Under the pieces are notes generated by a model. The model was not told the origin of the DNA. It saw nothing but the letters and a program-made list of their open reading frames with translations, and did not search any database. A program made the translations under genes and the position numbers. This document shows positions 1 through 64,000 of a stretch of 64,000 bases of DNA, one piece after another. The DNA comes from Abditibacteriota bacterium (GTDB lineage: Bacteria; Armatimonadota; UBA5829): positions 220,564 to 284,563 of the forward strand of contig JAFZNQ010000009.1 in NCBI GenBank assembly GCA_017552965.1, read 5' to 3'. Position 1 is the stretch's first letter. Each line of letters begins with the position of its first letter.

Positions 1-372
1 CGGATATTTGGCGCACAGCTTCCTGCCGAATCTCTTTTGTTTTTCGGCGTCGTCAAGGACCTGGGGCGAGGCGGTGATAAAGGCTATGTCCTGTATGCCC
101 TCCGCTTCCAGCCGGGACACTATGAGAGGCGCTATGATCCTTACGGGAGTCTGAGGGTTGTCGTCGGCGACTATCACGGCCCTTCGCTTGCCCCTGGCCA
201 GCCGGGCAAGACCCGGAGAAGCCACGGGCGCCTCTATAGCCTCCACGGCAGCGTCCCGGATGTCCTCATATTCTATGGGCTCGCGGTTGTTCTTGCTGTA
301 GATGCTGATAAGGTTGCGGTCCGGCACTTCTGCCGGAGCAAAGGTTTCTCCGTATGGAAACTTGACGATCAT
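1..372 (-). CDS. LarA-family protein (lactate racemase-like N-terminal domain, DUF2088); partial, continues beyond the window start
   Basis: Minus-strand ATG at 370-372 preceded by GGAG. The translation MIVKFPYGETFAPAEVPDRNLISIY...RRAVIVADDNPQTPVRIIAPLIVSRLEAEGIQDIAFITA resembles the LarA N-terminus (V-DxTRPTP-like, IALGTH-like). No six-frame track entry because it runs off the window. Confidence 0.5.
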   Translation of the reverse strand, partial: MIVKFPYGETFAPAEVPDRNLISIYSKNNREPIEYEDIRDAAVEAIEAPVASPGLARLARGKRRAVIVADDNPQTPVRIIAPLIVSRLEAEGIQDIAFITASPQVLDDAEKQKRFGRKLCAKYP

Positions 373-406
373 GAGACTACTCCATGCCGGGCAGACGCCC
401 CTGACA

Positions 407-431
407 CAAAAAAACGGCCGAAGCCGTTTTT
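407..431 (-). terminator. Rho-independent terminator downstream of the HMGL-family gene
   Basis: Hairpin acggccgaagccgt flanked by an A7 run and a T run. On the minus strand this reads as stem-loop followed by TTTTTTT directly after the stop at 430-432. Confidence 0.6.
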
Positions 432-2244
432 AATCGTTGATAAGAGGCATCCTTGCCAGCGCCTCAAACTGGATATCTATACCCACCACGCCGATGAAAT
501 CATCGTCATCGTTGTATATGGGAGCAGACACGGTGATACACATCTCTCCCGTGTAGCGGGAGGTATAAAAATCGGTGATATATATCCCCTTGTTCTTCTT
601 GGCCTCCACGAACCACTCCCTTTCGCTGAAGTTCTCGCTGCCGGTGGCGGAGACGTATTTTTCGTTCAGCTGACTGGGGTTGATGTTTTGGGTGATGCGT
701 ATGCCCTTGCTGTCCGTCACGTAGGCAAACTGTATGAAGTCGTGCTTTCTGACTATATTCGACAGCTTGGCCTCTATGCCGGACACGTTCATCTTCTGGG
801 TGCAGGGGTCTTCCACTATCTCTTCTATGATCTTCTCGGTCAGGTCCAGAGCTCTGTTCTTGATGATATCAAAGTCGCTCTTGAAATAGTCGGGCAGATA
901 TATCCGGGCCTGAGCCAGCATCTCCGTATCCGATATGCTGGTCACCCTGCCGGCCTTGTACTGCTCGTGGACCCATTCGTTGATCTTGTAGAGACCCGGA
1001 TGCTTTTTGTCTATGGCGTATTCGCTCTTCAGGCCCAGGAAGGCGTTGACCCAGTGGGCTATGCCGGCCAGTCCGGACTTGTCCGTGACGTTCACTCTGG
1101 CAGGCCTGTTCAGTATCTTGGCAGTATCGAAGATGTTGTATATCTCTTCGTTCTTCAGGATGCCGTCGGCGTGGACGCCGGCGCTGGTCACGTTGAAGTT
1201 GGAGCCCACGAAGGGATAGTTGTCCGGTATGGTGAGGCCCAGCTCCTCGGTGTAGTATTTGGCCACCTCGGTGATCATACGGGTATTGATGCCGCAGTCG
1301 GAGCCCTTCAGGGAGATGTAGTCAAAGATGGCCCCCTCCAGCGAAGGATTGCCGGTCCTCTCTCCGAAGCCGAAGAGAGACGCGTTGACGGCGGCTGCTC
1401 CGTAGAGCCAGGCGGTGGTGCCGTTGACGCCCACCTTGTGAAAATCGTTGTGTCCGTGCCATTCCAGCCACTTGCCGGGGACTCCGCACTCGTTCTTGAG
1501 AGTGTAGATCATCTTGGGCACCGACCTGGGGAGGGCAGCCTCGGCCCAGGGCACGCCGTAGCCCATGGTGTCACACAGGCGGATCTTCACTTCCCTGCCG
1601 GCTTCCTTTGCCACCTTCATCAGCTCGGTGACGTAGGGGATCACAAAGCCCTCAAAGTCGGCTCTGGTGATGTCCTCCAGATGGCACCGCACCGCGTCCA
1701 GACCGAAGTCAAAGGCGTCCCTGACGAGAGAGATATACTGCTCCTTCACCTGCGCCCGGTCCTTTTTCAGCTTCAGATAGATGTGATAGTCCGAGCAGGA
1801 GGTGAGAATGCCCGTTTCCTTCAGGCCCATCTGCTTTACTATCTCAAAATCCTTCTTGGTGGCCCTGATCCAGCCGGTGACCACCGGGAACTTGTGTCCC
1901 AGCTCCAGACACTTGTTGACGGCGTCCTTGTCCTTGTCGGAATACAGGAAAAACTCCGAAAATCTGATGATGCCGTTGGGGCCGCCTATCTGGCTGAGAA
2001 AGTCGTACAGCTTGACTATCTCGCCGGCGGTATAGGGAGGCCTGGCCTGCTGTCCGTCCCGGAAAGTGGTATCTGTGATATAATAATCCTCCACAGGGTC
2101 CATAGGCACGCTCATGCCGTCAAAGACTATGGCCGGGACCTCCGTATAAGGGAATTGCTCCCTCAGCAGGTTGGGCTCCCGGGGGTTGACGAGCTCGCTA
2201 TGGTTTGCAAAGGTCTGAAGTCCGTTCGCTTTTTTGATTATCAT
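430..2244 (-). CDS. HMGL-like family synthase (2-isopropylmalate/homocitrate/citramalate/Re-citrate synthase relatives) with a C-terminal Cache/PAS-like domain
   Basis: ORF 430..2271; I prefer the ATG at 2242-2244 (MIIKKANG...), which has a strong RBS AAGAGGAGGacaag. The N-terminal TIM-barrel shows DRE-aldolase/HMGL motifs ITDTTFRDGQQ ... HGHNDFHKVGVNGTTAWLYGA. The C-terminal ~160 aa (DFIQFAYVTDSKGIRI ... KGIYITDFYTSRYTGEMCITVSAPIYNDDDDFIGVVGIDIQFEAL) look like a Cache/PAS ligand-binding fold. Confidence 0.75.
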   Translation of the reverse strand: MIIKKANGLQTFANHSELVNPREPNLLREQFPYTEVPAIVFDGMSVPMDPVEDYYITDTTFRDGQQARPPYTAGEIVKLYDFLSQIGGPNGIIRFSEFFLYSDKDKDAVNKCLELGHKFPVVTGWIRATKKDFEIVKQMGLKETGILTSCSDYHIYLKLKKDRAQVKEQYISLVRDAFDFGLDAVRCHLEDITRADFEGFVIPYVTELMKVAKEAGREVKIRLCDTMGYGVPWAEAALPRSVPKMIYTLKNECGVPGKWLEWHGHNDFHKVGVNGTTAWLYGAAAVNASLFGFGERTGNPSLEGAIFDYISLKGSDCGINTRMITEVAKYYTEELGLTIPDNYPFVGSNFNVTSAGVHADGILKNEEIYNIFDTAKILNRPARVNVTDKSGLAGIAHWVNAFLGLKSEYAIDKKHPGLYKINEWVHEQYKAGRVTSISDTEMLAQARIYLPDYFKSDFDIIKNRALDLTEKIIEEIVEDPCTQKMNVSGIEAKLSNIVRKHDFIQFAYVTDSKGIRITQNINPSQLNEKYVSATGSENFSEREWFVEAKKNKGIYITDFYTSRYTGEMCITVSAPIYNDDDDFIGVVGIDIQFEALARMPLIND

Positions 2245-2284
2245 CTTGTCCTCCTCTTGCGGGGGCGTCACAGACGCACCCTCT

Positions 2285-2300
2285 CTATTATATCACATAC
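2285..2300 (-). promoter_or_regulatory. Candidate extended -10 promoter (TGtgaTATAAT on the minus strand) for the HMGL-family gene
   Basis: Top-strand attatatcaca at 2287-2297 is the reverse complement of TGTGATATAAT, about 45 nt upstream of the start. A small GC hairpin (gcccctccggggc, 2301-2315) lies between the mutL stop and this element. Confidence 0.35.
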
Positions 2301-2317
2301 AGCCCCTCCGGGGCAAC

Positions 2318-4168
2318 TCAGATCCTCTGAAAGGCCTTGTCCAGATCGTAGTCCGTGATGGACATGAGGATAGGCCTGCCGTGGGGACAGGTGTTGGGTA
2401 TGCGGCACTTCACCAGCTCGTCCACCAGAGTCTGCATCTCTTCCTGCGACAGCTTGTCGCCGGCCTTGATGGCCATGCGGCAGCTGGCGTAAATGAGCAC
2501 CCTCTCCGGCTTGATGACCAGCTTTTTGTCCCCCTGCTCCTCGGACATATCGCTTATGATCTCCTGCAGCACGCTCTTCGCGTTCTTTTCGGTGAGACAG
2601 GCGGGATAGCCGCGCATGATGAAGCTGCCGGCTCCAAAGTCCTCCAGCACGTAGCCGGCTCTGGACAGCTCCTCCATCCGGGCGTTCACTATGGCGGCGT
2701 CCTTCATGGAGCAGCTGATGGTCTCCGGCATGAGCATCAGCTGGGACCCGGTGTTCTCGGCGGAGCGCTCTTCAAAGCTCTCGTAGAGTATGCGCTCGTG
2801 GGCCACGTGCTGATCTATGACTATGATGCCCTTGTCGGAGGAGCATATGATATAGGTGTTCCTGTATTGTCCTATGACCTTCAGCTCGCCGGGGATGGGA
2901 GCCGGCGCCGGCTGCTCGGGCAGGCTGCCCCATGCAAAGGGGTCCCCTTCCTCCTTCCGGTCCGCCAGGTCTATCCTGAAGGTATCGGTCCCGCCGCTCA
3001 TGGTCTTGGGCAGCTCCACCGGGGTCCGGCGGTATTCCCCCGCGGCCCGGCTCCTCTCCTGTCCTCCGGACTGCCCTGCGGACTGTCCCTGCTTCTCCGG
3101 CTCGGCGCCTGTCTGCAGGGCGCCCCGCTCGGCGGGTCTCAGGGAGCCGAGACTGCCGGAGACAGCCTTGGTCACTCCCTTGTGTATCAGCCCGGATATC
3201 TGGCTTTCGTTGCTGAAGTTCACCTCGCTCTTGGCGGGATGCACGTTCACGTCCACCAGCCCCGGCGGCAGCGTCACGAATATGACGGCGGCCGGATATT
3301 TGCCGGGAGCAAGAGTCTTGTAGGGCAGCTCTGCCATATACAGCATCTTTCTGTTTTTGACGCAGCGGCCGTTGACGTACATATATTCGTCTCTTCTGGA
3401 GCCCCGGCAGCCCTGGGCGGTGGACACGTAGCCGGACACGGTGGAGACTCCGTCCGTCTCGGAAAAATACACCATATCCCTGGCAGTATCCGCCCCCAGC
3501 ACGGAGGTGATGGCGTTCAGCAGATTGCCTCCCGGAGCCGACAGCAGCAGCCTTCGCGGGGTGTATTCGCCCCTGTCCCTGCGTATGAGGTTCACCAGCT
3601 CAAAACGCCTGCCGGGCTCTCCTATGGCCAGCTGGCTGATGACGCCCAGTATGCCATTCTGCTCCGAAGACGCGGTCTTCATGAACTTGCGTCTGGCGGG
3701 CACGTTGTAAAACAGGTCCCTCACGGTGATGCGGGTCCCCCGGGAAAAAGCGATACGCTCCACGCTCTCCGGCTCCCCGCCGCTGACGGTGATGCGCACC
3801 CCGTTGCCCTCCGGATTGTCGCAGGTCTCTATGACCATCCTGCTGACGGAGGCTATGCTGGGCACCGCTTCCCCCCTGAAGCCCAGAGTGGTGATGTTTG
3901 ACAGGTCGTCGGCAGAGCGTATCTTGCTGGTGGCGTGTCTGGAGAGGCACATCACCGCGTCGGTCTCGGACATGCCGCAGCCGTTGTCCGTGACCCTGAT
4001 ATAGGTCTGGCCGCCGTTTTCGATCTCTATCTTGATGGCGTCGGCTCCGGCGTCGATGGAATTCTCACAGAGCTCCTTGACCACGGAGAGAGGCCGCTCC
4101 ACCACCTCGCCGGCAGCTATCTGGCTGGCGGTGATGTCGTCCAGTATGTTGATCTTAGCGTCGCTCAT
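2318..4168 (-). CDS. mutL: DNA mismatch repair protein MutL
   Basis: N-terminal GHKL ATPase motifs (ELCENSIDAGA, TDNGCGM). The C-terminal endonuclease motif DQHVAHERILYE is typical of MutH-less bacteria. RBS GAAGAGG before the ATG at 4166-4168. Confidence 0.95.
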   Translation of the reverse strand: MSDAKINILDDITASQIAAGEVVERPLSVVKELCENSIDAGADAIKIEIENGGQTYIRVTDNGCGMSETDAVMCLSRHATSKIRSADDLSNITTLGFRGEAVPSIASVSRMVIETCDNPEGNGVRITVSGGEPESVERIAFSRGTRITVRDLFYNVPARRKFMKTASSEQNGILGVISQLAIGEPGRRFELVNLIRRDRGEYTPRRLLLSAPGGNLLNAITSVLGADTARDMVYFSETDGVSTVSGYVSTAQGCRGSRRDEYMYVNGRCVKNRKMLYMAELPYKTLAPGKYPAAVIFVTLPPGLVDVNVHPAKSEVNFSNESQISGLIHKGVTKAVSGSLGSLRPAERGALQTGAEPEKQGQSAGQSGGQERSRAAGEYRRTPVELPKTMSGGTDTFRIDLADRKEEGDPFAWGSLPEQPAPAPIPGELKVIGQYRNTYIICSSDKGIIVIDQHVAHERILYESFEERSAENTGSQLMLMPETISCSMKDAAIVNARMEELSRAGYVLEDFGAGSFIMRGYPACLTEKNAKSVLQEIISDMSEEQGDKKLVIKPERVLIYASCRMAIKAGDKLSQEEMQTLVDELVKCRIPNTCPHGRPILMSITDYDLDKAFQRI

Positions 4169-6740
4169 TGTCCAGCCTCTTCTTCCAGGTGTATATCAGA
4201 TTGAGAGCCTCTATGGGAGACAGGGAGTCCGGATTGACGGCCCTGATCTCCTCGGTGACGGGATCCGGAGCGATGTCAAACAGCTTCAGCTGTATGTTCT
4301 CCGCAGCCGGGCCGATGGCCTTTTTGTCCGAGTCCTCGGCTTCCAGCCGGGCCAGTATGTCTCTGGCTCTCCCTATGACCGATGCGGGCAGGCCCGCCAG
4401 CCGGGCCACCTCCAGACCGTAGGATCTGTCAGTGCCGCCCTTCATGATCTTTCTGAGCCATATCACCCGGTCCTTTTCTTCCCGGACGGCCACTCTGTAA
4501 TTGACCACTCCCTCCATATGCTGCTCCAGCTGGTTGAGCATATGGTAGTGGGTGGCAAAGAGGGCCTTGCAGCCGATCCTTTCCAGCTCCTCCAGCGACG
4601 CCCAGGCAATGGCCAGACCGTCGTGGGTGGAGGTGCCCCTGCCTATCTCGTCCAGTATCACCAGACTGTCGGAGGTGGCGTTGTTGATGATGTTCGCCGT
4701 CTCGTTCATCTCCACCATAAAGGTGCTCTGGCCCGTGGCCAGCTCGTCATGGGCCCCTATGCGGGTAAATATGCGGTCCACCACCCCTATATGGGCTTCC
4801 TCCGCCGGCACGTAGCAGCCTATCTGGGCCAGCAGCACTATAAGGGCCGTCTGGCGCATGTAGGTGGACTTGCCGGCCATATTGGGACCGGTGATCACCC
4901 ATATCCTGCTGTCGGAGCCGTTGAGATGGGTGTCATTGGCCACAAAGGCTTCGGTACAGGTCTCTATGACAGGATGTCTGCCGCCCCTGATATCGATGCA
5001 GCCGCTGTCATTGACCTCCGGCTTCACATAATCGCTTTCGCCGGCCAGATAGGCAAAGGAGGACAGCACGTCCAGCCTGGCTATGCCGGAGGCGGCGGCC
5101 CCGATGCGGCGGGTCTCGTCACCCAGCTTGTCCAGCAGCCGGTCCCAGAGCTCCTTTTCCAGCTCCAGGGCCTTTTCGTCGGCTCCCAGCAGCTTTTCCT
5201 CTATGGCCTTCAGCTCCTCTGTGATGTATCTTTCGCAGTTCACCAGAGTCTGCTTGCGTATATACCGTTCGGGCACTGAGTCCTGCTCCTTGCGGCTGAC
5301 CTCGATGTAATAGCCGAAGACGCTGTTATAGCCCACCTTGAGGGTCTTGCAGCCGGTCTGCTCCCTCTCCTCGGCTTCCAGCTGCAGTATCCAGCTCTGC
5401 CCCTGGCTTTTGGCGTTGCGCAGGGAATCCAGCTCCGGGTCGTAGCCGTCCCGGATGACGCCGCCGTCCCGTATGGAGGCGGAATGGTTTTCCATGACTG
5501 CGCTTTCGATGAGACCGGCGGTATCCTCAAAGCCCTCAAAGCCGGCGGCCAGCTCCCCGGGTCTGTCCTTCAGCAGCTCCGACAGGCGGGGCAGCTCCCG
5601 CAGGCTGGCGGCAAGTCCCAGCAGGTCCTTGGGGGAAGCCATCTTGGACACTATGCGGGACTGTATCCTCTCTATATCCATGATCTGCCCCAGGGACCTG
5701 CGGGTATCCTCCAGCAGCAGGCGGTCGGAGGCAAACACCTCCACCTTGTCCAGGCGGTCGTTGATATCCCGGCAGGACACCAGAGGCGCCTCTATCCAGC
5801 TGCGCAGCAGCCGGGCTCCCATGGCAGTCCTGGTCCTGTTCACCGTGGCCATGAGGGTCAGGCTTTTGTCCCCGGGCCCTGAGGGCTGGGTCAGCTCCAG
5901 ATTCTGGCGTGTGGAAGCGTCCATCAGCATAAAGCCCCGGGGGTCATAGTTGGATATGGAGATGATGTTTTTCAGGATGTCGGGGCTGTTCTTGCGTATG
6001 TAGCTGAGTATCAGAGCCCCGGCCCACAGCCCTGCGTCATAGTCGTCCAGACCAAAGCCTCTCAGGGAGTCCGTGCGAAAATAGGACGACAGAGCCTCCC
6101 GGGGGGTCTCACCGGGCATAAGCCCTGCGTCTGTGAGCTCGTAGCGGGAGTTGGTGCAGCAAAGGAGCAGATTCTCAAAGTCTCTCCCGGACCGGTCGCT
6201 CACCAGTATCTCGGTGGGCGACAGCCGGGCCAGCTCGTCGGCGATGGTCTGCCTGGCCTCGCTCATGGGGAACTCGCACACGGCAAACTCTCCGGTGCTC
6301 ACGTCCGCAAAGGCCATGCCCACCGACCTGTCCTCGCCGGCCAGGGCCACTATGAAGTTGTTGGCGTCTCCCTGCAGCATGCCTTCTTCGATGACGGTAC
6401 CGGGAGTCACCACTCTGGTCACCCCTCTTTTGACCAGCTTTTTGGCCTTTTTGGGGTCCTCCAGCTGGTCGCAGACCGCCACCTTGTAGCCCTTGGCCAC
6501 CAGCCGGGCGATGTATTTGTCTCTGGCGTGGAAGGGAAAGCCGCACATGGGCATGTCGGCGGCATAACCAGCCGAGCGCTTCGTGAGAGTGATCTCCAGC
6601 TCTTTGGAGGCGATCTTCGCATCCTCGCCGAACATCTCGTAAAAATCGCCCATTCTGTAAAACAGTATGATGTCCGGATACAGAGCCTTGACCCGGAGAT
6701 ACTGCTCTTCCATAGGGGTAGTCTTTTTGTCTGCTTTCAT
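4155..6740 (-). CDS. mutS: DNA mismatch repair protein MutS
   Basis: N-terminal mismatch-binding motif TPMEEQYLRVK...GDFYEMFGEDA; Walker A GPNMAGKSTYMRQ; 861 aa. Overlaps the mutL start by 14 nt, suggesting co-transcription. Confidence 0.95.
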   Translation of the reverse strand: MKADKKTTPMEEQYLRVKALYPDIILFYRMGDFYEMFGEDAKIASKELEITLTKRSAGYAADMPMCGFPFHARDKYIARLVAKGYKVAVCDQLEDPKKAKKLVKRGVTRVVTPGTVIEEGMLQGDANNFIVALAGEDRSVGMAFADVSTGEFAVCEFPMSEARQTIADELARLSPTEILVSDRSGRDFENLLLCCTNSRYELTDAGLMPGETPREALSSYFRTDSLRGFGLDDYDAGLWAGALILSYIRKNSPDILKNIISISNYDPRGFMLMDASTRQNLELTQPSGPGDKSLTLMATVNRTRTAMGARLLRSWIEAPLVSCRDINDRLDKVEVFASDRLLLEDTRRSLGQIMDIERIQSRIVSKMASPKDLLGLAASLRELPRLSELLKDRPGELAAGFEGFEDTAGLIESAVMENHSASIRDGGVIRDGYDPELDSLRNAKSQGQSWILQLEAEEREQTGCKTLKVGYNSVFGYYIEVSRKEQDSVPERYIRKQTLVNCERYITEELKAIEEKLLGADEKALELEKELWDRLLDKLGDETRRIGAAASGIARLDVLSSFAYLAGESDYVKPEVNDSGCIDIRGGRHPVIETCTEAFVANDTHLNGSDSRIWVITGPNMAGKSTYMRQTALIVLLAQIGCYVPAEEAHIGVVDRIFTRIGAHDELATGQSTFMVEMNETANIINNATSDSLVILDEIGRGTSTHDGLAIAWASLEELERIGCKALFATHYHMLNQLEQHMEGVVNYRVAVREEKDRVIWLRKIMKGGTDRSYGLEVARLAGLPASVIGRARDILARLEAEDSDKKAIGPAAENIQLKLFDIAPDPVTEEIRAVNPDSLSPIEALNLIYTWKKRLDNERR

Positions 6741-6757
6741 ATCGTTTGAGGGCCTTG

Positions 6758-8077
6758 TCAGGGGAGCCTGCCCGTAAAGCCGTAGAGTCCGGCCTCGGTC
6801 ACCACGGCTTCGGTCACAGAGCCAGTGGCGGGCTGAGCTCCCTCAAAATTAAAGGTCTTTCCCTGCTCCGTGAGACCTGTCCTCTGACCGGGCCGGGAAG
6901 CGTTGCCGTGGACCAGCACCCGCTCCGTCCTGCCGATGCGGGACCTGTTGATATCCACGGTGATGGCGTTCTGCAGGGCTATGAGACGCTCCAGTCTCCT
7001 GTTTTTATCCTTCATGGGCATCTGCCCCTCCATGGAGGCAGCGGGAGTACCGGGGATGGGATTGTAGCTGAACATAAAGGCAGCGTCAAACCTGATCTCC
7101 TCCACCAGCGCGAGGGTATGCTCAAACTGCTCCTCCGTCTCCCCCGGAAAGCCGGCTATGAGATCCGTGGTGACGGCCACGTCCTCCACGGCGCTCCTGA
7201 GGGCGGCTATGAGCTCTCTGATCCTGCGGGAGTCATACTTTCTGTTCATGTTCCGGAGCACCGTATCGTCTCCGCTCTGTATGGCCAGATGTATGTGCTT
7301 TTCCACCTTGGGCAGCCCCGCCATAGCGTCTATGAGAGCAGGGGTCAGATCCTTGGGGTGAGAAGTGGTAAAGCGTATCCTTTCTATGCCGTCTATATCG
7401 TTCACCAGCTCCAGCAGCCGGGGAAAGGTGACTCCGCCGGAGTAGGAGTTCACGTTCTGTCCCAGCAAGGTCACCTCTTTGGTGCCGCCCCGGGCCAGAC
7501 GCTCTATCTCCTCCGTGATGTCGGCATAGTCCCTGCTCCTCTCTCTTCCTCTGGTGTAAGGCACTATGCAGTAGGAGCAAAAGTTGTTGCAGCCGAACAT
7601 GATGGGCACGTATTCCCTCAGAGAGGGCTTTAGCCGCGGGGTCCTTTCGGGCACGGGCAGAGGCTCCCCCTGCTCCTTGTCCGGAAGCTCGAGGTCATAG
7701 AAAAACCCGTTGGGAGCGGCCTGAGCCCGGGCTATGAGGCCGGGTATGGCGGAGAGCCTGTGGGTGCCGCACACAAAGTTCAGCCAGGGCCTGCCCCGTC
7801 TCAGAGCCTTGCCCTGCCTCTGGGCCATGCAGCCGTAAACGCCTATGATCAGGCCGGGGTTGGCCTCCTGCTTGATGATGGCCAGCTCTCCCAGCTTGGA
7901 CAGCACCTTGTTCTCGGGCTTCTGACGCACCGAACAGGTCACCAGCACCGCCGCCGCGGCCTCCTCGGGATTCCGGGTCTCCTCGTAGCCGGCCTTCCTG
8001 AGATAGTCGCCTATCTGGGCCGCGTCCTCCTCGTTCATCTGGCAGCCCCAGACGTAGAGTATATACTTCGGAGCCAT
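6758..8077 (-). CDS. miaB: tRNA-2-methylthio-N6-dimethylallyladenosine synthase MiaB (radical SAM methylthiotransferase)
   Basis: N-terminal MTTase motif VWGCQMNEED; radical SAM CNNFCSYCIVPYTRG; C-terminal TRAM region. 439 aa. Confidence 0.9.
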   Translation of the reverse strand: MAPKYILYVWGCQMNEEDAAQIGDYLRKAGYEETRNPEEAAAAVLVTCSVRQKPENKVLSKLGELAIIKQEANPGLIIGVYGCMAQRQGKALRRGRPWLNFVCGTHRLSAIPGLIARAQAAPNGFFYDLELPDKEQGEPLPVPERTPRLKPSLREYVPIMFGCNNFCSYCIVPYTRGRERSRDYADITEEIERLARGGTKEVTLLGQNVNSYSGGVTFPRLLELVNDIDGIERIRFTTSHPKDLTPALIDAMAGLPKVEKHIHLAIQSGDDTVLRNMNRKYDSRRIRELIAALRSAVEDVAVTTDLIAGFPGETEEQFEHTLALVEEIRFDAAFMFSYNPIPGTPAASMEGQMPMKDKNRRLERLIALQNAITVDINRSRIGRTERVLVHGNASRPGQRTGLTEQGKTFNFEGAQPATGSVTEAVVTEAGLYGFTGRLP

Positions 8078-8083
8078 GCCCTG

Positions 8084-9598
8084 CTATACGCCCGACTTGA
8101 TCCTGCTCTCCGCCTGATCCGTAAAGTCCTGGGCGGCAGACAGGGATTCGTCGTCCCGGCTCTCATAAAAGTCGCCGTAGCCGGAGGCGGCGGAGTTCAG
8201 CAGATTGCCCACCAGCTTCAGATTGCCGAAATTGGTGTTCGGGTCCATCTGCGCCAGCTGGCTGATCACCAGGAGCAGGCTGTCTATCTTGTTCTTGTAT
8301 TGCTTTATCTTGTCGTTGACCGAGCTCTTGCCGGGCTCCGTCTTGGCCACCGTGTAGCCAAAGCTCTTGATCTCGCCGGTGTATTTGGACAGGGCCGTGG
8401 ACAGCAGCGCGTGCATGGTGGCGGAGCGTTTGGTGATGGCGTAGTATTCGCCGGTGGCGCCTCTGGCGTTCATGGTCTTCAGTACGGAGGCCGCCTCCAT
8501 GTAGCGCTGGGAGTTGGTGTAGAGATACACCAGCCTCTCGTAGGGGCGCCAGTCGGAGGGATAGGACAGGACGACGGCATTGTATTTTTTGATAGCTTCG
8601 TCCGTGTTGCCCTGCAGCCACAGCTTGTCCGCCTCGGAGATGAGGGCGGACACCTGAGAGGACCGGGCGGGCGCTGGAGAAGGAGTCCTGACCGTGACGG
8701 AGTCGTCGCCTTTGTCGGGCTCGTCGGTGATATCAAAGCGCACCCTGCTCTCGTATTTGGTCTTCAGCTCGCCTATATCGATGCCTCTGTAGCCCATATT
8801 GATGGCGGCATAATAGCACTCCAGGGCATCCTTGAACATCTGCTTTTCATAGTATATCTCCGCCAGCTTCAGCCTCAGCTCCGGATCGTTGGGGTCCATG
8901 TCTATCATCCTGCGGACGATCCTGTAGGCTTCCGAGTAGTTTTTGTCCTTCATGGCGGCGGCGTTCAGCTTCGAGAGAGCCTTGGAGTCCAGCTCCGACA
9001 GGTCGGAGGAATTGTCGGGAGCCTTGGTCTCCCTGCCGGACTCGTCGGTCATGACCGTTTCGGCCTGGCCGGAATACACGGCGTTCACTCCGAGGGCTTC
9101 GGATATCACCTTGCTCATAATGCCGCTGCAGGCCGTGTGCAGGGAGTTGGACACGGGAGTGTCGTCCCCTTCGGCGATGGCGCAGGAAGCCTCGGAGGAA
9201 TACACCGAATCGTCCTTCAGGCTGCACAGACTGAAGCTGATATATAGCTTGCCGTCCTTTCGGGAGACCTCGGATATGCCCGCATAGTCGTATTTCAGCT
9301 CCTTGGCCACCCTGATCCTGGAGGTGACGGGAGCGTTGGAGCTCACGTCGTCGGCGGTGATCCGGCCTCTGTTCAGGGCGAGCACCACCACGGGATGCTC
9401 CGGATTGAAGATGAGAGACGAGAACAGATTGCTCTTATCCGCATAAAAGCGCAGGGTCTTGGCCACGAGCCGGGAGTCGCTCTCCTTGGCTCCGCTGGAG
9501 AGATCCGCGTTGTACAAAAGCAGAGCGGGAAGAGAGTCCTGGGCGTATACGCAGCCCGCCAGCAAGAGAGCGGCGGCTATAAACAACAGCTTTTTCAT
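8084..9598 (-). CDS. TPR-repeat lipoprotein, function unknown
   Basis: Signal peptide with lipobox (MKKLLFIAAALLLAGC). Several TPR-like helical repeats (AEIYYEKQMFKDALECYYAAINMGY, AIKKYNAVVLSYPSDWRPYERLVYLY). Confidence 0.65.
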   Translation of the reverse strand: MKKLLFIAAALLLAGCVYAQDSLPALLLYNADLSSGAKESDSRLVAKTLRFYADKSNLFSSLIFNPEHPVVVLALNRGRITADDVSSNAPVTSRIRVAKELKYDYAGISEVSRKDGKLYISFSLCSLKDDSVYSSEASCAIAEGDDTPVSNSLHTACSGIMSKVISEALGVNAVYSGQAETVMTDESGRETKAPDNSSDLSELDSKALSKLNAAAMKDKNYSEAYRIVRRMIDMDPNDPELRLKLAEIYYEKQMFKDALECYYAAINMGYRGIDIGELKTKYESRVRFDITDEPDKGDDSVTVRTPSPAPARSSQVSALISEADKLWLQGNTDEAIKKYNAVVLSYPSDWRPYERLVYLYTNSQRYMEAASVLKTMNARGATGEYYAITKRSATMHALLSTALSKYTGEIKSFGYTVAKTEPGKSSVNDKIKQYKNKIDSLLLVISQLAQMDPNTNFGNLKLVGNLLNSAASGYGDFYESRDDESLSAAQDFTDQAESRIKSGV

Positions 9599-9603
9599 AG
9601 GCT

Positions 9604-10815
9604 CTAATATCCCAATAGTGTATTGATAGTATCTATGTTTGATTTGCAGAACTCGGGCTTGTTGCCCTTGGCCCTTTCTTCCTGATATATTTCCTTGGCA
9701 GCGAGAGCGTTCTTGCGCATCTCTTCATAATTGCCCAAGTCTCCGGCCTTGATGGCGGACTTCAGCAGATTGTTGGCAGCCTTCAGCCTGGCAGAGGAGT
9801 CGTTCTTCGGCTTGTCCTCATCCTTGTCCCTGTCCGCGGGCTTGTCCCGCTCCACCTTCAGAGGGTTCACTCCCTCGCCGGAGCCGTCTTCGCCCTGAGC
9901 GGGCCTCAGCTCAAAATCGGTGTAGGGCACCTTGGAGTCGGACTTGGGCTGCTCTCTCCGGGAAGCGTACCAGTCGGACTTGGTGTCTCTCTCGTCCTGC
10001 TCCTTCCGGGGCTGAGAGCCTCCGGTCTTGATGTGGCTGCCCTTGTCCACCAGAGTATTGGGGTCCCTGACCACCCGCCGGTTGGCGTTGGCCTCCTGGC
10101 GCTGGGCCTCCAGCTGAGCCTTGTATTCGGGAGACTCGTAGGTGTAGGTCATCATGGGCCCCGTGTAGGGCTGGACCGGAGCCGGAGCGGGGGCAGAGGG
10201 CGCCGCAGCCTGAGGGGTCTCGGGGGCAAACTGCTTTATCTCCTCCCGAGCCCTGGCCTCCGCCATCCTTTTGGCCTCTTCGCGGCTGTGGTGGACCGAG
10301 ACGGCGTAGGATATGACTCCCGCTGACACGAACACGCAGCAGGCCGCCGCTATGCACATGACCCTAAAGCGCTTTTGGTCCTTGTTCTCCCTGTACCAGA
10401 GAGCCGCCTTTTCCGACCAGCTGCCGAAGGCCTTTTTTATGTCTTCAAGGGGCGTCGGGGAGCCGGCGCGTTTTTTCGAGCCGTAGAGCTTTTGCTTCAG
10501 CCTTTCGGCCTTGACCTGCTCCGCCACGCTGTCGTGGGAGACCCGTATGATCTTCAGATAGTTTTCCAGAGCCCTGGAGAGATACTCTCTCTCCCCCTCC
10601 GTGTCTCCGGCCTCCCGGTTGGCGTCGGCCAGCTTTTCGTACACGAGAGCCAGCACCGACAGCGCGTTCACGTTCTCGGGACTGGTCTCCAGTATGCTCT
10701 CGGCCAGAGTGGCGCAGTCGGCGTATTCGCCTTCGTTGTACTGATCCCACAGCAGGTCCAGCAGCTGCTTTTCTTCGCCCGGATCCGAATACTTATAAGT
10801 GTCAGTCATGGTCAT
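9604..10815 (-). CDS. TPR-repeat membrane protein with Pro/Ala-rich low-complexity region, function unknown
   Basis: N-terminal TPR-like helices, a single TM helix ([23 protein letters not shown]), a Pro/Ala/Gln-rich segment and a C-terminal TPR-like helix. The start overlaps the ruvB stop by ~14 nt. Confidence 0.6.
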
Positions 10816-11869
10816 CCTCCTTCTCCGTGAAGGACAAAAGCCCTTTTTCTCTGAGATCTACACCCAGATGGTCGTAGGCCAGCCGGGTGGCCACCCGGCC
10901 TTTGGGAGTGCGGCTGATAAAGCCCTTCTGGATGAGATAGGGCTCATGGGCGTCCTCGATGGTATCCTTTTCCTCGCCTATGGCGGCAGACAGGGTGTCC
11001 ATGCCCACGGGGCCGCCGTTAAACTTGTTGATGATAATGTCCAGGATGCGCCTGTCGGCGGCGTCCAGACCTTCTTCGTCTATCTCCAGTCTCCTGAGCC
11101 CTTCTCTGGCGCACTCCAGATCGATGGTGCCGTCCCCCATGACCTGAGCAAAGTCTCTCACCCTCTTCAGGGTGCGTATGGCTATCCTGGGTGTGCCCCG
11201 GCTCCTGGAGGCTATCTCCATGGAGCCGTCCTTGGTGATTTGGGTATCCAGCAGGCGGGCTGTCCTGTCCACTATGTGGCTGAGAGCATCCACGTCATAG
11301 AGATCGAAGTTGTGCACTATGCCGAATCTGCTCCTGAGAGGAGCCGTGATCAGCCCCGCCCGGGTGGTGGCGCCCACCAGGGTAAAGCGCTCCAGAGACA
11401 CGTTGACCGTGTAGGCTCCGGCGCCCTTGCCCACCACGATGTCCAGCTTGTAGTCCTCCATGGCGGGATACAGTATCTCCTCCACTGCCCTGTTCAGCCT
11501 GTGGATCTCGTCTATGAACAGCACCGAGTTCTTTTCCAGATTGCTGAGTATGGCCGCCAGGTCCGCCGGCTTTTCTATGGCAGGCCCGGAGGTGGAGACG
11601 ATATTCACGTCCATTTCGTTGGCGATGATATAAGCCAGAGTGGTCTTGCCCAGCCCCGGAGGTCCGTAGAGAAGCACGTGGTCCAGGGCCTCTCCTCTCT
11701 GTTTGGCAGCCTGTATGTATATATTCAGGTTGCTGACTATCTTGTCTCTGCCTATGAGCTCCGAAAAGCTGCGGGGACGGAGGGAAGATTCCTGCTCGCT
11801 GTCCTCGGGACGCCTTTCCGGCGCCACGAACCTGGGAGCCTCCGCTTCGTCATGGTGTTTGATAGACAT
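10802..11869 (-). CDS. ruvB: Holliday junction branch migration ATPase RuvB
   Basis: AAA+ Walker [21 protein letters not shown], Walker [10 protein letters not shown], sensor motifs; 355 aa. Confidence 0.95.
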
Positions 11870-11882
11870 ATCCTGTGTAGCC

Positions 11883-12479
11883 CTATTTAGTCGATTTGCC
11901 TTTGCCCAGCTGCTTGAGGGCCTTGCTGATCAGGCCGGACAGGTCGTCCGCTCCTTCCGCAGCCATGATGTCATTCACGGCCTTCCCGGCGTTGCTTCTG
12001 GTAAAGCCCAGGCCCGTGAGGGCCTCCACCGCTCTGGCTATGAGCTGGGTATCCTTGTCGCCGGAGCCGGCGCCCGCCGGGGCGTCGCCCAGCTTGTCCT
12101 TCAGATCCAGTATGATCTGCTCCGTGATCTTTCTGCCTACGCCGGGTATGCGGGCCAGGGCTGCATTGTCCCCGGTGAGGACGGCGTTCACTATTTCGGC
12201 GCTGGTCATGACGGACAGGGCGCCCAAAGCTGTCCTGGCGCCTACCTTGTTCACAGACATGAGCTGCTCGAATATGGACTGGTCCTCCTCTGTGTCAAAG
12301 CCGAAAAGGGTGATGGCGTCCTCTCTCACCACCGTAGTGACAAAGAGCTCCGTCTCTCCCTCCGCTCTGGCCAGCAGGGGGGCCGGGCAGCAGACGCTGT
12401 AGCCTACTCCTCCCACGTCCAGGATCAGACTGTCCTGCCTGACAAGCAGCACCTTTCCTCTGAGATAACCTATCATCAC
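11883..12479 (-). CDS. ruvA: Holliday junction DNA-binding protein RuvA
   Basis: MIGYLRGKV...GVGYSV N-terminal OB domain; HhH motifs [16 protein letters not shown]; 198 aa. Immediately upstream of ruvB. Confidence 0.9.
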
Positions 12480-12502
12480 AGCGCCTCCTTCGTATCAGCC
12501 GA

Positions 12503-13372
12503 TCAATAGATCACCTTGTTCAGCGGGAATTCCACTATGCCTTCGGCTCCCGCCCTCTTTACCTGAGGGATCACGTTCCTCAGGGCCTTGTTGTCCACCA
12601 CTATTTCCAGAGCCACCCAGTTCTTGTCTGTGAGCTCATTGATGGTGGGAGTATTCAGGGCCGGCAGCAGGGAGAGCACCGCGTCCAGCTTTTCTCTGGG
12701 CACGTTCATCTTCAGGCCCGAGAGGGTCTCCGCCGTCAGGGCAGCCTGCAGCATGGTGGCTATGTTTTCTATCTTTTCTCTCTTGGCAGGGTCCGCCCAG
12801 GCCTCCTTGTTGCAGATAAGGCGGGTGGTGGATACCAGTATCTCGTCCAGTATGGCCAGACCGTGGGCCTTCAGGGTGGAGCCCGTCTCTGTGCCCTCCA
12901 CAATGGCGTCCACCAGCTCGGGCACCTTTACCTCGGTGGCTCCCCAGGAAAACTCCACCTTCACGTTGACCTTCCGGTCGGCAAAGTATTTTTTGGTCAC
13001 GTTGACCAGCTCCGTGGCCACGGTCTTGCCCTCCAGGTCCTCCGCGCATTTGATGTCCGAATCCCTGGGAGCAGCCAGCACCCATCTGTAGGGCTTGGAG
13101 GTGGCCTTGGAATATATCAGCTCGCAGACCTCCACCACGTCGGCGGAGCACTCGCACACGTTGTCATACCCGGTGATGCCAAAGTCCACGGCTCCCATCT
13201 CCACGTATCTGGGGATCTCCTGCGCCCGCAGCAGTATGGCGTCCAGCTCGGGATCGTCCACGGCGGGGGTATAGGAACGGCTGCGCACGGAAAAGCTCCA
13301 GCCGGCTTTTTCAAAAAGGTTGAAGGTCGCTTCCTGCAGCGAACCTTTGGGCAAAGCTATCTTGACCAACAT
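12503..13372 (-). CDS. hisG: ATP phosphoribosyltransferase HisG, long form with C-terminal regulatory domain
   Basis: The tracked ORF 12503..13900 has a spurious N-terminal extension. The true start is the ATG at 13370-13372 (MLVKIALPKGSLQE...) with RBS AGGAGTGAAT. Contains the HisG_C regulatory domain; about 290 aa. Confidence 0.88.
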   Translation of the reverse strand: MLVKIALPKGSLQEATFNLFEKAGWSFSVRSRSYTPAVDDPELDAILLRAQEIPRYVEMGAVDFGITGYDNVCECSADVVEVCELIYSKATSKPYRWVLAAPRDSDIKCAEDLEGKTVATELVNVTKKYFADRKVNVKVEFSWGATEVKVPELVDAIVEGTETGSTLKAHGLAILDEILVSTTRLICNKEAWADPAKREKIENIATMLQAALTAETLSGLKMNVPREKLDAVLSLLPALNTPTINELTDKNWVALEIVVDNKALRNVIPQVKRAGAEGIVEFPLNKVIY

Positions 13373-13374
13373 AT

Positions 13375-15405
13375 TCACTCCTGTTTGTTGTCTGCCAGAG
13401 CCAGATATGGCTTCAGCAGAATATAATCCAATTTGTCCGGAGACACGTTTTGCTGTACCGAAAGGGCGGCGGCGGCTCCCGCAGCCTGACCCGTGGCTAT
13501 GACGCAGGGCATGATCCTGGCGGCTCCCAGGCCTTCGTGAGTGGCGGATATGATCCTGCCGCAGCACAGCAGGCCGGGTATGCTCTTCACCGTGAGACAT
13601 CTGTAGGGAATCTCGTACCAGTCTCCCGGCGGCGGAGCGGCGGACTTTTTGCCCGACTCTTTGAGGGTGTAGCCCTCGCCGGAGGCGGAATGCACGTCCA
13701 CGGGATAGGCCAGCCGGCACACTCTGTCCCTGTGCTTCATGGAGCTGAGCACGTCCCTGTCCGAAAAGACGTAGTCCCCCACCACTCTGCGGCTTTCCCT
13801 GACGCCCAGTATTTTGGCCCGCTTCAGGAGATAGGCCTTTTCGAAGCCGGGCACTCTGTCCCGGACGAACCTCAGCACCTCCCGGAGCTGCTTTTGACAC
13901 TCTCCGGTCCCCCGGGCTATGTCCCCGGGCGAGAGAGGGTCAGCGAGGGCGGCGTGGGTCTGATTGAACACCACGGCGTCATAGCGGGGGCTCTGAGTCT
14001 TGCGATAGATGTAAAATATCATGTCGCCTGGAAAGTCCGAGCCCTCTTCTTTGGCCTTGCCCACCAGTGAAAAATAGCCGGCGGGGCTGTAGTTGGAGAG
14101 GGCGGTCTCAATGACGTCCGTCCCGGGCTCCAGCTTAGGAAAGAGAAACTCCTCCGGGCGCTCCGCCACGTATGCAAGAGCCCGCCTGACGTCCACGCCT
14201 CCCACGTCAAACATGAGAGTGGCGGCCTGGACCTGTCCCTTGCTGTCACCCGTGCGGGTCTCTGCGCCGAGACAGGCGGCGACTTGCGCGTCTCCCGTGG
14301 CGTCGATGAGACGGCGGCACTCCAGAAATCTGCCTTCCAGAGCCACCGCAAAGGCGCCGTTCTGGCGTCTCACGGCGGACACGAAGCCGCAGCGGGGCAA
14401 AAAGGTCACCCCCGCTTCCCGGAGCATATCCAGCAGCGCTTCTCTCATGGCAGAGGAGTCAAAGCAGTTCTTCCTGAGAGCTCCCCGGTCCGCGAGACGC
14501 TGTCTCAATTCGTCAAACAGGCCTCCCACCAGGGGCTTGCCGTCGGAAGTGCAGTGGGTCATGAAGGGATTCACCAGACCATAGACTGCCATGCCTCCGG
14601 GTCCCGGCAGCCTGTCGCAGAGGAGCACCGAGGCCCCTGCCCGCGCGGCAGATACTGCCGCGCAGACTCCGGCCAGCCCGGCGCCTGCAACGCACACGTC
14701 ATACACGGCGGCAAATTCCTCCCTGAGTATGCCCAGCGCCCGGGCGGCGGCATCTTTTTCCGCCGCTTTTTTGGAGGCGCCTGTTCCTCTGGCGAGCGTT
14801 CTCCCACTGAATAATACGCAATTTGTAAAGGTTTTGTTGTGGGGAGGCCCGGTCTCTTCCACCGTCTCGTAGGTGGGAGCCGAGTGGAACTTGTCCTGCA
14901 GCAGAGTCTGCAGGGCCGACTTGGTGTCCACGTCCTCTATGGCTTCCAGAGCAGACTCGATGCTCTCCGAGAGCTGCCCTCGCACAAAGGCTTCGCAGAC
15001 CTCCCGGCCGCATGAGAGATATATGGCGGCTGTCAGGGCCTCAAAGGTGTCGCACAGCACCGAGGGCCGCATGACCAGCCCGGTCTTCTTTTCGTTTTCG
15101 GACACCTGTATGTATTCGTAGAGCTTCAGCCGGCGGGCAGCCTCGGCAAGACTGGGCTCGCCGATGACCACGGCCTTCATCCTGCTCAGGTCTCCCTCGC
15201 GGCAATCGGGGTATTTGTCAAAAAGGATCCGGGCGACTATCTCGCCCACTATGCTGTCCCCCAGGAACTCGAGCCTTTCGTTGTACTCGGCGTCAAGGCC
15301 GTCCTGCCGGACCGACTTGTGCACGAAGCACTGGTCCAGATAGGCGGACGGGACGAGAGGGACCCCGGCCCTTTCGGACAATTCCCCGATCTGTTTGTCG
15401 TCCAT
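13375..15405 (-). CDS. rnc: Ribonuclease III (RNase III catalytic domain plus dsRBD) fused in frame to an FAD-dependent oxidoreductase domain
   Basis: Residues 1-~228: RNase III signature NERLEFLGDS, catalytic ...DTFEALTAAIYL, and a dsRBD (PHNKTFTNCVLFSGRTLARGTGASKKAAEKDAAARAL). Residues ~232-676: Rossmann FAD-binding motif YDVCVAGAGLAGVCAAVSAARAG and an FAD_oxidored-like body. No stop codon and no internal Met/RBS at the junction (ILREEFAAVYDVCV). Its start overlaps the stop of the upstream aminotransferase gene (TGATG). Confidence 0.8.
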   Translation of the reverse strand: MDDKQIGELSERAGVPLVPSAYLDQCFVHKSVRQDGLDAEYNERLEFLGDSIVGEIVARILFDKYPDCREGDLSRMKAVVIGEPSLAEAARRLKLYEYIQVSENEKKTGLVMRPSVLCDTFEALTAAIYLSCGREVCEAFVRGQLSESIESALEAIEDVDTKSALQTLLQDKFHSAPTYETVEETGPPHNKTFTNCVLFSGRTLARGTGASKKAAEKDAAARALGILREEFAAVYDVCVAGAGLAGVCAAVSAARAGASVLLCDRLPGPGGMAVYGLVNPFMTHCTSDGKPLVGGLFDELRQRLADRGALRKNCFDSSAMREALLDMLREAGVTFLPRCGFVSAVRRQNGAFAVALEGRFLECRRLIDATGDAQVAACLGAETRTGDSKGQVQAATLMFDVGGVDVRRALAYVAERPEEFLFPKLEPGTDVIETALSNYSPAGYFSLVGKAKEEGSDFPGDMIFYIYRKTQSPRYDAVVFNQTHAALADPLSPGDIARGTGECQKQLREVLRFVRDRVPGFEKAYLLKRAKILGVRESRRVVGDYVFSDRDVLSSMKHRDRVCRLAYPVDVHSASGEGYTLKESGKKSAAPPPGDWYEIPYRCLTVKSIPGLLCCGRIISATHEGLGAARIMPCVIATGQAAGAAAALSVQQNVSPDKLDYILLKPYLALADNKQE

Positions 15406-16604
15406 CAGCGCAGCTTGCTCACCGCTTCGGCTATCCTGGACACGCCTTCCTTAATGGCGTCCATGCCGGTGGCGTAGGACAGACGTATGTTGTTGGGAGC
15501 GCCGAAGCCGCTGCCTGCCACGCAGGCCACCAGAGCGTGCTCCAGCAGATAGGCGCACAGGTCGTCGGAGGAACCGATGGTCCATTTGTCATAGGCCTTG
15601 CCGAAGAGGGCCGACACGTTGGGCAGCACGTAAAAGGCTCCGTCGGGCTCCAGGCAGGTGACGCCTTCGATGTCGTTCAGCATGCGGCAGATCACGCCCC
15701 GCCTCTCCTCGAAGGCCTTTCTCATGTCCTCCAGAAAGCTCTGGTCCGCCGCCAGGGCGGCTTCGCCAGCAGCCTGGACAAAGGAGGTGGCGTTGGAGGT
15801 GGAGTGGCCCTGTATCTTGCTCATGGCGCTGATGATATCGGCTTCGGCAGCCGCGTAGCCCAGACGCCAGCCCGTCATGGAATAGGCCTTGGAATGGCCG
15901 TTGACGGTGATGGTCAGCTCCCTGATGCGGGGGTTGAGGGAGGCTATGGACACGTGCTTTGCTCCGCCGTATATGATCTTTTCGTATATCTCGTCGGACA
16001 GCACCATCACTCCGGCGTCGGCGCAGACGTCCGCTATCTCGGCTATGGTCTCCGGGGGATACACGGCTCCCGTGGGATTGGAGGGAGTATTCAGGACCAG
16101 CATTTTGGTCCTGGGGGTGATGGCAGCCCTGACCTGCTCTCCGGTGACGCAAAAGCCGGTGGACTCGTCTGCGGAGATATAGACGGGCGCGCCGCCGGCC
16201 ATCTTCACTATCTCGGGATATGACACCCAGTAGGGCGCGGGGATGATCACCTCGTCGCCGGGGTCCACCGTGGCCATGATGGCGTTGTAAAGGGAGTGCT
16301 TGGCGCCGCAGGAGACCAGTATGTTCTCGGGGCCGTATTCCAGTTCGTTGTCTCTCTTCAGCTTGTTGATGATGGCCTTTTTGAGGCCGGGAGTCCCGCC
16401 TACGGGAGTGTACTTGGTAAAGCCGGCTTCGATGGACTTGAAGCAGGCTTCTTTGATGAATTCGGGGGTGTCGAAGTCGGGCTCGCCCGCTCCGAAGGAT
16501 ATGACGTCGATCCCGTCGGCCTTCATCTGCTTTGCCTTGGCCGAGATGGCCAGCGTAGGCGAAGGAGCGATGCCGAGGGCTCTCCTGGAAATAGATCCGG
16601 ACAT
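15405..16604 (-). CDS. Aspartate aminotransferase (class I PLP-dependent aminotransferase)
   Basis: 399 aa; fold-type I aminotransferase motifs (GEPDFDTP, ...SKAYSMTGWRLGYAA with the Schiff-base Lys); RBS AAGAGG. Confidence 0.85.
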   Translation of the reverse strand: MSGSISRRALGIAPSPTLAISAKAKQMKADGIDVISFGAGEPDFDTPEFIKEACFKSIEAGFTKYTPVGGTPGLKKAIINKLKRDNELEYGPENILVSCGAKHSLYNAIMATVDPGDEVIIPAPYWVSYPEIVKMAGGAPVYISADESTGFCVTGEQVRAAITPRTKMLVLNTPSNPTGAVYPPETIAEIADVCADAGVMVLSDEIYEKIIYGGAKHVSIASLNPRIRELTITVNGHSKAYSMTGWRLGYAAAEADIISAMSKIQGHSTSNATSFVQAAGEAALAADQSFLEDMRKAFEERRGVICRMLNDIEGVTCLEPDGAFYVLPNVSALFGKAYDKWTIGSSDDLCAYLLEHALVACVAGSGFGAPNNIRLSYATGMDAIKEGVSRIAEAVSKLR

Positions 16605-16617
16605 TGTTTACCTCTTT

Positions 16618-16650
16618 CAGATCATCGGGACTTGTCCCGATATATCGGGT
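16618..16650. promoter_or_regulatory. Overlapping palindromes (ATCGGGAC-TT-GTCCCGAT-ATATCGGG) just upstream of the aminotransferase RBS; candidate operator or leader hairpins
   Basis: CGGGACTTGTCCCG and CCCGATATATCGGG are perfect inverted repeats sharing a central half-site, ~15 nt upstream of the aspartate aminotransferase RBS on the minus strand. Confidence 0.3.
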
Positions 16651-16699
16651 GTATATCTATTATAATTATATCACAATATTCTCCGCAAGACAAATACGA

Positions 16700-16735
16700 C
16701 GAAAGCCCGCCGGAGGCAGGCTTTCGTGATGCCGC
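16700..16735 (-). terminator. Candidate terminator hairpin after the pectate-lyase-fold gene
   Basis: gaaagcccgccggaggcaggctttc forms a GC-rich stem just downstream of the stop at 16742 (minus strand). The following T-tract is weak (GTATTTGTCTT). Confidence 0.35.
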
Positions 16736-16741
16736 AAAGGG

Positions 16742-18544
16742 CTAACGGGCGGGCAGCTCGGCGGGAAATGCGGCGTCCTCGTATTCGCCGGAGCCCAGGA
16801 CGAAGACCGGAGCCTTTTTGTCGGATATGAGAGTGAAGCTCTTCAGAGCCCCGCTGAGAGTCCGGCCGTCGCGATTGTCGTCATAGACCTCCGCCGGCAC
16901 CCAGCTCTTGATCCTGAATTCCACGTCCAGAGTGTTTTCCCTGCCGCTCTTCAGATCGCCCCTGACTTTGAAGGGGCCGGTCTTGTCCAGCGAGCAGACC
17001 TTCTTGCCGTTGACCCAGATGCCGTTGCCGGGGTCCTCGGCAAATTCGGGTATATACATCCATGCCTCGAAGGAGTATTTGGTGTTGGGCCTGACGGGCA
17101 GGTGCAGCACCGGCTCCTCCCCCATCCAGGAGGCCAGCACGTCCTCCCCGAAGCGGTTGATCATATTCTCATTGCCGTATATATCCCCGAAGTAGCTCAC
17201 CACTCTGGGGCTGGCCACGTCGAATTTCAGGTTCCGGACCCCCTCGGGCAGAGCGGGAGGCTCGGCAGAGGGCAGATTGTCCCTGATCGCAGCGGCGGAG
17301 CCTATCATGTTGGACACCCGGAAGACCCGCTGGCTCACGTTGTCGGAGACCACGCAGGACAGGGCGTTTTTGCCTATAACTACCACGGGCATTTCCTTGT
17401 TGGTGCGGAAGGTGTTGCCGCGGATGAGGGCCGTGCCCTCGGCGATATCTATGCAGGGGCTTTGTTTATTCATGGTGTCCCATATGGCGAAGTGGCAGTC
17501 GGACACGGACACGATGCCCCGGGGAGCGTGCATCTCTATGGCCTTGTCCACCCCTCCCCAGAAGCCGCAGTTGACCAGAGTCACCTTGTCGGTCACGTCC
17601 TTGTTGATGAGGACTGCGTGATGGTCCTCCCCCTGGGTGGGCACTATCTGGGCGTTGGTGATCTGCAGGCCCGCGGGTCTGGTGGCGTTGACCAGTATGC
17701 AGGTGGAGCAGGCGTCGGCGCCTATGCCGATATAGTTGCCGCAGCCGCCGCCGTAGCCGTAGTCGGAGAACTTGTATCCCACTCCGTAGCCGTAGCAAAA
17801 GGTGTTGAGGCAGCTCTGCCAGTCGGTCTTGGCGAACTCGAAGGCCACGCCGTTTTCGCGGATCCACTCACAGTAGGGGTCGTCGCCCCTGTAGTCGCCG
17901 AAGGGCCAGAAATGGATGTTTTCCACCCGGCTGACGTCGTAGCATCTGTCGATAAAGAGGCCTCTTTTCTGGGGATATCCGCTGACGTTGCTCACGTACA
18001 CTCTGCCCACCCTGTCAAAATGCAGGGCCTCGTAGGGATTGACGAACAGGCAGTCTATGACGTTGTGGTCGTCGCCCTCGGTGCCCGCCACGCAGGGAGG
18101 ATAAGGGATGGGAGGCACGGGGGTCCTGGTCACCTCGGGATATCTGACCATGAAGCCCTTCAGGGTGACGTTGTGGCCCTTCATGGTGATAAAGGCGGGG
18201 TCCTCGGGCTTGTTGCGGCCTGCGTAGGCCAGCAGCACCGTACCGTAGCCCTGCTTGTCCAGCGAGGAAGGACGGGTGTCCGTAGGGATGGCTTCATAGG
18301 TCCCTATGAGCCCCACCCCGGAATACAGGGTGATATTGCCCTTGATCACGTAGTCTCCGGTGGGCACCTTTATATTGCCGCCGCCCACGGCCCTGACGGC
18401 CTCCACAGCCTTCTCGAAGGCTTCGGTGCAGTCGGTCTTGCCGTCGCCCACGGCGCCGAACTCGGTGACGTCAAAGTCCCGGGCGCGGACGGCGCCAGCC
18501 AGCAGCAGCACCAGCAAAAACAATAGAGCGAGATACTTCATCAT
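16742..18544 (-). CDS. Secreted right-handed beta-helix protein of the pectate lyase superfamily (GH28-like / Pectate_lyase_3 N-terminal motif)
   Basis: Signal peptide (MMKYLALLFLLVLLLAGAVRA). N-terminal DFDVTEFGAVGDGKTDCTEAFEKAVEAV...GGNIKVPTGDYVI is characteristic of beta-helix polysaccharide depolymerases. 600 aa. Confidence 0.65.
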   Translation of the reverse strand: MMKYLALLFLLVLLLAGAVRARDFDVTEFGAVGDGKTDCTEAFEKAVEAVRAVGGGNIKVPTGDYVIKGNITLYSGVGLIGTYEAIPTDTRPSSLDKQGYGTVLLAYAGRNKPEDPAFITMKGHNVTLKGFMVRYPEVTRTPVPPIPYPPCVAGTEGDDHNVIDCLFVNPYEALHFDRVGRVYVSNVSGYPQKRGLFIDRCYDVSRVENIHFWPFGDYRGDDPYCEWIRENGVAFEFAKTDWQSCLNTFCYGYGVGYKFSDYGYGGGCGNYIGIGADACSTCILVNATRPAGLQITNAQIVPTQGEDHHAVLINKDVTDKVTLVNCGFWGGVDKAIEMHAPRGIVSVSDCHFAIWDTMNKQSPCIDIAEGTALIRGNTFRTNKEMPVVVIGKNALSCVVSDNVSQRVFRVSNMIGSAAAIRDNLPSAEPPALPEGVRNLKFDVASPRVVSYFGDIYGNENMINRFGEDVLASWMGEEPVLHLPVRPNTKYSFEAWMYIPEFAEDPGNGIWVNGKKVCSLDKTGPFKVRGDLKSGRENTLDVEFRIKSWVPAEVYDDNRDGRTLSGALKSFTLISDKKAPVFVLGSGEYEDAAFPAELPAR

Positions 18545-18570
18545 GGGGTCTCCTTTTTCAAATCAATTGC

Positions 18571-18599
18571 ATTATATCACAAGCCCGGCCCCTTATCAA
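18571..18599 (-). promoter_or_regulatory. Sigma-70-like promoter for the pectate-lyase-fold gene (TTGATA-17-TATAAT on the minus strand)
   Basis: Top-strand tatcaa (18594-18599) and attata (18571-18576) are the reverse complements of TTGATA and TATAAT with a 17 nt spacer and TG-extended -10. Followed by RBS AAAAGGAGA before the ATG. Confidence 0.5.
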
Positions 18600-18630
18600 G
18601 ATGAATAAAAGGGCCTCAATTCAAAAAAAG

Positions 18631-18661
18631 TTGTAAGTTTTGCCCGAGGTGTGTTATAATA
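18631..18661 (+). promoter_or_regulatory. Sigma-70-like promoter for the degT-glgC-hisA operon (TTGTAA-17-TGtTATAAT)
   Basis: ttgtaa at 18631-18636; extended -10 tgttataat at 18652-18660; RBS AAGGAG 10 nt before the ATG at 18698. Divergent from the promoter above. Confidence 0.55.
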
Positions 18662-18697
18662 TTATATGATAAGTATAAGATACACCAAGGAGCATCC

Positions 18698-19810
18698 ATG
18701 ATACCTTTAGCCAACCCCAAGAAGCAGGTCGAATCCCAAAAAAGAGATCTGCTGGAAGCCATCAGCCAGGTCTTTGACAAATGTCAGTTCATAGTAGGCG
18801 ACAACGTAAAGGAGGCGGAAGCCAATTACGCCGCCAAGTGCGGAGCGTCCTACGGCATAGGAGTGAACTCCGGGACTGACGCGCTGGTGCTGGCCCTGGC
18901 TGCCTGCGGCGTGGGCAAGGATGACGAGGTCATCACGGTGCCATATACCTTCGTGGCCACCACCGAAGCCATTCTCATCAGAGGAGCAAGGCCTGTATTC
19001 GTGGACATTGAGCCCGGCACCTTCAATATAGACGTATCTCAGATCGAAGCAAAGATCACTCCCAGGACCAAAGCCATACTGCCGGTGTATCTCTATGGCC
19101 AGACCTGCGACACAGAGGCCATAGCGGACATAGCCCGCCGGCACGGTCTGAAGGTCATAGCCGATGCTGCTCAGGCCATCGGAGCCAAGAGGAACGGCGC
19201 TCCCATCGGCCGGCTGGCCGACGCCACCTGCATCAGCTTTTTCCCCACCAAGAATCTGGGGGCCTGCGGCGACGCCGGCATGATCGTCACCGACTGTCCC
19301 GAGACTGCCGAGACTGCCAGGAGCCTGCGTTTTCACGGCATGAAGCCCGGCACCTATTATTACGAACGGGTAGGCTACAACAGCCGTCTGGACGAGCTGC
19401 AGGCCGCCGTGCTGAACGTCAAGCTGCCCAGGCTGGACGAATGGAACGAAAAGCGCAGGGCCCACGCCCGCTGCTATCTGGAAGCCTTCTCAGGCACCTG
19501 TCTGCAGCTTCCTCTGGAGCAGCCCGGCAACTATCACATATACCATCAGTTCACCATTCGCTATCCCCAGCGGGACCGGCTGCGGGAGATGCTGGCCGAG
19601 CGCGGGATAGGCAGCGCGGTGTATTATCCCTTCCCTCTCCACCTGCAGCCCTGCTACGGCTTCCTGGGCTACAGGGAGGGCGACCTGCCGGTCACCGAGG
19701 CTGCGTGCAAAGAGGTCCTGTCCCTGCCGGTGTATCCCGAGCTTACAGACGAAGAGATCAGCGCAGTGGCCACCGGCGTCAGGGAATGCCTGAGCATACT
19801 GGAAAGCTAA
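18698..19810 (+). CDS. DegT/DnrJ/EryC1/StrS-family PLP-dependent sugar aminotransferase
   Basis: 370 aa; N-terminal pattern typical of sugar-nucleotide aminotransferases (IPLANPKKQ...EAEANYAAKCGASYGIGVNSGTDALVLAL; Lys motif region FFPTKNLGACGDAGMIVT). Confidence 0.85.
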   Translation: MIPLANPKKQVESQKRDLLEAISQVFDKCQFIVGDNVKEAEANYAAKCGASYGIGVNSGTDALVLALAACGVGKDDEVITVPYTFVATTEAILIRGARPVFVDIEPGTFNIDVSQIEAKITPRTKAILPVYLYGQTCDTEAIADIARRHGLKVIADAAQAIGAKRNGAPIGRLADATCISFFPTKNLGACGDAGMIVTDCPETAETARSLRFHGMKPGTYYYERVGYNSRLDELQAAVLNVKLPRLDEWNEKRRAHARCYLEAFSGTCLQLPLEQPGNYHIYHQFTIRYPQRDRLREMLAERGIGSAVYYPFPLHLQPCYGFLGYREGDLPVTEAACKEVLSLPVYPELTDEEISAVATGVRECLSILES

Positions 19811-19833
19811 TACACATACCAAGGAGACACACT

Positions 19834-21111
19834 ATGACCCCCGACATGCGAAACGTATCAGCCATAGTATTGGGCGGCGGAAAAGGCACCCGGCTCTTTC
19901 CTCTTACCAAAGAGCGTTCAAAGCCTGCAGTTCCGCTGGCGGGGCAATTCCGCCTCATAGACATACCTCTCAGCAACTGCATCAACAGCCACATCAACAA
20001 GATATACGTGGTGACCCAGTTCATGAGCCACTCCCTCAACAGGCACGTGCACAGCTCGTTCAAGTTCGACATATTCAACAAGGGCATGATCGACATTCTG
20101 GCAGCCAGCCAGAATATGAACAACACGGGCTGGTTTCAGGGGACGGCGGACGCCGTCAGACAGAACATGCAGACCGTGTTTGAGAACAACGAGGACGGCA
20201 GGGCTCTCATACTCTCCGGCGACCAGATATACAAGATGGACTTCCGCCGGCTGGTAGCTGACCATGAGGCAAAACAGAGCGACGTGACCATCGCCGTCAC
20301 AGTCAAGCCTGCCTCCGAGGCCTATCATTTCGGCTGCATGAAGGTGGACAAGGATTTCCGCATCACCAAGTTCGTGGAGAAGCCTTCCACCGATGAGCAG
20401 CTCTCCGAGCTCATCATCAAGGGCAGCAAGCTGAAGGACCTGGGCGTCACCGACGACGGGGACTACGTGCTGATCAGCATGGGCATATATCTGTTTGAGA
20501 CCCCCAGACTGGTGGAGAGCCTCAACAACGACATGCAGGACTTCGGCAAGAACATCATCCCCTGGGCCATCAACAACTTCAACGTGTTCGCCTATCCCTT
20601 CACGGGCTACTGGGAGGACATCGGGACCATCTCCGCCTTCTTCAACGCCAACATCAATCTGACGGACACGGTGCCCAAGTTCAACTTCTACGATGCTGAC
20701 AAGCCCATATACACGGCCTGCAACTATCTGCCCTCCAGCAAGATCAACGGCCACTCGTCCTTTATGCAGACCATCATATCCGACGGGACCATCATAGAAA
20801 ATTCCACCGTCACCAAATCCATCATCGGCATCAGGTCGGTGATACGGGAGGGCTGCATCCTCAACAAGGTGGTGATGATGGGTCAGGACGACTATGCTCC
20901 CGACGACAAGTATCCCATCCCCAGAGGCATAGGCAAGTATTGCCGGATCACCCGGGCCATCATAGACAAGAACGCCTGCATAGGCGACAACGTGATCATA
21001 GAGGACCAGACCGGCAAGCCCAACTGCGACGGTGAGTTTTACTACGTGAGAGACGGCATAGTCATCATACCGAAGCATGCCATAGTTCCCTCCGGCACCA
21101 TTATCAAATAA
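19834..21111 (+). CDS. glgC: Glucose-1-phosphate adenylyltransferase family (GlgC-like NDP-sugar pyrophosphorylase)
   Basis: The tracked ORF 19441..21111 has a spurious 5' extension overlapping degT. The true start is the ATG at 19834 with RBS AAGGAGA. Canonical motifs are GGGKGTRLFPLTKERSKPAVPLAGQFRLIDIPLSNCINSHINKIYVVTQF and a C-terminal left-handed beta-helix. No glgA/B/D nearby. Confidence 0.8.
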   Translation: MTPDMRNVSAIVLGGGKGTRLFPLTKERSKPAVPLAGQFRLIDIPLSNCINSHINKIYVVTQFMSHSLNRHVHSSFKFDIFNKGMIDILAASQNMNNTGWFQGTADAVRQNMQTVFENNEDGRALILSGDQIYKMDFRRLVADHEAKQSDVTIAVTVKPASEAYHFGCMKVDKDFRITKFVEKPSTDEQLSELIIKGSKLKDLGVTDDGDYVLISMGIYLFETPRLVESLNNDMQDFGKNIIPWAINNFNVFAYPFTGYWEDIGTISAFFNANINLTDTVPKFNFYDADKPIYTACNYLPSSKINGHSSFMQTIISDGTIIENSTVTKSIIGIRSVIREGCILNKVVMMGQDDYAPDDKYPIPRGIGKYCRITRAIIDKNACIGDNVIIEDQTGKPNCDGEFYYVRDGIVIIPKHAIVPSGTIIK

Positions 21112-21123
21112 AAGGAGCATATC

Positions 21124-21834
21124 GTGGAGCTTATCCCGGCCATAGACCTGATAGACGGACAGTGCGTCCGCCTGATCAAGGGCGATTTTTCCCAAAAGAC
21201 CGTATATTCCGACGATCCCGCCCGGGTGGCAGCCAAATGGGCGAAGCACGCCCGTGTCATCCATCTGGTGGATCTGGAAGGCTCGAGACAGGGGCATCCC
21301 ATAGAGCTCTCCACCCTGTCCTCCATCCGGGAGTCCGTATCCTGCCTGCTGGAATACGGCGGCGGAGTGCGCTCCGAGGAGGACATCAGGGCCATCCTGG
21401 ACCACGGAGCCGACAGGGTCATTCTGGGCACCACGGCGGCGGCAGACGAAGCCTTTACCCGGGACATGCTCTCCAAATACGGGGACAGGCTGGTCATAGG
21501 CATTGACGCCCGGGACGGCCGGGTAGCCATCCACGGCTGGGAAAAGACCACCGAATACGCTCCCGAAGAGTTCGCTCTGAAGATGCAGTCCATGGGAGCG
21601 GCCCGCATCATATACACCGACATCTCCAGAGACGGGATGATGAAGGGGGCCAACGTCCCCGCCATGAAGGAAATGGCAGAGCTTTTGTCCATACCCGTCA
21701 TAGCTTCGGGAGGCGTCAGCAGCTACGAGGACGTCAGGAGCCTGTCGGCCCTGGGTCTGCTGGAAGGCGCCATCATAGGCAAGGCTCTTTATACGGGAGC
21801 CATAGATCTCGAGGAGGCCAGCAAATGGAAATAA
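21124..21834 (+). CDS. hisA: HisA: 1-(5-phosphoribosyl)-5-[(5-phosphoribosylamino)methylideneamino]imidazole-4-carboxamide isomerase
   Basis: GTG start with RBS AAGGAG 6 nt upstream. MELIPAIDLIDGQCVRL...VDLEGSRQG...IASGGVSSYEDV (beta-alpha)8 HisA motifs; 236 aa. Confidence 0.8.
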   Translation: MELIPAIDLIDGQCVRLIKGDFSQKTVYSDDPARVAAKWAKHARVIHLVDLEGSRQGHPIELSTLSSIRESVSCLLEYGGGVRSEEDIRAILDHGADRVILGTTAAADEAFTRDMLSKYGDRLVIGIDARDGRVAIHGWEKTTEYAPEEFALKMQSMGAARIIYTDISRDGMMKGANVPAMKEMAELLSIPVIASGGVSSYEDVRSLSALGLLEGAIIGKALYTGAIDLEEASKWK

Positions 21835-22550
21835 TCCCCGGCATGGACATCATCAACGGCCAGGTGGTTTGCGCCGAAAACATCGACTGGGCAGGCAACG
21901 GCCCCATCGACCACGACCCCGTGAACGTGGCCCGTTATTGGAAGAGCCAGGGAGCCCGGCACCTCTATATCTCCGATCTGGAGGGAGCCCGCTACGGCAA
22001 GCCCATGCATCTGGACATAGTGGCCAACATCATCAAAAACGTCAACATCAAGGTGTATCTGGGAGGCGGCATCCGCAATGCCGACGCTGCGGCCCGGGCC
22101 TTTGACGCAGGCATAGAAAAGGCGGTCATCGGCACCTACGCCGCTCTGGAAAACGACTTTGCCAAATACATGTTCGACACCTACAAGGGCCGCATCATAG
22201 TATCTCTGGCCAACATGAACGGCTACGTGTCCATCCACGACTGGACCGCCAGGACCGAGGAGACCGTGTACGAGTTCGCCGGCCGCATGGAAAAGATGGG
22301 CGCCGGCACCATAGTGTACAACGACGTGAACAGAAAGGGAGCTCACGGAGGCATCAATCTCCACACCATACAGAGGATGCTCTCCTCCACCGCCCTGCCC
22401 ATCATCATAGGCTGCGGCATATCGGACATAGACGACATCAGAGAGCTGAAGAAGTTCGGCGACAGGATATCCGGAGCCGTCATGGTCTCGGCCCTCTACA
22501 AAAATCTCATATCCTACAAGGATGCGGCCGCCGCTGCAAAAGAAGTCTGA
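21825..22550 (+). CDS. Second HisA/HisF-fold paralog (HisA-like)
   Basis: MEIIPGMDIINGQVV...ISDLEGARYGKP...IIGCGISDIDDI; 241 aa; RBS GAGGAGG; overlaps the preceding hisA by 10 nt. More HisA-like than HisF-like (no HisF-type VKGV-like N-terminal motif). Confidence 0.7.
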   Translation: MEIIPGMDIINGQVVCAENIDWAGNGPIDHDPVNVARYWKSQGARHLYISDLEGARYGKPMHLDIVANIIKNVNIKVYLGGGIRNADAAARAFDAGIEKAVIGTYAALENDFAKYMFDTYKGRIIVSLANMNGYVSIHDWTARTEETVYEFAGRMEKMGAGTIVYNDVNRKGAHGGINLHTIQRMLSSTALPIIIGCGISDIDDIRELKKFGDRISGAVMVSALYKNLISYKDAAAAAKEV

Positions 22551-22569
22551 AAAAAAGGGCTGCGGCTCT

Positions 22570-22598
22570 TTACAAACCCTCAAAAAAAGAGTATAATA
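22570..22598 (+). promoter_or_regulatory. Candidate promoter for tRNA-Leu (TTACAA-17-TATAAT)
   Basis: ttacaa at 22570-22575 and tataat at 22593-22598, 10 nt before the tRNA 5' end. Confidence 0.4.
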
Positions 22599-22607
22599 TA
22601 TTTGTAC

Positions 22608-22690
22608 GCCGAAGTGGTGGAATGGCAGACACGCATGGTTCAGGACCATGTGCCCGCAAGGGCATAGGAGTTCGACTCTCCTCTTCGGCA
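22608..22690 (+). tRNA. tRNA-Leu (anticodon CAG), long variable arm
   Basis: Cloverleaf folded by hand: acceptor GCCGAAG/CTTCGGC, anticodon stem CATGG/CCATG with loop TTCAGGA, long variable arm, T-arm AGGAGTTCGACTCTCCT. 83 nt, no encoded CCA. Confidence 0.85.
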
Positions 22691-22692
22691 TA

Positions 22693-22726
22693 AAAAGGAC
22701 CTCTCTCGAGGTCCTTTTCTTTTTCA
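22693..22726. terminator. Bidirectional rho-independent terminator (after tRNA-Leu on plus; after the DUF6273-like gene on minus)
   Basis: aggacctc-tctc-gaggtcct hairpin with a T run on the top strand (ttttctttttc) and an A run preceding it, which gives a T run on the minus strand. Confidence 0.75.
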
Positions 22727-22735
22727 CCGGTCTTT

Positions 22736-23305
22736 TTATTCGGGGGCGATCCTCATGGCGGGCCGCACTCCGCCGGAGGCGGTGCACACTATGCCGTCCA
22801 CGCTGATGCTGCCCAGGTCTCTCACTCTGCATATACAGTCCCCGATCCTGGCGTTGGTCCTGAGCCACCACCAGCTGCAGCCGTCTATGCCTGCCCAGGC
22901 TCCGTGCTGCTCTCCGTAGGAGGTGGGCCTGGCGCGCCTGGCTTCGTCGTCCCGGAAGCACCTGACCGCCTCGTCGTAGGACAGGAGGAATATCCGGTCC
23001 TCCGTGGGCTCGTCGGCGCCGGTCCTGTAGTGAAAGTTGGGCTTGTTGTCTGCGGGGGTGAGGAGTATCCTCTGCCTTTCCTCCGCCGAAAAGGCGGTCT
23101 CCACAAACTCTTCGTTGAGCCAGCGTCTCAGCTCCGAGGAGCGCCAGGTGATGGTGGTGTCCTCCCCGTGAAAGGGGGCGCCGGCTATGACGGCGCAGGT
23201 CACCACCAGAAGCCCCAGGGCGTCCTGCTCCAGGACCTGCCATCCGATAGGCTCCGGCCGGCTGTCTTTTTGGGGGAAATGCCCCATAGTGATCATATCT
23301 TTCAT
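22736..23305 (-). CDS. DUF6273-like domain protein, function unknown
   Basis: 189 aa; motifs I associate with the DUF6273 family (PIGWQVLEQD...LLVV..., ...RRWLNEEFVETAFSAEERQRIL, CSWWWLRT, VRPAMRI). No clear signal peptide. Confidence 0.5.
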   Translation of the reverse strand: MKDMITMGHFPQKDSRPEPIGWQVLEQDALGLLVVTCAVIAGAPFHGEDTTITWRSSELRRWLNEEFVETAFSAEERQRILLTPADNKPNFHYRTGADEPTEDRIFLLSYDEAVRCFRDDEARRARPTSYGEQHGAWAGIDGCSWWWLRTNARIGDCICRVRDLGSISVDGIVCTASGGVRPAMRIAPE

Positions 23306-23310
23306 CGCTC

Positions 23311-23345
23311 ACAAAAAAAGCAAAGACAGGAGCCTTTGCTTTTAT
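23311..23345 (-). terminator. Rho-independent terminator after the acyl-CoA dehydrogenase gene
   Basis: aaagcaaag-acaggagc-ctttgcttt hairpin. On the minus strand it is followed by TTTTTTTGTG. Confidence 0.7.
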
Positions 23346-23358
23346 TTTCCTCGCAGGT

Positions 23359-24528
23359 CTATTTGTTCTTTCTGGCGGATTCCTGTACCAGGCCTCTGCC
23401 TATCTCGTCTCTCTGTATCTGGTTGGTGCCCTCATAGATCTGGGTGATCTTGGCGTCTCTCATCATCTTTTCCACCGGATATTCCTTCATGTAGCCGTAG
23501 CCTCCCAGCACCTGCACGGCGTCGGTGGTCACGCTCATGGCCATATCCGAAGCGAAGCACTTGGCCATGGCGGAATAGGTGGTGGTCTTGTCGCCGGGGC
23601 AGGCGTCCAGATAGCGGGCCACCGAGTAGACCAGGGCTCTGGAGGCCTCTACCCGCATGCCCATATCGGCCAGCAGAAAACGCAGGCCCTGATTGTTGTG
23701 GATAGGCGCGCCGAACTGTATCCTTTCGGTGGAATACTTGACGGCGTAGTCCAGAGCTCCCGCGGCGATGCCCACAGCCTGGGCTGCCACGCCGGGGCGG
23801 GACCTGTCAAAGGTCTTCATGGCGGTGATAAAGCCGGTGCCCTTGCGGCCCAGCATCTGGGACTTGTGGATCCGGCAGTCCTGAAACACCAGCTCTCTGG
23901 TGGCGGAGGCCCGGATACCCAGCTTGTTCTCCTTTTTGCCGAAAGTAAAACCGGGAGTCCCCTTTTCGATGATAAAGCAGCTGATGCCTCTGGCCCCTCT
24001 GGAGGGGTCGGTGACGGCGAATACGGAATAGATGTCCGCCTCGCCGGCGTTGGTGATCCACTGCTTGGTGCCGTTGAGGATATAGTAGTCCCCGTCCTCC
24101 ACGGCCTTGGTCTGCATGCCGGCCACGTCGGAGCCCGCGTTGGCTTCCGTCAGTCCAAAGGCGGCCAGATGCTCGCCGGAGGCTATCATAGGCAGGTATT
24201 TTGCTTTTTGTTCTTCGTTTCCGGAAATGAGAATGGGAAACGTGCCCAGACCCGTGGCGGCAAAGGCGAGGGAAATGGCGCCGTCCACCTTGGAAAGCTC
24301 TTCCGTAGCCACCACCATATTCATAATAGGGGCGTCTTCCGCCATACCTTCGTATTCATTGGGAATAAGTATCCTGAAGATATCGGCCTGAGCCATCTTT
24401 TTGACTATGGGCCAGGCAAATTCGTTCTTTTCATCATATTCGGCAGAATAGGGCTTGATCTCGGTCTCGGCAAATTCCTTGCACACCGCCTTCAGCTCCT
24501 GCTGATATTCCGTCAGTAAATAATCCAT
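23359..24528 (-). CDS. Acyl-CoA dehydrogenase (short/butyryl-chain type)
   Basis: 389 aa; ACAD N/M/C domains with catalytic-base region ...YEGTNQIQRDEIGRGL at the C-terminus; RBS GGAGGAT. Confidence 0.9.
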   Translation of the reverse strand: MDYLLTEYQQELKAVCKEFAETEIKPYSAEYDEKNEFAWPIVKKMAQADIFRILIPNEYEGMAEDAPIMNMVVATEELSKVDGAISLAFAATGLGTFPILISGNEEQKAKYLPMIASGEHLAAFGLTEANAGSDVAGMQTKAVEDGDYYILNGTKQWITNAGEADIYSVFAVTDPSRGARGISCFIIEKGTPGFTFGKKENKLGIRASATRELVFQDCRIHKSQMLGRKGTGFITAMKTFDRSRPGVAAQAVGIAAGALDYAVKYSTERIQFGAPIHNNQGLRFLLADMGMRVEASRALVYSVARYLDACPGDKTTTYSAMAKCFASDMAMSVTTDAVQVLGGYGYMKEYPVEKMMRDAKITQIYEGTNQIQRDEIGRGLVQESARKNK

Positions 24529-24538
24529 CAGATCCTCC

Positions 24539-24575
24539 GATACACTATCGCATTTTAATGATGATACACTATATT
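24539..24575. promoter_or_regulatory. Direct repeats GATACACTAT x2 flanking the -10 region of the acyl-CoA dehydrogenase promoter; candidate regulator binding site
   Basis: gatacactat at 24539-24548 and 24566-24575; on the minus strand ATAGTGTATC ... TATAAT ... ATAGTGTATC, then GGAGGAT RBS and ATG. Confidence 0.25.
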
Positions 24576-24606
24576 ATAGCACATTGGGCCGCAGCCCTTC
24601 AAGTCG

Positions 24607-26937
24607 TCAGAATTTGACTATGCAGAAGCTGTCGAACACGGGCTTTGCGGAGGGCCCCCGTTCGGTGACTATCTCCCGGGCCCCCGACAGGCCTTCCAGA
24701 GTGTTCTCCTCTCCGGACATATTCAGGGCGTATATGAGCAGCCGGCCCTCCTTGTCCCGGAGCCGCATCACCCGGCCTGTCCGGGAGAGCCTTATCCTGT
24801 CGGGCTGCAGCCCGTCCAGGACCCGGAGGCCTCTGTGGACTGCCCGGGCAGCCTCCTCCGACAGAGCGCCTATCTGCAGCATGGGAGGGGTATCCCCCGC
24901 CCTCTTGCGCCTTTCGGCTCCCCGGGCAAACTCCAGACCGTAGTCCTCCGTCTTCACCATATTCGGCGACGAGAGGGCCGCAGGACGGCGCACGCCGTAT
25001 TTGTCATAGAGGCCGGCTCCCTTTACGCACACCAGGAGCCCCTCGTATCTGCTCAATACGTCAAAGGCCTCGTCCGGGATACGGGGCGCCTGAGGCAGTA
25101 TCAGGGCGTCATAGTCTCCGAGGCTGACGCAGTCCAGCTCTCCAAAGGTCAATATGTCCGTCTCTATCTGCCTGTCTTCCAGCAGCTTGTACCAGCCCAT
25201 AAAGCTTTTGGGGTCCGCCGACGCGTCGTCCTCCAGCCCGGGGAAAGGAGTCACGTATGGGTCCAGTATGGCCACCCTGGCCTCCGGCTTGAAGCCCTTT
25301 ACCGCCTCCAGAGCGATCCGGGTCTCCTCCAGCAGGGACCTGATCTCCTCGGGAGTGTAGTAGGGTCTGTAGGCGTTCTCGTCGTAGCCCTCGTAGTTGC
25401 AAAACATGATATGATCGGCTCCGTGCATCACGGAGGTGTGGAGCATCTGCTTCACCTTGTCCATGGCGACCAGTCCGCCGCCGTTGAAGTCTATCAGGTC
25501 TATGTTGCACAGAGGCTTGCGGTATTTGCGGGCCAGGTCCATGCCGCAGGCTATCCTGTAGGGGTCGCCCTCGGCTCCCGGCAGCTGCATCCCCAGTATA
25601 TCCAGGCTCTCGCCGGCGCGGAACACCTTGTCCGGCAAAAAGCCGGCGTTGGTGTTGTAGTCCCACTCGCCGAAGTAGGCAAAGGTCAGGGTCTGAAAGG
25701 ACATGAGGAACCGGCTGCGGTCATACTTTTTCACCATAGCGGCCAGAGAGTTCAGATATTCCGCGGACAGCTCTTGCCAGAACTCCTGAAAATCGCAGGC
25801 CCGGACGGGACTGACCTCCTCCGCCTCCATGGGGTCGGTGCCTATGATCCAGGCGCTGCCCGAGCGCTCGCCCCGGGCGTCCGGAGTCTTGGTCCTGGGG
25901 TCAAAGACCATCATGTCGTCGGGCATGGTGATCTCCCCTTCGTCTCCCGTGATCCTGATATGGTCAAAGCGCGCTTCTCCGGAGCCCACCAGCAGCATAT
26001 AGATGCTGAAGCCCACGGCGTTGTCGGGCCTGCGGGACCTGACCGTGACCAGGGTCCTGCCGTTCTGCTCCGTGAAATGGGCGCTCTCCGTTGAGGCTAT
26101 AGGCACCAGGGAACCCTCCCTGAACCAGGCTATGGTGAGAAAGCTCCCGGAGCCGTTCACGTCCCTGTTGGTGATCTCCGCAGAGAATTCCAGCTGTTCT
26201 CCGGAATATTCGTAGGGCCGGGCGTTGTACCAGGCTATGTTGCGGGCTTCCCTTACGGGGGCATAGACCACTCCGGCCTTGTCCCCGCCGGCCACGTCCA
26301 GAGGGGGCGCCTGAGCCTCCTCTATGCTGCCGTAGTCAGTCCCCCAGGCGGCGTTGAGAGCCGCGGCGGACCCGTATTTCTTCTTCAGCCATTCCCGGAA
26401 ACGGGCCAGGTCCGCAGCGCCGTAGCGGGTGGCCATATTGTGCCACCATTCCACCCCGGCCTCGTAGCCTATGACCGTGTGCTGAGGGTCTTTTTCCGCC
26501 AGATATTCTGTCAGGGCCCTGACCAGCCTCTCCTGAGCCTCCCTGCAAATGGGCGAGCTGGGCGAAGGCAGGGTGTCCTGCCCCGGCTGCCCGAAGCAGC
26601 CGGCGGTGGTCTCTCCCGCGGCCCTGACCTTGTCGTAGAGCCAGCCGGGCTTGCACACCGGATTGAACTCGATGATGAGTATCAGCCTGAAGCCCCAGCT
26701 GCGGGCCAGAGCCAGCTGCCGGTCCAGACAGCCAAAGTCATACTCTCCTTCTCTGGGCTCCACCACCGCCCAGGGGATACGGCTGTTCATGACGGTAGCC
26801 CCCAGCCCTTCCAGGTCGGCGGTGTAGGTGTCCTCGAAGGGATAATGCCAGATAAAGCCCACGCAGCTCTCCCGGGCAAGACAGACCGCGGGCAGGAGAA
26901 GGGTCAGAAAAAAGCAAAGGATGAATATTTTGTTCAT
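24607..26937 (-). CDS. Secreted glycoside hydrolase, GH42-like (beta-galactosidase-like TIM barrel) with extra inserted/C-terminal domains
   Basis: The tracked ORF 24607..27210 has a spurious N-extension; the true start is the ATG at 26935-26937 (MNKIFILCFFLTLLLPAVCLA signal peptide). IPWAVVEPREGEYDF resembles the GH42 N-terminal motif. 777 aa. Confidence 0.55.
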   Translation of the reverse strand: MNKIFILCFFLTLLLPAVCLARESCVGFIWHYPFEDTYTADLEGLGATVMNSRIPWAVVEPREGEYDFGCLDRQLALARSWGFRLILIIEFNPVCKPGWLYDKVRAAGETTAGCFGQPGQDTLPSPSSPICREAQERLVRALTEYLAEKDPQHTVIGYEAGVEWWHNMATRYGAADLARFREWLKKKYGSAAALNAAWGTDYGSIEEAQAPPLDVAGGDKAGVVYAPVREARNIAWYNARPYEYSGEQLEFSAEITNRDVNGSGSFLTIAWFREGSLVPIASTESAHFTEQNGRTLVTVRSRRPDNAVGFSIYMLLVGSGEARFDHIRITGDEGEITMPDDMMVFDPRTKTPDARGERSGSAWIIGTDPMEAEEVSPVRACDFQEFWQELSAEYLNSLAAMVKKYDRSRFLMSFQTLTFAYFGEWDYNTNAGFLPDKVFRAGESLDILGMQLPGAEGDPYRIACGMDLARKYRKPLCNIDLIDFNGGGLVAMDKVKQMLHTSVMHGADHIMFCNYEGYDENAYRPYYTPEEIRSLLEETRIALEAVKGFKPEARVAILDPYVTPFPGLEDDASADPKSFMGWYKLLEDRQIETDILTFGELDCVSLGDYDALILPQAPRIPDEAFDVLSRYEGLLVCVKGAGLYDKYGVRRPAALSSPNMVKTEDYGLEFARGAERRKRAGDTPPMLQIGALSEEAARAVHRGLRVLDGLQPDRIRLSRTGRVMRLRDKEGRLLIYALNMSGEENTLEGLSGAREIVTERGPSAKPVFDSFCIVKF

Positions 26938-26947
26938 GAGAGATACC

Positions 26948-26978
26948 AAAAAAAACGGGGCGGAAGCATCCGCCCCGC
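26948..26978 (-). terminator. Rho-independent terminator after the repeat-protein gene
   Basis: cggggcgga-agca-tccgccccg hairpin (9 bp stem) preceded on the top strand by an A8 run, which is a T8 run downstream on the minus strand. Confidence 0.75.
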
Positions 26979-26984
26979 CGGGTG

Positions 26985-28904
26985 TTATTCGTAACAAAGG
27001 GTGATTGCCCTGCTGGGCACGTCGGCAAGCTCCTGATCGGCGTATGCCACAGTGACGAAGTATTTGAGAGAGCCGGTGGCAAACACTCCGGTGAGAGGCA
27101 CGGGACCAAAGGTAAAGCCTCCGTCGGCCCTCACGGTCACCACCTCGCTCTTCAGGACTCCGGAGATGTTGAGTATGCCGGTCTTGTTGTTGGAATACAT
27201 GACGGTGCATATCAGCATCCTGCCGGGCAGAGCCTTGCCGGTCACGGTGATATCCTTTACCCCCGCATTGTTGGCCGGGGACAGGATGTATATATCTCTG
27301 TCGTCCACGGCGGGAGCGGGAGCCTGAGAGTCGGCAGCGGCTCCGTCAATGAGCCCCGCGGTCACGGCGTCGGTCTCATCCTTGGGAGCGTCCACGGCAG
27401 GCGCCTCGGTGGCGGGAGCAGCGGGTGTCTCGGCCGCGGGAGCAGCGGGGGTCTCGGCTGCAGGTGCAGCGGGTGTCTCGGCTGCGGGAGCAGCGGGAGC
27501 CTCGGCCGCGGGAGCAGCGGGAGTCTCGGCCGCGGGAGCAGCGGGCGTCTCGGCCGCGGGAGCAGCGGGAGTCTCGGCTGCGGGAGCGGCGGGAGCCTCG
27601 GCTGCGGGAGCAGCAGGCGTCTCGGTTGCGGGAGCAGCAGGCGTCTCGGCTGCGGGAGCGGCGGGAGTCTCGGCTGCGGGAGCAGCGGGAGTCTCGGCCG
27701 CGGGAGCGGCGGAAGTCTCGGCCGCAGGAGCGGCGGGCGTCTCGGCCGCGGGAGCGGCAGGCGTCTCGGCCGCGGGAGCAGCGGGAGCCACGGGCGACAG
27801 TCTGGTGACCTTGCCTATCTTGCTCACCACGGCGTCCTTGCCGTTGACCGTCATCACGTATCCCGTATCGGAGGATATGTTGACGCCCCGACTGGACATA
27901 TAGACCATGAGCTTTGCCTTATTGAGGGCCTTGGCAGGCACCTTCATAAAGCCCACGTAGCTGCCCTCCGACTCTTCTCTGAGCACGGTCTTGGTGCCGT
28001 CCACGTATCTCAGGTCGCAGGACACTCCCACGTGAGAGGTGCCCTTCACGTTCACCAGTATCAGGTCGCCGGTCTTCAGGGCGTCGGGAGAGCTGACCAG
28101 CACGTCGTCTATGCTGAGCTCCACAGGAGCAGTGTCCGGAGTCACCGCAGGCTGAGCAGGCTCTGTCTTGGCAGGCTCGGTCTTGGCAGGCTCGGTCTTG
28201 GCGGGCTCCGCAGGCTTCACGGGCTCCGTCTTGGCAGGCTCGGTCTTGTCGGGCTCCGCAGGCTTCACGGGCTCCGTCTTGGCGGGCTCTGTCTTGACAG
28301 GCTCCGCAGGCTTCACAGGCTCCGTCTTGGCGGGCTCGGTCTTGGCAGGCTCGGTCTTGACAGGCTCCGCAGGCTTCACGGGCTTCACGTCCTCAAAGCC
28401 CACCACGATCAGGGTCCATATATTCTTGTTGTCCGGATTGATCCTGGCGTAGAAGCTGTTGCCCACCTTCAGCTTGTCCACGGACACCAGCACGGAGGAG
28501 GACTCCAGGTATATGGAGCACTTGTCCGCCACCACGTATTCGGGAGTGGCTTCGCCGTCGTCCACCGTCAGGGTGCTGCCGTTGATGCCCACTATGGTGC
28601 CGGATATCATGTCAAAGGATGCGGCCGCCTTGGTGATGATGTTGTTGTCATTCACCTCGCAGGACACGGAGTCGCCGGGAGAATAGTCCAGAAGGCCCAC
28701 CTCAAAGGGCTTGGTGTTCACCAGTCCTCTGGTCAGCCTGCTGGAGGCGTCCACCCGGACGGTCACGTCGCCGTCGGCTGTGGCTATGGTGATATTCTTG
28801 GAGCCGTTGTCCACGCTCCCGACCATACCGCTGACGGTCCTGGCGGAGACGCCGGTAGCCACTGCCAGCAAAAATATGCATACGCAGATCAAATATTTAT
28901 TCAT
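26985..28904 (-). CDS. Secreted cell-surface protein with two tandem low-complexity repeat arrays (PAEPVKTEPAKTE x~7 and PAAPAAET x~20)
   Basis: Signal peptide MNKYLICVCIFLLAVATGVSA; beta-rich domains separated by Pro/Ala/Glu/Thr repeat linkers; 639 aa. Confidence 0.75.
   Translation of the reverse strand: MNKYLICVCIFLLAVATGVSARTVSGMVGSVDNGSKNITIATADGDVTVRVDASSRLTRGLVNTKPFEVGLLDYSPGDSVSCEVNDNNIITKAAASFDMISGTIVGINGSTLTVDDGEATPEYVVADKCSIYLESSSVLVSVDKLKVGNSFYARINPDNKNIWTLIVVGFEDVKPVKPAEPVKTEPAKTEPAKTEPVKPAEPVKTEPAKTEPVKPAEPDKTEPAKTEPVKPAEPAKTEPAKTEPAKTEPAQPAVTPDTAPVELSIDDVLVSSPDALKTGDLILVNVKGTSHVGVSCDLRYVDGTKTVLREESEGSYVGFMKVPAKALNKAKLMVYMSSRGVNISSDTGYVMTVNGKDAVVSKIGKVTRLSPVAPAAPAAETPAAPAAETPAAPAAETSAAPAAETPAAPAAETPAAPAAETPAAPATETPAAPAAEAPAAPAAETPAAPAAETPAAPAAETPAAPAAEAPAAPAAETPAAPAAETPAAPAAETPAAPATEAPAVDAPKDETDAVTAGLIDGAAADSQAPAPAVDDRDIYILSPANNAGVKDITVTGKALPGRMLICTVMYSNNKTGILNISGVLKSEVVTVRADGGFTFGPVPLTGVFATGSLKYFVTVAYADQELADVPSRAITLCYE
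27400..27790. repeat. Coding tandem repeat, 24 bp unit (gcgggagcagcgggNgtctcggcY) x ~16, encoding PAAPAAET
   Basis: Near-identical 24 bp units in frame within the surface-protein gene; third-position variation only. Confidence 0.85.
28147..28390. repeat. Coding tandem repeat (~39 bp unit; ggctccgtcttggcaggctcggtcttg...) encoding PAEPVKTEPAKTE
   Basis: Repeated ggctcggtcttggcaggc / ggctccgcaggcttcac blocks within the same gene. Confidence 0.7.
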
Positions 28905-29024
28905 AAGCAGCCTGCCATCATAATGTATTTATGGAAATCGTTCCTATTTTAATGGTATAATATAAACGGAATAATTTCAAGGGGCGGACGGATTTTTTTG
29001 CCCGTCTTTCAAGGATAAACCGAT

Positions 29025-31493
29025 ATGAGACTCTGTAAATTCTATATATTTTCCCTGATACTTCTTCTTGCGGGGGCTGCCGCCTTTTCCCAGGGGAAGG
29101 TGACCACCAACGCCATCTATCAGGATTCCTCCGGCACCAAATACGAGTGGAAGATCATGGATTCGGGCAACATCATCTGGGACGGCATCTCCTACACCCC
29201 CTGCGGCGTCAGGGTGATCTTTGACAGCCTCTCTTCTCCCGACACCCACGCCCTCTCGGCCCGGGACAAGTCGGTGATAGGCGAGCTGGCTGCCTCCAAC
29301 GTGGACTCTGTGATCATCTCCAACGGCTATCAGCTCACCAATTCCGATCCCGCCGTGCTCCAGCAGATCATGGACCTGCTGGACGAAAACGGCATCAGAT
29401 ACGGCATAGAGCTGGGTGAGGAGACCGGCGATCCCCTTGCGGGCTACCCGGTGGACCCTGCCCGCTGGAGGATAGACGGCCCCTACCCCGACAAGGTCAT
29501 CACCGGCATGTGGAAAGACGTGGACTCCGGCCTCTACGTGGTGGTCAGCAAGTCCGACAGCTCCGTCATCGAGTCCGGCAGTCTGGAGGTCAACGCCAAC
29601 GGGCAGGCCACGGTAAATCTGGAGCGCTCTCTGGGCCCGGACACGGCCCTGCTGGTATATCCCCACCAGACCCGTTTCGGCAGCTTTGACATATGGGAAG
29701 GCTATGACGCCCTGAGAGACGTGATAGTCAAATACTTCTCTCAGGTCAGGCCCGGAGAAGGTCTGAGATTCTTTTACAATCCGGTGAACGCCTACAAACT
29801 GGCCTTTGCCGCCGGCGACGGCAGCTTCGTGCCGGTGAGCTCCAAGTTCTCTCTGGAATTCGAAGGCTATCTCACCAAGAAGCATTTTCACAACGGCATG
29901 CTCTCCCACAAATGGGGCATCAGCCCCAATCTGCCGGAGATATCCGACTATCTCAGCCTGCTGCCCCTCTGGGCCCAGCTGCGCAACTCCTCCAGAGGTC
30001 TGGGCCAGATGTACGACCTGTCCGGCCGCAAGTTCCTCAGGGCCAACACCAACGGCTCCTACTGGCAGGACCTGACGGACTTCAGGACGGACTCGGTCCG
30101 GGAATACATGTCCTCCGCAGGTGACGTGCTGAGGAAGAACGTGGCCAACGTGCCCATCATATACTCCGCCTGCAGGGACCGGGTCAATCAGACCTATTTT
30201 ATCAATGCGTCCTCCTCCAGCCCCGACGGCTTTGCCTACGTCTGCGACGGCGAGGACCGGGAGCTGGGCTACGACATATCCCTGCTCTACAATCTGAGCA
30301 ACACCTATCCCAAGACCACCTGGATCGCGGCGGTGAACCCCGCCATGAGCGTCGACAGCCTCATAGATCTGGGTTACAAGGGCTTCTTTTTTGACTACAA
30401 TGACGGCGCCGGCATCGCCAAAGCCAACGAGTTCAGGGGCAAGTGCCACAACATACAGGCCTACAGGCCCAACGTCATAGAGTATCCCACCTCTTCGGAG
30501 ATAGGCATCACCCCTCAGCTGCTGGACGAGCAGGGGCACACCTACTGGCTCCCCTCTCCCAAGGGCGCAGACGTCATGCGCTTCGGCGAGGACGTATTTG
30601 GCTACAACATAGTGGGCACCGGCGACTACGTCATATGGGCCCGGGAGGACAACACCCAGATCACCTTCCCCGGCATCAAGAACACGGCTCCCAAGGCCGT
30701 CTTTCCCGCCGACGTGGAGATAAAGAAGGCCAAGGCTGCCTCGTCCAGGTCCAACCCTCTGTACACCATGACCATCGGCACCCGTCCCACCGTGCTGCGC
30801 AACATCAGCTTTTCCCTGTTTTTCCCCAGGGAGACGGCCGAGGCGGAGATAGCCAAGATGGAAAGGCTGGTCAAGTCCACTCCCATAGACGATGACACGG
30901 AGAAAAAGCTCATGGACCTGAGCATCAAGAACATCAAGGAAGTGCTGAAAAACGGCGCCTTCGGCACCGCCTTCAGCATGGCCCGGGAGATCATAGGCCA
31001 GACCAGCCGTCTCAGCGACGCCAGCCTGTGGATCGAGTCCAGCACCCTGACCCGCACTGCCTTCACCGGCTTCAGGGCCCGCAAGGGCGCCACCGACGGC
31101 ACCGTGCTGCTGCTGGACGAGCAGGAGCGGGCTCCCCTGACGGACTACTACGCCTCCATGACCATCAACGTGCAGAACAACAAGTCCTACGAGCTCTGGA
31201 TAGCCATGTCCCGGAGCGCCGACTCTTCTCCCTGCGAGATATCCAACAGCGGCAGCCCCTGGATGGCGCCGGACACCTCCACGGAGAGGCCTTACGGCGA
31301 CGGCCTGGCCTGGTACAAGGTGGGCACCGCCAGCCTGTACGAGGGGCCCCAGACCATAGACGTAAAGGTCACCGGTCCCAATCAGGCCGGCAGATATTAT
31401 CTGGCCATCGACGCCATCCTGCTGGTGGCGGAGGACGAAGACTTTGTCCCGCAGGCCGACAGCAAGCCCGCCTTTGTGAACATTCTGAGGTAG
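29025..31493 (+). CDS. Large secreted protein of unknown function (822 aa)
   Basis: Signal peptide [24 protein letters not shown], no recognisable catalytic motif. TGgTATAAT extended -10 at ~28953-28961 and RBS AAGGA upstream; only 4 nt separate its stop from uvrA. Confidence 0.65.
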
Positions 31494-31497
31494 CGGG

Positions 31498-34326
31498 ATG
31501 CCCAATGACAAGATCATCATCCGCGGCGCCAGGCAGAACAATCTGAAAAACATTTCTCTGGAGATACCGCGGGACAGATTCGTGGTAGTCACAGGACTTT
31601 CCGGCTCCGGAAAGTCCTCTATTGCCTTTGACACCCTCTACGCCGAGGGCCAGCGCAAATACGTGGAATCCCTGTCCTCCTACGCCCGCATGTTTCTGGG
31701 CCAGATGGACAAGCCGGACGTGGACGACATATCCGGCCTGTCTCCCGCCGTGTCCATAGACCAAAAATCCACCTCCCGCAATCCCCGCTCCACCGTGGGC
31801 ACCGTCACGGAGATCTACGACTACATGAGGCTCCTGTGGGCCAGGGCCGGCAAGCCCCACTGCCCCAAATGCGGAGCCGCCGTGTCCTGCCAGTCCATAG
31901 ACCAGATGGTGGACACGGTGCTGTCCTATCCGGAGGGCACCAGACTGCAGATACTGAGCCCCCTGGTCCGGGGCAAAAAGGGCAGATACCTGAAGCAGCT
32001 GGAGGACCTGAAGGCTCAGGGCTTTATCAGGGTGCGCATAGACGGCTCCCTCTATGACCTCACGGAAAGCACGGACATCATCCCCGATGCGGACAAGAAC
32101 AAGAAGCACGACATAGACATCATCATAGACAGGCTGGTCATCAGGCCCGGCATCGAAAAAAGGGTCAGCGAGTCCATGGAGACCGCCCTGAAAAAGGGCG
32201 AAGGTCTGGCTGCTCTGGACGTCATAGGCTCCGGCGAGGTGCTCATGAGTGAGAACTTTGCCTGCACCGAGTGCGGCTACACCCTCACGGAGATAGCCCC
32301 CCGCAGCTTTTCCTTCAACACTCCCTACGGGGCCTGCCCGGAATGCCACGGCCTGGGCTATCACAAGGAGCTGGACCCCGCTCTCCTGATACCCAACAAA
32401 AAGCTGTCCATCAACGGCGGCGCCATAGCCAATTTTCCCGGTCTGAACGGCGACTGGGTCCGGTCGCTGCTCAACGCCTTTGCCGACAAGACCGGCGCCG
32501 ACCTGGACGCTCCCGTAAAGGACTTTACCCGGGAGCAGATGGACGGCCTGCTCTACGGCTTCAGGGAGCCCATTCCCATCAACTACTATTCCAAGTCCCG
32601 CAGGCACGCCTACCGCTACAACTACAAATGGTCCGGCCTCATGGGCCTTCTGAAAAAGCGCTACGACACCTCCACCGCCGAGGACACCAGAGAGCTGGTG
32701 GAGCAGTATATGGCGGACGTGCCCTGCAGCCTGTGCCACGGACAGAGACTGAAGCCGGATTCGCTGGCGGTGACCGTGGGGGACAAAAACATCATAGAGG
32801 TCACGGACATGTCCATAGACCGGGCTCTGGAGTGGTTTGGCTCCCTCTCCCTCTCCGAAAGAGACATGATCATAGCCCGGCAGATACTCCGGGAGATCAC
32901 GGCCCGGCTCAGATTCCTGCAGGACGTGGGGCTGGGCTATCTGACCCTTTCCCGTTCGGCAGCGGGCCTCTCCGGCGGCGAAGCCCAGCGCATCCGTCTG
33001 GCCACCCAGATAGGCAGCGGCCTTATGGGAGTCCTCTACGTGCTGGACGAGCCCTCCATAGGCCTCCATCAGAGGGACAACCGCAAGCTCATCAGCGCCC
33101 TCAAAAAGCTGAGGGACCTGGGCAACACCATCATAGTGGTGGAGCACGACAGAGAGACCATGGAATCGGCGGACTATCTCATAGACATAGGGCCCGGAGC
33201 CGGCGAACACGGCGGACGGGTGATATACGCGGGGCTGCCGGGAGACATCCGGGACTGCGGGGAGTCCCTCACGGGCAAATATCTCTCCGATGAGCTGACC
33301 ATACCCGTCCCCACCGGCAGGAGAGAGGGCAACGGGCTGCAGCTGGAGCTAAGGGGAGCCTCCGCCAACAACCTGAAGCATATAGACGTGGACATACCTC
33401 TGGGCAAGATGGTGTGCATCACCGGGGTCTCCGGCTCCGGCAAGAGCTCACTGGTGCAGGACACCCTGTTCCCCCGGCTGCAGAGCGAGGTCAACGGAGC
33501 CGCCAGAGCCTGGGGCAAGCACGACTCTCTGGCCGGCATGGAGCACATAGACAAGGTCATCAACATAGACCAGAGCCCCATAGGCAGGACACCCCGCTCC
33601 AACACGGCCACCTACACGGGTCTCTTTGACATGATCAGGGCCCTCTTCAGCGAGACCCAGGACGCCAAAGTCAGGGGCTACTCCCCGGGCCGGTTCAGCT
33701 TCAACATCAAGGGAGGCCGCTGCGAGGCCTGTTCAGGCGACGGCATCACCCGCATAGAGATGCATTTTCTGCCGGACGTCTTCGTGCCCTGCGAGGTGTG
33801 CAAGGGCAAGCGCTACAACCGGGAGACCCTGAAGGTGCGCTACAAGGGCAAAAACATAGCCGACGTGCTGGACATGACCGTGAGCCAGGCTCTGGAGTTC
33901 TTTGACGCGGTCCCCAGGATCAAACGCAAGCTGCAGACCATAGCCGACGTGGGTCTGGACTACATCCGTCTGGGGCAGCCCGCCACCACCCTTTCGGGAG
34001 GCGAGGCCCAGAGGATGAAGCTGGCCAGCGAGCTGAGCCGCAGGAGCACCGGCAAGACTCTGTATATACTGGACGAGCCCACCACCGGCCTCCATTTCCA
34101 CGACGTGAAAAAGCTCATCGAGGTCCTGAACGCTCTGGTGGACAACGGCAACAGCATGATCATCATAGAGCACAATCTGGACGTGATCAAGTCTGCGGAC
34201 TACATCATAGACATGGGGCCCGAAGGAGGCGACGCCGGAGGCAGGGTCATATGCGCCGGCACCCCGGAGGAGGTGGCCGCAGCGGAAGACAGCTACACCG
34301 GCCGGTTCCTCAGGGAAATACTCTGA
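31498..34326 (+). CDS. uvrA: Excinuclease ABC subunit A (UvrA)
   Basis: 942 aa; two ABC ATPase modules (GLSGSGKSS..., GVSGSGKSS...), zinc-finger cysteines (CPKCGA, CTECG, CEAC...CEVC). Confidence 0.95.
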
Positions 34327-34327
34327 C

Positions 34328-34366
34328 AAAAAAGTCCCCCCTCCCTTGCAGGAGGGGGGCTCTTGT
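34328..34366. terminator. Bidirectional terminator between convergent uvrA and argD
   Basis: cccccctcc-cttgca-ggagggggg perfect 9 bp GC stem flanked by A-rich (left) and T-rich (right) sequence. Confidence 0.75.
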
Positions 34367-34373
34367 TGCTGCT

Positions 34374-35573
34374 CTATTTGCCCGCGGCGGCCGCTATGGC
34401 GCGGCCTATCTTGTCCGCCGCTTCGTCGGCCTGCTCGGCTGTGAGGATGAGAGGAGGCACCAGCCTGATGATGCTGTCGCCTATGGCGTTCAGTATGACG
34501 CCGCAGCCAAAGCCTTCGGTCACTGTCTTTTTGGCCACCGGCTCCGACAGCACCAGACCTATCATGAGGCCTTTGCCCCTCACCAGGTCTATGCCTTGCG
34601 TCTGACTCAGCTTTTCCATGAGCCGGGCGCCTACTGCGGCGGCGTTGTCTCCCAGCCTGTCCCGCTCATATCTGCCGATGACGGCCAGAGCGGCGGCGCA
34701 GGCCAGAGGGTTGCCGCCGAAGGTGGATGCATGATCCCCGGGCGCAAAGACGTCGGCGTATTTTTCACCGGCGATACAGGCGCCTATGGGGAAGCCGCCG
34801 CCCAGCATCTTGGCCAGGGTGACTATATCCGGCTTGACGCCGTAGTGCTCGAAGGCAAAGGTCCGGCCCGTGCGGCCCATACCCGTCTGCACCTCGTCCA
34901 GTATCATGGCCGCATCGTATTTGTCGCACAGGCGGCGGACCGCTTCCAGAAACTCTCCGGTGGCGGGACGGACGCCGCTCTCGCCCTGTATGGGCTCCAG
35001 AATGACGGCGCAGGTGCGCTCCGACATGGCGGCCTCCAGTGCGGCGGCGTCGTTGTATTCGATATAGTCAAAATCCGGCACCAGCGGAGTAAAGCTCTTC
35101 TGATACTTGGTCTGGCCCGTAGCGGTGATGGCCCCCAGAGTCCTGCCGTGAAAAGAGTTCAGGGCTGCTATGATCTGGGTCTTGTCCCCGGGCCGGCCGT
35201 CTCTCTTGGCGGCCTTTCTCGCCAGCTTCAGGGCGGCCTCGTTGGCCTCTGCCCCGGAGTTGCAGAAGAAGGCTCTCTTCATGCCCGCTGCCCGGGCCAG
35301 CCATTCGGCCAGCCTGCCCTGCGGCTCCGTGTAAAACAGATTGCTGGTGTGCATCAGGGTCGCCGCCTGCCGCGCTATGGCCTCCGACAGCTCCCTGTCG
35401 CCGTAGCCCAGCATATTGACGGCTATGCCGGCCACCATATCCAGATAGCAGCGTCCTTCCGTGTCATAGACGTACACCCCGCTGCCCTTTTCCAGCACCA
35501 TGGGAAAACGGCCGTAGGTATGCATGACCCAGGTGTCGTCCCTCTCTATTATGGTTCTTGTGATGTCTTTCAT
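34374..35573 (-). CDS. argD: Acetylornithine aminotransferase (class III aminotransferase)
   Basis: 399 aa; class-III AT motifs (FCNSGAEANEAALKLARK, ILDEVQTGMGRTGR with PLP Lys); adjacent to argB. Confidence 0.85.
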   Translation of the reverse strand: MKDITRTIIERDDTWVMHTYGRFPMVLEKGSGVYVYDTEGRCYLDMVAGIAVNMLGYGDRELSEAIARQAATLMHTSNLFYTEPQGRLAEWLARAAGMKRAFFCNSGAEANEAALKLARKAAKRDGRPGDKTQIIAALNSFHGRTLGAITATGQTKYQKSFTPLVPDFDYIEYNDAAALEAAMSERTCAVILEPIQGESGVRPATGEFLEAVRRLCDKYDAAMILDEVQTGMGRTGRTFAFEHYGVKPDIVTLAKMLGGGFPIGACIAGEKYADVFAPGDHASTFGGNPLACAAALAVIGRYERDRLGDNAAAVGARLMEKLSQTQGIDLVRGKGLMIGLVLSEPVAKKTVTEGFGCGVILNAIGDSIIRLVPPLILTAEQADEAADKIGRAIAAAAGK

Positions 35574-35574
35574 G

Positions 35575-36438
35575 CTATTCTTCCGATCCTTCTATCATGG
35601 TCCCTATGCCGCTGTCCGTGAGGACCTCCATCAGTATGGAGTGAGGTCTGGTGCCGTTGATGATGTGAGTGCCCGACACTCCCGCTTCCAGCGCGATGAT
35701 GCAGGCCTCCACCTTGGGTATCATGCCCTTGGACACCAGTCCCGCCTCTATCAGGTCGCCGGCCTCCCGGGCTGTCAGACGGCTGATAAAGGTGGCGGGG
35801 TCCTTGATATCCTTGTATATGCCGTCCACGTCTGTCATCATGATCAGCTTTTCAGCCCTGACCGCAGCCGCCACTTCGCCGGCTATATGGTCGGCGTTGA
35901 TGTTGTAGGCTTCGCCCTCGTCCCCCATGCCTATGGAGGATATGACCGGGATGTAGCCGTGGTCCAGCAGGTCGTAGAGCACCTTCGGATTGATCTCATC
36001 CACCCTGCCTACCCGGCCCAGCTTGGAGTTGAGCTGGGAAGCGCTTATCAGGTTGCCGTCCTTGCCGCTGAGGCCCACCGCATTGCCTCCCATGGAGTTG
36101 AGCAGGCCTACGATGCTCTTGTTGGTCTTGCCGGCCAGGACCATTTCCACTATTTCCATTGTGCCGTTGTCGGTGACTCTCTTGCCGTCCACGAATTCGG
36201 GCACCAGCCCCACCATGTCCATCATCCTGTTGATGTCCGGCCCTCCGCCGTGGACGAGAATGGGCCTCATGCCCACGTAGCTCATCAGCAGTATATCCTG
36301 GATGACCGAAGCCTTGATCTCTTCGCTGGTCATGGCGTGGCCGCCGTATTTGATGACGATGGTCTTGCCGTAATATCTCTGAATGTAGGGCAGCACCTCT
36401 ACCAGCAGCTGCGCCTGCTCTTCTATGTTGTGTGTCAT
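35575..36438 (-). CDS. argB: Acetylglutamate kinase
   Basis: 287 aa; AAK family motifs (VIKYGGHAM, ...ILVHGGGP...). Its stop is 1 nt from the argD start. Confidence 0.9.
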   Translation of the reverse strand: MTHNIEEQAQLLVEVLPYIQRYYGKTIVIKYGGHAMTSEEIKASVIQDILLMSYVGMRPILVHGGGPDINRMMDMVGLVPEFVDGKRVTDNGTMEIVEMVLAGKTNKSIVGLLNSMGGNAVGLSGKDGNLISASQLNSKLGRVGRVDEINPKVLYDLLDHGYIPVISSIGMGDEGEAYNINADHIAGEVAAAVRAEKLIMMTDVDGIYKDIKDPATFISRLTAREAGDLIEAGLVSKGMIPKVEACIIALEAGVSGTHIINGTRPHSILMEVLTDSGIGTMIEGSEE

Positions 36439-36509
36439 ACGTGATCCGTTCTTTATAAATTCTATAATATATTATACTCTCTTCGGGCCCAAATGGCAAA
36501 CGCCGGGCC

Positions 36510-38291
36510 TCAGTCGCCGAAGAAGCCGTTGCCAAAGCGCTCCAGCACGTGGAAGGAGCCGTAGGTCACGGACCAGCACAGGTTCTCCGTGTCGCCGCCT
36601 GCGTATCTGTTGCGGGTCATATTGATGCGCCATCTCTCTCCCGGCGCCGGCGTCCCTACGGCCATCTCGCCGAAGGGTATCCTGATCTCGCAGGTCCAGC
36701 CATCGGCTGTCTTGCGCACTGCAGACTGCCACTCCTTGTTCCAGGAAGCGTTGTATATCTGCTGGTCAAAATGGGTGTTCAGGGTGTTGACGGAAAAGTG
36801 ATTGTATTTGACGCCCCGGGGGTCCATGTTGAGGAACACCTCCACCGAGTCGTCGTTGAAGGTGTAGCCGTCTCTTTCCGCAGCGTCTGCCTTCAGGGTG
36901 TCCATGGAGGGCTCGGCGCAGTCAAAGGCAAAGACCACCGCCTCGTCGTCATAGCAGGCCTTCACGGTGGTGCGCACCGTGGCCGGCCGGCCCGTATTGT
37001 CCCTGCTGATCTCTGCCGCGGGATAGTCCCCCCACTCCTCCAGACTGCCGTCTATGACCACGGGAGAGGTCATCCTCTTCACCGTGTAGTCGGGGACCGG
37101 GAGCAGCTCCCGGGGCAGGCTGATGGCAGGGGCTGTGTCCCGGACAAAGCCGTGGCTCAGAGTGTAGTCGTGTATCCTCTCCGACTGAGAGGAAGACCCT
37201 CTGAAGGGCAGCAGGGCCTTGTCCTTCCACACGGAGCCCGAGAGCAGGTCCCCCAGAGAGGCGGTATAGTACTGGCTGGCAAAGAGAGCCTGCCCCAGAT
37301 AGGCGGTGCCCCTGGCCAGAGCTATCTGATCTATGTTCTTTTCCTCCCGGGCAGTAAAGTTCAGGCTGCCTATGCCCACGCAGGGGAACACCTTCCCCTC
37401 CAGCCGGGCCAGCTGCCGGGCCATGAGCTCTCCGAAGCGCTCGTCCGAGGAGGTGTAGGTCATGGGCACCAGCATATCCACCCAACTGTTGTCGGCCCAG
37501 TGCCCCCAGTTCTGACAATACATATATCTGGCCTCGTCGGGGTCCGCCGCCACGGCGGCAGACACTATCAGCTCCGGCTTGATCCTCTTGAGCCTCAGGG
37601 AGGTCTCCTGCACAAAGGTGTCCAGCATCATGGCTCTCAGGTCGATCCAGGAGAGATAGTCCCGGGACAGAAAGGCTATGTCGTGAGGGTCCGCGCCGTA
37701 GAGCCGGGCGTAGGCTGCGCAGGCCGCCTTGTTGTAGCCCCACAGGGCGGGCTGCTGGATCTCGTAGCGTATATAGTCCAGATGAAAGCCGTCTATGTCG
37801 TAGCGGGAGGCTATCTCCTCAAAGAGGCTCAGCATGAACTCTCTGGCCTCTCCTATGAAGGGGGATATCCACAAGCCTCCGTTGACGGAGAGGGTGTCGC
37901 CGTTCTTGCTGCAGTCTGTCCAGTCGGGATTGTTGGTGATGATGGCTCCCTGATCCTTGGTGTAGCCGGCCCTGAAGCACCACACCCAGGGATGGACCTC
38001 CATCCCCAGCCTGTGGGCCTCTCTGATGAGGGTCTGCAGCACGTCGTCCCTGTCCACGAATCTGGGGTCTCTCTGGAGTATGCGGCTGGGATACACCGCA
38101 TAGCCTCTGCATATCATCTCGGGAAAGAGCAGGTTGAAGCCGGCTCTGTGATATTCCCTCACCATGTCCACGGCTTCCCGGTCCGTAAGAGGGACCTTGT
38201 CCGAGTTGATCCAGATGCCCCGTATCTCTGAGTCGGCCATACAGGCCGACAGAGTCAGGAGAGCCAGGAGCAGGGTATATAGTGCTTTCAT
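36510..38291 (-). CDS. Lipoprotein glycoside hydrolase-like family 10 (GHL10/DUF187) domain protein with C-terminal CBM9-like carbohydrate-binding domain
   Basis: I prefer the ATG at 38289-38291 (MKALYTLLLALLTLSAC lipobox). EIRGIWINS... TIM-barrel GHL10 motifs. The C-terminal ~190 aa are CBM9-like (DGSLEEWGDYPA...VFAFD...WTCEIRIPF). Confidence 0.6.
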   Translation of the reverse strand: MKALYTLLLALLTLSACMADSEIRGIWINSDKVPLTDREAVDMVREYHRAGFNLLFPEMICRGYAVYPSRILQRDPRFVDRDDVLQTLIREAHRLGMEVHPWVWCFRAGYTKDQGAIITNNPDWTDCSKNGDTLSVNGGLWISPFIGEAREFMLSLFEEIASRYDIDGFHLDYIRYEIQQPALWGYNKAACAAYARLYGADPHDIAFLSRDYLSWIDLRAMMLDTFVQETSLRLKRIKPELIVSAAVAADPDEARYMYCQNWGHWADNSWVDMLVPMTYTSSDERFGELMARQLARLEGKVFPCVGIGSLNFTAREEKNIDQIALARGTAYLGQALFASQYYTASLGDLLSGSVWKDKALLPFRGSSSQSERIHDYTLSHGFVRDTAPAISLPRELLPVPDYTVKRMTSPVVIDGSLEEWGDYPAAEISRDNTGRPATVRTTVKACYDDEAVVFAFDCAEPSMDTLKADAAERDGYTFNDDSVEVFLNMDPRGVKYNHFSVNTLNTHFDQQIYNASWNKEWQSAVRKTADGWTCEIRIPFGEMAVGTPAPGERWRINMTRNRYAGGDTENLCWSVTYGSFHVLERFGNGFFGD

Positions 38292-38301
38292 AGTGCAGTC
38301 C

Positions 38302-39627
38302 TTATTTGATAAAGTAGGGGTTGTTGATATTGCGCTGGATGATGTCATCCACTCTCTTGGCTATTCTGTCGCAGGCCTCGTCCATGGACTGGCGCCCCAG
38401 CCACACGTTGCCTATCTCATAATTGGATATCTGATGAAAGTCCGTGGAGCTGATGTAGGGCGATATCTCCAGGGGCCTGGCTTCCTTCAGGTCGTCCAGC
38501 ACGTTCTGATTCTCCGTTTCCTTGGGATAGTCGGGATTGAAGAGAAAGTTCTTGATGATGGGCTCCGTGTTGATGGAGGGCACCCCGTCTCCGTAGTCGG
38601 AGACCAGATTCTGATTGGCCTCCCCGAGGAGATGCACCAGAAAACGCACCGCCTCCGCCTTGTGTTTGCTGCCCTTGGGTATGCAGTAGCTCTTGGAAAG
38701 GAGTATATTGTTGGGACAGGGGCTCTTGGGCAGCCGGGCTATGCCGAACTCCAGGTCCGGGAAGTATTCCCGGAAATAGGTCACGTAGTCCCTGCCTCCT
38801 ATGAACATGGCTATCTTGTTCTTGCCGAAGAGCATCCTGTCACCTCCTTCCCCGCCAAAGGCGTCCAGATTCATGATCTCGGAGGGCGAAGGCACCACCT
38901 TGTCCTTCATGCGCAGGGCTTCCCACTCCCTCATGCCCTTTTTGGCCTCGGGGCTGTTGATGAGACAGTGTTTGCCGTCCTGGGAATACAGATGGCCTCC
39001 GTACATCCACACGAAGAAATGACAGTCCTCAAACACCATGAGCCCCTTTTGCACCGACAGCTTTCTGTTGCCAAAGTCCTTGTAGAGGGTGAGGGCCCTG
39101 GCCGCCTTTTTCAGGTCCTCCCAGGTCCAGGTGGAGTCGGGATAGGCCATGCCCGCCCGGTCAAACAGGGTCTTGTTGTAAAATAGGCTCAGGGTGGACT
39201 GGTTCTCCGTGATGCCCACCAGCTTGCCGTCCACGAACAGATAATCCATCAGGGACGGGAAAAAGTCGTCTATGGGAATGTTGTATTGTTTGATGTAGGG
39301 GGTCAGGTCTTCCAGCTGGCCGTATCTGTAAAAGGTGCGAAAGGCCTCCACGTCATAGGCGGTGAAGATGTCCGGGCACACGTTGCCCGCCAGCTGGGTG
39401 AGTATCCTCTGCATGCCGGCGTCCACGTCGTTGATGACCCTAATATCGGGATTGAGGGACTCAAAATATTTGATGGTCTGGGCCCTGATGGGAGTGGCGC
39501 CCACCACCCAGCGGATGGTGGTGACGCCGGGACGCTCCGGATGCAGGGTGAGCCCCAGATAAATGCCGCAGGCGATGACTGCCAGAGCGAACAGGATCAC
39601 TCCGACAAGGGATAGATATTGTCTCAT
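38302..39627 (-). CDS. ABC-transporter extracellular solute-binding lipoprotein (family 1, sugar-type); no cognate permease genes adjacent
   Basis: I prefer the start at 39625-39627 (MRQYLSLVGVILFALAVIACG; lipobox VIAC). SBP_bac_1-like length and composition; 441 aa. Neighbours are not ABC permeases. Confidence 0.7.
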   Translation of the reverse strand: MRQYLSLVGVILFALAVIACGIYLGLTLHPERPGVTTIRWVVGATPIRAQTIKYFESLNPDIRVINDVDAGMQRILTQLAGNVCPDIFTAYDVEAFRTFYRYGQLEDLTPYIKQYNIPIDDFFPSLMDYLFVDGKLVGITENQSTLSLFYNKTLFDRAGMAYPDSTWTWEDLKKAARALTLYKDFGNRKLSVQKGLMVFEDCHFFVWMYGGHLYSQDGKHCLINSPEAKKGMREWEALRMKDKVVPSPSEIMNLDAFGGEGGDRMLFGKNKIAMFIGGRDYVTYFREYFPDLEFGIARLPKSPCPNNILLSKSYCIPKGSKHKAEAVRFLVHLLGEANQNLVSDYGDGVPSINTEPIIKNFLFNPDYPKETENQNVLDDLKEARPLEISPYISSTDFHQISNYEIGNVWLGRQSMDEACDRIAKRVDDIIQRNINNPYFIK

Positions 39628-39687
39628 ACTCGTCACTATGCACCTCGGACAAACATATACCCCGCCGGAGCGGGGCATAGCGTTTAT

Positions 39688-40920
39688 TTAAGCAAATCTG
39701 ATGTATTCGGCGTGGGCCGCTATCTCGGACAGGTCCTTGCCCGCTTTCAGCATGCCGTAAAATTCTTCCACCAGAGAGATGACCCGGTCAACGTGGGGCA
39801 GGTCCGTCTCCTCGGTGATGCCGCAGAACTCCCGCAGGGATTCTCTGACTCCGTGCTCGGCGCAGTAGGAGGACACCTTGACGGCGGCCTCGTCGTCGGG
39901 CTGGGCAAAGAGCAGTCCGGCGGCTATGCCTATGCACACGTAGACAGGCAGGATGCCGTTAGCAAGGCAGCTCTTCACGGTGCCTATGAGCCTGTCGTTG
40001 TTGGACAGCTTGCGGACGGGGTCCTTGCCCACTCTGGCCACCGTGTCGCCCAGTCTGTGATTGGCAAAGCGGAACAAGAGCTCGTCGGCGTGGCTCGTGA
40101 GCTCGTCATAGGGGTAGTCGTACTGCTTGCACAGGGCGGCCACGGACTCGCCGAGGGCGTATTTGCATATGAGCTTGATGCCTGTGTCGGCCATAGACTC
40201 ATAGGTGTAGGTGTAGCCCTTCAGAAAGCCCAGATAGGAGCAGACTGCGTGGGACATATTGTGTATGAACAGCTTGCGCTTGATAAAGAACTCAAAGGGA
40301 GCAAAGGGCTTCAGGTTGACTATGGCCGGTATCTCGCCCTTGAAGGCGTTCTTGTCCACGGGCAGCTCGCAGTAGGGCTCCACGAACACCACCAGAGGGT
40401 TCTTGGCCTTGGCCTCCGCGGGCACCATGGGCACCATTCTGCCTATGGAAGCCTCCACCAGACCTACTGTCTCCAGAAATCTGGCGTATTCTTCCTCGCT
40501 AAGCTCCTTCTTCATCAGGTCTCTGATAAAGCTGTCGGCTTCCAGCAGGTTTTCGGCGATGATGATGTTGAGGGGCTTGTCATTGCCTATCTCCCAGCGC
40601 TTTCTCAGGCCGGCGGCCACGGGCTTGATGATGTAGGGCAATACCCGGACGCCCACGGAGGTGGACATGAGATCGGCAGTGGCTATCTCATCGGCCACGG
40701 CTTCGATCACCTTGCCGTCCACGGCTCTGGCGCCTGTGATGGTGATCAGCTTTTCTTCCTTGTCGCTGACGATATTGATGGGGTAGCTCCTGTCCTTGTT
40801 GAACTGCTCGATAACGGCGTCCACCACGTCCACAAAGACCAGCTCATAACCCGACTGATGGAACAGCTGTCCCATGAAGCCGCGTCCTATGTTTCCCGCT
40901 CCGTAAAGTACTGCTTTCAT
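39688..40920 (-). CDS. Mannitol-1-phosphate 5-dehydrogenase family protein (mannitol dehydrogenase N/C domains)
   Basis: MKAVLYGAGNIGRGFMG Rossmann N-terminus diagnostic of the MtlD family; 410 aa; RBS AGGAG. Confidence 0.7.
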   Translation of the reverse strand: MKAVLYGAGNIGRGFMGQLFHQSGYELVFVDVVDAVIEQFNKDRSYPINIVSDKEEKLITITGARAVDGKVIEAVADEIATADLMSTSVGVRVLPYIIKPVAAGLRKRWEIGNDKPLNIIIAENLLEADSFIRDLMKKELSEEEYARFLETVGLVEASIGRMVPMVPAEAKAKNPLVVFVEPYCELPVDKNAFKGEIPAIVNLKPFAPFEFFIKRKLFIHNMSHAVCSYLGFLKGYTYTYESMADTGIKLICKYALGESVAALCKQYDYPYDELTSHADELLFRFANHRLGDTVARVGKDPVRKLSNNDRLIGTVKSCLANGILPVYVCIGIAAGLLFAQPDDEAAVKVSSYCAEHGVRESLREFCGITEETDLPHVDRVISLVEEFYGMLKAGKDLSEIAAHAEYIRFA

Positions 40921-40953
40921 ATTATAACTCCTGATCGGGCCCGAAGGCCTTGT

Positions 40954-42198
40954 TTATGACTCGTTTTTCGCCAGTGCGGCGTAATGGGCTATCCTGTCCT
41001 CCAGGTCCGGCAGCCGCTCCCGGGTCCCGGGGGCGGTGATGGCCAGGGACAGGTCCCGGGTGGCCGCTTCCTCGTGGCCTATGAGGGCCCAGGTAGCGGT
41101 GATAAGGTTGGCAAACTCGGGGTTTTCCAGAGCCTTGCAGACAAAGCTCTGCCTGGACGAATTGATGTCCTCTCCGGATATCTGCATGAGACCGCGCAGG
41201 TCGCAGAGAGCCTTCACTCTCCTCAGCTGCTCCGGAGTGTTCCGGGAAGGCATGTAGGTCACTGCGTCAAAGCCCAGGTCCGAGAGGGTGTCAAAGAGCA
41301 GCTCCAGATAGCTGTCCTCGAAGGTCTGGGCCTTCTTGTCGCCGGTGACGCTCTCCCCCACGTCTCCCAGATAGGCGTAGGCGGATATGGCTCCTATGGA
41401 CCGGGCAAAGTCTATGAGCTCCCTCACGGGAGGGCATTCCTCCCCCGCGGGGATGAAAAACCGGTCCATCAGGGAGGACTTGAACACTCCCAGCAGGTCA
41501 TACTGCCCGTGTGGGTTGACGGGGTCCCCGAGCCTCTGTCTCTGAGTGGGCGAAAGGGCTATCCCCAGCCCCTGCTCCACGTAGTCCGTCAGGTCCCTGC
41601 CCAGAGGGTGCGCCGCCATGATCTTGCCCGCAAATGCAAAGAGGAGATGCCTCTCGGTCACCGTGCCTCCCTCCTCATAGCGGGAAATGGGCAGCACGTC
41701 CCGGTCAAAGTCCAGCTCTGCGCCCTCTGCCACCTCCGACAGCCGGGCCGTCATGAGCCGGTCTCTCTCGAGACGCAGCTTCCTGTAGGGCGCCAGATAC
41801 CGGTCGCAGGCGTCTATCTGCGTGTGGGGGATGCCGTGGAGGGCCATGTAGGCCATGGTAGGCTGGTCCGGGTTGTTGATCCTTTTCCCTTCCAGAGGAG
41901 TGCCGGCAAAGGAAGCCCGCACCTCAAAGCCTATGGTGGTCCGGATGCCGACTATCCTGCCCGCCTCGATAAACTGCCGGGTCCCTGCCACCGAATCATG
42001 GTCCATGATGCCGCAGGTGGACAGGCCTGCCTGCTTGGACAGCAGTACGGCCTTGGCCGGCGTATAGGGCGAGAAGGAATACACCGTGTGGATGTGGTTG
42101 TTCACATACACGGGGGATGCGGGAGGAAACTCCGTGGCGGCCACCGCCGCCCTGAGGGCCTCCGGATCTTCAAGGGAATCGTGGATCGAGGGATTCAT
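40954..42198 (-). CDS. PHP-domain metal-dependent phosphoesterase
   Basis: NHIHTVYSFSPYTP...GIMDHDSVAG His/Asp motifs of the polymerase-and-histidinol-phosphatase fold; 414 aa. Confidence 0.6.
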   Translation of the reverse strand: MNPSIHDSLEDPEALRAAVAATEFPPASPVYVNNHIHTVYSFSPYTPAKAVLLSKQAGLSTCGIMDHDSVAGTRQFIEAGRIVGIRTTIGFEVRASFAGTPLEGKRINNPDQPTMAYMALHGIPHTQIDACDRYLAPYRKLRLERDRLMTARLSEVAEGAELDFDRDVLPISRYEEGGTVTERHLLFAFAGKIMAAHPLGRDLTDYVEQGLGIALSPTQRQRLGDPVNPHGQYDLLGVFKSSLMDRFFIPAGEECPPVRELIDFARSIGAISAYAYLGDVGESVTGDKKAQTFEDSYLELLFDTLSDLGFDAVTYMPSRNTPEQLRRVKALCDLRGLMQISGEDINSSRQSFVCKALENPEFANLITATWALIGHEEAATRDLSLAITAPGTRERLPDLEDRIAHYAALAKNES

Positions 42199-42249
42199 TC
42201 ACACCTCCGGAAAATGGGATCCGAGTTTACAGACCGCCCCGTCGGGGCG

Positions 42250-43377
42250 TCATTTTTGCTTGTCTTCATACAGCTCCGAGTCCGCCAGATTGATCAGGTC
42301 GGGCACCGAGTCGGCCTTGCTGCCGGTGACGCTGCCCATGGAGGCGCTGATGGTATAGCCCTTGTGCTTGGTGATATCCAGTATCTGCAGCCGCCGGACC
42401 ACGTCGCTCTTGATCTCGTCCAGCTCCTTTTTGATATCGCCGGTCCAGCTGTCCTTGACTATGACGAATTCGTCGCCGCCGTATCTGTAGGGTCTGGCGT
42501 TCTTGCCTCTGCACACCCGCTTCAGGACTCCGGCAAACAGCTGCAGGGCCACGTCGCCCTCATGATGGCCGTAGGTGTCGTTGATGGACTTGAAGCCGTC
42601 CAGGTCCAGCATGATGATGCCCCACTTCTTGTCCTCGGAGGCCTTGCGCTCCATATCCCTGAAGAGCTGGCGCCTGTTGTAGAGGTCCGTGAGCTCGTCC
42701 CGGGAGATATAGGCGGTGATGTTCTGGAAATAGCAGAGTATCATGCCCAGGGTGAGACCTATGGGCAGGAAGGCGGAGGCGGGCCACAGCACGTCCAGCA
42801 GTCCGAATACCACCAGGAGCAGGCAGAACTTGAGTATGTTGGCGTGGTCCTCTCTCTCGGAGTAGTGCTGCTTGTCAAAGTAGGCGATGCCGGAGTGGAC
42901 TATCAGTATGAGACAGGGCAGCCCCAGAGGGACGTACCACAGGTTGTACAAGGGGGTCCTGGTATAGAAGTCGGACCAGAAGAGGGACAGCCTGACCGGG
43001 GTAAGGATGCACAGGACCAGAAAGATGAGATGCAGCAGCCAGGACAGCCTGACCATCATGGGAGCCTTGTCCTTGAAGGTAAAGAGGGCCCCGCCGAAAA
43101 ACAGGCACACAGTGACGTAGAGAGAGGTCTTGAGAGCCAGATCGCAGACGTAATGCCACACCGGGGGCAGAGCGTCGCCCAGCCCGAACCACAGCAGCGA
43201 ATCCAGGGTGTAGATCATGATGAGCACTGCCCCGGATATCATAAATCTTTTGTGCCGGCTCACCTGATCGGATACGCCCCCCATCTTAGCGTAGTGGGCG
43301 TACAGGAAAAAGACTATCACCAGACTCAGGAACAAGAGCTCCAGATATGGCACCAGCGGCATTTCAAAAGGGATCAT
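42250..43377 (-). CDS. Membrane-anchored diguanylate cyclase (6-7 TM helices plus GGDEF)
   Basis: N-terminal polytopic membrane domain; C-terminal GGDEF with RYGGDEF active-site motif and RxxD-like I-site region; 375 aa. Confidence 0.85.
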   Translation of the reverse strand: MIPFEMPLVPYLELLFLSLVIVFFLYAHYAKMGGVSDQVSRHKRFMISGAVLIMIYTLDSLLWFGLGDALPPVWHYVCDLALKTSLYVTVCLFFGGALFTFKDKAPMMVRLSWLLHLIFLVLCILTPVRLSLFWSDFYTRTPLYNLWYVPLGLPCLILIVHSGIAYFDKQHYSEREDHANILKFCLLLVVFGLLDVLWPASAFLPIGLTLGMILCYFQNITAYISRDELTDLYNRRQLFRDMERKASEDKKWGIIMLDLDGFKSINDTYGHHEGDVALQLFAGVLKRVCRGKNARPYRYGGDEFVIVKDSWTGDIKKELDEIKSDVVRRLQILDITKHKGYTISASMGSVTGSKADSVPDLINLADSELYEDKQK

Positions 43378-43479
43378 ACGGCCTGTCCTATATATTCTCC
43401 TTTATTTGCCGGCGCTGCCCGGAGGCAGCCGGCTCAGACTTACACATACTTATTATAGCATTTTTTCATCAAATACACA

Positions 43480-43507
43480 ACAAAAAGCCCTCTCGCGAGG
43501 GCTTTTC
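43480..43507. terminator. Terminator hairpin after tRNA-Ser (minus strand)
   Basis: aaaagccctc-tcgc-gagggctttt; on the minus strand the stem-loop is followed by TTTTTGTTGTGTATTT. Confidence 0.65.
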
Positions 43508-43509
43508 GA

Positions 43510-43597
43510 CGGAGTAGGTGGGATTCGAACCCACGAGCGAGGAATCCCGCTACGGCATTTCCAGTGCCGCTCCTTAGGCCAGCTCGGACACCACTCC
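43510..43597 (-). tRNA. tRNA-Ser (anticodon GGA)
   Basis: Reverse complement GGAGTGGTGTCCGAGCTGGCCTAAGGAGCGGCACTGGAAATGCCGTAGCGGGATTCCTCGCTCGTGGGTTCGAATCCCACCTACTCCG. Anticodon stem CGGCA/TGCCG, loop CTGGAAA; long variable arm; 88 nt. Confidence 0.85.
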
Positions 43598-43732
43598 ATA
43601 CTGCCGCCGGGGCCCTGCTGGGCCGCCGGCTTGGTTCTTATGCAATTCAATGATACCAAATATGCCCCTCGTTTGTCAAGCAGACACCGCCCCGGGAGGC
43701 AAATTTGCAAAAAAAACTCTTCAGGGGCCTGC

Positions 43733-43761
43733 TTGTGGTTTTTGCGGGGGTGTGCTATAAT
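43733..43761 (+). promoter_or_regulatory. Sigma-70-like promoter (TTGTGG-17-TATAAT) for the secreted phosphodiesterase gene
   Basis: ttgtgg at 43733-43738; tataat at 43756-43761 with TG at -14/-15. Confidence 0.5.
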
Positions 43762-43788
43762 AAAGGCGCGGAATACAAGAGGTATTTG

Positions 43789-45387
43789 ATGAAAACCAAG
43801 CTGTTTATTTTTCTCGTCTGCGCCGTCCTTGCCGCGGCAGCGGCCTCCTGGGGAGCCGACCGCTACGTGTACAAGCACGTGGTCATCGTGGGCATAGACG
43901 GAGCCGGCAGCTTCACGCTGCAGACCCCCACTCCGAATATGGACCGGATATTCCGGCAGGGCGCATACACCACCCGCTGCCGGGCGTCCATCCCCACCAT
44001 CAGCGCCCAGAACTGGGGCTCCATGCTCCTGGGCGTCACACCGCAGACCCACGGTCTCACCAACGAGATCATCAGCGCCCGGACCTATGAGAACCGGGAG
44101 CATCCCACCATCTTCCGGATGGTGCGGGAGGCCATGCCCTCCGCCCGTCTGGGGTCCTTTTGCAACTGGAACCCCATCAACTACGGCATAGTGGAGCAGG
44201 ATCAGGGCGTGACCTTTGCCACCGCGGACGACGCGGCTCTCACGGTCAGGATCACCGACTACATCCTGGAGCAAAAGCCCGAGCTGCTGTTTGTGCAGTT
44301 TGACAACGTGGACCACGCGGGCCACACCTGGGGCTACGGCTCGGAAAAATATCTCCGGACCCTTACTCAGACGGACGTCTTCGTAGGCATCATCCATGAC
44401 GCCCTCAGGGGCGCCGGCATTCTGGAGGACACCCTCTTCATAGTCCTTGCCGACCACGGAGGCATCGGCACCGGCCACGGCGGCGTCACGGACGAAGAAA
44501 AATACGTGTTTTTCGGAGCGGCGGGCCGGACCGTATGCAGCAACAGCCGGCTGGACCTCTGCAGCAGGGACCTGGCCGCCATAGTCTGCCGGGCTCTGGG
44601 CGTCAGACCCCATCCCGTGTGGGATTCCTACGTGCCCAAAAAGCTGTTCCGGGACTATCCGTCTCCCCCGCAGAGGCCCCGGGCGCCGGCTCTCCGGCCC
44701 CGCAGCAGCGCCCCTACCCCCTCCGGCAGCCGGGCTCTGGACAAATATGCGGACACGGCGGCCCTCCGGTGCGCTCTCATGTTTGACAGCAGCCTCGGCT
44801 CCGCCTTCGGCCCGCTTCAGCCCGAAGTCCTCGGCAAGGCAGCCTATACGGAGGGCTGGTACGGACAGGCCTGCCGCCTGGACGAAAATAGCAGTCTCTC
44901 CTTTCCGGGCCTTTCCTTCGGCAGGGACAGCTTTGCCATATGTCTCTGGATGAAGACGGACCCGGGCCTGGAGGGAGACCCGGCGGTCTTTGGCAACAAG
45001 GACTGGGCCTCGGGCTACAACAGGGGCTTTGTGTATTGTTACAGAGGCGCCTTCAAGTTCAACGCCGGCGACGGAGACCGGGTCAGGTCCGACTTCGATT
45101 ATTACGCCCCGGAGGCCCCCGAGGAGGGCTGGTCCCACGTGATACTGTCGGTGAACAGAGAGACCGGCAAAGTGGACTACTACTGCAATTTCGAGCTGCA
45201 GTCCTCTGACGCTCTCGCAGAGGACCTCATGCAGACATCCTTTGACTCGGGCCTGCCCTTCAGGCTGGGCTCCGACGGCACCGACAGCCCCCAATACAAG
45301 ATGCGGGGCTCCTTTGACGACCTGCTCATATTTGACAGGGCCCTCACCCCCTCAGAGGTCGGCAGGCTGAAGGACTACTACATGTGA
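43789..45387 (+). CDS. Secreted alkaline-phosphatase-superfamily phosphodiesterase/nucleotide pyrophosphatase (type I phosphodiesterase-like) with C-terminal LamG/concanavalin-like domain
   Basis: I prefer the start at 43789 (MKTKLFIFLVCAVLAAAAASWGA signal peptide) over the tracked 43705. Metal-ligand motifs GIDGAG...T(P/T)..., DHGG, FDNVDHAGH; the C-terminal ~200 aa have a LamG-like signature ending ...GSFDDLLIFDRALTPSEV. Confidence 0.65.
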   Translation: MKTKLFIFLVCAVLAAAAASWGADRYVYKHVVIVGIDGAGSFTLQTPTPNMDRIFRQGAYTTRCRASIPTISAQNWGSMLLGVTPQTHGLTNEIISARTYENREHPTIFRMVREAMPSARLGSFCNWNPINYGIVEQDQGVTFATADDAALTVRITDYILEQKPELLFVQFDNVDHAGHTWGYGSEKYLRTLTQTDVFVGIIHDALRGAGILEDTLFIVLADHGGIGTGHGGVTDEEKYVFFGAAGRTVCSNSRLDLCSRDLAAIVCRALGVRPHPVWDSYVPKKLFRDYPSPPQRPRAPALRPRSSAPTPSGSRALDKYADTAALRCALMFDSSLGSAFGPLQPEVLGKAAYTEGWYGQACRLDENSSLSFPGLSFGRDSFAICLWMKTDPGLEGDPAVFGNKDWASGYNRGFVYCYRGAFKFNAGDGDRVRSDFDYYAPEAPEEGWSHVILSVNRETGKVDYYCNFELQSSDALAEDLMQTSFDSGLPFRLGSDGTDSPQYKMRGSFDDLLIFDRALTPSEVGRLKDYYM

Positions 45388-45390
45388 CCC

Positions 45391-45420
45391 AGGGCCTCCG
45401 GGCCCTTTTTTCCTTTTTTC
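45391..45420 (+). terminator. Rho-independent terminator after the phosphodiesterase gene
   Basis: gggcc-tccg-ggccc hairpin followed by ttttttccttttttc. Confidence 0.65.
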
Positions 45421-45542
45421 TCCCCGGTCCATAGACAGGACCGTCATATTTGTGTTATAATATTTATAAATAGATATTTATGGCCTGCCCCCGAGGGACC
45501 CGGGCCGACACCACACGCGAGAGGCATTGACACGACAATATC

Positions 45543-48512
45543 ATGAAAAACAAAGCGCTCGTATACCTTATTATCGGCGGCGTCATCCTGGCCGCCATCA
45601 TAGTCTTCGGCTCCCTCTGGATGAGGTCTGCCGCCGGCAAGGACACCAGGTCCGTCATCAGGAGCCTGAACTCCATGTATCTGGAGGAGCTGGCAGTCCG
45701 CCGCGAGCAGGTAGTGGAGAAAAACCTCAACGAGAACGTAAAGCTCATAGACATAGCCGTAGGCCTTATGACCGCCGAGGACCTCAGGGACACCGGGCAC
45801 CTCATGGCTTATCAGTCCCGTATGAAAAAGCTCTTCAAGCTGGAGCGCTTTGCCTTCGTCAACACCTCGGGCCACATCTATACCTCCACCGGCGTCAAGT
45901 ACGACATAGACGAGTATCCCTTTGACTACAAGACCATCAAAGGACCTCAGGTGGCCGTGAAAAACGTGGCGACCACTCACAAGACGGTGGTCATAGCCAA
46001 GCCGGTGGACAAGGAGATAGCCGTCAGCGGCGACCGGCTCACAGTCTGCTTTATGGAGCAGGACATGAGCGTGCTGCTGGAGGGCGCCTCCATGGACACC
46101 CATGACACCGAGTCCACCTTCTGCAACATCTACACCCGGGAAGGCATCCCCCTCAGCGAGCTGGTGCTGGGCGGCAAGGCCTCCGAGACCAATCTGCTGA
46201 ACGCTCTGGCCAACGCAGACTTTGAACAGGGCTATTCCTACGAGCAGACCGTCCAGGATTTTCAGGGCGGCAAAAAGGGCATGATAGCCTTTTCCTACAA
46301 GGGCACCCGTGAGATGCTGGCCTTTGTGCCCGTCAAGGGCACCGACTGGCAGCTCACCTATCTGGTGCGCGAGAGCGTGGTCAGCTCCCGTATCGGCTCC
46401 GTGTTCAACACGGTGATAGCCAGGAGCCTGGTCCAGTCCGTGGCCTCCGCGGTATTGCTGCTCATACTCTTTGGCATCATCATCACCCAGATGGGCAGAA
46501 ACGTGCGCCTGACCATGGAAAAGGCGTCTGCCGACCTGATCATGGCCCTCTCGCGGAACTACAAGTCCGTGTTCTACGTGGATCTGGACAATGACACCGC
46601 CGCCTGCTACAGGGAGGACTCGGTCCTCACCGACACTCCCCGTCTGAACCAGGTGGTCTCCTACAGACACGCCGTCACCACCTACTCCGCCAGACACGTG
46701 GCGCCGGAGGACAGGGACAAATTCAACGAGTTCGTGGAGCCGGACGCGGTGCGGACCAACGTGGCCAACAACAATCTGTCTCTCCGCTATCTGGAAATGA
46801 CTCCCTCCGGCGAAAGATACACCATGCTGAAGATAGCAGGCGTATCCCACGGCCCCGGCAGCTCCGGCATAGTGTGCATGGGCTTTTCGGACGTGGACGA
46901 AGAGACCCGCCAGTCTCTCCTGCAGCAGCAGGCGCTGCAGACCGCCCTTGACACGGCGGAGGAGGCCAGCAAGGCCAAGACCACCTTCCTCTCCAGCATG
47001 AGCCATGAGATCCGCACCCCCATGAATGCCATCATCGGCCTGGACAGCCTGGCTCTCAGAAACAAGGACCTGCCGGAGGAGACCAGAGATTACCTGACCA
47101 AGATAGGCAGCAGCGCCAAGCATCTGCTGGGCCTCATCAACGACATACTGGACATGAGCCGCATAGAGTCCGGCAGGCTCACCCTGCGCAGCGAGGAGTT
47201 TTCCTTCAGGGACACCCTGGAGCAGATCAACACCATGGTCATGTCTCAGTGCTCGGACAAGGGACTGGAATACACCTGTCAGATGCTGGGAGGCGTCAGC
47301 GACTACTACATCGGCGACAACATGAAGCTGAAGCAGGTGCTGATCAACATACTCTCCAACGCCGTCAAGTTCACCGATGCCCCCGGCAGCATCCGCTTTA
47401 CCGTGGAGCGCCGTGAGACCAACCAGAACCACAGCGTCCTGGTCTTCACCATCAAGGACACGGGCGCCGGCATGGACCAGGATTTCGTGGACCATGAGCT
47501 CTTCAAGCCCTTTACCCAGGCTGAGGCCGGCAAAAACAGCAAATACGGCTCCACCGGTCTGGGCATGGCCATCACCCAAACCATCGTGACTCTCATGAAC
47601 GGCGAGATCCATGTGGATTCCAAGAAGGGCGTGGGCACCACCTTCACCGTGACCATCACCCTGAAAAACGCCGACAGCAATCACGTGGTCTCGGGCTATC
47701 TGGACCTGGCCGATATGAGAGTGCTGATAGTGGACGACGAAGAGGTATCCGCCGAGCACGCCCGCATGGTACTGGAGGAAGTGAGCATCAAAGCAGACGT
47801 GAGCTACAACGGCCCTGACGCCCTGCGCATGGTAGAGGTGGCCCACACCAAGCAGCAGCCCTACAATCTGGTGCTGCTGGACTGGAAGATGCCCGAGATG
47901 GACGGCCTGCAGGTAGCGGAGCAGATCAGGTCCCGCTACGACAGCGAGACCACGGTCATCATCCTCACCTCCTACAACTGGGAGGAGATCTATGACCAGG
48001 CTCTCCACGTAGGCGTGGACAGCTTTTTGGCCAAGCCTCTCTTTGCCTCCAATATCATCAGCGAATTTGAGACCATAGCCCGCAAGAACAATATGCAGCT
48101 CCGCAGGGAGAGGCCCAAGGCCGAACTGAAGGGCAGGCACATCCTGCTGGCAGAGGACATCCTCATCAACGCCGAGATCATGACAGAGCTGCTGGAGATC
48201 AGAGAGGTCCAGGTGGACCACGCCGAGAACGGCGAGGAAGCCCTGGCCCTGTTTGAAAACCATCCCTCCGGCTATTACAGCGCCATTCTCATGGACATAC
48301 AGATGCCCAGGATGGACGGTCTGGAGGCTGCCAGAGCCATCAGAGCCTCCCTGCATGAGGATGCCAGGAGCATACCCATCATCGCCCTTACGGCCAACGC
48401 CTTTGACGAGGACGTGCAAAAGAGCCTGCAGGCAGGTATGAACGCCCACCTGAGCAAGCCGGTGGAGCCGGAGACTCTCTTTGAGACTCTGGAGACCCTG
48501 ATCGTCGATTAG
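45543..48512 (+). CDS. Hybrid sensor histidine kinase: periplasmic Cache-like sensor between two TM helices, cytoplasmic PAS-like region, HisKA, HATPase_c and two receiver domains
   Basis: TM1 at residues 7-27 and TM2 ~290-312 bracket a ~260 aa extracytoplasmic domain. H-box FLSSMSHEIRTPMNAI; N/G boxes (NILSNAVKFT, DTGAGM, GSTGLGMAI). REC1 (VLLDWKMPEMDG) and REC2 (ILMDIQMPRMDG); no HPt. Candidate promoter TAGACA-18-TGtTATAAT at 45432-45461. Confidence 0.88.
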   Translation: MKNKALVYLIIGGVILAAIIVFGSLWMRSAAGKDTRSVIRSLNSMYLEELAVRREQVVEKNLNENVKLIDIAVGLMTAEDLRDTGHLMAYQSRMKKLFKLERFAFVNTSGHIYTSTGVKYDIDEYPFDYKTIKGPQVAVKNVATTHKTVVIAKPVDKEIAVSGDRLTVCFMEQDMSVLLEGASMDTHDTESTFCNIYTREGIPLSELVLGGKASETNLLNALANADFEQGYSYEQTVQDFQGGKKGMIAFSYKGTREMLAFVPVKGTDWQLTYLVRESVVSSRIGSVFNTVIARSLVQSVASAVLLLILFGIIITQMGRNVRLTMEKASADLIMALSRNYKSVFYVDLDNDTAACYREDSVLTDTPRLNQVVSYRHAVTTYSARHVAPEDRDKFNEFVEPDAVRTNVANNNLSLRYLEMTPSGERYTMLKIAGVSHGPGSSGIVCMGFSDVDEETRQSLLQQQALQTALDTAEEASKAKTTFLSSMSHEIRTPMNAIIGLDSLALRNKDLPEETRDYLTKIGSSAKHLLGLINDILDMSRIESGRLTLRSEEFSFRDTLEQINTMVMSQCSDKGLEYTCQMLGGVSDYYIGDNMKLKQVLINILSNAVKFTDAPGSIRFTVERRETNQNHSVLVFTIKDTGAGMDQDFVDHELFKPFTQAEAGKNSKYGSTGLGMAITQTIVTLMNGEIHVDSKKGVGTTFTVTITLKNADSNHVVSGYLDLADMRVLIVDDEEVSAEHARMVLEEVSIKADVSYNGPDALRMVEVAHTKQQPYNLVLLDWKMPEMDGLQVAEQIRSRYDSETTVIILTSYNWEEIYDQALHVGVDSFLAKPLFASNIISEFETIARKNNMQLRRERPKAELKGRHILLAEDILINAEIMTELLEIREVQVDHAENGEEALALFENHPSGYYSAILMDIQMPRMDGLEAARAIRASLHEDARSIPIIALTANAFDEDVQKSLQAGMNAHLSKPVEPETLFETLETLIVD

Positions 48513-48544
48513 ACCGGGGAAAGGATATCAAGCTGCAGATATAC

Positions 48545-51376
48545 ATGAGCCAAGAACACACACCGCAAGAGTATCACAGATACCTGTCACCCGTTGACGT
48601 CTGGGCGCTGGCCTTCGGCTGTATGGTGGGCTGGGGAGCCTTTGTCATGCCCGGCAACACCTTTCTTCCCGCCGCAGGGCCCGCAGGGACCATTTTGTCC
48701 CTGCTGCTGGGCGCCGCCATCATGATGGTCATAGCTCTCAATATGACCTATCTCATGAGGCGTTATCCCTCCACGGGAGGCATATACGCCTACACCAAGA
48801 ACCTGCTTGGCAGGGACCACGCCTTTATCAGCTCCTGGTTCCTCACGGTGTCCTATATCACCATACTGTTTCTCAACGGCACCGCTCTGTTTCTCATATT
48901 GAGGACCATATTCGGCCCCTCGTTCCATGCCGGCGCCCACTACCACATAGCCGGCACGGACATTTACGTCAAGGAGGTGCTCACCTCGGTGCTGGCTCTG
49001 GCGGGAGTGGGCTCTATATTCATCTTTTCCAAGCCCTTCCTCCAGAAGCTGCACACGGTGCTGGCCATCTGCCTTTTTGCAGGCTTAGGGGCCCTCACGG
49101 TCATATGCCTCTCCCGGGGGGCAGTCACGCCGGACACTCTCTTTTCCTACGGGACCCTGGGCATCCACAAGGGCAATGCCATACTGGGCCTGATGGTCCT
49201 GGCTCCCTGGGCCTTCGTGGGCTTTGAGATCATCTCCTTTGACACGGCCCACTACAGCTTTAGCATCACCCGGAGCAACGCCGTGATCATCACAGCCATA
49301 GCGGCTGCGGCTCTGGCCTACATTGCCTGCGCCGTCATTTCCGTATCGGTGGTCCCGGACGGCTGCGCTTCCTGGCAGGAATACATCTCCGGCCTGGGCA
49401 GCAGGACGGGCGTGGAGTCGGTGCCCACCTTTTATGCGGCAAAGGCCGCGCTGGGCGACTGGGGGCTGGCTCTCGCCGGCTTTACGGCCCTGTGCGCCAT
49501 CCTCACGGGCCTCATAGCCTCCTACCGGGGCAGCATGCGTCTCCTGTCCACCATGGCCGAGGACCAGATACTGGGCCACATATTCAACGACTCGGACGCC
49601 TGCATACTGTTTGTCATGGCCCTGTCCATCATATTGTCCTTCCTGGGGCGCAACACTCTCATCAGGTACGTGGACCTCACCTCCTTCGGAGCCATAGTCG
49701 CCTACGGCTACACCTGTCTCACGGCGATGCTGTCCGCCAGGGCCGACGGCAGGTCCGCATTCGCGCTCCTGGGATGGGTCGGCGTGGCGGTATCCGTCAT
49801 ACTGGGACTGGTGCAGCTGGTACCGGGCATCCTGCCTGCGGCTCTGGACCCCATGTGCAAGGAGTCCTTTCTGCTCCTGTCCCTTTGGTGTCTTCTGGGC
49901 TTCGCCTTTTACTGGCGCACCATCAACCGCAACACTCTGTCCGAATACAGAAACCTGTCCTATTCCGGCATCATACTGTTTGCCATACTGATGTATTCTG
50001 CCATCATATGGATGTCCAAGACCCTGTATCTCAACGGGGATCCCCGGCATATGCACGCTCTGATCCGCATATGCACCGTCACGGTGGTGGGCATCATCAC
50101 GGCAGGCTCCCTGCTCATGTTTATCATACTGTCCTTCGTCAGAAAAAAGCAGATGGAGCTGGAGCACGAAAAGTTCAAGGCGGAGAACGCCCGCGAAAAA
50201 GCCCTGGAGGGCAGCAAGGCCAAGAGCCGCTTTTTGTTCAACATGTCCCATGACATACGCACTCCCATGAACGCCATACTGGGCTACACTGCCCTGGCCC
50301 GGAAGCAGGACTCTGCGGAGGTCATGAAGGGCTATCTGCAAAAGATAGACAAATCCGGCCGTCACCTGCTGGACCTCATCAACGACGTGCTGGAGATGAG
50401 CCGCATAGAAAACGACAAAAAGGAGCAGCAGCCGGAGCCCGTGGATATAGCGGAGCTCTTTGACGACCTGCGGGACCTCTTTGCCGAGCAGATGACCGAC
50501 AAGGGACTGGCCTTCACCGTGGACAACTCGCGCATCAGAAACCGTTTTATCCGCTGCGACAAGATATGCCTCAACAGAGTGCTCATCAATCTGCTGGACA
50601 ACTCCTACAAGTTCACCCCGGCCGGCACCGTGTCCGTCAGGGTCGAACAGACAGAGGACGCCCCCGCCGGCTCCGCTGCCTTTACCATCACTATCAGCGA
50701 CACGGGCATAGGCATGTCCGAGGAGTTCGCCGCCAATATGTTCAGCTCCTTTGAAAGGGAGCGCACCTCCACCGTCAGCGGCATCCAGGGCACGGGACTG
50801 GGACTCTCCATCACCAAGAGCCTGGTGGAGCTCATGGGAGGCACCATTACCCCGGTCACCACCGCCGGCAAAGGCACCACCTTTGTCATTGACGGACTCG
50901 TCTTTCCTGTCCTGCCTGCCGATGAAGCGTCCGCTCTGGCCGGTGAAGAGGCGGACACTGCCAATGCGGACTTTTCCGGCAAGAGGCTGCTGCTGGTGGA
51001 GGACAACATCATCAACATGGAGATAGCCGAGGAGATACTGGGCGAGATGGGCTTTGACATCACCACTGCCGACAACGGACAGGCGGCCATCGACACCCTC
51101 ACCTCTCCCGCCACGGGCCCCATAGATCTGATCCTGATGGACATACAGATGCCTGTGATGAACGGCTACGAAGCGGCGAGAGCCATCCGCTCCCTGGAGG
51201 ACCCCGGCCTCTCGCGCATCCCCATCATAGCCATGACAGCCAACGCTTTTCAGGAAGATATACGGAACGCTATGGAGGCGGGCATGCAGGGGCATATAGC
51301 CAAGCCCATCGACGTGAAGGATATGACCCGGACCATCGCCAAAGTCCTGAAAGAGGGACCGGTGGCCGGCGCATAG
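48545..51376 (+). CDS. APC-superfamily amino-acid/polyamine permease domain fused to a histidine kinase (HisKA + HATPase_c) and a receiver domain
   Basis: Residues 1-~520: 12-14 hydrophobic helices with APC motifs (DVWALAFGCMVGWGAFVMPGN, GGIYAYTK, AFVGFEII). Then H-box FLFNMSHDIRTPMNAILGY, N-box LINLLDNSYKFT, G-boxes DTGIGM / GTGLGLSI, and REC with LILMDIQMPVMNG. 943 aa as one uninterrupted ORF starting 32 nt after the previous kinase. Confidence 0.85.
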   Translation: MSQEHTPQEYHRYLSPVDVWALAFGCMVGWGAFVMPGNTFLPAAGPAGTILSLLLGAAIMMVIALNMTYLMRRYPSTGGIYAYTKNLLGRDHAFISSWFLTVSYITILFLNGTALFLILRTIFGPSFHAGAHYHIAGTDIYVKEVLTSVLALAGVGSIFIFSKPFLQKLHTVLAICLFAGLGALTVICLSRGAVTPDTLFSYGTLGIHKGNAILGLMVLAPWAFVGFEIISFDTAHYSFSITRSNAVIITAIAAAALAYIACAVISVSVVPDGCASWQEYISGLGSRTGVESVPTFYAAKAALGDWGLALAGFTALCAILTGLIASYRGSMRLLSTMAEDQILGHIFNDSDACILFVMALSIILSFLGRNTLIRYVDLTSFGAIVAYGYTCLTAMLSARADGRSAFALLGWVGVAVSVILGLVQLVPGILPAALDPMCKESFLLLSLWCLLGFAFYWRTINRNTLSEYRNLSYSGIILFAILMYSAIIWMSKTLYLNGDPRHMHALIRICTVTVVGIITAGSLLMFIILSFVRKKQMELEHEKFKAENAREKALEGSKAKSRFLFNMSHDIRTPMNAILGYTALARKQDSAEVMKGYLQKIDKSGRHLLDLINDVLEMSRIENDKKEQQPEPVDIAELFDDLRDLFAEQMTDKGLAFTVDNSRIRNRFIRCDKICLNRVLINLLDNSYKFTPAGTVSVRVEQTEDAPAGSAAFTITISDTGIGMSEEFAANMFSSFERERTSTVSGIQGTGLGLSITKSLVELMGGTITPVTTAGKGTTFVIDGLVFPVLPADEASALAGEEADTANADFSGKRLLLVEDNIINMEIAEEILGEMGFDITTADNGQAAIDTLTSPATGPIDLILMDIQMPVMNGYEAARAIRSLEDPGLSRIPIIAMTANAFQEDIRNAMEAGMQGHIAKPIDVKDMTRTIAKVLKEGPVAGA

Positions 51377-51448
51377 AATTTTGCCCCAACACAACGGGAA
51401 ACAGAGACGGAGCGTCGATGCTGCCGTATTTTACAAGGAAAAAATATC

Positions 51449-52369
51449 ATGAGACATGTATTACAAGCCCTGCTGGCAGTCGGCCTTCTGGCCCTGGCCG
51501 CAGGAGCGTTCTGCAACACCGTGAAGGTCGCTGTCCCCGCAGATCCGGAAGCATTCGCCCGGACGACGGTCGGCGCTCCCGAATACTGTGAGGAATACGT
51601 CACGGACACAGATATCTATACCTATCTGATCAGGGAATACGCCGACGTGACGATCGTCGAAAAAAAGGTGAAGATGAGAATGTTCACAGAGGACGTGAGA
51701 AAGGTCAACACCGTGTCCAGTGACAAGCAGTTCCTCACAGGCAGCGCCGACAAAACAAAGTGGGTGTCCCTCGAGACTCCCGGCGCCGGAGTATGCCGGG
51801 ACAGGATCTACAGCGTGACCAAAGACGGGGACACCGTCTCGGTCCTGGCCCTGCTGACCGCCTGGGGCAGCTCGCCTCTGCTGCGCGACGAAAACATAGC
51901 GCTGGACGAGATACAGAGCGGCAAAGCGGATGGAAGGACCGTGATACTGAGGACCATCCTGACCGCCCCCTTCTTTCAGTCCGACAACACAGGCAAGGTG
52001 ACGCAGGTGCCCGACTCCGCCGAGATGATCGCTCCCGACGTGGTCCGTCTGTCCTATGCCGACGGAGCCGTGGAGCACTGGATGCTGAAGCCGGACAGGG
52101 TGTTTGTCGCCAACAACAGACAGGGCGACCGGGACCCCGACAGGATGCTGCTGTGGACCAACGGCGTGGGCAAGGGCACTCAGCGCTCCCTCAACCATCC
52201 GGCCGAGTCCTGCCGCTTTGACCCCGACGTCTCCCGCGAGCCCTCATACGACAAGCCACAGGGCTCCCCCGCTCCGGACAAAAAGGCCCGGGCGGATGCG
52301 CCGGGCATATGGTCGGCCCTGGTGGCGCATATCAACGCCTTTTTTGCCCATATCTTCCGGGCAGCCTGA
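51449..52369 (+). CDS. Secreted protein of unknown function (306 aa)
   Basis: Signal peptide MRHVLQALLAVGLLALAAGAFC; no recognisable domain; followed by a strong terminator. Confidence 0.55.
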   Translation: MRHVLQALLAVGLLALAAGAFCNTVKVAVPADPEAFARTTVGAPEYCEEYVTDTDIYTYLIREYADVTIVEKKVKMRMFTEDVRKVNTVSSDKQFLTGSADKTKWVSLETPGAGVCRDRIYSVTKDGDTVSVLALLTAWGSSPLLRDENIALDEIQSGKADGRTVILRTILTAPFFQSDNTGKVTQVPDSAEMIAPDVVRLSYADGAVEHWMLKPDRVFVANNRQGDRDPDRMLLWTNGVGKGTQRSLNHPAESCRFDPDVSREPSYDKPQGSPAPDKKARADAPGIWSALVAHINAFFAHIFRAA

Positions 52370-52386
52370 GGCCCCATAAATACCGG

Positions 52387-52420
52387 CTCCCCGCGGCTGC
52401 GCCGCGGGGAGCGTGTTTTT
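52387..52420. terminator. Bidirectional rho-independent terminator between convergent genes
   Basis: ctccccgcgg-ctgc-gccgcggggag perfect 10 bp stem followed by gtgttttt. Confidence 0.8.
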
Positions 52421-52426
52421 ACCGAG

Positions 52427-53347
52427 TCAGGGCATACACAGCATGAGAGTGGAGATGACGCCGCACACGATGCCCACCCACTGAAGGGGCTGCAGCTTCT
52501 CTCTGAAGAGTATCATACAGAAGATGATGGCGAGTATGAGGCCGACCCCGTTGACCACGGGGAAGAATACCGCCGCCTCCATGACTCCCGACAGGAACAG
52601 GTTGATGATGTTGTTGAGGGCGATACACAGGGCGCTGACTGCAAAGAGGCCGAACACGAAGCCCTTGGTTTTCCTGGCCGCGGGCATCAGCCCCGCCTTG
52701 ACCTCGCCTGATTTGCTCACCAGGAAGAATATCTGGGAGAACACCCAGCTGAACACAAAGGCCACCACCAGAAAGGCCAGCAGCTCGTGCTTGTGAGGCG
52801 AATTCTGGTGTATCTTCTGCAGCACGCCTATGAGTCCCGTGGTCACGGCTCCCGTCAGGGCCAGCAGGAACCACACCAGATTGCCCTTCTTGCCGTCCTC
52901 ATCCTTCTTCACCGACAACGCAAAGCACACCAGCATAAAGGCCATGCCTATGATCTTGACGGTAGTAAGGGTCTCACCGAAGAAGAAATACCCAGACAGG
53001 GCGCTGATCATGGTGCCCGCAGAAGTCAACACCGTGGTATAGGAAAAAGGCCCTATGACCAGGGCCCTGGTCACCGACACGTTCTGTATCATGGTCACAA
53101 AGCCGAATACCACCGACATGAGGATGGTGTAGGCCGACCATTCCAGCCGGAAGCCGCTGAAGGCGAAGATGAACACTGCGCTGAGGCCCGCGGTGGCTGC
53201 GCTGTAGAGATACAGCTCGCTGGAGCGGGTGCTGATGACAGACTTGCTGTAATAGTTTTTGAGAAGCCCCACCACAAGGCAGACTATCAGACTGAATATG
53301 AGCAGCCCTGTCTGGGGAAAAGCGTTGAGATCCATATATTCACACAA
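52427..53347 (-). CDS. EamA/DMT-family transporter (10 TM helices)
   Basis: Two EamA-like halves with characteristic hydrophobic periodicity; 306 aa. The start is uncertain (ATG at 53347 or 53335). Confidence 0.7.
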   Translation of the reverse strand: MCEYMDLNAFPQTGLLIFSLIVCLVVGLLKNYYSKSVISTRSSELYLYSAATAGLSAVFIFAFSGFRLEWSAYTILMSVVFGFVTMIQNVSVTRALVIGPFSYTTVLTSAGTMISALSGYFFFGETLTTVKIIGMAFMLVCFALSVKKDEDGKKGNLVWFLLALTGAVTTGLIGVLQKIHQNSPHKHELLAFLVVAFVFSWVFSQIFFLVSKSGEVKAGLMPAARKTKGFVFGLFAVSALCIALNNIINLFLSGVMEAAVFFPVVNGVGLILAIIFCMILFREKLQPLQWVGIVCGVISTLMLCMP

Positions 53348-53352
53348 ATTAA

Positions 53353-53379
53353 AAGGACTGCAAGAGTATTACAGTCCTT
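53353..53379 (-). terminator. Rho-independent terminator after ackA
   Basis: aaggactg-caagagtatta-cagtcctt hairpin. On the minus strand it is followed by TTTTAATTTGTG. Confidence 0.6.
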
Positions 53380-53395
53380 GTCGTCGATACCTGAG

Positions 53396-54628
53396 CTATT
53401 TGGCTCCTGCCACCACTTCCACTGATTCCATGGCTATCATCAGCTCTTCGTTGGTGGGGATGCGCAGGATGCTGCCGTTTTTCTTCACGGACAGGTCCAC
53501 GTTGCCGTAGAAGACGTCCTTGGTGGGGTCCAGCTCGTAGGACAGCTGATGGTTCAGCTCCAGGTCCAGCTCTATGCCCAGGAACTCCAGGTCGGAGCAT
53601 ATCTGCTTGCGCTGGGGCTCGCTGTTCTCACCCACGCCGCCGGTAAACACTATGGCGTCCAGGCCGTTCATGGCGGCCGCATAGGAGCCTATGTATTTCT
53701 TGACTCTGTAGGCGAACATCCTGAAGGCCAGCATAGCCCTGGGGTCCGTCTCCTTGTTGTCTATGATGTCTCTCATGTCGGAGGAGCGCCCGGAGATGCC
53801 CAGGAGACCGCTTTCCTTGTTCATCAGAGTGTCCACTTCCTTGGGGCTCTTGCCCAGTGTCTCCTCTATGAAGGTGACCACAGAGGGGTCCAGGTCACCC
53901 GTGCGGGAGCCCATGACGCAGCCCGCCACGGGGGTGAAGCCCATGGTGGTGTCTATGACCTTGCCGCCCTTGACGGCAGCCATGGAGCAGCCGTTGCCCA
54001 GATGGCAGGTGACTATCTTGCTGTCCTCGGGTCTGACGCCCTTTTCCTTCAGCATTTCCATAGCCTGCTTTGCCACGAATTTGTGGCTGGTGCCGTGGAA
54101 GCCGTAGCGTCTGATGCCGTATTCCTTGTAGAGCTCGTAGGGCAGAGCGTACATATAGGCGTAGTCGGGCATGGTCTGATGGTAGGCAGTGTCAAACACA
54201 GCCACCTGAGGCACGCCCTTCATCACGGCCAGACAGGCCTCGATGCCCATGGCGTTGGCGGGATTGTGCAGAGGAGCCAGAGCGCTCAGCTCCTTGATAT
54301 CCTGCAGCACGCTGTCTGTGACCAGCACGGGCTCGGAATACTTTTCGCCGCCGTGGACCACTCTGTGGCCCGCTATGTCTATCTCGGATATGTCGCCGAT
54401 GACGCCCCTGTCGGGATCCGTGAGGAGCGAAAAGACCTTGTCCAGAGCCACCTTGTGGTCCGACAGATAGCCTTCGAATTTTTCTTTTTTGTCGGAGGTG
54501 TACGTGAGGGAGCTGCCGTCGATGCCTATGCGGTCGCAGAGCCCCTTGGCCATCACCTTGCCCGTGTCGGTGTCTATGAGCTGAAACTTCAGCGAAGACG
54601 AGCCGGAATTGAGTACCAGTACCTTCAT
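53396..54628 (-). CDS. ackA: Acetate kinase
   Basis: MKVLVLNSGSSSLKFQL N-terminal signature; 410 aa; directly downstream of pta. Confidence 0.95.
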   Translation of the reverse strand: MKVLVLNSGSSSLKFQLIDTDTGKVMAKGLCDRIGIDGSSLTYTSDKKEKFEGYLSDHKVALDKVFSLLTDPDRGVIGDISEIDIAGHRVVHGGEKYSEPVLVTDSVLQDIKELSALAPLHNPANAMGIEACLAVMKGVPQVAVFDTAYHQTMPDYAYMYALPYELYKEYGIRRYGFHGTSHKFVAKQAMEMLKEKGVRPEDSKIVTCHLGNGCSMAAVKGGKVIDTTMGFTPVAGCVMGSRTGDLDPSVVTFIEETLGKSPKEVDTLMNKESGLLGISGRSSDMRDIIDNKETDPRAMLAFRMFAYRVKKYIGSYAAAMNGLDAIVFTGGVGENSEPQRKQICSDLEFLGIELDLELNHQLSYELDPTKDVFYGNVDLSVKKNGSILRIPTNEELMIAMESVEVVAGAK

Positions 54629-54637
54629 CTTACCTTC

Positions 54638-55642
54638 CTATTTTGAATATATTGCCTGGCAGGCCGTAATGGCAGCCACGTTCATGATGTCGGAAGCCTT
54701 GCAGCCCCGGGACAGATCGTTGACGGGCTTGCGGAGACCCTGCAGCACAGGACCGTAGGCCTCGGCCTTGGCCAGCCTTTCGGTGAGCTTGTAGGCTATA
54801 TTGCCGCAGTTCAGGTCGGGGAAGATGAGTATGTTGGCCTTGCCCGCCACGGGGCTGCCGGGAGCCTTGGACTTGCCGATGGCTTCGATGATGGCAGCGT
54901 CGGCCTGGAGCTCTCCGTCCAGCATGAGGCCGGGCTCTCTCTCCTTGGCTATCTCGGTGGCGCGGATCACCTTGTCTATGATCTCATGCTTGGCGGAGCC
55001 CTTGGTGGACAGGCTCAGCATAGCCACCCGGGGCTCTATGCCGCACAGGTTCTGCATGGTCTTGGCAGACTGGATGGCTATCTCTGCCAGCTCTTCGTCG
55101 GTGGGATCGATGACCAGACCCGAGTCGGCGTAGATGAACACACCGTCTTCGCCGTAGGGGCAATCGGGCACTATCATCAGGAAAAATGCGGACACGGTCT
55201 TGCAGCCGGGAGCCGCCTTGATGATCTGCAGAGCAGGACGTATGGTATCGGAGGTGGAGTGTGTAGCGCCGGACACCTGTCCGTCGGCATCGCCTTCGTT
55301 GACCATCATACAGCCGAAGTGCAGAGGATCCTTGATGACCTCCACGGCCTTCTCTTCGGTCATGCCCTTCTTCATGCGCAGCTCGTAAAAACGATGAGCA
55401 TAGCGGTCAAAGTCGGGGCTGGACGCAGGATCGACTATCCTGCAGCCTGAAATGTCGGCGCCGCACTTCTTGACGGCTTCTTCGATTTTTTCGATAGGAT
55501 TGATCAGAACTACCTTGGCAATCCCTTCCTTGACGATCATTTCAGCAGCCTGGATAGTCCTCACATCTTCTGCTTCGGGAAGACATATGGTGAGCTGTGC
55601 TTCCTTGGCTTTCTTGTAGATGCTTTCCATTACGTTTGGCAT
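54638..55642 (-). CDS. pta: Phosphate acetyltransferase
   Basis: 334 aa; PTA_PTB fold motifs (...ICLPEAEDVRTIQAA..., C-terminal ...NVAAITACQA); RBS AAGGAG. Confidence 0.9.
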   Translation of the reverse strand: MPNVMESIYKKAKEAQLTICLPEAEDVRTIQAAEMIVKEGIAKVVLINPIEKIEEAVKKCGADISGCRIVDPASSPDFDRYAHRFYELRMKKGMTEEKAVEVIKDPLHFGCMMVNEGDADGQVSGATHSTSDTIRPALQIIKAAPGCKTVSAFFLMIVPDCPYGEDGVFIYADSGLVIDPTDEELAEIAIQSAKTMQNLCGIEPRVAMLSLSTKGSAKHEIIDKVIRATEIAKEREPGLMLDGELQADAAIIEAIGKSKAPGSPVAGKANILIFPDLNCGNIAYKLTERLAKAEAYGPVLQGLRKPVNDLSRGCKASDIMNVAAITACQAIYSK

Positions 55643-55687
55643 TATAGATACACTCCTTAGTTTGTATTCGCTTTTCTCAGGTGACGA

Positions 55688-56362
55688 TCAGTCCTCTTCC
55701 TCGTCATAATCGTCTTCGTCATCGGCAGCTTCATCCTCCGCCTCATACTGAGCCTGCTCTCCTCCGGAGATCTCGGGAAAGCTGTTGCCTGAGGAGCCGT
55801 CGGGATAAGAGGCCTCTATCTCGCCTCTGCTCTCGATGGTCCCCTGGATGTTGTCGATGGTGGTGTTGATGCTGGCCAGATAGTTCTCTATCAGCTCTCT
55901 CAGGCTCCCCAGCACGTCCAGAGAGTAGTTGTTCAGCTCGGTCTGGGCGTCGGATATATTCACGTTGGCCTGATTGATCAGAGTGGCGGCTTCAAAGCGG
56001 GCTCTCTCGGTGATGGAGTCCTCGCTCACCAGGTTGTCGGCCCGCATCTGGGCGTCCTGCAGTATGTTGTTCTTTTCCCTCTCGGCCTGGCTGACTATTG
56101 CTTCAGCCTGATTCTCTGCCTGAGCAATAGTGATCTCGCTTTGCTTGATGATGCTCTTGGCCTGCTCCAGCTCCCCGGGCAGGTTGGCGCTGATCTTCTG
56201 TATCTGCGCCTTGACTTCGTCGCATTTTACGACACAATACCCCACCAGCGAGGGGCCGTTGAACAGGTTCTCCAGCTTTGCCAGCTCACTTCTGGCGTCG
56301 CTCTTGCCGGAGGAGGCTCCGGAAACCTTCTTGACTTTGATATCGTTGTAATTTTTGCTCAT
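55688..56362 (-). CDS. Coiled-coil protein with extremely acidic C-terminal tail, function unknown
   Basis: 224 aa; heptad-rich central region (QAENQAEAIVSQAEREKNNILQDAQMRADNL) ending in EAEDEAADDEDDYDEEED; located between coaD and pta. Confidence 0.55.
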   Translation of the reverse strand: MSKNYNDIKVKKVSGASSGKSDARSELAKLENLFNGPSLVGYCVVKCDEVKAQIQKISANLPGELEQAKSIIKQSEITIAQAENQAEAIVSQAEREKNNILQDAQMRADNLVSEDSITERARFEAATLINQANVNISDAQTELNNYSLDVLGSLRELIENYLASINTTIDNIQGTIESRGEIEASYPDGSSGNSFPEISGGEQAQYEAEDEAADDEDDYDEEED

Positions 56363-56372
56363 GGCGTTATCC

Positions 56373-56855
56373 CTACCGTTTGGAATTGATTTTTTCTTTT
56401 AATGGCTCGACGACACAGGGGGGAACAAGGGCGTCCAGAGGCGAATCAAAGCCGGCCAGCTCCTTGACCATGGAAGAGCTCAGAAACAAGTGCTCGGACC
56501 TGGTCATCATAAAAAAGGTCTCCACGTCCTCCGCCAGTCTCTTGTTCATGAGGGCCATCTGCAGCTCGTATTCAAAATCGCTGATGACCCTGAGCCCCTT
56601 GATGGCGACCTTCACACCGTGAGCCCTCATATAATCCACCAAAAGGCCCGTAAAATAATCCACGCGCACGTTGGGGAGATGCTCTGTGGCCTCCCTGATC
56701 AGCGCCTGCTTTTCTTCGATGGAAAACATGGACCTTTTTGAAGGATTCACCGCGCACAATATGATCACTTCGTCAAAGATGCGCGCAGCCCTCTCGATGA
56801 TATCGAGATGACCACAGGTTATGGGATCGAAGCTCCCGGGATATACAGCAACCAT
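56373..56855 (-). CDS. coaD: Phosphopantetheine adenylyltransferase
   Basis: AVYPGSFDPITCGHLDIIERA nucleotidyltransferase (T/H)xGH motif; 160 aa. Confidence 0.9.
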   Translation of the reverse strand: MVAVYPGSFDPITCGHLDIIERAARIFDEVIILCAVNPSKRSMFSIEEKQALIREATEHLPNVRVDYFTGLLVDYMRAHGVKVAIKGLRVISDFEYELQMALMNKRLAEDVETFFMMTRSEHLFLSSSMVKELAGFDSPLDALVPPCVVEPLKEKINSKR

Positions 56856-56926
56856 TTTATACCCTGATGATTATTCATATACATAATTAATTATACTCTT
56901 ATTTCGGGTATATGTAAAGACGCAGC

Positions 56927-58375
56927 CTAAGGGCCGTCGGTTTTTTCGGGGCGGGAAAAACGGCTGTTGTAGACCTCGGTCAGGGCCAGATACATCTCGA
57001 TGGAATGGCTCTGTATGACCTTGGGCGAGGCGGCTCCGTCGTGGATGAACGCCCAGATGATACCGTCAAAATCCTTGGGCACCCTGACGGCGTCCTTCAG
57101 GTTGCCCTCCACCATGGCCTTGCCCATGGCCACGCAGAACTCGTAGGTGGTCATGGGAGTCACCTTTTTGATGATGCCCTTTTTTGAGTACACTATCTGA
57201 TAAAAGGCCACGGGATTGGGGGCCAGACGGGTCAGGTCACCGATGATCTTGTTTTTTTCGGCCGCGGAAAAGCCCACGCATTTTACTCCGTCGGCTACCC
57301 GGGTGAAGACCTCCTTCAGCCGGGCCTTTTCGTCGGTGGAAAAGGAGCCGGAGTCTATGACGGCGCCGTCCACTCCGAAGTCCCACATGGGGATGCCCGG
57401 CACCAGGTCGCCTTCATACATAAAGCTGAAGCGGCCCGGCTTGTCTCTCATGGGATGTCTGGTGTAGTTGGGACAGGCGTACACGTAGCAAAACACCTTC
57501 TCAAAGCCCAGCTTGTCTATGCCCAGACTCATGATCTGAGCCACGGCCGCGCCTCTGGAATGGCCCGTCAGCATTATCACGCTGCCGGCGGGCAGAGGAT
57601 GCTCCGAGAGATAGCGCTTCACTATGGCGCCTCCGTCCGCCGCAGCGGCGGTAAAGCCCTTGTGGGCCCCGGTGTCGCCTATGTCAAAGTTGGAAAACCA
57701 TTCTCCGGCCACGGTCCCCCGGACCACGCACATCAGCAGCTCCCGCTCTTTGGAGCCGTCGTATATCTTCCTGTGGGCCAGATATATCCCGGCCCTGTCG
57801 CTGCGCTCGGTGTGCTCGGCGCCGTAATAATTGTATTTTTCCACGTCCCGGAAGCCCATGGACTCCAATAGTCCTCCCAGGGCCTCCGTGTCCTGCTTGC
57901 CGCCCCGCAGATAGCCGGCGCCGCAGAGCATGATGCCCAGCCGGCCCAGAGCGGGCTCGTAGTCCTCCGGCCTGCCTCCGAACATCTCGCCTCCGAAGGC
58001 AGCGTCTGCCGTGTATTCGGAGGACACGGAGCGGGACCCGTTGAGCCAGCCCGTATGCAGCAGCCGGACGCTGACGGGCGCGGGAGGGCTGATGAGCCGA
58101 TCCGGACGGGATGCTCCGGTGCTGATGACCCTGAGACGCAGGGTCTCGCCGGGGACTATCTTTTCCCAGCTGATGACAGCCTCGCCGTCCCGGGAATAGG
58201 CCGACGCCACAAAGCCCTCGTTTTCCTCTACGGCGTCATCCCAGAGGGACACCTTGAAGGTCTCGCCCGGGTCTCTGACCACTATGCCCCGCTCCCTGTC
58301 ATAGGTCACGGTCTCTGCCGCCATCAGGCTGCAGGCCGCTGCAATAAGGGCAAATACACACAGGATCTTTTTCAT
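56927..58375 (-). CDS. Secreted class-3 lipase-like alpha/beta hydrolase
   Basis: Signal peptide MKKILCVFALIAAACSLMA; nucleophile elbow LTGHSRGAAVAQI (GHSxG); 482 aa. Confidence 0.65.
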   Translation of the reverse strand: MKKILCVFALIAAACSLMAAETVTYDRERGIVVRDPGETFKVSLWDDAVEENEGFVASAYSRDGEAVISWEKIVPGETLRLRVISTGASRPDRLISPPAPVSVRLLHTGWLNGSRSVSSEYTADAAFGGEMFGGRPEDYEPALGRLGIMLCGAGYLRGGKQDTEALGGLLESMGFRDVEKYNYYGAEHTERSDRAGIYLAHRKIYDGSKERELLMCVVRGTVAGEWFSNFDIGDTGAHKGFTAAAADGGAIVKRYLSEHPLPAGSVIMLTGHSRGAAVAQIMSLGIDKLGFEKVFCYVYACPNYTRHPMRDKPGRFSFMYEGDLVPGIPMWDFGVDGAVIDSGSFSTDEKARLKEVFTRVADGVKCVGFSAAEKNKIIGDLTRLAPNPVAFYQIVYSKKGIIKKVTPMTTYEFCVAMGKAMVEGNLKDAVRVPKDFDGIIWAFIHDGAASPKVIQSHSIEMYLALTEVYNSRFSRPEKTDGP

Positions 58376-58384
58376 GCTGACTCC

Positions 58385-58420
58385 AAAAAGGGAGTCCCGC
58401 CCCTGCGGGCGGGATACTCC
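58385..58420 (-). terminator. Rho-independent terminator after carB
   Basis: ggagtcccgccc-ctgc-gggcgggatactcc hairpin. On the minus strand it is followed by CTTTTTGG. Confidence 0.75.
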
Positions 58421-58432
58421 AGGTCTATAGCG

Positions 58433-61400
58433 TCACAGTCCCAGATATTTCTGGATGCTGCGCACTGTGGTTTGCTGATGTCTGGCTGTCTCCAGACCTA
58501 TAAGGGTGGCTCTGGCTGCGGCCACCGTGGTGATGATGGGGATGCCCCTGGCTATGGCGCTGGCCCTTATCTGCACCTCGTCGCTCTTGGGCTTGCGGCC
58601 CGAAGGAGTGTTGATGATCAGATCCACCTGATTGTTGATGATCAGGTCGGTGGGGTCGGGGCGCCCGTTGCCTATCTTGCTCACGGTCTTGATGCCGTCG
58701 ATACCGGCAGCGGCGAGCTCTCTCGCTGTCCCCTTGGTGGCGTAGATGGTGAAGCCCAGGCTCTGGAGCTTCGAAGCGATATACTCGGCGTGCTTCTGGT
58801 CCTTGTGGGCCAGAGACAGGAAGGCAGTCCCCTTTTCGGGTATGCGGTTGCCGGCGGCTATCTGAGCCTTCAGATAGGCCACGCCGAAGTTCTGGTCTAT
58901 GCCCATGACCTCGCCGGTGGACTTCATCTCCGGGCCCAGCATGCAGTCCACTCCGGAGAACTTCACGAAGGGGAACACAGCTTCCTTGATGCACACGTGC
59001 TCGGGAGTCACCTCGGAGGTGATGCCCTGCTCCTTGAGGCTGACCCCCAGCATGATCCGGGTGGCTACCTTGGCCCACTGGACGCCGGTGGCCTTGGATA
59101 CGAAGGGCACTGTCCTCGAAGCTCTGGGGTTGACCTCCAGTATGTAGATGTCGTCGCCCTTGACGGCAAACTGTATGTTCATCAGACCCCGCACGTTCAG
59201 CTCTTCGGCCAGCAGGTGGGTCTGCCTCTTGATCTCATCCACTATATATCTCTTCAGGGTCCAGGCCGGTATGGAGCAGGCCGAGTCGCCGGAGTGGACG
59301 CCTGCATATTCGATGTGCTCCATGACTCCGCACACGAGAGTGGTCTCGCCGTCGGAGATGGCGTCCACGTCGATCTCGATGGCGTCATCCAGGAACTTGT
59401 CTATGAGCACCGGCTTTTCGGGGCTGGCCACCACTGCGCTCTTCATGTAGTTGGTCAGGGTCTCGTCGTCATAGACTATCTCCATGGCCCTGCCGCCCAG
59501 CACGTAGGAGGGGCGCACCAGCACGGGATAGCCCACCTTGTGAGCGGCCTCGATGGCCTCCTCTATGTTGACGGCTATGCCGTTCTCGGTCTGCCTAAGA
59601 CCCAGCTTCCGGAGCATCTCGGCAAAGAGCTCCCTGTCCTCTGCCCGGTCTATGGACTCGGGGCTGGTGCCCAGTATCCTGACGCCGGCCTTCTTCAGGG
59701 CCAGAGACAGATTCAGAGGAGTCTGTCCGCCCAGCTGGACTATGACGCCCGCGGGCTTTTCTATCTCCACTATATTCAGCACGTCTTCCCGGGTGAGAGG
59801 CTCAAAGTACAGCTTGTCCGAGGTGTCGAAGTCCGTGGACACGGTCTCGGGGTTGCAGTTGATGATGATGCTCTCGTAGCCCTGCTCCTTGAGGGCGTAG
59901 GAGGCGTGGACGCAGCAATAGTCAAATTCTATGCCCTGTCCGATCCTGTTGGGGCCGCCGCCCAGAATGATGACCTTTTTCTTGTTGTCCGTGGGATAGG
60001 CCTGATCCAGGGTCTCATAGGTAGAATAATAGTAGGGCTTCTCGGCCTCTATCTCGCCGGAGCAGGTGTCCACCTGATAATAGGTAGCGGAGGCTCCCTT
60101 TTTCTCTCTCAGATCCCGGATGGTCATCTCGTCCGTCTTCAGCAGGAAGGCCAGCTGTATGTCGGAGTAGCCCCATTCCTTGGCCGTCTTGATGAGGTCA
60201 AAGGGGACAGAGTCCACCGAGTATTTCAGGAGCTCGGTCTCCAGGTCCACCAGCTGGCGCACGTTTTCGATGAACCAGTGGTCTATCTTGCTCAGGTCGT
60301 ATATCTCCTGAGTGGAGAAGCCGTTTTCGATGGCGTGCTTCAGATAGAAGATGCGGTCGGCGTTGGGCTGGCCCAGCTTTTGCTTGATCACGTCTCTGGG
60401 AGCGCCACTGCGGGGCAGCAGGTCCTTGCCGTCGGCTCCCAGACCGTAGCGGCCCGTCTCCAGGGAGCGGATGCCCTTCTGCAGAGCCTCCTTGAAGTTG
60501 CGGCCTATGGCCATGGACTCGCCCACGGCCTTCATCTGAGTATTCAGAGTGGGGTCGGCGCCGGCAAATTTTTCGAAGGCAAAGCGGCACACCTTCATGA
60601 CTATGTAGTCGATGGAGGGCTCGAAGTCGCTCATGGTCTTGCCGGTGATGTCGTTGCGTATCTCGTCAAAGGTGAGCCCCACTGCCAGCTTGGCAGCCAC
60701 ACGGGCTATGGGGAAGCCGGTAGCCTTACTGGCCAGAGCGGAGGATCTGGACACCCTGGGGTTGATCTCGATGATGACCATCTCCCCGTTGTCCGGATTC
60801 AGACCAAACTGCACGTTGGTGCCGCCGCCCCGCACGTCGATGGCGCGGATGATCTTCCGAGCCACGTCCGCCAGACGGTTGATCTCCTCGGTGGAGGTGC
60901 TCATGGCGGGAGCCACCACGATGGAGTCGCCTGTGTGGACGCCCATGGGGTCTATGTTTTCCATGCTGGTGATGACGATGACGTTGTCCTCGCAGTCCCG
61001 CATGACTTCAAACTCTATCTCCTTCCAGCCCAGCACGGACTCTTCCACCAGAGTCTGATGCACGGGAGAGGTGGCCAGAGCCTTGGGGAGCATCTTCTGA
61101 TACTCTTCCATATTGTAGGCGGTGGCGCCGCCGGCGCCGCCCATGGTAAAGGCAGGTCTCAGAATGGCGGGGAAGCCTATTTCCCTGATGATCTCCATGC
61201 CCTCTTCCACCGACTCGGCTATGCCGCTGCGGGGAGTCCGGACGCCTATGGATTCCATGGTCTCCTTGAAGAGCTTGCGGTCCTCTGCCTTGGCTATGGC
61301 TTTTTCGTCACAGCCCAGCAGCTCCACGCCGTATTTGTCCAGAATGCCCTCGCGCTTCAAAAAGGTGCCCATGTTGAGGCCCATCTGGCCGCCCAGAGTG

Positions 61401-61663
61401 GGCAGCAGGGCGTCGGGGCGTTCCTGTGCTATGATGGCTTCCAGGGATTCGATGGTCAGAGGCTCTATGTAGGTGGCGTCTGCCATCTGGGGGTCGGTCA
61501 TGATAGTCGCGGGATTGGAGTTCACCAGGACTATCTCATAGCCCTCTTCCTTCAGAGCCTTGCAGGCCTGAGAGCCGGAGTAGTCAAACTCGCAGGCCTG
61601 GCCTATGACGATGGGTCCGGAGCCGATAATGAGTATTTTTTTGATATCTGTTCTTTTTGGCAT
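58433..61663 (-). CDS. carB: Carbamoyl-phosphate synthase large subunit
   Basis: 1076 aa; duplicated ATP-grasp modules and a C-terminal MGS-like domain; N-terminal [21 protein letters not shown]. Confidence 0.95.
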
Positions 61664-61664
61664 T

Positions 61665-62636
61665 TTATTCCTCCCGTGTTTTGATAGCGCTCACCAGATC
61701 CTGGGGCTTGTAGCAGAAGCCCATGACCATACCGTCCTCGCTGACGAAGGCCTCGGGGCTCTTGTCATGGAGGTTGGCTGCGGTGATCCGTATCCCTTTT
61801 TGCTCTTCCACCACGTAGCAGTGGTTCTGACTGGTGATCAGATTCTTGCGGGATGTACCCGGCTTCACAGGGATATTGGTCCCGTGATGCCCCAGTCCCA
61901 GAGACTTGATGCGGTAGCCTGCCGCCGCCGCGGCCAGGGCTGCGCCGTCTCCGAAGCCCACTACGGGCTTGCCGCCGGCAGCCCCTCTGATGGACTCCAG
62001 CACTTCGTCGCTGTCCGCCAGAAAAGCGGGAGCGTTGGATACTATGAGGACGTCAAAGGGCTTGCCTTCGCCGGCCACGGCTATGCCGCTGTCGGCGAGC
62101 ATGGAAAAGAAGGACTTGCCGGCCCCCAGATCCAGCACCGCTGCGGTCATGGCGGGAGATTTGACCTTCAGGGGCTTCATCACGGGAGTGTAGTCCACCT
62201 CGAAGGCCTTCAGCCGCTTTTTCAGCTCGGCCGCGGTGAGCTTTTTCTCCGACAGCACCGCCATCTGCTCGCCCTTTTCCCGCAGATGGACCAAGATGGC
62301 TCTGGTGTCAAAGCCTTCGCCAAAGGCCACGTCTGCCTTATCCACAAAGTCCAGCAGGGTCTCCTTGGCCCGGAAGTTGCTCATGGTGCGGCTGTACTCC
62401 TTGCAGATGATGCCTGCGGGACACACCACGTCGGACTCATTGTCCTCTCTGTTGATGCCCGTGGCGCCTATGATGGGAAAGGTGAACAGCATGATCTTTC
62501 CCGTGTTGGCAGGGTTCGTGATGACCTCTTCGTAGCCGAAGCCGCCGGTGTATATGCTCAAAAAGCCCGCGGTCTCCTGTACGCTGCCCAGACATTTGCC
62601 TTCAAATACGGCGCCGTCTTTGAGTGTTAAAAACAT
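61665..62636 (-). CDS. carA: Carbamoyl-phosphate synthase small-subunit homolog with a degenerate (predicted inactive) glutamine amidotransferase domain
   Basis: 323 aa. The CarA N-domain is conserved ([26 protein letters not shown]). In the GATase domain the Cys elbow GxCxGHQ reads [16 protein letters not shown] (Cys to Gly229; His-Gln to Ala-Ala), and the His/Glu of FxxxGHPE read GFCYKPQ (His to Lys310, Glu to Gln312). Its stop abuts the carB start. Confidence 0.8.
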
Positions 62637-62685
62637 ATGTGCCTCCTATCAAAAAAAAAGAACAAAGCCTATATCAGTGCTTCGT

Positions 62686-63177
62686 TCATTTTGCCTTGAA
62701 TAACATATACTTCCTGGCGTAGAAGTTCCAGAAAAAGACAATGACAGTGACAACTATTTTGGAAAACCATACGTTGGCCTCATTGGGCACAAATGATTTG
62801 ACGGTTTTGTCTGCGAGCTGTATGATCATATCTCTCACCGGACTGGTGTCCACCATTACATATAGCAGATAGGCGTGCAGCACGAGACCAATGACGCCTA
62901 TGAGCAGAAAAAGTGTGAACTCAAGACGCCTGTCGGTCACGGACCTCTGTGTAAAGATCCACTTTACCGACAACACGTATGACAGCACGACGCCTGCCAG
63001 AAAGCCTATAGATGATGCGGGGATATAGCCATAATGAAAGGTAAATATACCGAGAAACACTGCTGTCACCGCAAAATCCACCGCTGTATTCAGCAGACCT
63101 GCCACAGCAAACCTGACCAGCTGGCCAAAGCTGCTGTCGGTCGGCTCCAGTAATCCGGCCATAGAAATACCTCTCAA
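62686..63177 (-). CDS. GtrA-family membrane protein (polysaccharide synthesis/flippase-associated)
   Basis: VRFAVAGLLNTAVDFAVTAVF N-terminal GtrA motif; four TM helices; ~160 aa. Confidence 0.7.
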   Translation of the reverse strand: MRGISMAGLLEPTDSSFGQLVRFAVAGLLNTAVDFAVTAVFLGIFTFHYGYIPASSIGFLAGVVLSYVLSVKWIFTQRSVTDRRLEFTLFLLIGVIGLVLHAYLLYVMVDTSPVRDMIIQLADKTVKSFVPNEANVWFSKIVVTVIVFFWNFYARKYMLFKAK

Positions 63178-63243
63178 AAATATTCCCTTATAATATTATA
63201 ATACTCGGACACCGCCTTGTCAATATCATTTGGGAAAAAAATG

Positions 63244-63789
63244 TCAGTTGTATTTGTTCATCACATAGACAGGCCCTTCGGCTATCAGGTCCTCCAGGGC
63301 GTCGGCTGCGGCGCCGAAGGCCTCCTTCATCACCTCCTTCTCGGCGGCGGTGAATTTTTGCAGCACGTGGACCGCGGCGGAGCCTCCCCGGCCTATGCCC
63401 ACCCGCAGGCGGCAAAAGTCGGAGGTGCCCAGGTATTCTATGATGGACAGCATGCCTCTGTGACCTCCCGCAGACCCCCGCTCTCTGAAACGGAGAGTCC
63501 CTGCAGGCAGATCCATGTCGTCATACACCACCACCAGGTCGGCAGGCTCTGCGCCAAAACGCCTCATCACCGGCCTGACAGCCTGACCCGAGTTGTTCAT
63601 ATAGGTCATAGGCTTCACCAGGACCAGCTTTTCGCCCCGCAGGTTGGTCTCGGACACCAGAGCGTTGCCGGCAGTCCTGAAACGGGCGGAGAGCCTGCCG
63701 GCCAGAGTATTGACCACCTCAAAGCCCACGTTGTGGCGGGTCCTGGCGTATTCCATGCCCGGATTGCCCAGGCCTGCTATTATTATCAT
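63244..63789 (-). CDS. pth: Peptidyl-tRNA hydrolase
   Basis: MIIIAGLGNPG...TRHNVGF motif. I prefer the ATG at 63787-63789 (RBS GAGAGAGGG) over the tracked 63801. Confidence 0.9.
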   Translation of the reverse strand: MIIIAGLGNPGMEYARTRHNVGFEVVNTLAGRLSARFRTAGNALVSETNLRGEKLVLVKPMTYMNNSGQAVRPVMRRFGAEPADLVVVYDDMDLPAGTLRFRERGSAGGHRGMLSIIEYLGTSDFCRLRVGIGRGGSAAVHVLQKFTAAEKEVMKEAFGAAADALEDLIAEGPVYVMNKYN

Positions 63790-63837
63790 GCCCTCTCTCA
63801 AAAAAGGCGTCCCGAAGGACGCCGCTCGATCGTGTGT

Positions 63838-64000
63838 TATTTGTGATTTCTCAGGAAGCGCGCCGCCATGGCTATATCGTCGGCAGGATTCTCCCCTACT
63901 TCTCTCTCTATGACAAAGGTGCCGTCAAAGCCCACCTTCTTCAGAGCGGCCAGGTATTCGTCCCAGCGCACGTCGCCCTGTCCCAGAGGCACTTCCTTGT
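63838..64000 (-). CDS. Sugar phosphate isomerase/epimerase (xylose-isomerase-like TIM barrel) C-terminal fragment; gene continues beyond the window end
   Basis: Reverse-strand translation ends ...AMAARFLRNHK* (stop at 63838-63840). Upstream residues ...GQGDVRWDEYLAALKKVGFDGTFVIEREVGENPADD match the C-terminal strands of AP-endonuclease-2/xylose-isomerase-like TIM barrels. Confidence 0.45.

Follow-up and report, generated by a model that had tools for sequence, protein, structure and literature searches.

A putative long-form Re-citrate synthase with a C-terminal cytoplasmic Cache domain in an Abditibacteriota bacterium

Results

The locus and its expression signals

The window, i.e. the whole stretch of 64,000 nucleotides analysed here, carries near its beginning a minus-strand gene whose features are collected in Table 1. 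Read from the ATG at 2244-2242 to the TAA at 432-430, it encodes 604 amino acids plus the stop. Some pipelines call an alternative in-frame start, a GTG at 2271, which yields 613 amino acids; it is this GTG-start form that is on record, and an exact-protein lookup of the 604-residue form returned no entry. The ribosome-binding site favours the ATG at 2244 as the likely start, and homolog P0002 begins at the equivalent ATG. The protein matches P0001 / MBR4748324.1, from an Abditibacteriota metagenome-assembled genome, at 100%. The peptides quoted in the first-pass annotation of this DNA are all found in the 604-residue translation: ELVNPREPNLLREQFPYTEVP (residues 17-37), ITDTTFRDGQQ, HGHNDFHKVGVNGTTAWLYGA and KGIYITDFYTS...IDIQFEAL (residues 552-596).

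Table 1. Coordinates of the gene, its domains, pocket motifs and flanking signals (positions in the window)
Feature	Position	Strand	Basis or remark
CDS, long-form Re-citrate-synthase-like protein	430..2244	-	ORF list and sequence
N-terminal extension, residues 17-45 (ELVNPREPNLLREQFPYTEVPAIVFDGMS)	2110..2196	-	signature common to Re-citrate synthases
HMGL-like / DRE-TIM catalytic barrel, residues 55-328	1261..2082	-	Pfam PF00682, E 1e-28
Post-barrel subdomains and helical linker, residues 329-455	880..1260	-	weak HCS_D2 match, residues 348-397
Single cytoplasmic Cache module, residues 456-598	451..879	-	Pfam, family profile, AF2, Foldseek
R542-E-W544-F545 (REWF)	610..621	-	counterpart of PctA R126-x-W128-Y129; carboxylate contacts of the AA_motif: R and W
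Y560-T-S562-R-Y-T565 (YTSRYT)	550..567	-	Y560 equivalent to PctA Y144, amino-group contact
D590	475..477	-	counterpart of PctA D173 and Tlp3 D196; contacts the amino group there
Promoter-like site TTGCCC-18 nt-TATAAT, TG upstream (extended -10)	2287..2316	-	consensus scan; 43 nt upstream of ATG
Shine-Dalgarno-like GAGGAGG	2250..2256	-	read from sequence; 5 nt upstream of ATG at 2244
Terminator-like hairpin AAAAACGGC-UUCG-GCCGUUUUU, then U-rich tail	408..431	-	starts within stop codon

The first-pass annotation had given the gene its own promoter, ribosome-binding site and terminator. The ribosome-binding site and the hairpin are indeed visible, the latter with an RNA fold of -11.3 kcal/mol (z -2.14 vs. 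shuffles), but a terminator pattern scanner run on the minus strand did not call the hairpin after the stop, and the promoter-like site is not above chance (1 found vs. an average of 1.3 in shuffled sequence) and so not significant alone. We treat all three signals as weaker evidence. The adjoining downstream gene does belong to the LarA family, as proposed (Lar_N and LarA_C domains, 424 amino acids). It recurs, however, only in near-identical contigs (L003 and L004), and no functional link is therefore given by this neighbour. The gene itself is solitary, lying outside leu, nif and lys clusters. We found no operon partner that is conserved, whether aconitase, isocitrate dehydrogenase or lar genes, neighbourhoods differing across all homologs examined.

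No TM-like segment is present anywhere in the protein (maximum Kyte-Doolittle average over 19 residues of 1.31), which is accordingly predicted to be soluble; this rules out a membrane or periplasmic location and places the Cache domain described below in the cytoplasm. It should be noted that the AF2 model of the full-length protein is only moderate (pLDDT 72.6).

The catalytic part resembles characterised Re-citrate synthases

The assignment of the N-terminal part to the HMGL/DRE-TIM Claisen-condensing enzymes, already made in the first-pass annotation, is borne out by the Pfam match and by the alignment of the barrel to the isopropylmalate/MAM synthases 6e1j and 3eeg through the RDGxQ, HxHND and GxHxDG motifs. 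The top Foldseek matches were 6e1j, 6ktq, 3rmj and 3bli. R62, D63, E190, H263, H265, N266 and H358 are invariant among 25 homologs, i.e. the catalytic and metal-binding residues are intact; Re-citrate synthase forms citrate with Re-face stereospecificity and depends on Mn2+ or Co2+. L27, R28, P32, Y33, V36, P37, F41 and D42 in the N-terminal extension are likewise invariant in this set. The extension aligns to 'EPNLQKEVFPYDEVSRIDFD' of SYN_02536 and has the counterpart 'DPNFYKDIFPYEEVPKIVF' in CKL_0973 (PMC12016533 Table S1); within it, residues 23-41 align with SYN_02536 over a family motif, EPNL..x..FPY.EVP..F, that is also found in CKL_0973 and kept in homologs. Short-form enzymes of the family end at about residue 455, and their matches to our protein stop at residues 442-457. 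Within the post-barrel region, AF2 confidence (pLDDT) is low at residues 344-384.

Overall identity to SYN_02536 of Syntrophus aciditrophicus is 50% over residues 17-600, Cache included. The catalytic part is 55% identical to the C. thermocellum enzyme, 51% to that of C. kluyveri and 49% to that of C. acetobutylicum (sequences from PMC12016533 Table S1), which puts the SYN_02536, CKL_0973, Clo1313 and CAC0970 enzymes at 49-55%, against only 26-30% for NifV and for the other Re-citrate synthase clade (HM1_2993, D. mccartyi enzyme). SYN_02536 has been described as a known, isolated Re-citrate synthase (PMC12016533) and is 49% identical to CKL_0973 (PMC12016533 Fig. S1 table); our protein stands no further from either of these two than they stand from one another. 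In a crude, unsupported NJ tree, the clade with our protein falls outside the one delimited by the two characterised enzymes, as its sister. No Re-citrate synthase structure was present in the PDB copy searched. The gene most likely encodes, judging from these comparisons, a long-form Re-citrate synthase (EC 2.3.3.3, CKL_0973 / SYN_02536 type), the best supported among the functions that the first-pass annotation had listed.

The current NCBI name of the protein, histone-lysine N-methyltransferase, is carried by P0001 and many homologs. Pfam and NCBIfam scans detected no SET or other methyltransferase domain, and the name looks like a propagated misannotation.

The C-terminal tail is a single Cache module

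The C-terminal tail had been proposed to be a Cache/PAS-like domain, with the ordinary LeuA/CimA regulatory domain as the alternative. Profile searches settle the point in favour of Cache/PDC: the Pfam dCache_1 model matches residues 466-596 with 68.2 bits (gathering cutoff 45) and MCP-like_PDC_1 scores 52.4 bits (cutoff 27), both far beyond chance, while LeuA_dimer (PF08502) gives no match in Pfam even at E<=1. Alignments to the LeuA and CimA models of NCBIfam reach no further than about residues 390-432. The dCache_1 match covers profile positions 26-155 of 240, corresponding to the membrane-distal module only, and the protein ends 8 residues further on. YkuI_C, a Cache family that, like just one other, is mainly intracellular (PMC4822843), remains under its threshold (24.3 vs. 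26), and matches to CitA/DcuS-type models are weak (sCache_3_2, E 0.004; DcuS/MalK, E 0.047).

An AF2 model of the C-terminal region (pLDDT 87.8, pTM 0.81) shows helices at 17-37 and 47-60 followed by strands and helices, that is, the Cache fold of a long N-terminal helix and a PAS-like alpha/beta core. Foldseek searches with this model retrieved the sensor domains of KinD, Tlp3, Mlp24 and PctA/C as well as YkuI, at E values of 3e-8 to 1e-5, with a probability of 1.00 for KinD, Tlp3, Mlp24 and PctA. A family profile run against the PDB gave a similar list (Tlp3 2.6e-11, KinD 1.8e-10, PctA 1.9e-8, YkuI 1.3e-4).

The best sequence and structure matches of the tail are dCache_1AA sensors (PctA, Tlp3, Mlp37/Mlp24) and KinD. 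These are chemoreceptors or kinases in which an extracytoplasmic double Cache lies between two TM helices, whereas the domain described here is a single module, without TM helices, cytoplasmic and fused to a metabolic enzyme. Such a location is unusual, as the first-pass annotation had remarked, since 78% of Cache domains are predicted to be extracellular (PMC4822843). A parallel in this respect is YkuI of Bacillus subtilis (EAL plus YkuI_C; structural match to 2bas, E 3e-6), which is also soluble and cytoplasmic, with a barrel-type domain followed C-terminally by one of the Cache superfamily, but is a c-di-GMP signalling protein and not a central metabolic enzyme.

The long form is widespread

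Homologs of similar length share the C-terminus. In a genome-locus search run with full-length protein alignment, the long form was found in about 60 of the 80 best species-representative loci (59 extracted ORFs), spanning some ten phyla, and the same architecture recurs in at least 118 of the best 120 protein clusters. The combination of enzyme and Cache is therefore widespread and not new, contrary to the novelty implied by the first-pass annotation: the characterised Re-citrate synthase SYN_02536 already carries the tail, scoring above the Pfam cutoff for MCP-like_PDC_1. It has the same succession of N-terminal signature, HMGL barrel, post-barrel subdomains and C-terminal Cache/PDC module as our protein and shares the pocket residues R-x-W-F, Y-x-S..T and D. 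The two differ in host (Syntrophia vs. an Abditibacteriota MAG), in dCache_1 score (25 bits in SYN_02536 vs. 68) and in an extra tail of about 25 residues that SYN_02536 and other Syntrophales proteins have beyond the Cache.

CKL_0973 and its putative clostridial orthologs represent the short form. They are 51-55% identical to our protein over the N-terminal signature, barrel and linker, and presumably catalyse the same reaction, but end at the equivalent of residue ~455 and lack the Cache, CKL_0973 giving no Cache/PDC match. Short and long forms interleave in the crude NJ tree, whose internal branches are very short and unsupported; either there were several gains or losses of the Cache or the tree lacks resolution, and we draw no firmer conclusion. 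Since the short forms function without it and the two forms interleave, the Cache is dispensable for catalysis.

Other regulatory add-on domains have precedents in the family, namely ACT fusions (P0155 and P0188), a receiver-domain fusion (P0122) and the RAM domain of Sulfolobus homocitrate synthase (title of 6ktq). LeuA, CimA and the Sulfolobus enzyme belong to the same DRE-TIM Claisen-condensing superfamily and also bear a C-terminal small-molecule domain after the post-barrel subdomains; however, their regulatory folds are unrelated to the Cache and their catalytic domains are only about 20-26% identical to ours. LeuA is feedback-inhibited by Leu and CimA by Ile, and lysine-bound homocitrate synthase structures were among our Foldseek matches. 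We know of no described allosteric regulation of Re-citrate synthase, nor was any found in the literature searched; the study of the S. aciditrophicus enzyme reportedly describes activity and no effector. The same searches returned no paper linking Re-citrate synthase with Cache, isopropylmalate synthase with a Cache domain or HMGL-like with dCache_1, no mention in text of the SYN_02536 locus tag, and no study of what the Cache of Re-citrate synthase binds.

Conservation in the Cache is concentrated on the ligand pocket

The Cache has diverged further than the barrel (mean pairwise identity 43% vs. 67%), with a median column conservation of 0.57, and what is conserved in it clusters at the positions that form the ligand pocket in amino-acid-sensing dCache_1 domains. 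Among 60 long forms, W544, F545 and S562 are invariant, R542 and T565 are each found in 58 (97%), and Y560 in 51 (85%). D590 is invariant in this set, as it is in the 40- and 26/27-sequence alignments. G514 (100%) and T571 (98%) are also fixed or nearly so. Part of this conservation could be structural, W, G and D being generally kept in dCache_1 domains.

In dCache_1AA sensors, R126 and W128 of the AA_motif (Y121-R126-W128-Y144-D173, PctA numbering) bind the ligand's carboxyl group and Y144 and D173 its amino group, and a D173A substitution in PctA abolishes binding (PMC8915833). Four of the five positions are kept in our protein, as R542, W544, Y560 and D590. The first, Y121, is replaced by E537 and is a Tyr in only 8 of the 60 long forms. 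PctA Y129, which is F545 here, is structural and not a ligand contact; R126 is lost in amine-only sensors; and the position of S562 is occupied by an Asp in PctA (D146) and Tlp3 (D169) in our alignments. The profile alignment places no Asp at the D173-equivalent position of KinD, which binds pyruvate. It should be noted that the AA_motif was validated only on extracellular dCache_1 domains (PMC8915833).

Discussion

The first-pass annotation had suggested that the Cache module was recruited as an intracellular allosteric sensor. This is a reasonable inference, supported here only by the conservation of the pocket residues. We infer that the domain may sense an amino acid or a carboxylate in the cytoplasm and act allosterically on the enzyme, with glutamate as a possible feedback inhibitor. 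The carboxylate of the ligand would be bound via R542 and W544 and its amino group probably via Y560 and D590; contacts to both groups point to an amino acid. The enzyme would condense acetyl-CoA with oxaloacetate to give citrate, feeding the oxidative branch to 2-oxoglutarate and glutamate, and glutamate, as the end product of the pathway, is the most natural candidate. The signal could be passed along the long helix (residues ~457-478), which appears to continue straight from the helix that ends the short-form enzyme, and so reach the post-barrel subdomains; in the LeuA and homocitrate synthase relatives, these contribute to the active site. The Cache would then play the part that LeuA_dimer, RAM and ACT regulatory domains play at the corresponding place in sister enzymes. 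That an amino acid such as glutamate or aspartate allosterically gates Re-citrate synthase in this way is a proposal we make tentatively.

The identity of the reaction and that of the ligand can both be argued otherwise. The catalytic domain might condense acetyl-CoA with another 2-oxoacid, in a homocitrate-, citramalate- or isopropylmalate-like reaction, and the Cache sense the end product of that pathway. The only family-model matches are indeed to the NCBIfam NifV, LeuA and CimA models, but all score 3-7 fold below their cutoffs. An identity of ~50% to characterised Re-citrate synthases is a level at which specificity can change, and the substrate-pocket residues have no Re-citrate synthase structure as reference; yet both characterised relatives, which are no nearer to each other than to our protein, are Re-citrate synthases, the family-specific N-terminal signature is present and the gene is not part of a leu, nif or lys cluster. 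We consider such a change of substrate highly unlikely.

A different ligand would leave the architecture and coupling unchanged: the Cache could bind a carboxylate other than an amino acid, such as pyruvate, 2-oxoglutarate, citrate, malate or oxaloacetate, and report carbon status instead of the amino-acid end product. This is what the likeness to pyruvate-binding KinD would suggest, since KinD is the best structural and second-best sequence-profile match and shares Y-x-S-R-x-T-G; the missing first Tyr of the AA_motif and the weak CitA/DcuS-type matches point the same way. The strict conservation of D590 speaks against it, as its counterpart in dCache_1AA and amine sensors makes contact with the ligand's amino group and is lacking in KinD, and an acidic residue in the pocket would presumably be unfavourable for di- and tricarboxylates. 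On this evidence, we hold a non-amino-acid ligand to be unlikely. The domain could also do without a physiological ligand and serve as a structural or oligomerisation module, forming a dimer or tetramer through its long helix. Dimerisation through the N-terminal helices is common among Cache domains, and SYN_02536 is reportedly a homotetramer. The activity of short forms lacking the Cache (C. kluyveri enzyme, PMC12016533) and the interleaving of long and short forms, suggestive of easy gain or loss, would also fit. However, the conserved sites are those of the pocket (R542, W544, S562, T565, T571, D590) and not those of the long helix, and the domain has been kept across about ten phyla with its pocket residues fixed at a mean identity of only 43%; a purely structural role is, to our mind, distinctly unlikely. 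Taken as a whole, a long-form Re-citrate synthase whose cytoplasmic Cache would bind a small metabolite with a carboxylate and probably an amino group is the best explanation of the data, and on balance a probable one.

Wrong names are widespread in this family ('histone-lysine N-methyltransferase', 'triose-phosphate isomerase', 'cache domain-containing protein'), where Re-citrate synthase-like would be the proper label. In many strict anaerobes, Re-citrate synthase opens the oxidative TCA branch and thereby the way to glutamate-family biosynthesis, the hosts of the enzyme including clostridia, syntrophs, sulfate reducers, anammox bacteria and Armatimonadota/Abditibacteriota. Most of the non-clostridial members examined carry the Cache with its amino-acid-type pocket preserved, which makes for a cheap, testable hypothesis on the already-expressed SYN_02536. 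If the proposal is true, the pocket of the extracellular dCache_1 'universal amino-acid sensor' would have been reused intracellularly as a feedback domain for a central metabolic enzyme, motif-based prediction of Cache ligands would extend from receptors to enzymes, and the Cache would represent a fourth independent end-product control, beside LeuA_dimer, RAM and ACT, in the DRE-TIM Claisen-condensing superfamily.

A cytoplasmic Cache domain on a condensing enzyme

In Pfam, the window protein comprises an HMGL-like barrel followed by a tail that matches dCache_1, in its membrane-distal module only, and MCP-like_PDC_1. YkuI_C and sCache_3_2 matched under their cutoffs, and no LeuA_dimer match was found, even at E<=1. 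The NifV, LeuA, CimA and homocitrate synthase models of NCBIfam covered the catalytic part only, 3-7 fold under their cutoffs. In PDB sequence searches, residues 55-390 recovered IPMS, MAM synthase, homocitrate synthase and citramalate synthase, and residues ~537-599 the Cache proteins Tlp3, Mlp24/37, KinD and PctA. When 27 family Cache domains were combined into a profile, the Tlp3, KinD and PctA matches strengthened over the single-sequence search (2.6e-11, 1.8e-10 and 1.9e-8, respectively, with YkuI at 1.3e-4).

The AF2 model of residues 441-604 was confident (pLDDT 87.8, pTM 0.81) and has the Cache topology, a long N-terminal helix and a second helix preceding a PAS-like alpha/beta core; Foldseek matched it to KinD, Tlp3, Mlp24, PctA/C and YkuI, each at probability 1.00. 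The full-length model was moderate (pLDDT 72.6), its barrel resembling those of the DRE-TIM condensing enzymes MAM synthase, Sulfolobus homocitrate synthase, IPMS, citramalate synthase and M. tuberculosis LeuA. Since the protein has no TM-like segment, the Cache domain is cytoplasmic. Profile searches, predicted fold and location thus bear out the first-pass annotation, which had proposed a cytoplasmic Cache-like module on an HMGL-family enzyme.

In LeuA and CimA, LeuA_dimer lies at or near the position held by Cache here. Sulfolobus homocitrate synthase has a RAM domain at or near the equivalent position (title of PDB 6ktq), relatives P0155 and P0188 (~38-39% identity) have a C-terminal ACT domain, and P0122 (58% identity) has an N-terminal response-regulator receiver domain. 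A C-terminal ATP-grasp/L-amino-acid-ligase is found in P0146 (39% identity).

Features of the window protein and its gene region (nt, window coordinates; res, protein residues)
Feature	Position	Strand	Details
LarA-family gene	nt 1-372	-	Lar_N + LarA_C, 424 aa
Putative Re-citrate synthase gene	nt 430..2244	-	604 codons; ATG 2244-2242, TAA 432-430
mutL	nt 2318..4168	-	
mutS	nt 4155..6740	-	
Antisense ORF	nt 37-2358	+	773 aa
HMGL-like	res 55-328		Pfam, E 1e-28
dCache_1	res 466-596		Pfam, 68.2 bits (cutoff 45), profile positions 26-155 of 240
MCP-like_PDC_1			Pfam, 52.4 bits (cutoff 27)
Conserved in 60 long forms	G514, W544, F545, S562, D590		100%
Conserved in 60 long forms	T571		98%
Conserved in 60 long forms	R542, T565		97%
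Conserved in 60 long forms	Y560		85%
Departs from long-form consensus	D502		P, 87%
Departs from long-form consensus	A548		P, 88%
Departs from long-form consensus	K552		G, 93%
Departs from long-form consensus	M568		L, 98%

A probable long-form Re-citrate synthase

We compared the protein by BLASTP with the Re-citrate synthase (Re-CS) sequences printed in Table S1 of PMC12016533, which carry OCR noise. Identity to SYN_02536 of Syntrophus aciditrophicus was 50% over residues 17-600, the whole Cache domain included. The catalytic part only was matched in the enzymes of C. thermocellum (55%), C. kluyveri (CKL_0973, 51%) and C. acetobutylicum (49%) and, at 26-30%, in H. modesticaldum HM1_2993, the D. 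mccartyi Re-CS clade and NifV. The three clostridial proteins stop near the residue equivalent to 455, whereas ours continues into Cache. Despite the OCR noise, SYN_02536 scored 37.8 bits on MCP-like_PDC_1 (cutoff 27) and CKL_0973 gave no Pfam Cache match.

SYN_02536 and the C. kluyveri enzyme are called 'known and isolated' Re-citrate synthases (PMC12016533). Because of these identities, an N-terminal 'EPNL..FPY.EVP' extension common to the window protein and known Re-citrate synthases, the family-wide invariance of catalytic and metal-binding residues (R62, D63, E190, H263, H265, N266, H358) and the Cache domain in SYN_02536, the protein is best read, on sequence grounds, as the long form of a CKL_0973/SYN_02536-type enzyme. 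The novelty implied by the first-pass annotation falls away, as a characterised homolog already carries the domain.

'Histone-lysine N-methyltransferase' is the NCBI name for the window protein (P0001) and for many homologs, some others being called 'triose-phosphate isomerase' (entries concerned: P0001, P0033, P0075, P0085, P0107, P0119, P0272, P0280, P0285). No SET, methyltransferase or TIM-isomerase family was detected by Pfam or NCBIfam; the names look like a misannotation propagated through the Re-citrate synthase family.

The long form is widespread

NCBI nr contains the exact protein, derived from an Abditibacteriota MAG. HMGL, dCache_1 and MCP-like_PDC_1 occur together in at least 118 of the 120 best 90%-identity clusters, and a 50%-identity representative library held 238 family clusters at E<1e-30, with full-length Cache forms including P0121 (Lentisphaeria) and P0126. 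The latter (593 aa, MFH1642488.1, 44% identity) comes from a MAG labelled Nanoarchaeota archaeon; the gene either reached an archaeon by horizontal transfer or was misbinned.

A one-genome-per-species scan found 475 relatives. Among the best 80 loci, 59 extractable ORFs were Cache-bearing (582-857 aa), from Armatimonadota, Omnitrophota, Desulfobacterales, Syntrophales, Syntrophorhabdales, Thermodesulfobacteriota, Nitrospirae, Elusimicrobia, Lentisphaerae, Spirochaetales, Ca. Termititenax and Desulfovibrionaceae; they represent about ten phyla. Eighteen of these 80 were short forms (445-501 aa), from Lachnospiraceae and other Bacillota, anammox Planctomycetota, Auribacterota, Binatus and one Armatimonadetes. 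A crude NJ tree, built on the catalytic region, mixes long with short forms and places the window protein with Armatimonadota long forms.

In some Armatimonadota homologs, Re-CS and Cache are preceded by a fused XRE-type helix-turn-helix domain at the N-terminus (P0029, P0051 and P0091, 692-693 aa; locus L006 6001-8082), seen in three independent clusters (NCBI, ENA, JGI), which suggests a possible enzyme/transcription-factor hybrid. The 857-aa ORF of L057 (Desulfovibrio desulfuricans MAG) is ~250 aa longer than its relatives; the excess may come from an additional N-terminal domain, or from ORF extension that ran to a false upstream start. Syntrophales-type long forms (SYN_02536, L027, L032, L036, L039, L043, L046) have a conserved tail of ~25 residues past Cache (e.g. 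...AEATQIALREEYEAKSKSDRW), unlike the window protein.

Gene and neighbourhood

Every peptide quoted in the first-pass annotation is found in the translation. An in-frame GTG at 2271, used by some pipelines, would give a 613-aa protein; the ATG at 2244 is more plausible because GAGGAGG lies 5 nt before it, close homologs start at the equivalent Met, and the sole promoter-like -10 element nearby ends at 2287. The promoter proposed earlier is seen as a promoter-like site, but is not significant taken alone; the proposed terminator was located as a hairpin and U-tract 3' of the stop. A monocistronic gene is plausible.

The same-strand order is mutS-mutL, the Re-CS gene and the LarA-family gene, whose earlier identification holds. 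mutS and mutL, directly upstream, overlap by 14 nt, and 73 nt separate the mutL end from the Re-CS start codon; SpoIID comes after the LarA-family gene. The LarA-family neighbour (L003 11900-13174) recurs in near-identical contigs only and does not accompany the other homologs, giving no sign of a functional link; no conserved neighbourhood was found among the loci compared. Long antisense ORFs, one over the entire Re-CS gene and comparable ones over mutL and mutS, were rejected as composition artefacts.

A candidate amino-acid pocket

Cache is the least conserved region across 60 long forms (mean pairwise identity 43%, vs 67% for the barrel), yet a few columns are fixed, and in alignments to Tlp3 and PctA the conserved residues fall on known pocket positions. 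R542, W544 and F545 correspond to PctA R126, W128 and Y129, Y560 to Y144 and D590 to D173, with S562 at the D146 position. In the motif of dCache_1 amino-acid sensors (Y121-R126-W128-Y144-D173, PctA numbering), Y121, R126 and W128 contact the ligand carboxyl and Y144 and D173 the amino group; the R126A variant binds 61-fold more weakly, and neither D173A nor D173N binds (PMC8915833). Y129 is structural, and R126 is the residue lost in amine-only sensors (follow-up study to PMC8915833). Four of these five positions are present in the window protein, with E537 at Y121, where Tyr occurs only in Desulfovibrionaceae-type sequences among the 60 long forms. Pyruvate-binding KinD has no Asp equivalent to D173, unlike our protein. 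We infer a pocket for a ligand bearing a carboxylate and, probably, an amino group as well, i.e. an amino acid.

At four otherwise well-conserved Cache columns (nt ~541-741, - strand) the window protein departs from consensus; these departures may be specific to the Abditibacteriota/Armatimonadota clade.

Re-citrate synthase supplies the 2-oxoglutarate/glutamate branch (PMC12016533), so the most natural guess for a feedback ligand would be glutamate. Short forms end '...LPEYF' and the long helix of Cache runs straight on from there, a position of fusion that supports coupling between Cache and enzyme.

Standing among Cache proteins

Of all Cache domains, 78% are predicted to be extracellular, YkuI_C and Diacid_rec being the only mainly intracellular families, and a 2016 census found Cache domains attached to signalling outputs (PMC4822843). 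For the superfamily, a soluble metabolic enzyme is thus an unusual carrier of a single dCache_1-like module. Our literature search found no paper discussing Cache on Re-CS, with two primary enzymology papers outside its reach; database pipelines already name homologs 'cache domain-containing protein' or 'PDC sensor domain-containing protein'. Within this enzyme family the Cache tail is nonetheless the normal state, and the window protein is an ordinary long-form member of known architecture.

Follow-up and report, generated by a model that had tools for sequence, protein, structure and literature searches.

Can a bacterial ribonuclease III carry an entire flavoenzyme in the same chain and, if so, do the two halves work together? 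RNase III is among the most conserved and architecturally invariant of bacterial RNA-processing enzymes, and its class-1 form cleaves dsRNA as a homodimer in a Mg2+-dependent reaction. The question is raised by one gene in a 64-kb stretch of Abditibacteriota DNA (hereafter the window), a complete coding sequence of 676 codons plus a TGA stop (13375-13377) that occupies 13375..15405. The original prediction, which did not give the strand, described an in-frame fusion of a catalytically complete RNase III and a full FAD-dependent oxidoreductase. Pfam, NCBIfam and motif searches bear this out, and the gene and all features described below lie on the minus strand. We conclude that the fusion gives a known enzyme a new domain architecture, present in a small clade of uncultured Abditibacteriota. 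Our favoured reading, which we consider fairly probable, is a genuine, stable fusion of small-indel origin whose product is a bifunctional homodimer, with both ancestral activities kept and mechanistically independent. Public record MBR4748333.1 is an identical protein, named 'ribonuclease III [Abditibacteriota bacterium]', a label that hides the second (FAD) module.

Complete RNase III and FAD modules in one reading frame

Residues 1-224 make up an entire class-1 RNase III: no catalytic acid is missing, and a double-stranded RNA-binding domain (dsRBD) is present. The catalytic (dimerisation) domain (aa 22-145, 14971..15342) matches Ribonucleas_3_3 (PF14622) at 7e-26 and PF00636 at 2.8e-20, and carries the signature NERLEFLGD (aa 42-50, 15256-15282). 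Loss of catalytic residues, for which the original prediction had allowed, was not seen on closer alignment: E43, E46, D50, E70, E105, D119 and E122 (D119/E122 at 15040-15051) are all kept, matching the conserved metal-binding acids of RNase III (E38, E41, D45, E65, E100, D114 and E117 in Ec numbering). The single dsRBD after the nuclease domain (aa 162-224, 14734..14922; PF00035 dsrm, 6.4e-15) has a GPPHNKTF loop and an SKKAAEK helix motif that are invariant in 4/4 fusion orthologues, and the protein now continues beyond it. The whole protein scores 198.9 bits against the NCBIfam RNase III equivalog TIGR02191 (cutoff 166.25), and no second rnc was found within the window.

The fusion thus shares with the class-1 enzymes of E. 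coli (Rnc), Aquifex aeolicus and Thermotoga maritima one nuclease domain, NERLEFLGD, the metal-binding acids and one dsRBD, and differs from them in the 445-residue flavoenzyme that follows the dsRBD. A normal rnc product had been put at about 230 aa, in line with the 213-272 aa of the best 120 RNase III matches. At 676 aa with its FAD_oxidored module, the fusion breaks the usual size limit of a nuclease plus dsRBD (about 220-270 aa).

The second half (aa 236-664, 13414..14700) matches FAD_oxidored (PF12831) at 1.7e-95, with a score of 321.2 bits (gathering score 27) and coverage of profile positions 1-412 of 416. It has the traits of that family, namely an N-terminal GxGxxG (the dinucleotide-binding motif GAGLAG at 14668-14685), an acidic residue closing beta2, and FAD-contact motifs both inside the module and towards its C-terminus. 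Family-conserved columns are kept at 98 of 132 positions, and the module deviates from the family no more than equally diverged stand-alone members do. A degenerated FAD module is therefore unsupported, its conserved columns being kept as in those members. Counting against a retained ancestral activity, some family-conserved polar residues (H338, D374, E500 and R504) are replaced within the fused clade.

Both ends of the gene are tightly coupled to its neighbours, as had been claimed. A class I/II aminotransferase gene (15405..16604, Pfam), the conserved partner of rnc in Abditibacteriota, lies upstream, its stop overlapping the fusion start as TGATG. Downstream, the start of hisG (ATP phosphoribosyltransferase; 12503..13372, Pfam and gap table) comes 2 nt behind the fusion stop (TGAATATG), and an AGGAG lies inside the fusion gene at its 3' end. 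Next in this tightly packed array come ruvA and ruvB, read in the same direction; the intergenic gaps of the array run from -14 to +23 nt (gap table). GC3 is 0.75-0.76 in both halves of the fusion and host-like, so a recent horizontal gain of the FAD half is unsupported. The nearest stand-alone FAD relatives come from AT-rich genomes.

Both halves are conserved and under purifying selection

The original prediction proposed looking for the same fusion in relatives, and three further Abditibacteriota sequences have it. The four sequences (100, 84, 64 and 60% identity) each contain RNase III, dsRBD and FAD_oxidored. The claim of an intact reading frame holds: none of the four orthologues has a stop at the junction or an indel that would restore one. 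The order aminotransferase, fusion, hisG, ruvA, ruvB, seen in L001 and L025, recurs in a separate metagenome-assembled genome (MAG) from yak rumen and in another assembly of the window organism; GCA_017959625.1 is among the fusion-bearing MAGs. Between members of the fusion lineage, identity is 82% for the aminotransferases (window versus L001) and 64% for rnc.

Both halves are under purifying selection. Against P0002 (dS 0.66), dN/dS is 0.22 for the nuclease, 0.19 for the dsRBD and 0.14 for the FAD module; against P0003 (dS about 1.8), the values are 0.20, 0.27 and 0.14. A neighbour-joining tree without support values groups the fused FAD modules into one clade, and the fusion seems to have arisen once, within this lineage.

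The junction and the relation between the two halves

The two halves meet at GILREEFAAVY (aa 225-235, 14701..14733), identified from the alignment, the AF2 model and a comparison of termini as an 11-residue structured linker through which the last dsRBD helix passes straight into Rossmann strand beta1. AF2 predicts a helix at 212-232 and then a strand at 234-240 (pLDDT about 95; whole-chain pTM 0.81). In length, the junction equals the C-terminal tail native to the stand-alone rnc of Abditibacteriota, and V234 falls at the position of Met1 in stand-alone FAD proteins, whose sequences open with M-Y/F-DV. The junction is gap-free in the alignment of all four fusion sequences, and dN/dS against P0002 is 0.07 across aa 215-250.

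The simplest reading is of two independent retained activities in one chain. The N-terminal RNase III domain would dimerise and cut dsRNA with the help of the dsRBD in class-1 fashion, while each subunit would bear a flavoenzyme on the far end of the last dsRBD helix, held by the short structured linker and keeping a small-molecule oxidoreductase activity. We infer both the retention of the two activities and their mechanistic independence; for the flavoenzyme, it is sequence conservation that suggests that the ancestral activity may persist. If the halves are independent, the gene is an instructive case of a fusion between translationally coupled genes that looks neutral and has long been kept in evolution. 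Counting against independence, the long persistence, the fixed-length and indel-free linker and the rigid predicted junction exceed what a neutral accident would need; together they suggest that the linkage itself may be selected.

Functional coupling is an alternative that we take seriously, unlikely as we hold it to be. Here the FAD module would act in cis as a redox or metabolite sensor that regulates RNase III, rigid attachment to the dsRBD letting flavin reduction or a ligand shift that domain and alter substrate binding or cleavage, so that RNA processing would follow metabolic state. The short, indel-free and moderately conserved linker would suit such a device, as would the continuous helix-to-strand junction of the AF2 model, which suggests a defined inter-domain geometry. 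The fusion has moreover been kept up to saturating dS and never re-split, and its extension follows the dsRBD, unlike that of all other extended bacterial RNase III proteins seen. A precedent exists in trans: YmdB, an E. coli macrodomain protein and nucleotide-binding regulator, binds and modulates RNase III, and a review speculates on a redox link (PMC3867540). YmdB is a separate protein contacting the nuclease, whereas the partner in the fusion is a covalent flavoenzyme on the dsRBD whose regulatory role is hypothetical; YmdB is the closest model known for how the two halves, if coupled, could operate. Coupling is weakened by the fact that rnc and the FAD family neither co-occur nor adjoin outside the fusion clade. 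Furthermore, the FAD module keeps its putative active-site residues and is constrained as in stand-alone enzymes, so a working enzyme fits better than a sensor.

More broadly, the flavoenzyme might be a built-in sensor or effector whose reduction or substrate binding repositions the dsRBD and gates dsRNA cleavage or, in a rarer variant, a module that modifies the RNA duplex held by the protein; we regard this as rather unlikely. The original prediction had likewise proposed redox coupling of RNA processing, or use of the RNase/dsRBD fold as a scaffold. Neither proposal is supported, the partners of the FAD relatives being non-RNA genes and the fold a generic GR2 one, and neither is refuted. 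Were the halves coupled, the fusion would be a natural case of metabolite- or redox-gated dsRNA processing; with a sensor or effector of the kind described, it would be the first bacterial RNase III under direct cis control by redox or metabolic state.

Translation of the FAD module on its own, additionally or even mainly, from an internal start would make the fusion partly nominal, with two proteins coming from one ORF. The original prediction had seen no stop, Met or RBS near the junction. Its sequence (...ALGILREEFAAVYDVCVAGAGLAG...) indeed has neither stop nor Met, but the RBS part is not strictly true: a Shine-Dalgarno-like AGGGAGG (14718..14724) places a GGAGG 11 nt upstream of an in-frame GTG (14704-14706), which encodes V234, the residue at the Met1 position of stand-alone FAD proteins. 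This spacing exceeds the optimum, and the SD-like motif is missing in P0003. The internal start is not conserved, the three orthologues reading GTC, ACG and GTC at that codon, and it is the full-length ORF, linker included, that is conserved and selected. We therefore consider separate translation quite improbable. The AGGGAGG and GTG are possibly the fossil RBS and start of a once-separate FAD gene.

Relatives of the FAD module

Stand-alone PF12831 proteins of Armatimonadota and Abditibacteriota (such as P0408, P0018 and P0022), together with the P0055/P0007 group, are 47-52% identical to the fused module over its whole length. They have in common with it the FAD-binding motifs, a conserved R/E/D/H/Y cluster and a predicted two-domain GR2 fold; they are about 445 aa long and, unlike the fused module, never stand beside rnc. 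P0408, at 47% identity, is a stand-alone FAD_oxidored protein within Abditibacteriota itself. The neighbours and fusion partners of the family are varied. In L032, an Antibiotic_NAT (AAC(3)-type acetyltransferase) gene lies 19 nt upstream of the stand-alone FAD gene, and P0070 is a direct FAD-NAT fusion. An ABC sugar transporter adjoins the FAD gene in L113, as do prepilin-like genes in three Armatimonadota-type genomes, and other members are fused with F5/8-type-C, GH2_N or GFO_IDH_MocA domains. These partners suggest a carbohydrate- or amino-sugar-like putative substrate for the flavoenzyme. The fusion also offers a testable 'Rosetta stone' link to this large PF12831 subfamily, which is abundant in Armatimonadota and Abditibacteriota.

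An RNA-directed flavoenzyme, by contrast, would modify or reduce RNA in the manner of MnmG, TrmFO and RlmFO-type enzymes; the dsRBD would bring it to double-stranded precursors of rRNA or tRNA, coupling modification to cleavage. Conserved arginines (R536, R540, R602, R617 and R630) could bind an anionic substrate, and there is a weak match to PF01134 GIDA, but that match falls below the gathering threshold (20.1 versus 22.1) and covers a 28-residue dinucleotide-binding motif alone. The module shares the FAD-binding GR2 Rossmann domain with MnmG/GidA and TrmFO; an HMM match over the catalytic region of these enzymes, or a specific structural similarity beyond the FAD domain, was not found. The predicted fold is that of a generic two-domain GR2 flavoenzyme, to which RNA-modifying flavoenzymes are no nearer than dozens of small-molecule enzymes. 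With the partners of stand-alone relatives being acetyltransferase, sugar-transport and CBM-type genes rather than RNA genes, we judge an RNA-directed role very improbable.

Our searches found no characterised or structurally solved close relative of the FAD module, and in the literature no paper on an RNase III-FAD architecture or characterising PF12831. A PADLOC search for anti-phage defence genes gave one marginal match, to a desaturase model (18.8 bits over the Rossmann motif), and we found no link to a defence system.

Distribution and origin of the fusion

An exhaustive search of 1.84 billion representatives for other RNase III-FAD fusions returned the P0002 and P0004 clusters alone, and a scan of GTDB genomes the P0003 genome alone. 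A scan of JGI metagenomes yielded plain rnc genes only, with three matches that overran the junction (L053, L057 and L068) proving to be ordinary rnc. Among other candidates, P0088 is a tandem double RNase III, and P0079, P0134 and P0202 are FAD proteins whose long N-terminal extensions contain no RNase III. Although the source is a MAG, we reject as virtually impossible a sequencing or assembly indel that erased the rnc stop, or a chimeric contig, since the same architecture and junction register recur in four concordant sequences of 60-100% identity from different assemblies and samples, many synonymous differences span the junction, and the exact protein also occurs on an ENA contig of 305 kb.

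Sister Abditibacteriota MAGs have acpP, fabF and the aminotransferase gene, and then a stand-alone 236-aa rnc. Compared with the sister lineage (L026), the aminotransferases are 64% identical and rnc 46%. Because the stand-alone sister rnc sits behind the orthologous aminotransferase gene, gene order identifies the fused rnc as the positional orthologue of the housekeeping gene. The two lineages differ in what comes next: PNP_UDP_1/IF-2B genes follow the stand-alone rnc, whereas hisG and ruvAB follow the fusion. At the five loci of stand-alone FAD homologues that we inspected, none had rnc beside it. A fusion of genes that were already neighbours in outgroups is thus rejected, both by those five loci and by the PNP_UDP_1/IF-2B genes behind the stand-alone rnc.

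We infer an origin by indel. A PF12831 gene would have arrived directly downstream of the housekeeping rnc in one Abditibacteriota lineage, and the rnc stop and FAD start would then have been lost to give a single reading frame. The likely cause would be a small indel where two translationally coupled genes meet, an arrangement used throughout the array; in so tightly packed an array, such an event should be easy.

Comparison with other RNase III architectures

Dicer/Drosha-type enzymes (class 2/3) have two RNase III domains that form an intramolecular dimer, whereas Pfam finds one in the fusion. Among extended RNase III proteins, we compared a TPR-RNase III (P0044), a PHP-RNase III (P0046), a PLD-RNase III-2xdsRBD (P0051), insertion forms (P0049/P0050) and the tandem double P0088. 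Each has its extra domain at the N-terminus or inside the chain, keeps the dsRBD C-terminal and lacks a flavoenzyme, whereas the extension of the fusion comes after the dsRBD. These forms show that class-1 RNase III can gain domains in uncultured bacteria, and the natural attachment of a 50-kDa flavoenzyme to the dsRBD indicates that RNase III tolerates a large C-terminal cargo.

Domain architecture of the fusion gene

The gene at 13375..15405 (-) is a single unbroken ORF of 676 codons, as the original prediction described, and it encodes one polypeptide that comprises a complete RNase III with its dsRBD and a complete flavoenzyme. Pfam assigns aa 22-145 to Ribonucleas_3_3, aa 162-224 to dsrm and aa 236-664 to FAD_oxidored (PF12831), one of the families foreseen for the C-terminal half and matched nearly full-length (profile positions 1-412 of 416, E=1.7e-95). 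The NCBIfam RNase III equivalog TIGR02191 scored 198.9 bits against a cutoff of 166.25; no NCBIfam model matched the C-terminal module past its dinucleotide-binding motif, and no solved sequence relative was found for it past the Rossmann motif. The loss of catalytic residues that had been considered is not borne out: the NERLEFLGD signature and acidic residues E43, E46, D50, E70, E105, D119 and E122 are all present, and we take these seven to correspond to E. coli RNase III E38, E41, D45, E65, E100, D114 and E117. Of these, E. coli E117 is confirmed in the literature (PMC3867540). By sequence, the protein is a class-1 RNase III in everything but architecture, and its module has all the features of PF12831. 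Other extended bacterial RNase III proteins carry N-terminal TPR, PHP or PLD domains, insertions or a tandem duplication; in contrast to the fusion, their dsRBD stays C-terminal and they have no flavoenzyme.

Coupling on both sides was also read correctly. The fusion start codon is overlapped by the aminotransferase stop (TGATG), and hisG starts 2 nt past the fusion stop, with an AGGAG inside the fusion gene's 3' end. In the predicted structure, the last dsRBD helix (212-232) runs straight into Rossmann strand beta1 (234-240) (pLDDT ~95, whole-chain pTM 0.81).

The fusion is conserved under purifying selection

Four proteins of this architecture occur in a large protein database: MBR4748333.1, 'ribonuclease III [Abditibacteriota bacterium]', identical to the window protein, and three orthologues, P0002 (84% identity), P0003 (64%; source, an Abditibacteriota MAG of yak rumen) and P0004 (60%; truncated at a contig end). 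The same fusion, sought in relatives, is thus present. Their alignment is gap-free at the junction and the frame was kept through synonymous change, which disposes of the suspected junction indel. The P0003 genome shares the window gene order (aminotransferase, fusion, hisG, ruvA, ruvB and three further genes), and an independent 305-kb ENA contig carries the window fusion protein with the same neighbours. In codon-level comparison with P0002 (dS 0.66), dN/dS was 0.22 for the nuclease, 0.19 for the dsRBD, 0.14 for the FAD module and 0.07 across the junction (aa 215-250); values against P0003 were similar at dS ~1.8. Such low dN/dS at high dS means that the frame was held while synonymous sites changed extensively, with purifying selection on both halves. 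In P0004 (L002 6001-7310), Asn replaces the metal ligand D119 (E. coli D114; ...MCNTFEAL...) and the other catalytic residues are intact; the substitution could be genuine and attenuating, or a MAG error.

No other RNase III-FAD fusion turned up in an exhaustive HMMER search of 1.84 billion representatives, nor any further one in scans of GTDB species genomes and JGI metagenomes. The rest of the top 150 HMMER matches were stand-alone PF12831 proteins (~445 aa), otherwise-fused PF12831 proteins or P0088. The last was rejected as a fusion of this kind: it is a single 480-aa bacterial polypeptide with the complete RNase III + dsRBD unit duplicated in tandem, and could form an intramolecular Dicer-like pseudo-dimer.

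Stand-alone counterparts of both halves

The nearest stand-alone RNase III proteins are 46-48% identical to the fusion and include an Abditibacteriota-named cluster. In these MAGs, distinct from the fusion-bearing ones, the order is acpP, fabF, aminotransferase, rnc, PNP_UDP_1, IF-2B, and the aminotransferase 5' of rnc is 64% identical to the window's (82% between the window and the P0003 genome). Aminotransferase and rnc have therefore diverged in parallel; by position, the fused rnc is orthologous to the housekeeping rnc of the sister lineage. The 64-kb window contains no second rnc.

Stand-alone FAD relatives are numerous at 44-52% identity, the named ones mostly from Armatimonadota; one, P0408 (47%), is from Abditibacteriota, so the phylum has both components as stand-alone genes. 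A neighbour-joining tree without support values groups the fused modules in one clade, with the P0007/P0055/P0032 group as its sister; this fits a single fusion event. GC3 of both halves (0.75-0.76) matches that of neighbouring genes (0.74-0.81), indicating that the FAD module is long resident.

The stand-alone Abditibacteriota rnc ends in ...KKALAIYETREQNKE, the closest stand-alone FAD proteins begin M-Y/F-DVLVAGGG, and the fusion reads ...RALGILREEFAAV-YDVCVAGAG across the junction. The linker is as long as the native rnc tail, and V234 falls where Met1 of the FAD proteins would have been. Together with tight gene packing (gaps -14 to +23 nt), this match to native termini suggests that a small indel at the translationally coupled junction removed the rnc stop and created the fusion.

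Two proposed activities on one chain

The fused module keeps 98 of the 132 columns that are >=85% conserved in stand-alone members, including all FAD motifs and the conserved cluster R536, E537, R540, D560, Y567, D570, H572, R602, S620 and R630; polar positions H338, D374, E500 and R504 are altered. It deviates at the rate (17-24%) seen in similarly diverged stand-alone members, so constraint has not relaxed. At L032 5197-7332, the closest stand-alone FAD_oxidored has an AAC(3)-family acetyltransferase (Antibiotic_NAT) gene 19 nt 5' of it, and in P0070 the FAD and acetyltransferase domains are fused directly, which gives the flavoenzyme family a second Rosetta-stone link. A sugar ABC transporter adjoins another stand-alone relative (L113), and F5/8-type-C, GH2 sugar-binding and GFO_IDH_MocA domains are fused to other family members. 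In three genomes (L003, L006 and L009, ~4000-7350), two prepilin-type N_methyl/SBP_bac_10 (DUF1559-like) genes precede a stand-alone FAD_oxidored; this three-gene cassette is conserved while its flanks otherwise differ. Taken together, such partners suggest a small molecule rather than RNA as the substrate, probably one related to carbohydrates or amino sugars.

We favour, with some reserve, two independent activities on one chain. In dsRBD structures, this last helix lies away from the RNA-binding surface. RNase III is a homodimer through its nuclease domain (PMC3867540); the fusion protein would likewise form a homodimer, in which each subunit bears a flavoenzyme module on the end of a dsRBD helix and each module performs its ancestral reaction.

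Regulation of RNase III in cis by the flavin module, akin to the redox coupling of RNA processing first proposed, seems rather unlikely; its main support is that the structured linker has kept a fixed length and that the fusion has persisted for long, and its nearest known analogy is YmdB, the E. coli macrodomain protein that regulates RNase III in trans. We doubt strongly that the FAD part is also translated separately from an internal GTG, an addition to the independent activities rather than an alternative and one limited to the window genome. The statement that no RBS lies near the junction is not strictly right for this genome, where an SD-like AGGGAGG (14718-14724) stands 11 nt 5' of an in-frame GTG (V234), but at this codon the orthologues have GTC, ACG and GTC, so the sequences do not support a conserved internal start. 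An RNA-directed flavoenzyme is more improbable still, given partners that point away from RNA. A sequencing or assembly error is virtually excluded by four concordant proteins, a gap-free junction, shared synteny and dN/dS constraint.

Our literature search found no paper describing an RNase III-FAD fusion or characterizing PF12831, and public annotation reads just 'ribonuclease III'. The fusion is real, conserved and undescribed, is confined to a few uncultured genomes and shows no sign of a new mechanism.

Other genes in the window

The fusion lies in an array of ten co-directional genes (2318-16604 (-); gaps -14 to +23 nt): aminotransferase, rnc-FAD, hisG, ruvA, ruvB, hypothetical, TPR, miaB-like, mutS and mutL, a mixture of histidine biosynthesis, recombination, tRNA modification and mismatch repair. 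The hypothetical gene (9604-10815 (-), 403 aa, no Pfam match) overlaps ruvB by 14 nt, lies directly 3' of it and before the TPR protein and MiaB-like radical-SAM enzyme, and is syntenic in the 64%-identity relative (L001 9871-11082). The 613-aa protein at 430-2271 (-) joins an HMGL-like TIM-barrel enzyme domain (PF00682) to dCache_1 and MCP-like PDC sensor domains. This unusual HMGL-like/dCache_1 architecture recurs at L003 8439-10247 and at L004 and L006 8417-10228, 2-3 genes 3' of stand-alone FAD_oxidored in Armatimonadota-type loci.

A hybrid histidine kinase with an amino-acid permease N-terminus (48545-51376 (+); AA_permease_2 + HisKA + HATPase_c + receiver) looks like a transporter-sensor fusion and directly follows a hybrid kinase with two receiver domains (45543-48512 (+)). 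For two long opposite-strand ORF pairs (26982-31634; ~640-885 aa each), Pfam gave no match on either strand. Rfam matched only two tRNA genes in the window, at 22608-22690 (+) and 43510-43597 (-), the latter overlapping the 3' end of a spurious ORF on the minus strand.

Follow-up and report, generated by a model that had tools for sequence, protein, structure and literature searches.

In a rumen-type Abditibacteriota (Armatimonadota) MAG, we found that the gene order degT-glgC-hisA1-hisA2 is best read, with a probability of roughly 55%, as a mosaic unit of unrelated parts, in which HisA1 would be a true ProFAR isomerase and HisA2 a re-tooled relative that probably acts on or binds a ProFAR/PRFAR-like ligand. 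HisA2 belongs to a large and so far uncharacterised family of the Armatimonadota, which comprises at least 124 sequence clusters; across 124 clusters, conservation reaches at least 95% at 72 positions.

Gene content and signals of the region

The region lies in a window of 64 kb (the whole stretch of DNA analysed). Its four open reading frames on the plus strand, degT (18698-19810), glgC (19834-21111), hisA1 (21124-21834) and hisA2 (21825-22550), coincide exactly with those of the initial annotation, as do their spacings of 23 nt and 12 nt, the 10-nt hisA1/hisA2 overlap (ATGGAAATAA) and the ribosome-binding site (AAGGAG or GAGGAGG) before each of the four starts. A consensus promoter scan, which returned 6 sites here where shuffled sequences gave 2.0±1.5, recovered the sigma-70-like candidate annotated upstream of degT (18631-18660, plus strand; TTGTAA-18-TATAAT, 10 of 12 consensus matches plus an extended -10 TG). 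The four genes are co-directional and closely packed, and are probably transcribed as a single unit. The tRNA-Leu (CAG) and terminator reported to follow the block are indeed present, the former at 22608-22690 (plus strand; ARAGORN; Rfam RF00005, 53 bits) and the latter as an intrinsic-terminator-like hairpin at 22693-22718 (plus strand; 11-bp stem, T tract CTTTTTC), but the tRNA has a stronger promoter-like site of its own (22569-22597, plus strand; TTTACA-17-TATAAT, 11/12 in the consensus scan) and so may lie outside the operon.

The first gene encodes a 370-aa DegT/DnrJ/EryC1-family protein (Pfam PF01041, 392 bits), in agreement with the original family call, and its Schiff-base lysine was located by motif in SFFPTK185 (codon 19250-19252). 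DegT scored below every NCBIfam equivalog cutoff, the top one being PseC (256 vs 423); its closest solved structures were 7b0d, followed by the 3-aminotransferases QdtB, DesV and WbpE. It is predicted to be a PLP-Lys sugar aminotransferase, nearest to the NDP-3-keto-sugar 3-aminotransferases, and degT has a dN/dS of 0.12-0.16.

Read from the ATG at 19834, the second gene encodes a protein of 425 aa, probably a glucose-1-phosphate adenylyltransferase. Its assignment to the GlgC family stands: like GlgC of the cyanobacterial and plant type, it carries the Pfam NTP_transferase domain, a C-terminal LbH_GLGC domain and the GGGKGTRL loop, and it matches the NCBIfam GlgC model NF002772 over its full length (residues 5-424), although its scores fall short of the curated equivalog cutoffs by about 2% (NF002772, 526.5 bits vs 537; TIGR02091, 417 vs 424.9). 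The nearest relatives of the protein are plant and bacterial ADP-Glc PPases (closest solved relative, the potato small subunit, 360 bits), its gene has a dN/dS of 0.05-0.07, and it looks like a genuine ADP-glucose pyrophosphorylase. No glgA or glgB lies nearby, which is normal for the scattered genomes of Armatimonadota.

As initially noted, hisG is the only other his gene in the window and adjoins the DNA-repair genes ruvA/ruvB. This long form with a HisG_C domain (12503-13372, minus strand; Pfam PF01634 and PF08029; tblastn with E. coli HisG) is isolated from the rest of the his genes and flanked by an RNase III-FAD fusion gene and ruvA; besides hisG, the hisA pair and glgC, the 64 kb yielded no gene of the his, trp or glg sets. 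The absence of glg and his partners had been used to argue for a new pathway. This argument fails, since scattering of genes of the his, trp and pur operons is documented for Armatimonadota genomes (PMC4959169).

HisA1, HisA2 and the hisA tandem

Both HisA copies match His_biosynth (PF00977) strongly, as first called, and the HisA equivalog cutoff (TIGR00007, 229 bits) is passed by HisA1 only (236 aa, GTG start; 255 bits). The canonical residues D7, R15, H47, R83, T103, D129, W145, D176 and G225 are present in 17-18 of 18 HisA1 orthologues; HisA1 is, as judged from its sequence, a canonical ProFAR isomerase. HisA2 (241 aa, 33% identical to HisA1 in the window) scores 167 against the same cutoff and falls below all HisA, HisF, PriA and WbuZ cutoffs. 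Its AF2 model (pLDDT 88.5) has PriA/HisA as best Foldseek matches (TM 0.83-0.87), and the protein is a HisA-derived (βα)8 barrel with the two-fold pseudo-symmetry of the Salmonella enterica and Thermotoga maritima enzymes.

HisA2 is set apart by its residues. In characterised relatives the role of catalytic acid falls to D176/D175, stacking on ProFAR to W145, and gripping of the distal phosphate to R83/S103 (PMC9088769). HisA2 retains the β1 general base as Asp8 (codon 21846-21848, plus strand; equivalent to SeHisA D7; Asp in 16/16 loci and 113/113 scorable clusters), the R83/T103 grippers, the stacking W145 and the GGG and SGG phosphate loops. The conserved β5 Asp (SeHisA D129, TmHisA D127, HisF D130) is replaced by Ala129 (codon 22209-22211, plus strand; Ala or Gly in 16/16 loci and 117/117 clusters), and the catalytic acid (SeHisA D176, MtPriA D175) by Lys171 (codon 22335-22337, plus strand; Lys in 16/16 loci and 117/117 clusters). 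The full signature, D7-C15-Y/F47-R83-T103-A/G129-D144-W145-K176-V225, occurs in 16/16 loci and 117 further clusters and was not found among about 260 other HisA homologues. With a dN/dS of 0.08-0.14, no higher than that of HisA1, HisA2 is functional and under purifying selection. A loop-1 motif, Cys14-x-Cys16-x-x-His19, present in approximately 87-97% of the family, is mostly lost in the subclade of the window, so the function of HisA2 there may depart from that of the mainstream type. In some databases, members of the family carry the label HisA.

A phylogeny of the HisA copies supported the monophyly of HisA2 proteins (NJ bootstrap 165/200 and 117/150); the deep nodes are weak (HisA1+HisA2, 51/200; HisA2 with single-copy HisA, 27/150). 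Two Armatimonadota loci with a single-copy HisA (L028 and L037) have canonical catalytic sites, yet share the block ALNGYVAVR.WQARTEERA.DFA with HisA2. Identities are 0.55 between single-copy HisA and HisA1, 0.48 between single-copy HisA and HisA2, 0.43 between HisA1 and HisA2, and 0.35 between HisA2 and generic HisA. The best reading of these sequences is that HisA2 arose by tandem duplication of hisA within the phylum.

The gene order proved conserved in part: the hisA1-hisA2 tandem is phylum-wide (about 20 loci), HisA2 always co-occurring with, and lying downstream of, a canonical hisA, but the four-gene order does not extend beyond one shallow Abditibacteriota subclade of 6 loci (L001-L004, L008 and L030; HisA2 identity at least 58%). 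About 16 further Armatimonadota loci carry hisA1-hisA2 without degT or glgC, in the order hisD-hisB-hisA1-hisA2 (L010, L020, L023), in the order hisH-hisA1-hisA2 (L012, L016, L035, L036) or among heterogeneous neighbours; taken together, the his clusters follow the order hisD-hisB-hisH-hisA1-hisA2. Genes for GlgC relatives at 43-50% identity adjoin neither degT nor hisA. In L003, L004 and L008 the block was retained at saturated dS while both flanks were rearranged, so some selection for its co-expression is possible; such flank-independent retention hints at selection for linkage, beyond a model of pure accident.

Alternative readings of the block and of HisA2

The initial annotation had proposed that the four genes jointly produce a novel sugar or sugar nucleotide bearing an amino group, with GlgC activating a sugar-1-phosphate, a HisA-type Amadori step giving a ketose and DegT transaminating it. 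Close spacing, one promoter-like site, a common style of ribosome-binding site and the flank-independent retention of the block fit this scheme, as do sugar-modifying genes near the pair elsewhere (PIG-L in L012 and L035; NAD-epimerase in L005, L013 and L016) and the precedent of WbuZ, AglZ and HisF2, HisF paralogues that serve amino-sugar or acetamidino-sugar modification beside DegT-type genes. We nevertheless hold it very unlikely: degT and glgC are linked to the pair in that single subclade, outside which the pair accompanies hisD, hisB and hisH, never degT or glgC, or has mixed neighbours; the more distant GlgC relatives lack degT/hisA neighbours; HisA1 is fully canonical and GlgC stands at the ADP-Glc PPase threshold; and no dehydratase or oxidoreductase in the cluster would supply the keto-sugar for DegT. 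Both HisA proteins also score far below the WbuZ (108 and 88 vs 300) and AglZ (102 and 86 vs 310) cutoffs, and the cluster lacks the HisH-like partner of those systems. That both copies are simply scattered, redundant ProFAR isomerases has hardly any plausibility left. Their shared PF00977 match and the HisA label would speak for it, but the catalytic acid is Lys in 100% of 133 HisA2 sequences, every HisA cutoff is missed, and the family is a separate, conserved clade of very long standing. The earlier suggestion of a diverged, neofunctionalised second HisA is supported.

What HisA2 does instead can be argued in several ways. It might, although we consider this unlikely, be a TrpF-type phosphoribosyl-anthranilate (PRA) isomerase from a duplicated PriA-like bifunctional ancestor whose ProFAR reaction HisA1 kept, working with the β1 Asp as base, substrate-assisted acid catalysis and Lys176 paired with the anthranilate carboxylate. 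TrpF activity is created in TmHisA by D127V. Exchange of HisF Asp130 for a non-negative residue likewise creates it (PMC2667513). The Asp residues lost in HisA2 are those whose negative charge disfavours PRA, D129 repelling its carboxylate (PMC9088769), and at PriA position 143, where a basic residue matters for bifunctionality (PMC4732765), HisA2 has R or H (15/16) and single-copy Armatimonadota HisA has R. However, SubTrpF proteins, natural TrpF-specialised descendants of PriA, have retained the two catalytic Asp but not W139/W145 and R83 (PMC5404923), the exact opposite of HisA2, which keeps W145 (117/117 clusters) and R83 (116/117) and has lost both Asp. PriA requires D175 for the TrpF reaction (PMC9088769), none of about 25 loci has a linked trp gene, and mono-phosphorylated PRA would have no use for the strictly conserved distal-phosphate site. 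The HisA2 model is structurally most similar to actinobacterial PriA, SubHisA, SubTrpF and PriB, barrels of the HisA family in which genome events were followed by a shift in specificity, but these are single-copy replacements with both catalytic Asp, whereas HisA2 is a tandem paralogue and belongs to another phylum. Among laboratory variants engineered or selected for TrpF activity, TmHisA D127V and HisF D130V (also with D176V) are changed at the same β5 and β6 Asp positions as HisA2, and in Salmonella HisA evolved by innovation-amplification-divergence one copy likewise diverged after tandem duplication; HisA2, in contrast, is natural and ancient, has Lys at 176 and retains ProFAR-type binding residues. 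It is slightly less probable again that HisA2 is a non-catalytic pseudo-enzyme that binds ProFAR/PRFAR as partner or regulator of HisA1, like HisZ for HisG, and channels or protects labile intermediates. The loss of catalytic but not binding residues, a tight translational coupling suggestive of 1:1 stoichiometry and the purifying selection are consistent with this, but the general base Asp8 is invariant though not needed for binding, and the new invariant polar residues K176, D144, C15 and Y47 around the reactive site resemble a rebuilt catalytic centre. Replacement of HisF is very improbable. HisA2 is translationally coupled in the usual place of hisF right after hisA (hisH-hisA1-hisA2), no canonical hisF lies within ±10 kb at any of about 25 loci, and a bis-phosphate-type pocket is retained; HisF, a paralogous barrel, binds the bis-phosphorylated PRFAR. 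The slot argument is weak, because the sisters L028 and L037 have hisH-hisA with neither HisA2 nor an adjoining hisF, suggesting that hisF is simply unlinked in Armatimonadota. Moreover, HisA2 lacks an equivalent of the essential D130, matches HisA1 rather than HisF at HisF-specific ammonia-gate and other diagnostic positions (R5, C9, E46, N103), and is 24% identical to E. coli HisF vs 43% to HisA1 (TIGR00735, 77 vs cutoff 295); HisH is ordinary in sequence (37-44% identical to E. coli HisH), and Fimbriimonas is reported to lack only hisE and hisB (PMC4072686).

A proposed role for HisA2 in Armatimonadota

The reading we prefer is the mosaic one. The region would be a probable single transcription unit put together from unrelated parts, with hisA1-hisA2 as an ancient pair, coupled in translation, that forms the end of a broken-up histidine operon. 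Only the rumen-type Abditibacteriota subclade has degT and glgC ahead of this pair. After the duplication HisA1 would have stayed a real isomerase while HisA2 was re-tooled. The pocket half for the non-reacting AICAR-ribotide part of ProFAR/PRFAR (R83/T103, G81/G102, W145) and the β1 base are kept, and the reacting-ribose side is changed (D176K, D129A/G, R15C, H47Y/F, G144D, G225V). Because of these changes HisA2 is probably unable to run the canonical Asp/Asp Amadori isomerisation, although residual isomerase activity is possible, as a protonated Lys176 could in principle act as general acid. Both ligand and chemistry are read from alignment positions. HisA2 probably still binds a bis-phosphorylated ProFAR/PRFAR-like intermediate of the histidine pathway that HisA1 makes or uses, most likely carrying out a different, Lys-dependent chemistry on it and, less likely, holding or handing over a labile intermediate.

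The conserved hisA pair and its genomic setting

In the window, a degT-like gene (18698-19810), a glgC-like gene (19834-21111), a hisA gene with a GTG start (21124-21834, encoding HisA1) and a second HisA-like gene (21825-22550, encoding HisA2) follow one another on the forward strand. All four ORFs lie exactly where the initial annotation had placed them, spaced by 23 nt and 12 nt and then joined by a 10-nt overlap ATGGAAATAA, and the ribosome-binding site claimed for each gene was recovered as AAGGAG or GAGGAGG 5' of every start. The promoter claimed upstream of degT corresponds to a sigma-70-like site at 18631-18660 (10/12 matches, extended -10), and a promoter scan of the region gave 6 sites versus 2.0±1.5 in shuffled sequences. 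Downstream, tRNA-Leu(CAG) (22608-22690) and a terminator-like hairpin (22693-22718) are present as described. The tRNA has a separate near-consensus promoter-like site (22569-22597, forward strand, TTTACA-17-TATAAT, 11/12), better than that of the operon, and the region has a single clear terminator, 3' of the tRNA and within the forward-strand block 22569-22718. No regulatory RNA or leader was found upstream of the cluster, and the tRNA was the sole Rfam element at the cluster.

Apart from hisG, no further his, trp or glg gene was found in the window; the initial annotation likewise gave hisG as the only other his gene. This hisG stands alone, with an RNase III-FAD fusion gene on one side and ruvAB on the other. 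The fusion gene (13375-15405, reverse strand) encodes an unusual 676-aa protein combining RNase III (Ribonucleas_3_3, Ribonuclease_3, dsrm) with an FAD-dependent oxidoreductase (PF12831); it is flanked by an aspartate-type aminotransferase gene and hisG-ruvA-ruvB, and is kept in loci L001, L002 and L006. Beside uvrA, two divergent large ORFs (26985-28904, reverse; 29025-31493, forward) encode 639 and 822 aa without any Pfam match, and both have high GC3, as in real genes.

Homologous loci, from relatives placed in Armatimonadota by GTDB-type records, were compared for gene order. The order degT-glgC-hisA1-hisA2 was found in L001/L002, L003, L004 and L008, and truncated in L030, with HisA2 identity of at least 58%. 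The hisA1-hisA2 pair occurs without degT or glgC in L005, L009-L017, L019-L021, L023 (with long-read frameshifts) and L035/L036, its genes usually overlapping by 10, 7, 4 or 1 nt or lying within 6-14 nt of each other. Among these loci, the pair follows hisD-hisB in L010, L020 and L023 and hisH in L012, L016 and L035/L036; L028 and L037 carry hisH-hisA with a single canonical HisA. Within ±10 kb, every locus lacked trp genes, hisI and a canonical hisF. With E. coli proteins of the His and Trp pathways as tblastn queries on all the loci retrieved, the sole matches were hisG, hisD, hisB, hisH and both HisA copies. A search outward from homologues of HisH added further hisH-hisA1-hisA2 and hisH-hisA loci and no hisF. 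Where GlgC is a more distant relative (43-50% identity), its gene adjoins neither degT nor hisA. In the test of gene-order conservation that the initial annotation had proposed, hisA1-hisA2 was thus widely kept, and the degT-glgC linkage was confined to L001-L004, L008 and L030. These data indicate that the conserved functional unit is hisA1-hisA2 within histidine biosynthesis, and that degT-glgC is a lineage-specific addition to it.

The other neighbours of the pair are heterogeneous, including GH106, C1 peptidase-lectin, cytochrome bd, PTS enzyme I, MutS2, PfkB kinase, thiamine-binding, PIG-L and NAD-epimerase proteins; an apparent link to sugar-modifying genes (PIG-L, NAD-epimerase) proved inconsistent across about 30 more neighbours. 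A PIG-L/LmbE-family deacetylase of 480-490 aa is encoded directly 3' of hisA2 in two separate lineages (L012 7347-8786, overlapping hisA2 by 4 nt; L035 12663-14138) and in none of the remaining loci. In the L009 block 10729-14231, a small thiamine-binding (YkoF-like) gene is convergent and downstream of hisA2, and L010 and L019 have unannotated ORFs of similar size, convergent 3' of hisA2. Beyond the small ORF, a GH106-like rhamnosidase of ~1030-1070 aa occupies equivalent positions in L009, L010, L019 and L020 (confirmed by Pfam for L009, L019 and L020, and suggested by its size for L010). Such a neighbourhood points to shared local synteny more than to any link in function. In L023, a 2.44-Mb long-read Armatimonadetes contig, hisA2 (10768-11492) is broken into three frames, probably by homopolymer sequencing error rather than as a pseudogene, since all family motifs are intact.

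DegT, GlgC and the proposed sugar pathway

The initial annotation had joined HisA2 functionally to DegT and GlgC in a candidate new amino-sugar/nucleotide-sugar pathway. DegT belongs to the DegT/DnrJ/EryC1/StrS family (PF01041, 392 bits versus a gathering threshold of 19.8), and its Lys185 in SFFPTK is the PLP-binding Lys, indicating an aminotransferase rather than a dehydratase type. It missed the cutoff of every NCBIfam equivalog model and so reached no specific family; its closest solved structures are 7b0d, followed by the NDP-3-keto-sugar 3-aminotransferases QdtB, DesV and WbpE. GlgC combines NTP_transferase and GlgC-type LbH (LbH_GLGC) Pfam domains, scores just under the curated cutoffs (NF002772, 526.5 versus 537; TIGR02091, 417 versus 424.9), and its close solved relatives are all ADP-glucose pyrophosphorylases, headed by the potato small subunit. 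By sequence, both GlgC and HisA1 look canonical.

The pathway link is not supported, given gene dispersal together with the gene-order data: the linkage is lineage-specific, and the pair elsewhere lies in his clusters. The missing his and glg partners had been taken as evidence for the pathway, but Armatimonadota are documented to scatter genes grouped in operons elsewhere, those for histidine, tryptophan and purine biosynthesis being named explicitly (PMC4959169), and the absence of such partners therefore weighs little in the window. Moreover, the four-gene cluster encodes no enzyme able to make the keto-sugar needed by DegT, GlgC and HisA1 look ordinary, and the sugar-amidation HisF paralogues were not matched, the two HisA copies scoring 88.4 and 108.1 with the WbuZ model (cutoff 299.7) and 85.8 and 102 with the AglZ-HisF2 model (cutoff 310). 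Whereas a HisH-like amidotransferase adjoins WbuZ and AglZ-HisF2, no such GATase gene was found in the four-gene cluster. The four-gene block survives at saturated dS through flank rearrangements (downstream in L003, on both sides in L004 and L008), which leaves a small probability of a real functional link among the four genes; we regard such a link as very improbable. Where a phylum has a scrambled gene order, finding genes for enzymes of different pathways packed tightly and co-directionally is poor evidence for a new pathway.

Residue signature and origin of HisA2

HisA1 passes the HisA model TIGR00007 (255.3 bits, cutoff 228.95) and HisA2 fails it (167.3 bits); the two are 33% identical. 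Established positions of Salmonella/E. coli HisA (SeHisA, whose numbering is used here) were mapped onto 18 HisA1 and 16 HisA2 sequences. HisA1 retains D7, R15, G19, H47, R83, T103, D129, W145, D176 and G225 (17-18 of 18), with Asp at both 129 and 176 in 18/18. HisA2 retains D7, D50, G81, R83, G102, T103, W145, R175, G177 and G204 in the 16 loci, and has the β1 Asp base, the R83/T103 distal-phosphate grippers, the stacking W145 and, in its predicted structure, the (βα)8 fold of HisA, but both the loop 6 catalytic acid D176 and the β5 D129 are replaced. H47 is changed to Y or F, D129 to A or G, G144 to D, D176 to K and G225 to V in 16/16 loci, and R15 to C in 15/16. This diverged signature supports the earlier suggestion that the second HisA has been neofunctionalised.

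The same signature was found by profile search in at least 117 further clusters made at 90% identity (K176, A/G129, W145 and T103, each 117/117; R83, 116/117; C15, 115/116; D144, 114/117), and was not found in about 260 other HisA homologues. The family had appeared tiny, with 2 entries in the best 150 of a representative-library search, a query-bias artefact removed by the Armatimonadota-built profile. Two-domain matches of ~490 aa in the representative-library search, considered as HisA2 fusions, proved to be HisA-HisF fusions of the ordinary kind, their residues being canonical. Variation at catalytic positions is also seen in other HisA homologues of unrelated origin, namely P0242 (D176Q, with a 75-aa C-terminal extension), P0351 (D7E and D176A) and P0292 (D129A), which may be further offshoots of the HisA family.

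Across 124 HisA2 clusters, 72 positions are at least 95% conserved, and a loop-1 motif was found with C14 in 86%, C16 in 97% and H19 in 89%. Most members thus carry C14-x-C16-x-x-H19 plus H30 (86-97% conserved), which could bind a metal above the active site. The window subclade mostly lacks the motif (V14, C16, N19), retaining just C16 and H30; loop 1 of the window HisA2 (residues 14-19) is encoded at 21864-21881.

The AF2 model of HisA2 has a pLDDT of 88.5, and its top fold matches are PriA/HisA (TM 0.83-0.87). The dN/dS of HisA2 is 0.08-0.14, versus 0.10-0.20 for HisA1, indicating that HisA2 is not decaying. HisA2 was monophyletic in 165/200 and 117/150 NJ bootstraps, in simple distance-based trees that support this grouping and leave deep nodes without resolution. 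Mean identity is 0.63 within HisA1, 0.57 within HisA2 and 0.43 between them; generic HisA is at 0.44 to HisA1 and 0.35 to HisA2, and E. coli HisF at 0.24 to HisA2. The single-copy Armatimonadota HisA proteins (L028 10625-11353, L037 5850-6593) have canonical catalytic positions, carry the distinctive β5-α5 block of HisA2, ALNGYVAVRGWQARTEERAVDFA (ALNGYVAVR.WQARTEERA.DFA), and are intermediate in identity (0.55 to HisA1, 0.48 to HisA2). These data would fit a tandem duplication of hisA inside the phylum, after which the downstream copy diverged fast. The single-copy proteins may also be PriA-like bifunctional enzymes, since Arg occupies their PriA-143 position. No description of a HisA paralogue in Armatimonadota was found in the literature, and a search of the Fimbriimonas supplementary tables gave no entries for hisA, hisF or trpF.

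Candidate function of HisA2 and its meaning

With no hisF beside the pair, HisA2 might be thought to fill a hisF slot as a HisF-type cyclase. Lineages sister to those bearing HisA2 lack both HisA2 and an adjacent hisF, however, which makes this argument weak, and HisA2 scores 76.7 bits with the HisF profile TIGR00735 (cutoff 294.55). HisF needs catalytic D11 and D130, and the D130 equivalent is A or G in HisA2; at the ammonia-gate positions R5/E46/K99, HisA2 has the residues of HisA1 (E/Q, R, R/K), the alignment at E167 being uncertain. HisF replacement was rejected as very improbable on these residues and on the sister lineages. A TrpF-type role has a precedent, as TmHisA D127V, in which the β5 Asp charge is removed, reportedly gains TrpF activity. 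Removal of the β5 Asp charge also gives rise to TrpF activity on HisF (PMC2667513), and position 143 of PriA is matched by a basic residue in HisA2. Yet the naturally TrpF-specialised SubTrpF proteins retain both Asp and have lost W145 and R83 (PMC5404923). A TrpF-type PRA isomerase would be expected to keep the catalytic acid/base, with the ProFAR-specific W145/R83 dispensable or lost, and HisA2 has the reverse pattern. Nor does HisA2 fit the bifunctional HisA/TrpF enzyme PriA, which uses a D11/D175 catalytic pair in organisms lacking trpF: HisA2 has Lys at the D175 equivalent and scores 103 with TIGR01919 (cutoff 306).

The catalytic acid is D176 in SeHisA, D175 in MtPriA and D126 in TmTrpF; W145 stacks on ProFAR, R83 and S103 hold the distal, non-reacting phosphate, and D129 repels the PRA carboxylate (PMC9088769). 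Set against the HisA2 pattern, these roles indicate that the half of the pocket for the AICAR-ribotide of ProFAR/PRFAR and the β1 base are preserved, while the residues around the reacting ribose appear to have been rebuilt. Canonical Asp/Asp Amadori isomerisation by HisA2 is unlikely. From its residues, we favour the reading that HisA2 still binds a bis-phosphorylated intermediate of the histidine pathway, on which it would perform a different, probably Lys-dependent chemistry; a role as a binding partner of HisA1 seems less likely. HisA2 may be a new enzyme of natural origin, a hisA tandem duplicate fixed across Armatimonadota in which the Asp acid became Lys, a Cys-x-Cys-x-x-His loop was gained in most members, and a reaction new to the HisA/HisF/PriA/TrpF superfamily arose on a bis-phosphorylated histidine-pathway intermediate. 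We put the probability of this full reading at roughly 0.35.

HisA, HisF, TrpF and PriA are a textbook system for the gain of new (βα)8-barrel enzyme functions, for which the evidence to our knowledge has so far come mostly from directed evolution and actinobacterial single-copy enzymes. HisA2 appears to be a natural, ancient tandem hisA duplicate still physically coupled to its parent, and with Asp to Lys at the acid position, a rebuilt catalytic centre and a preserved substrate-holding half, it would let duplication and divergence be tested directly on a natural example. Annotation pipelines call these proteins HisA or 'HisA/HisF-related TIM barrel protein [Armatimonadota bacterium]', as in the cluster names where given, and pathway reconstructions for Armatimonadota may therefore be wrong in either direction. 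If HisA2 is indeed a new enzyme, it would parallel, in nature, the innovation-amplification-divergence experiments done with hisA in the laboratory.
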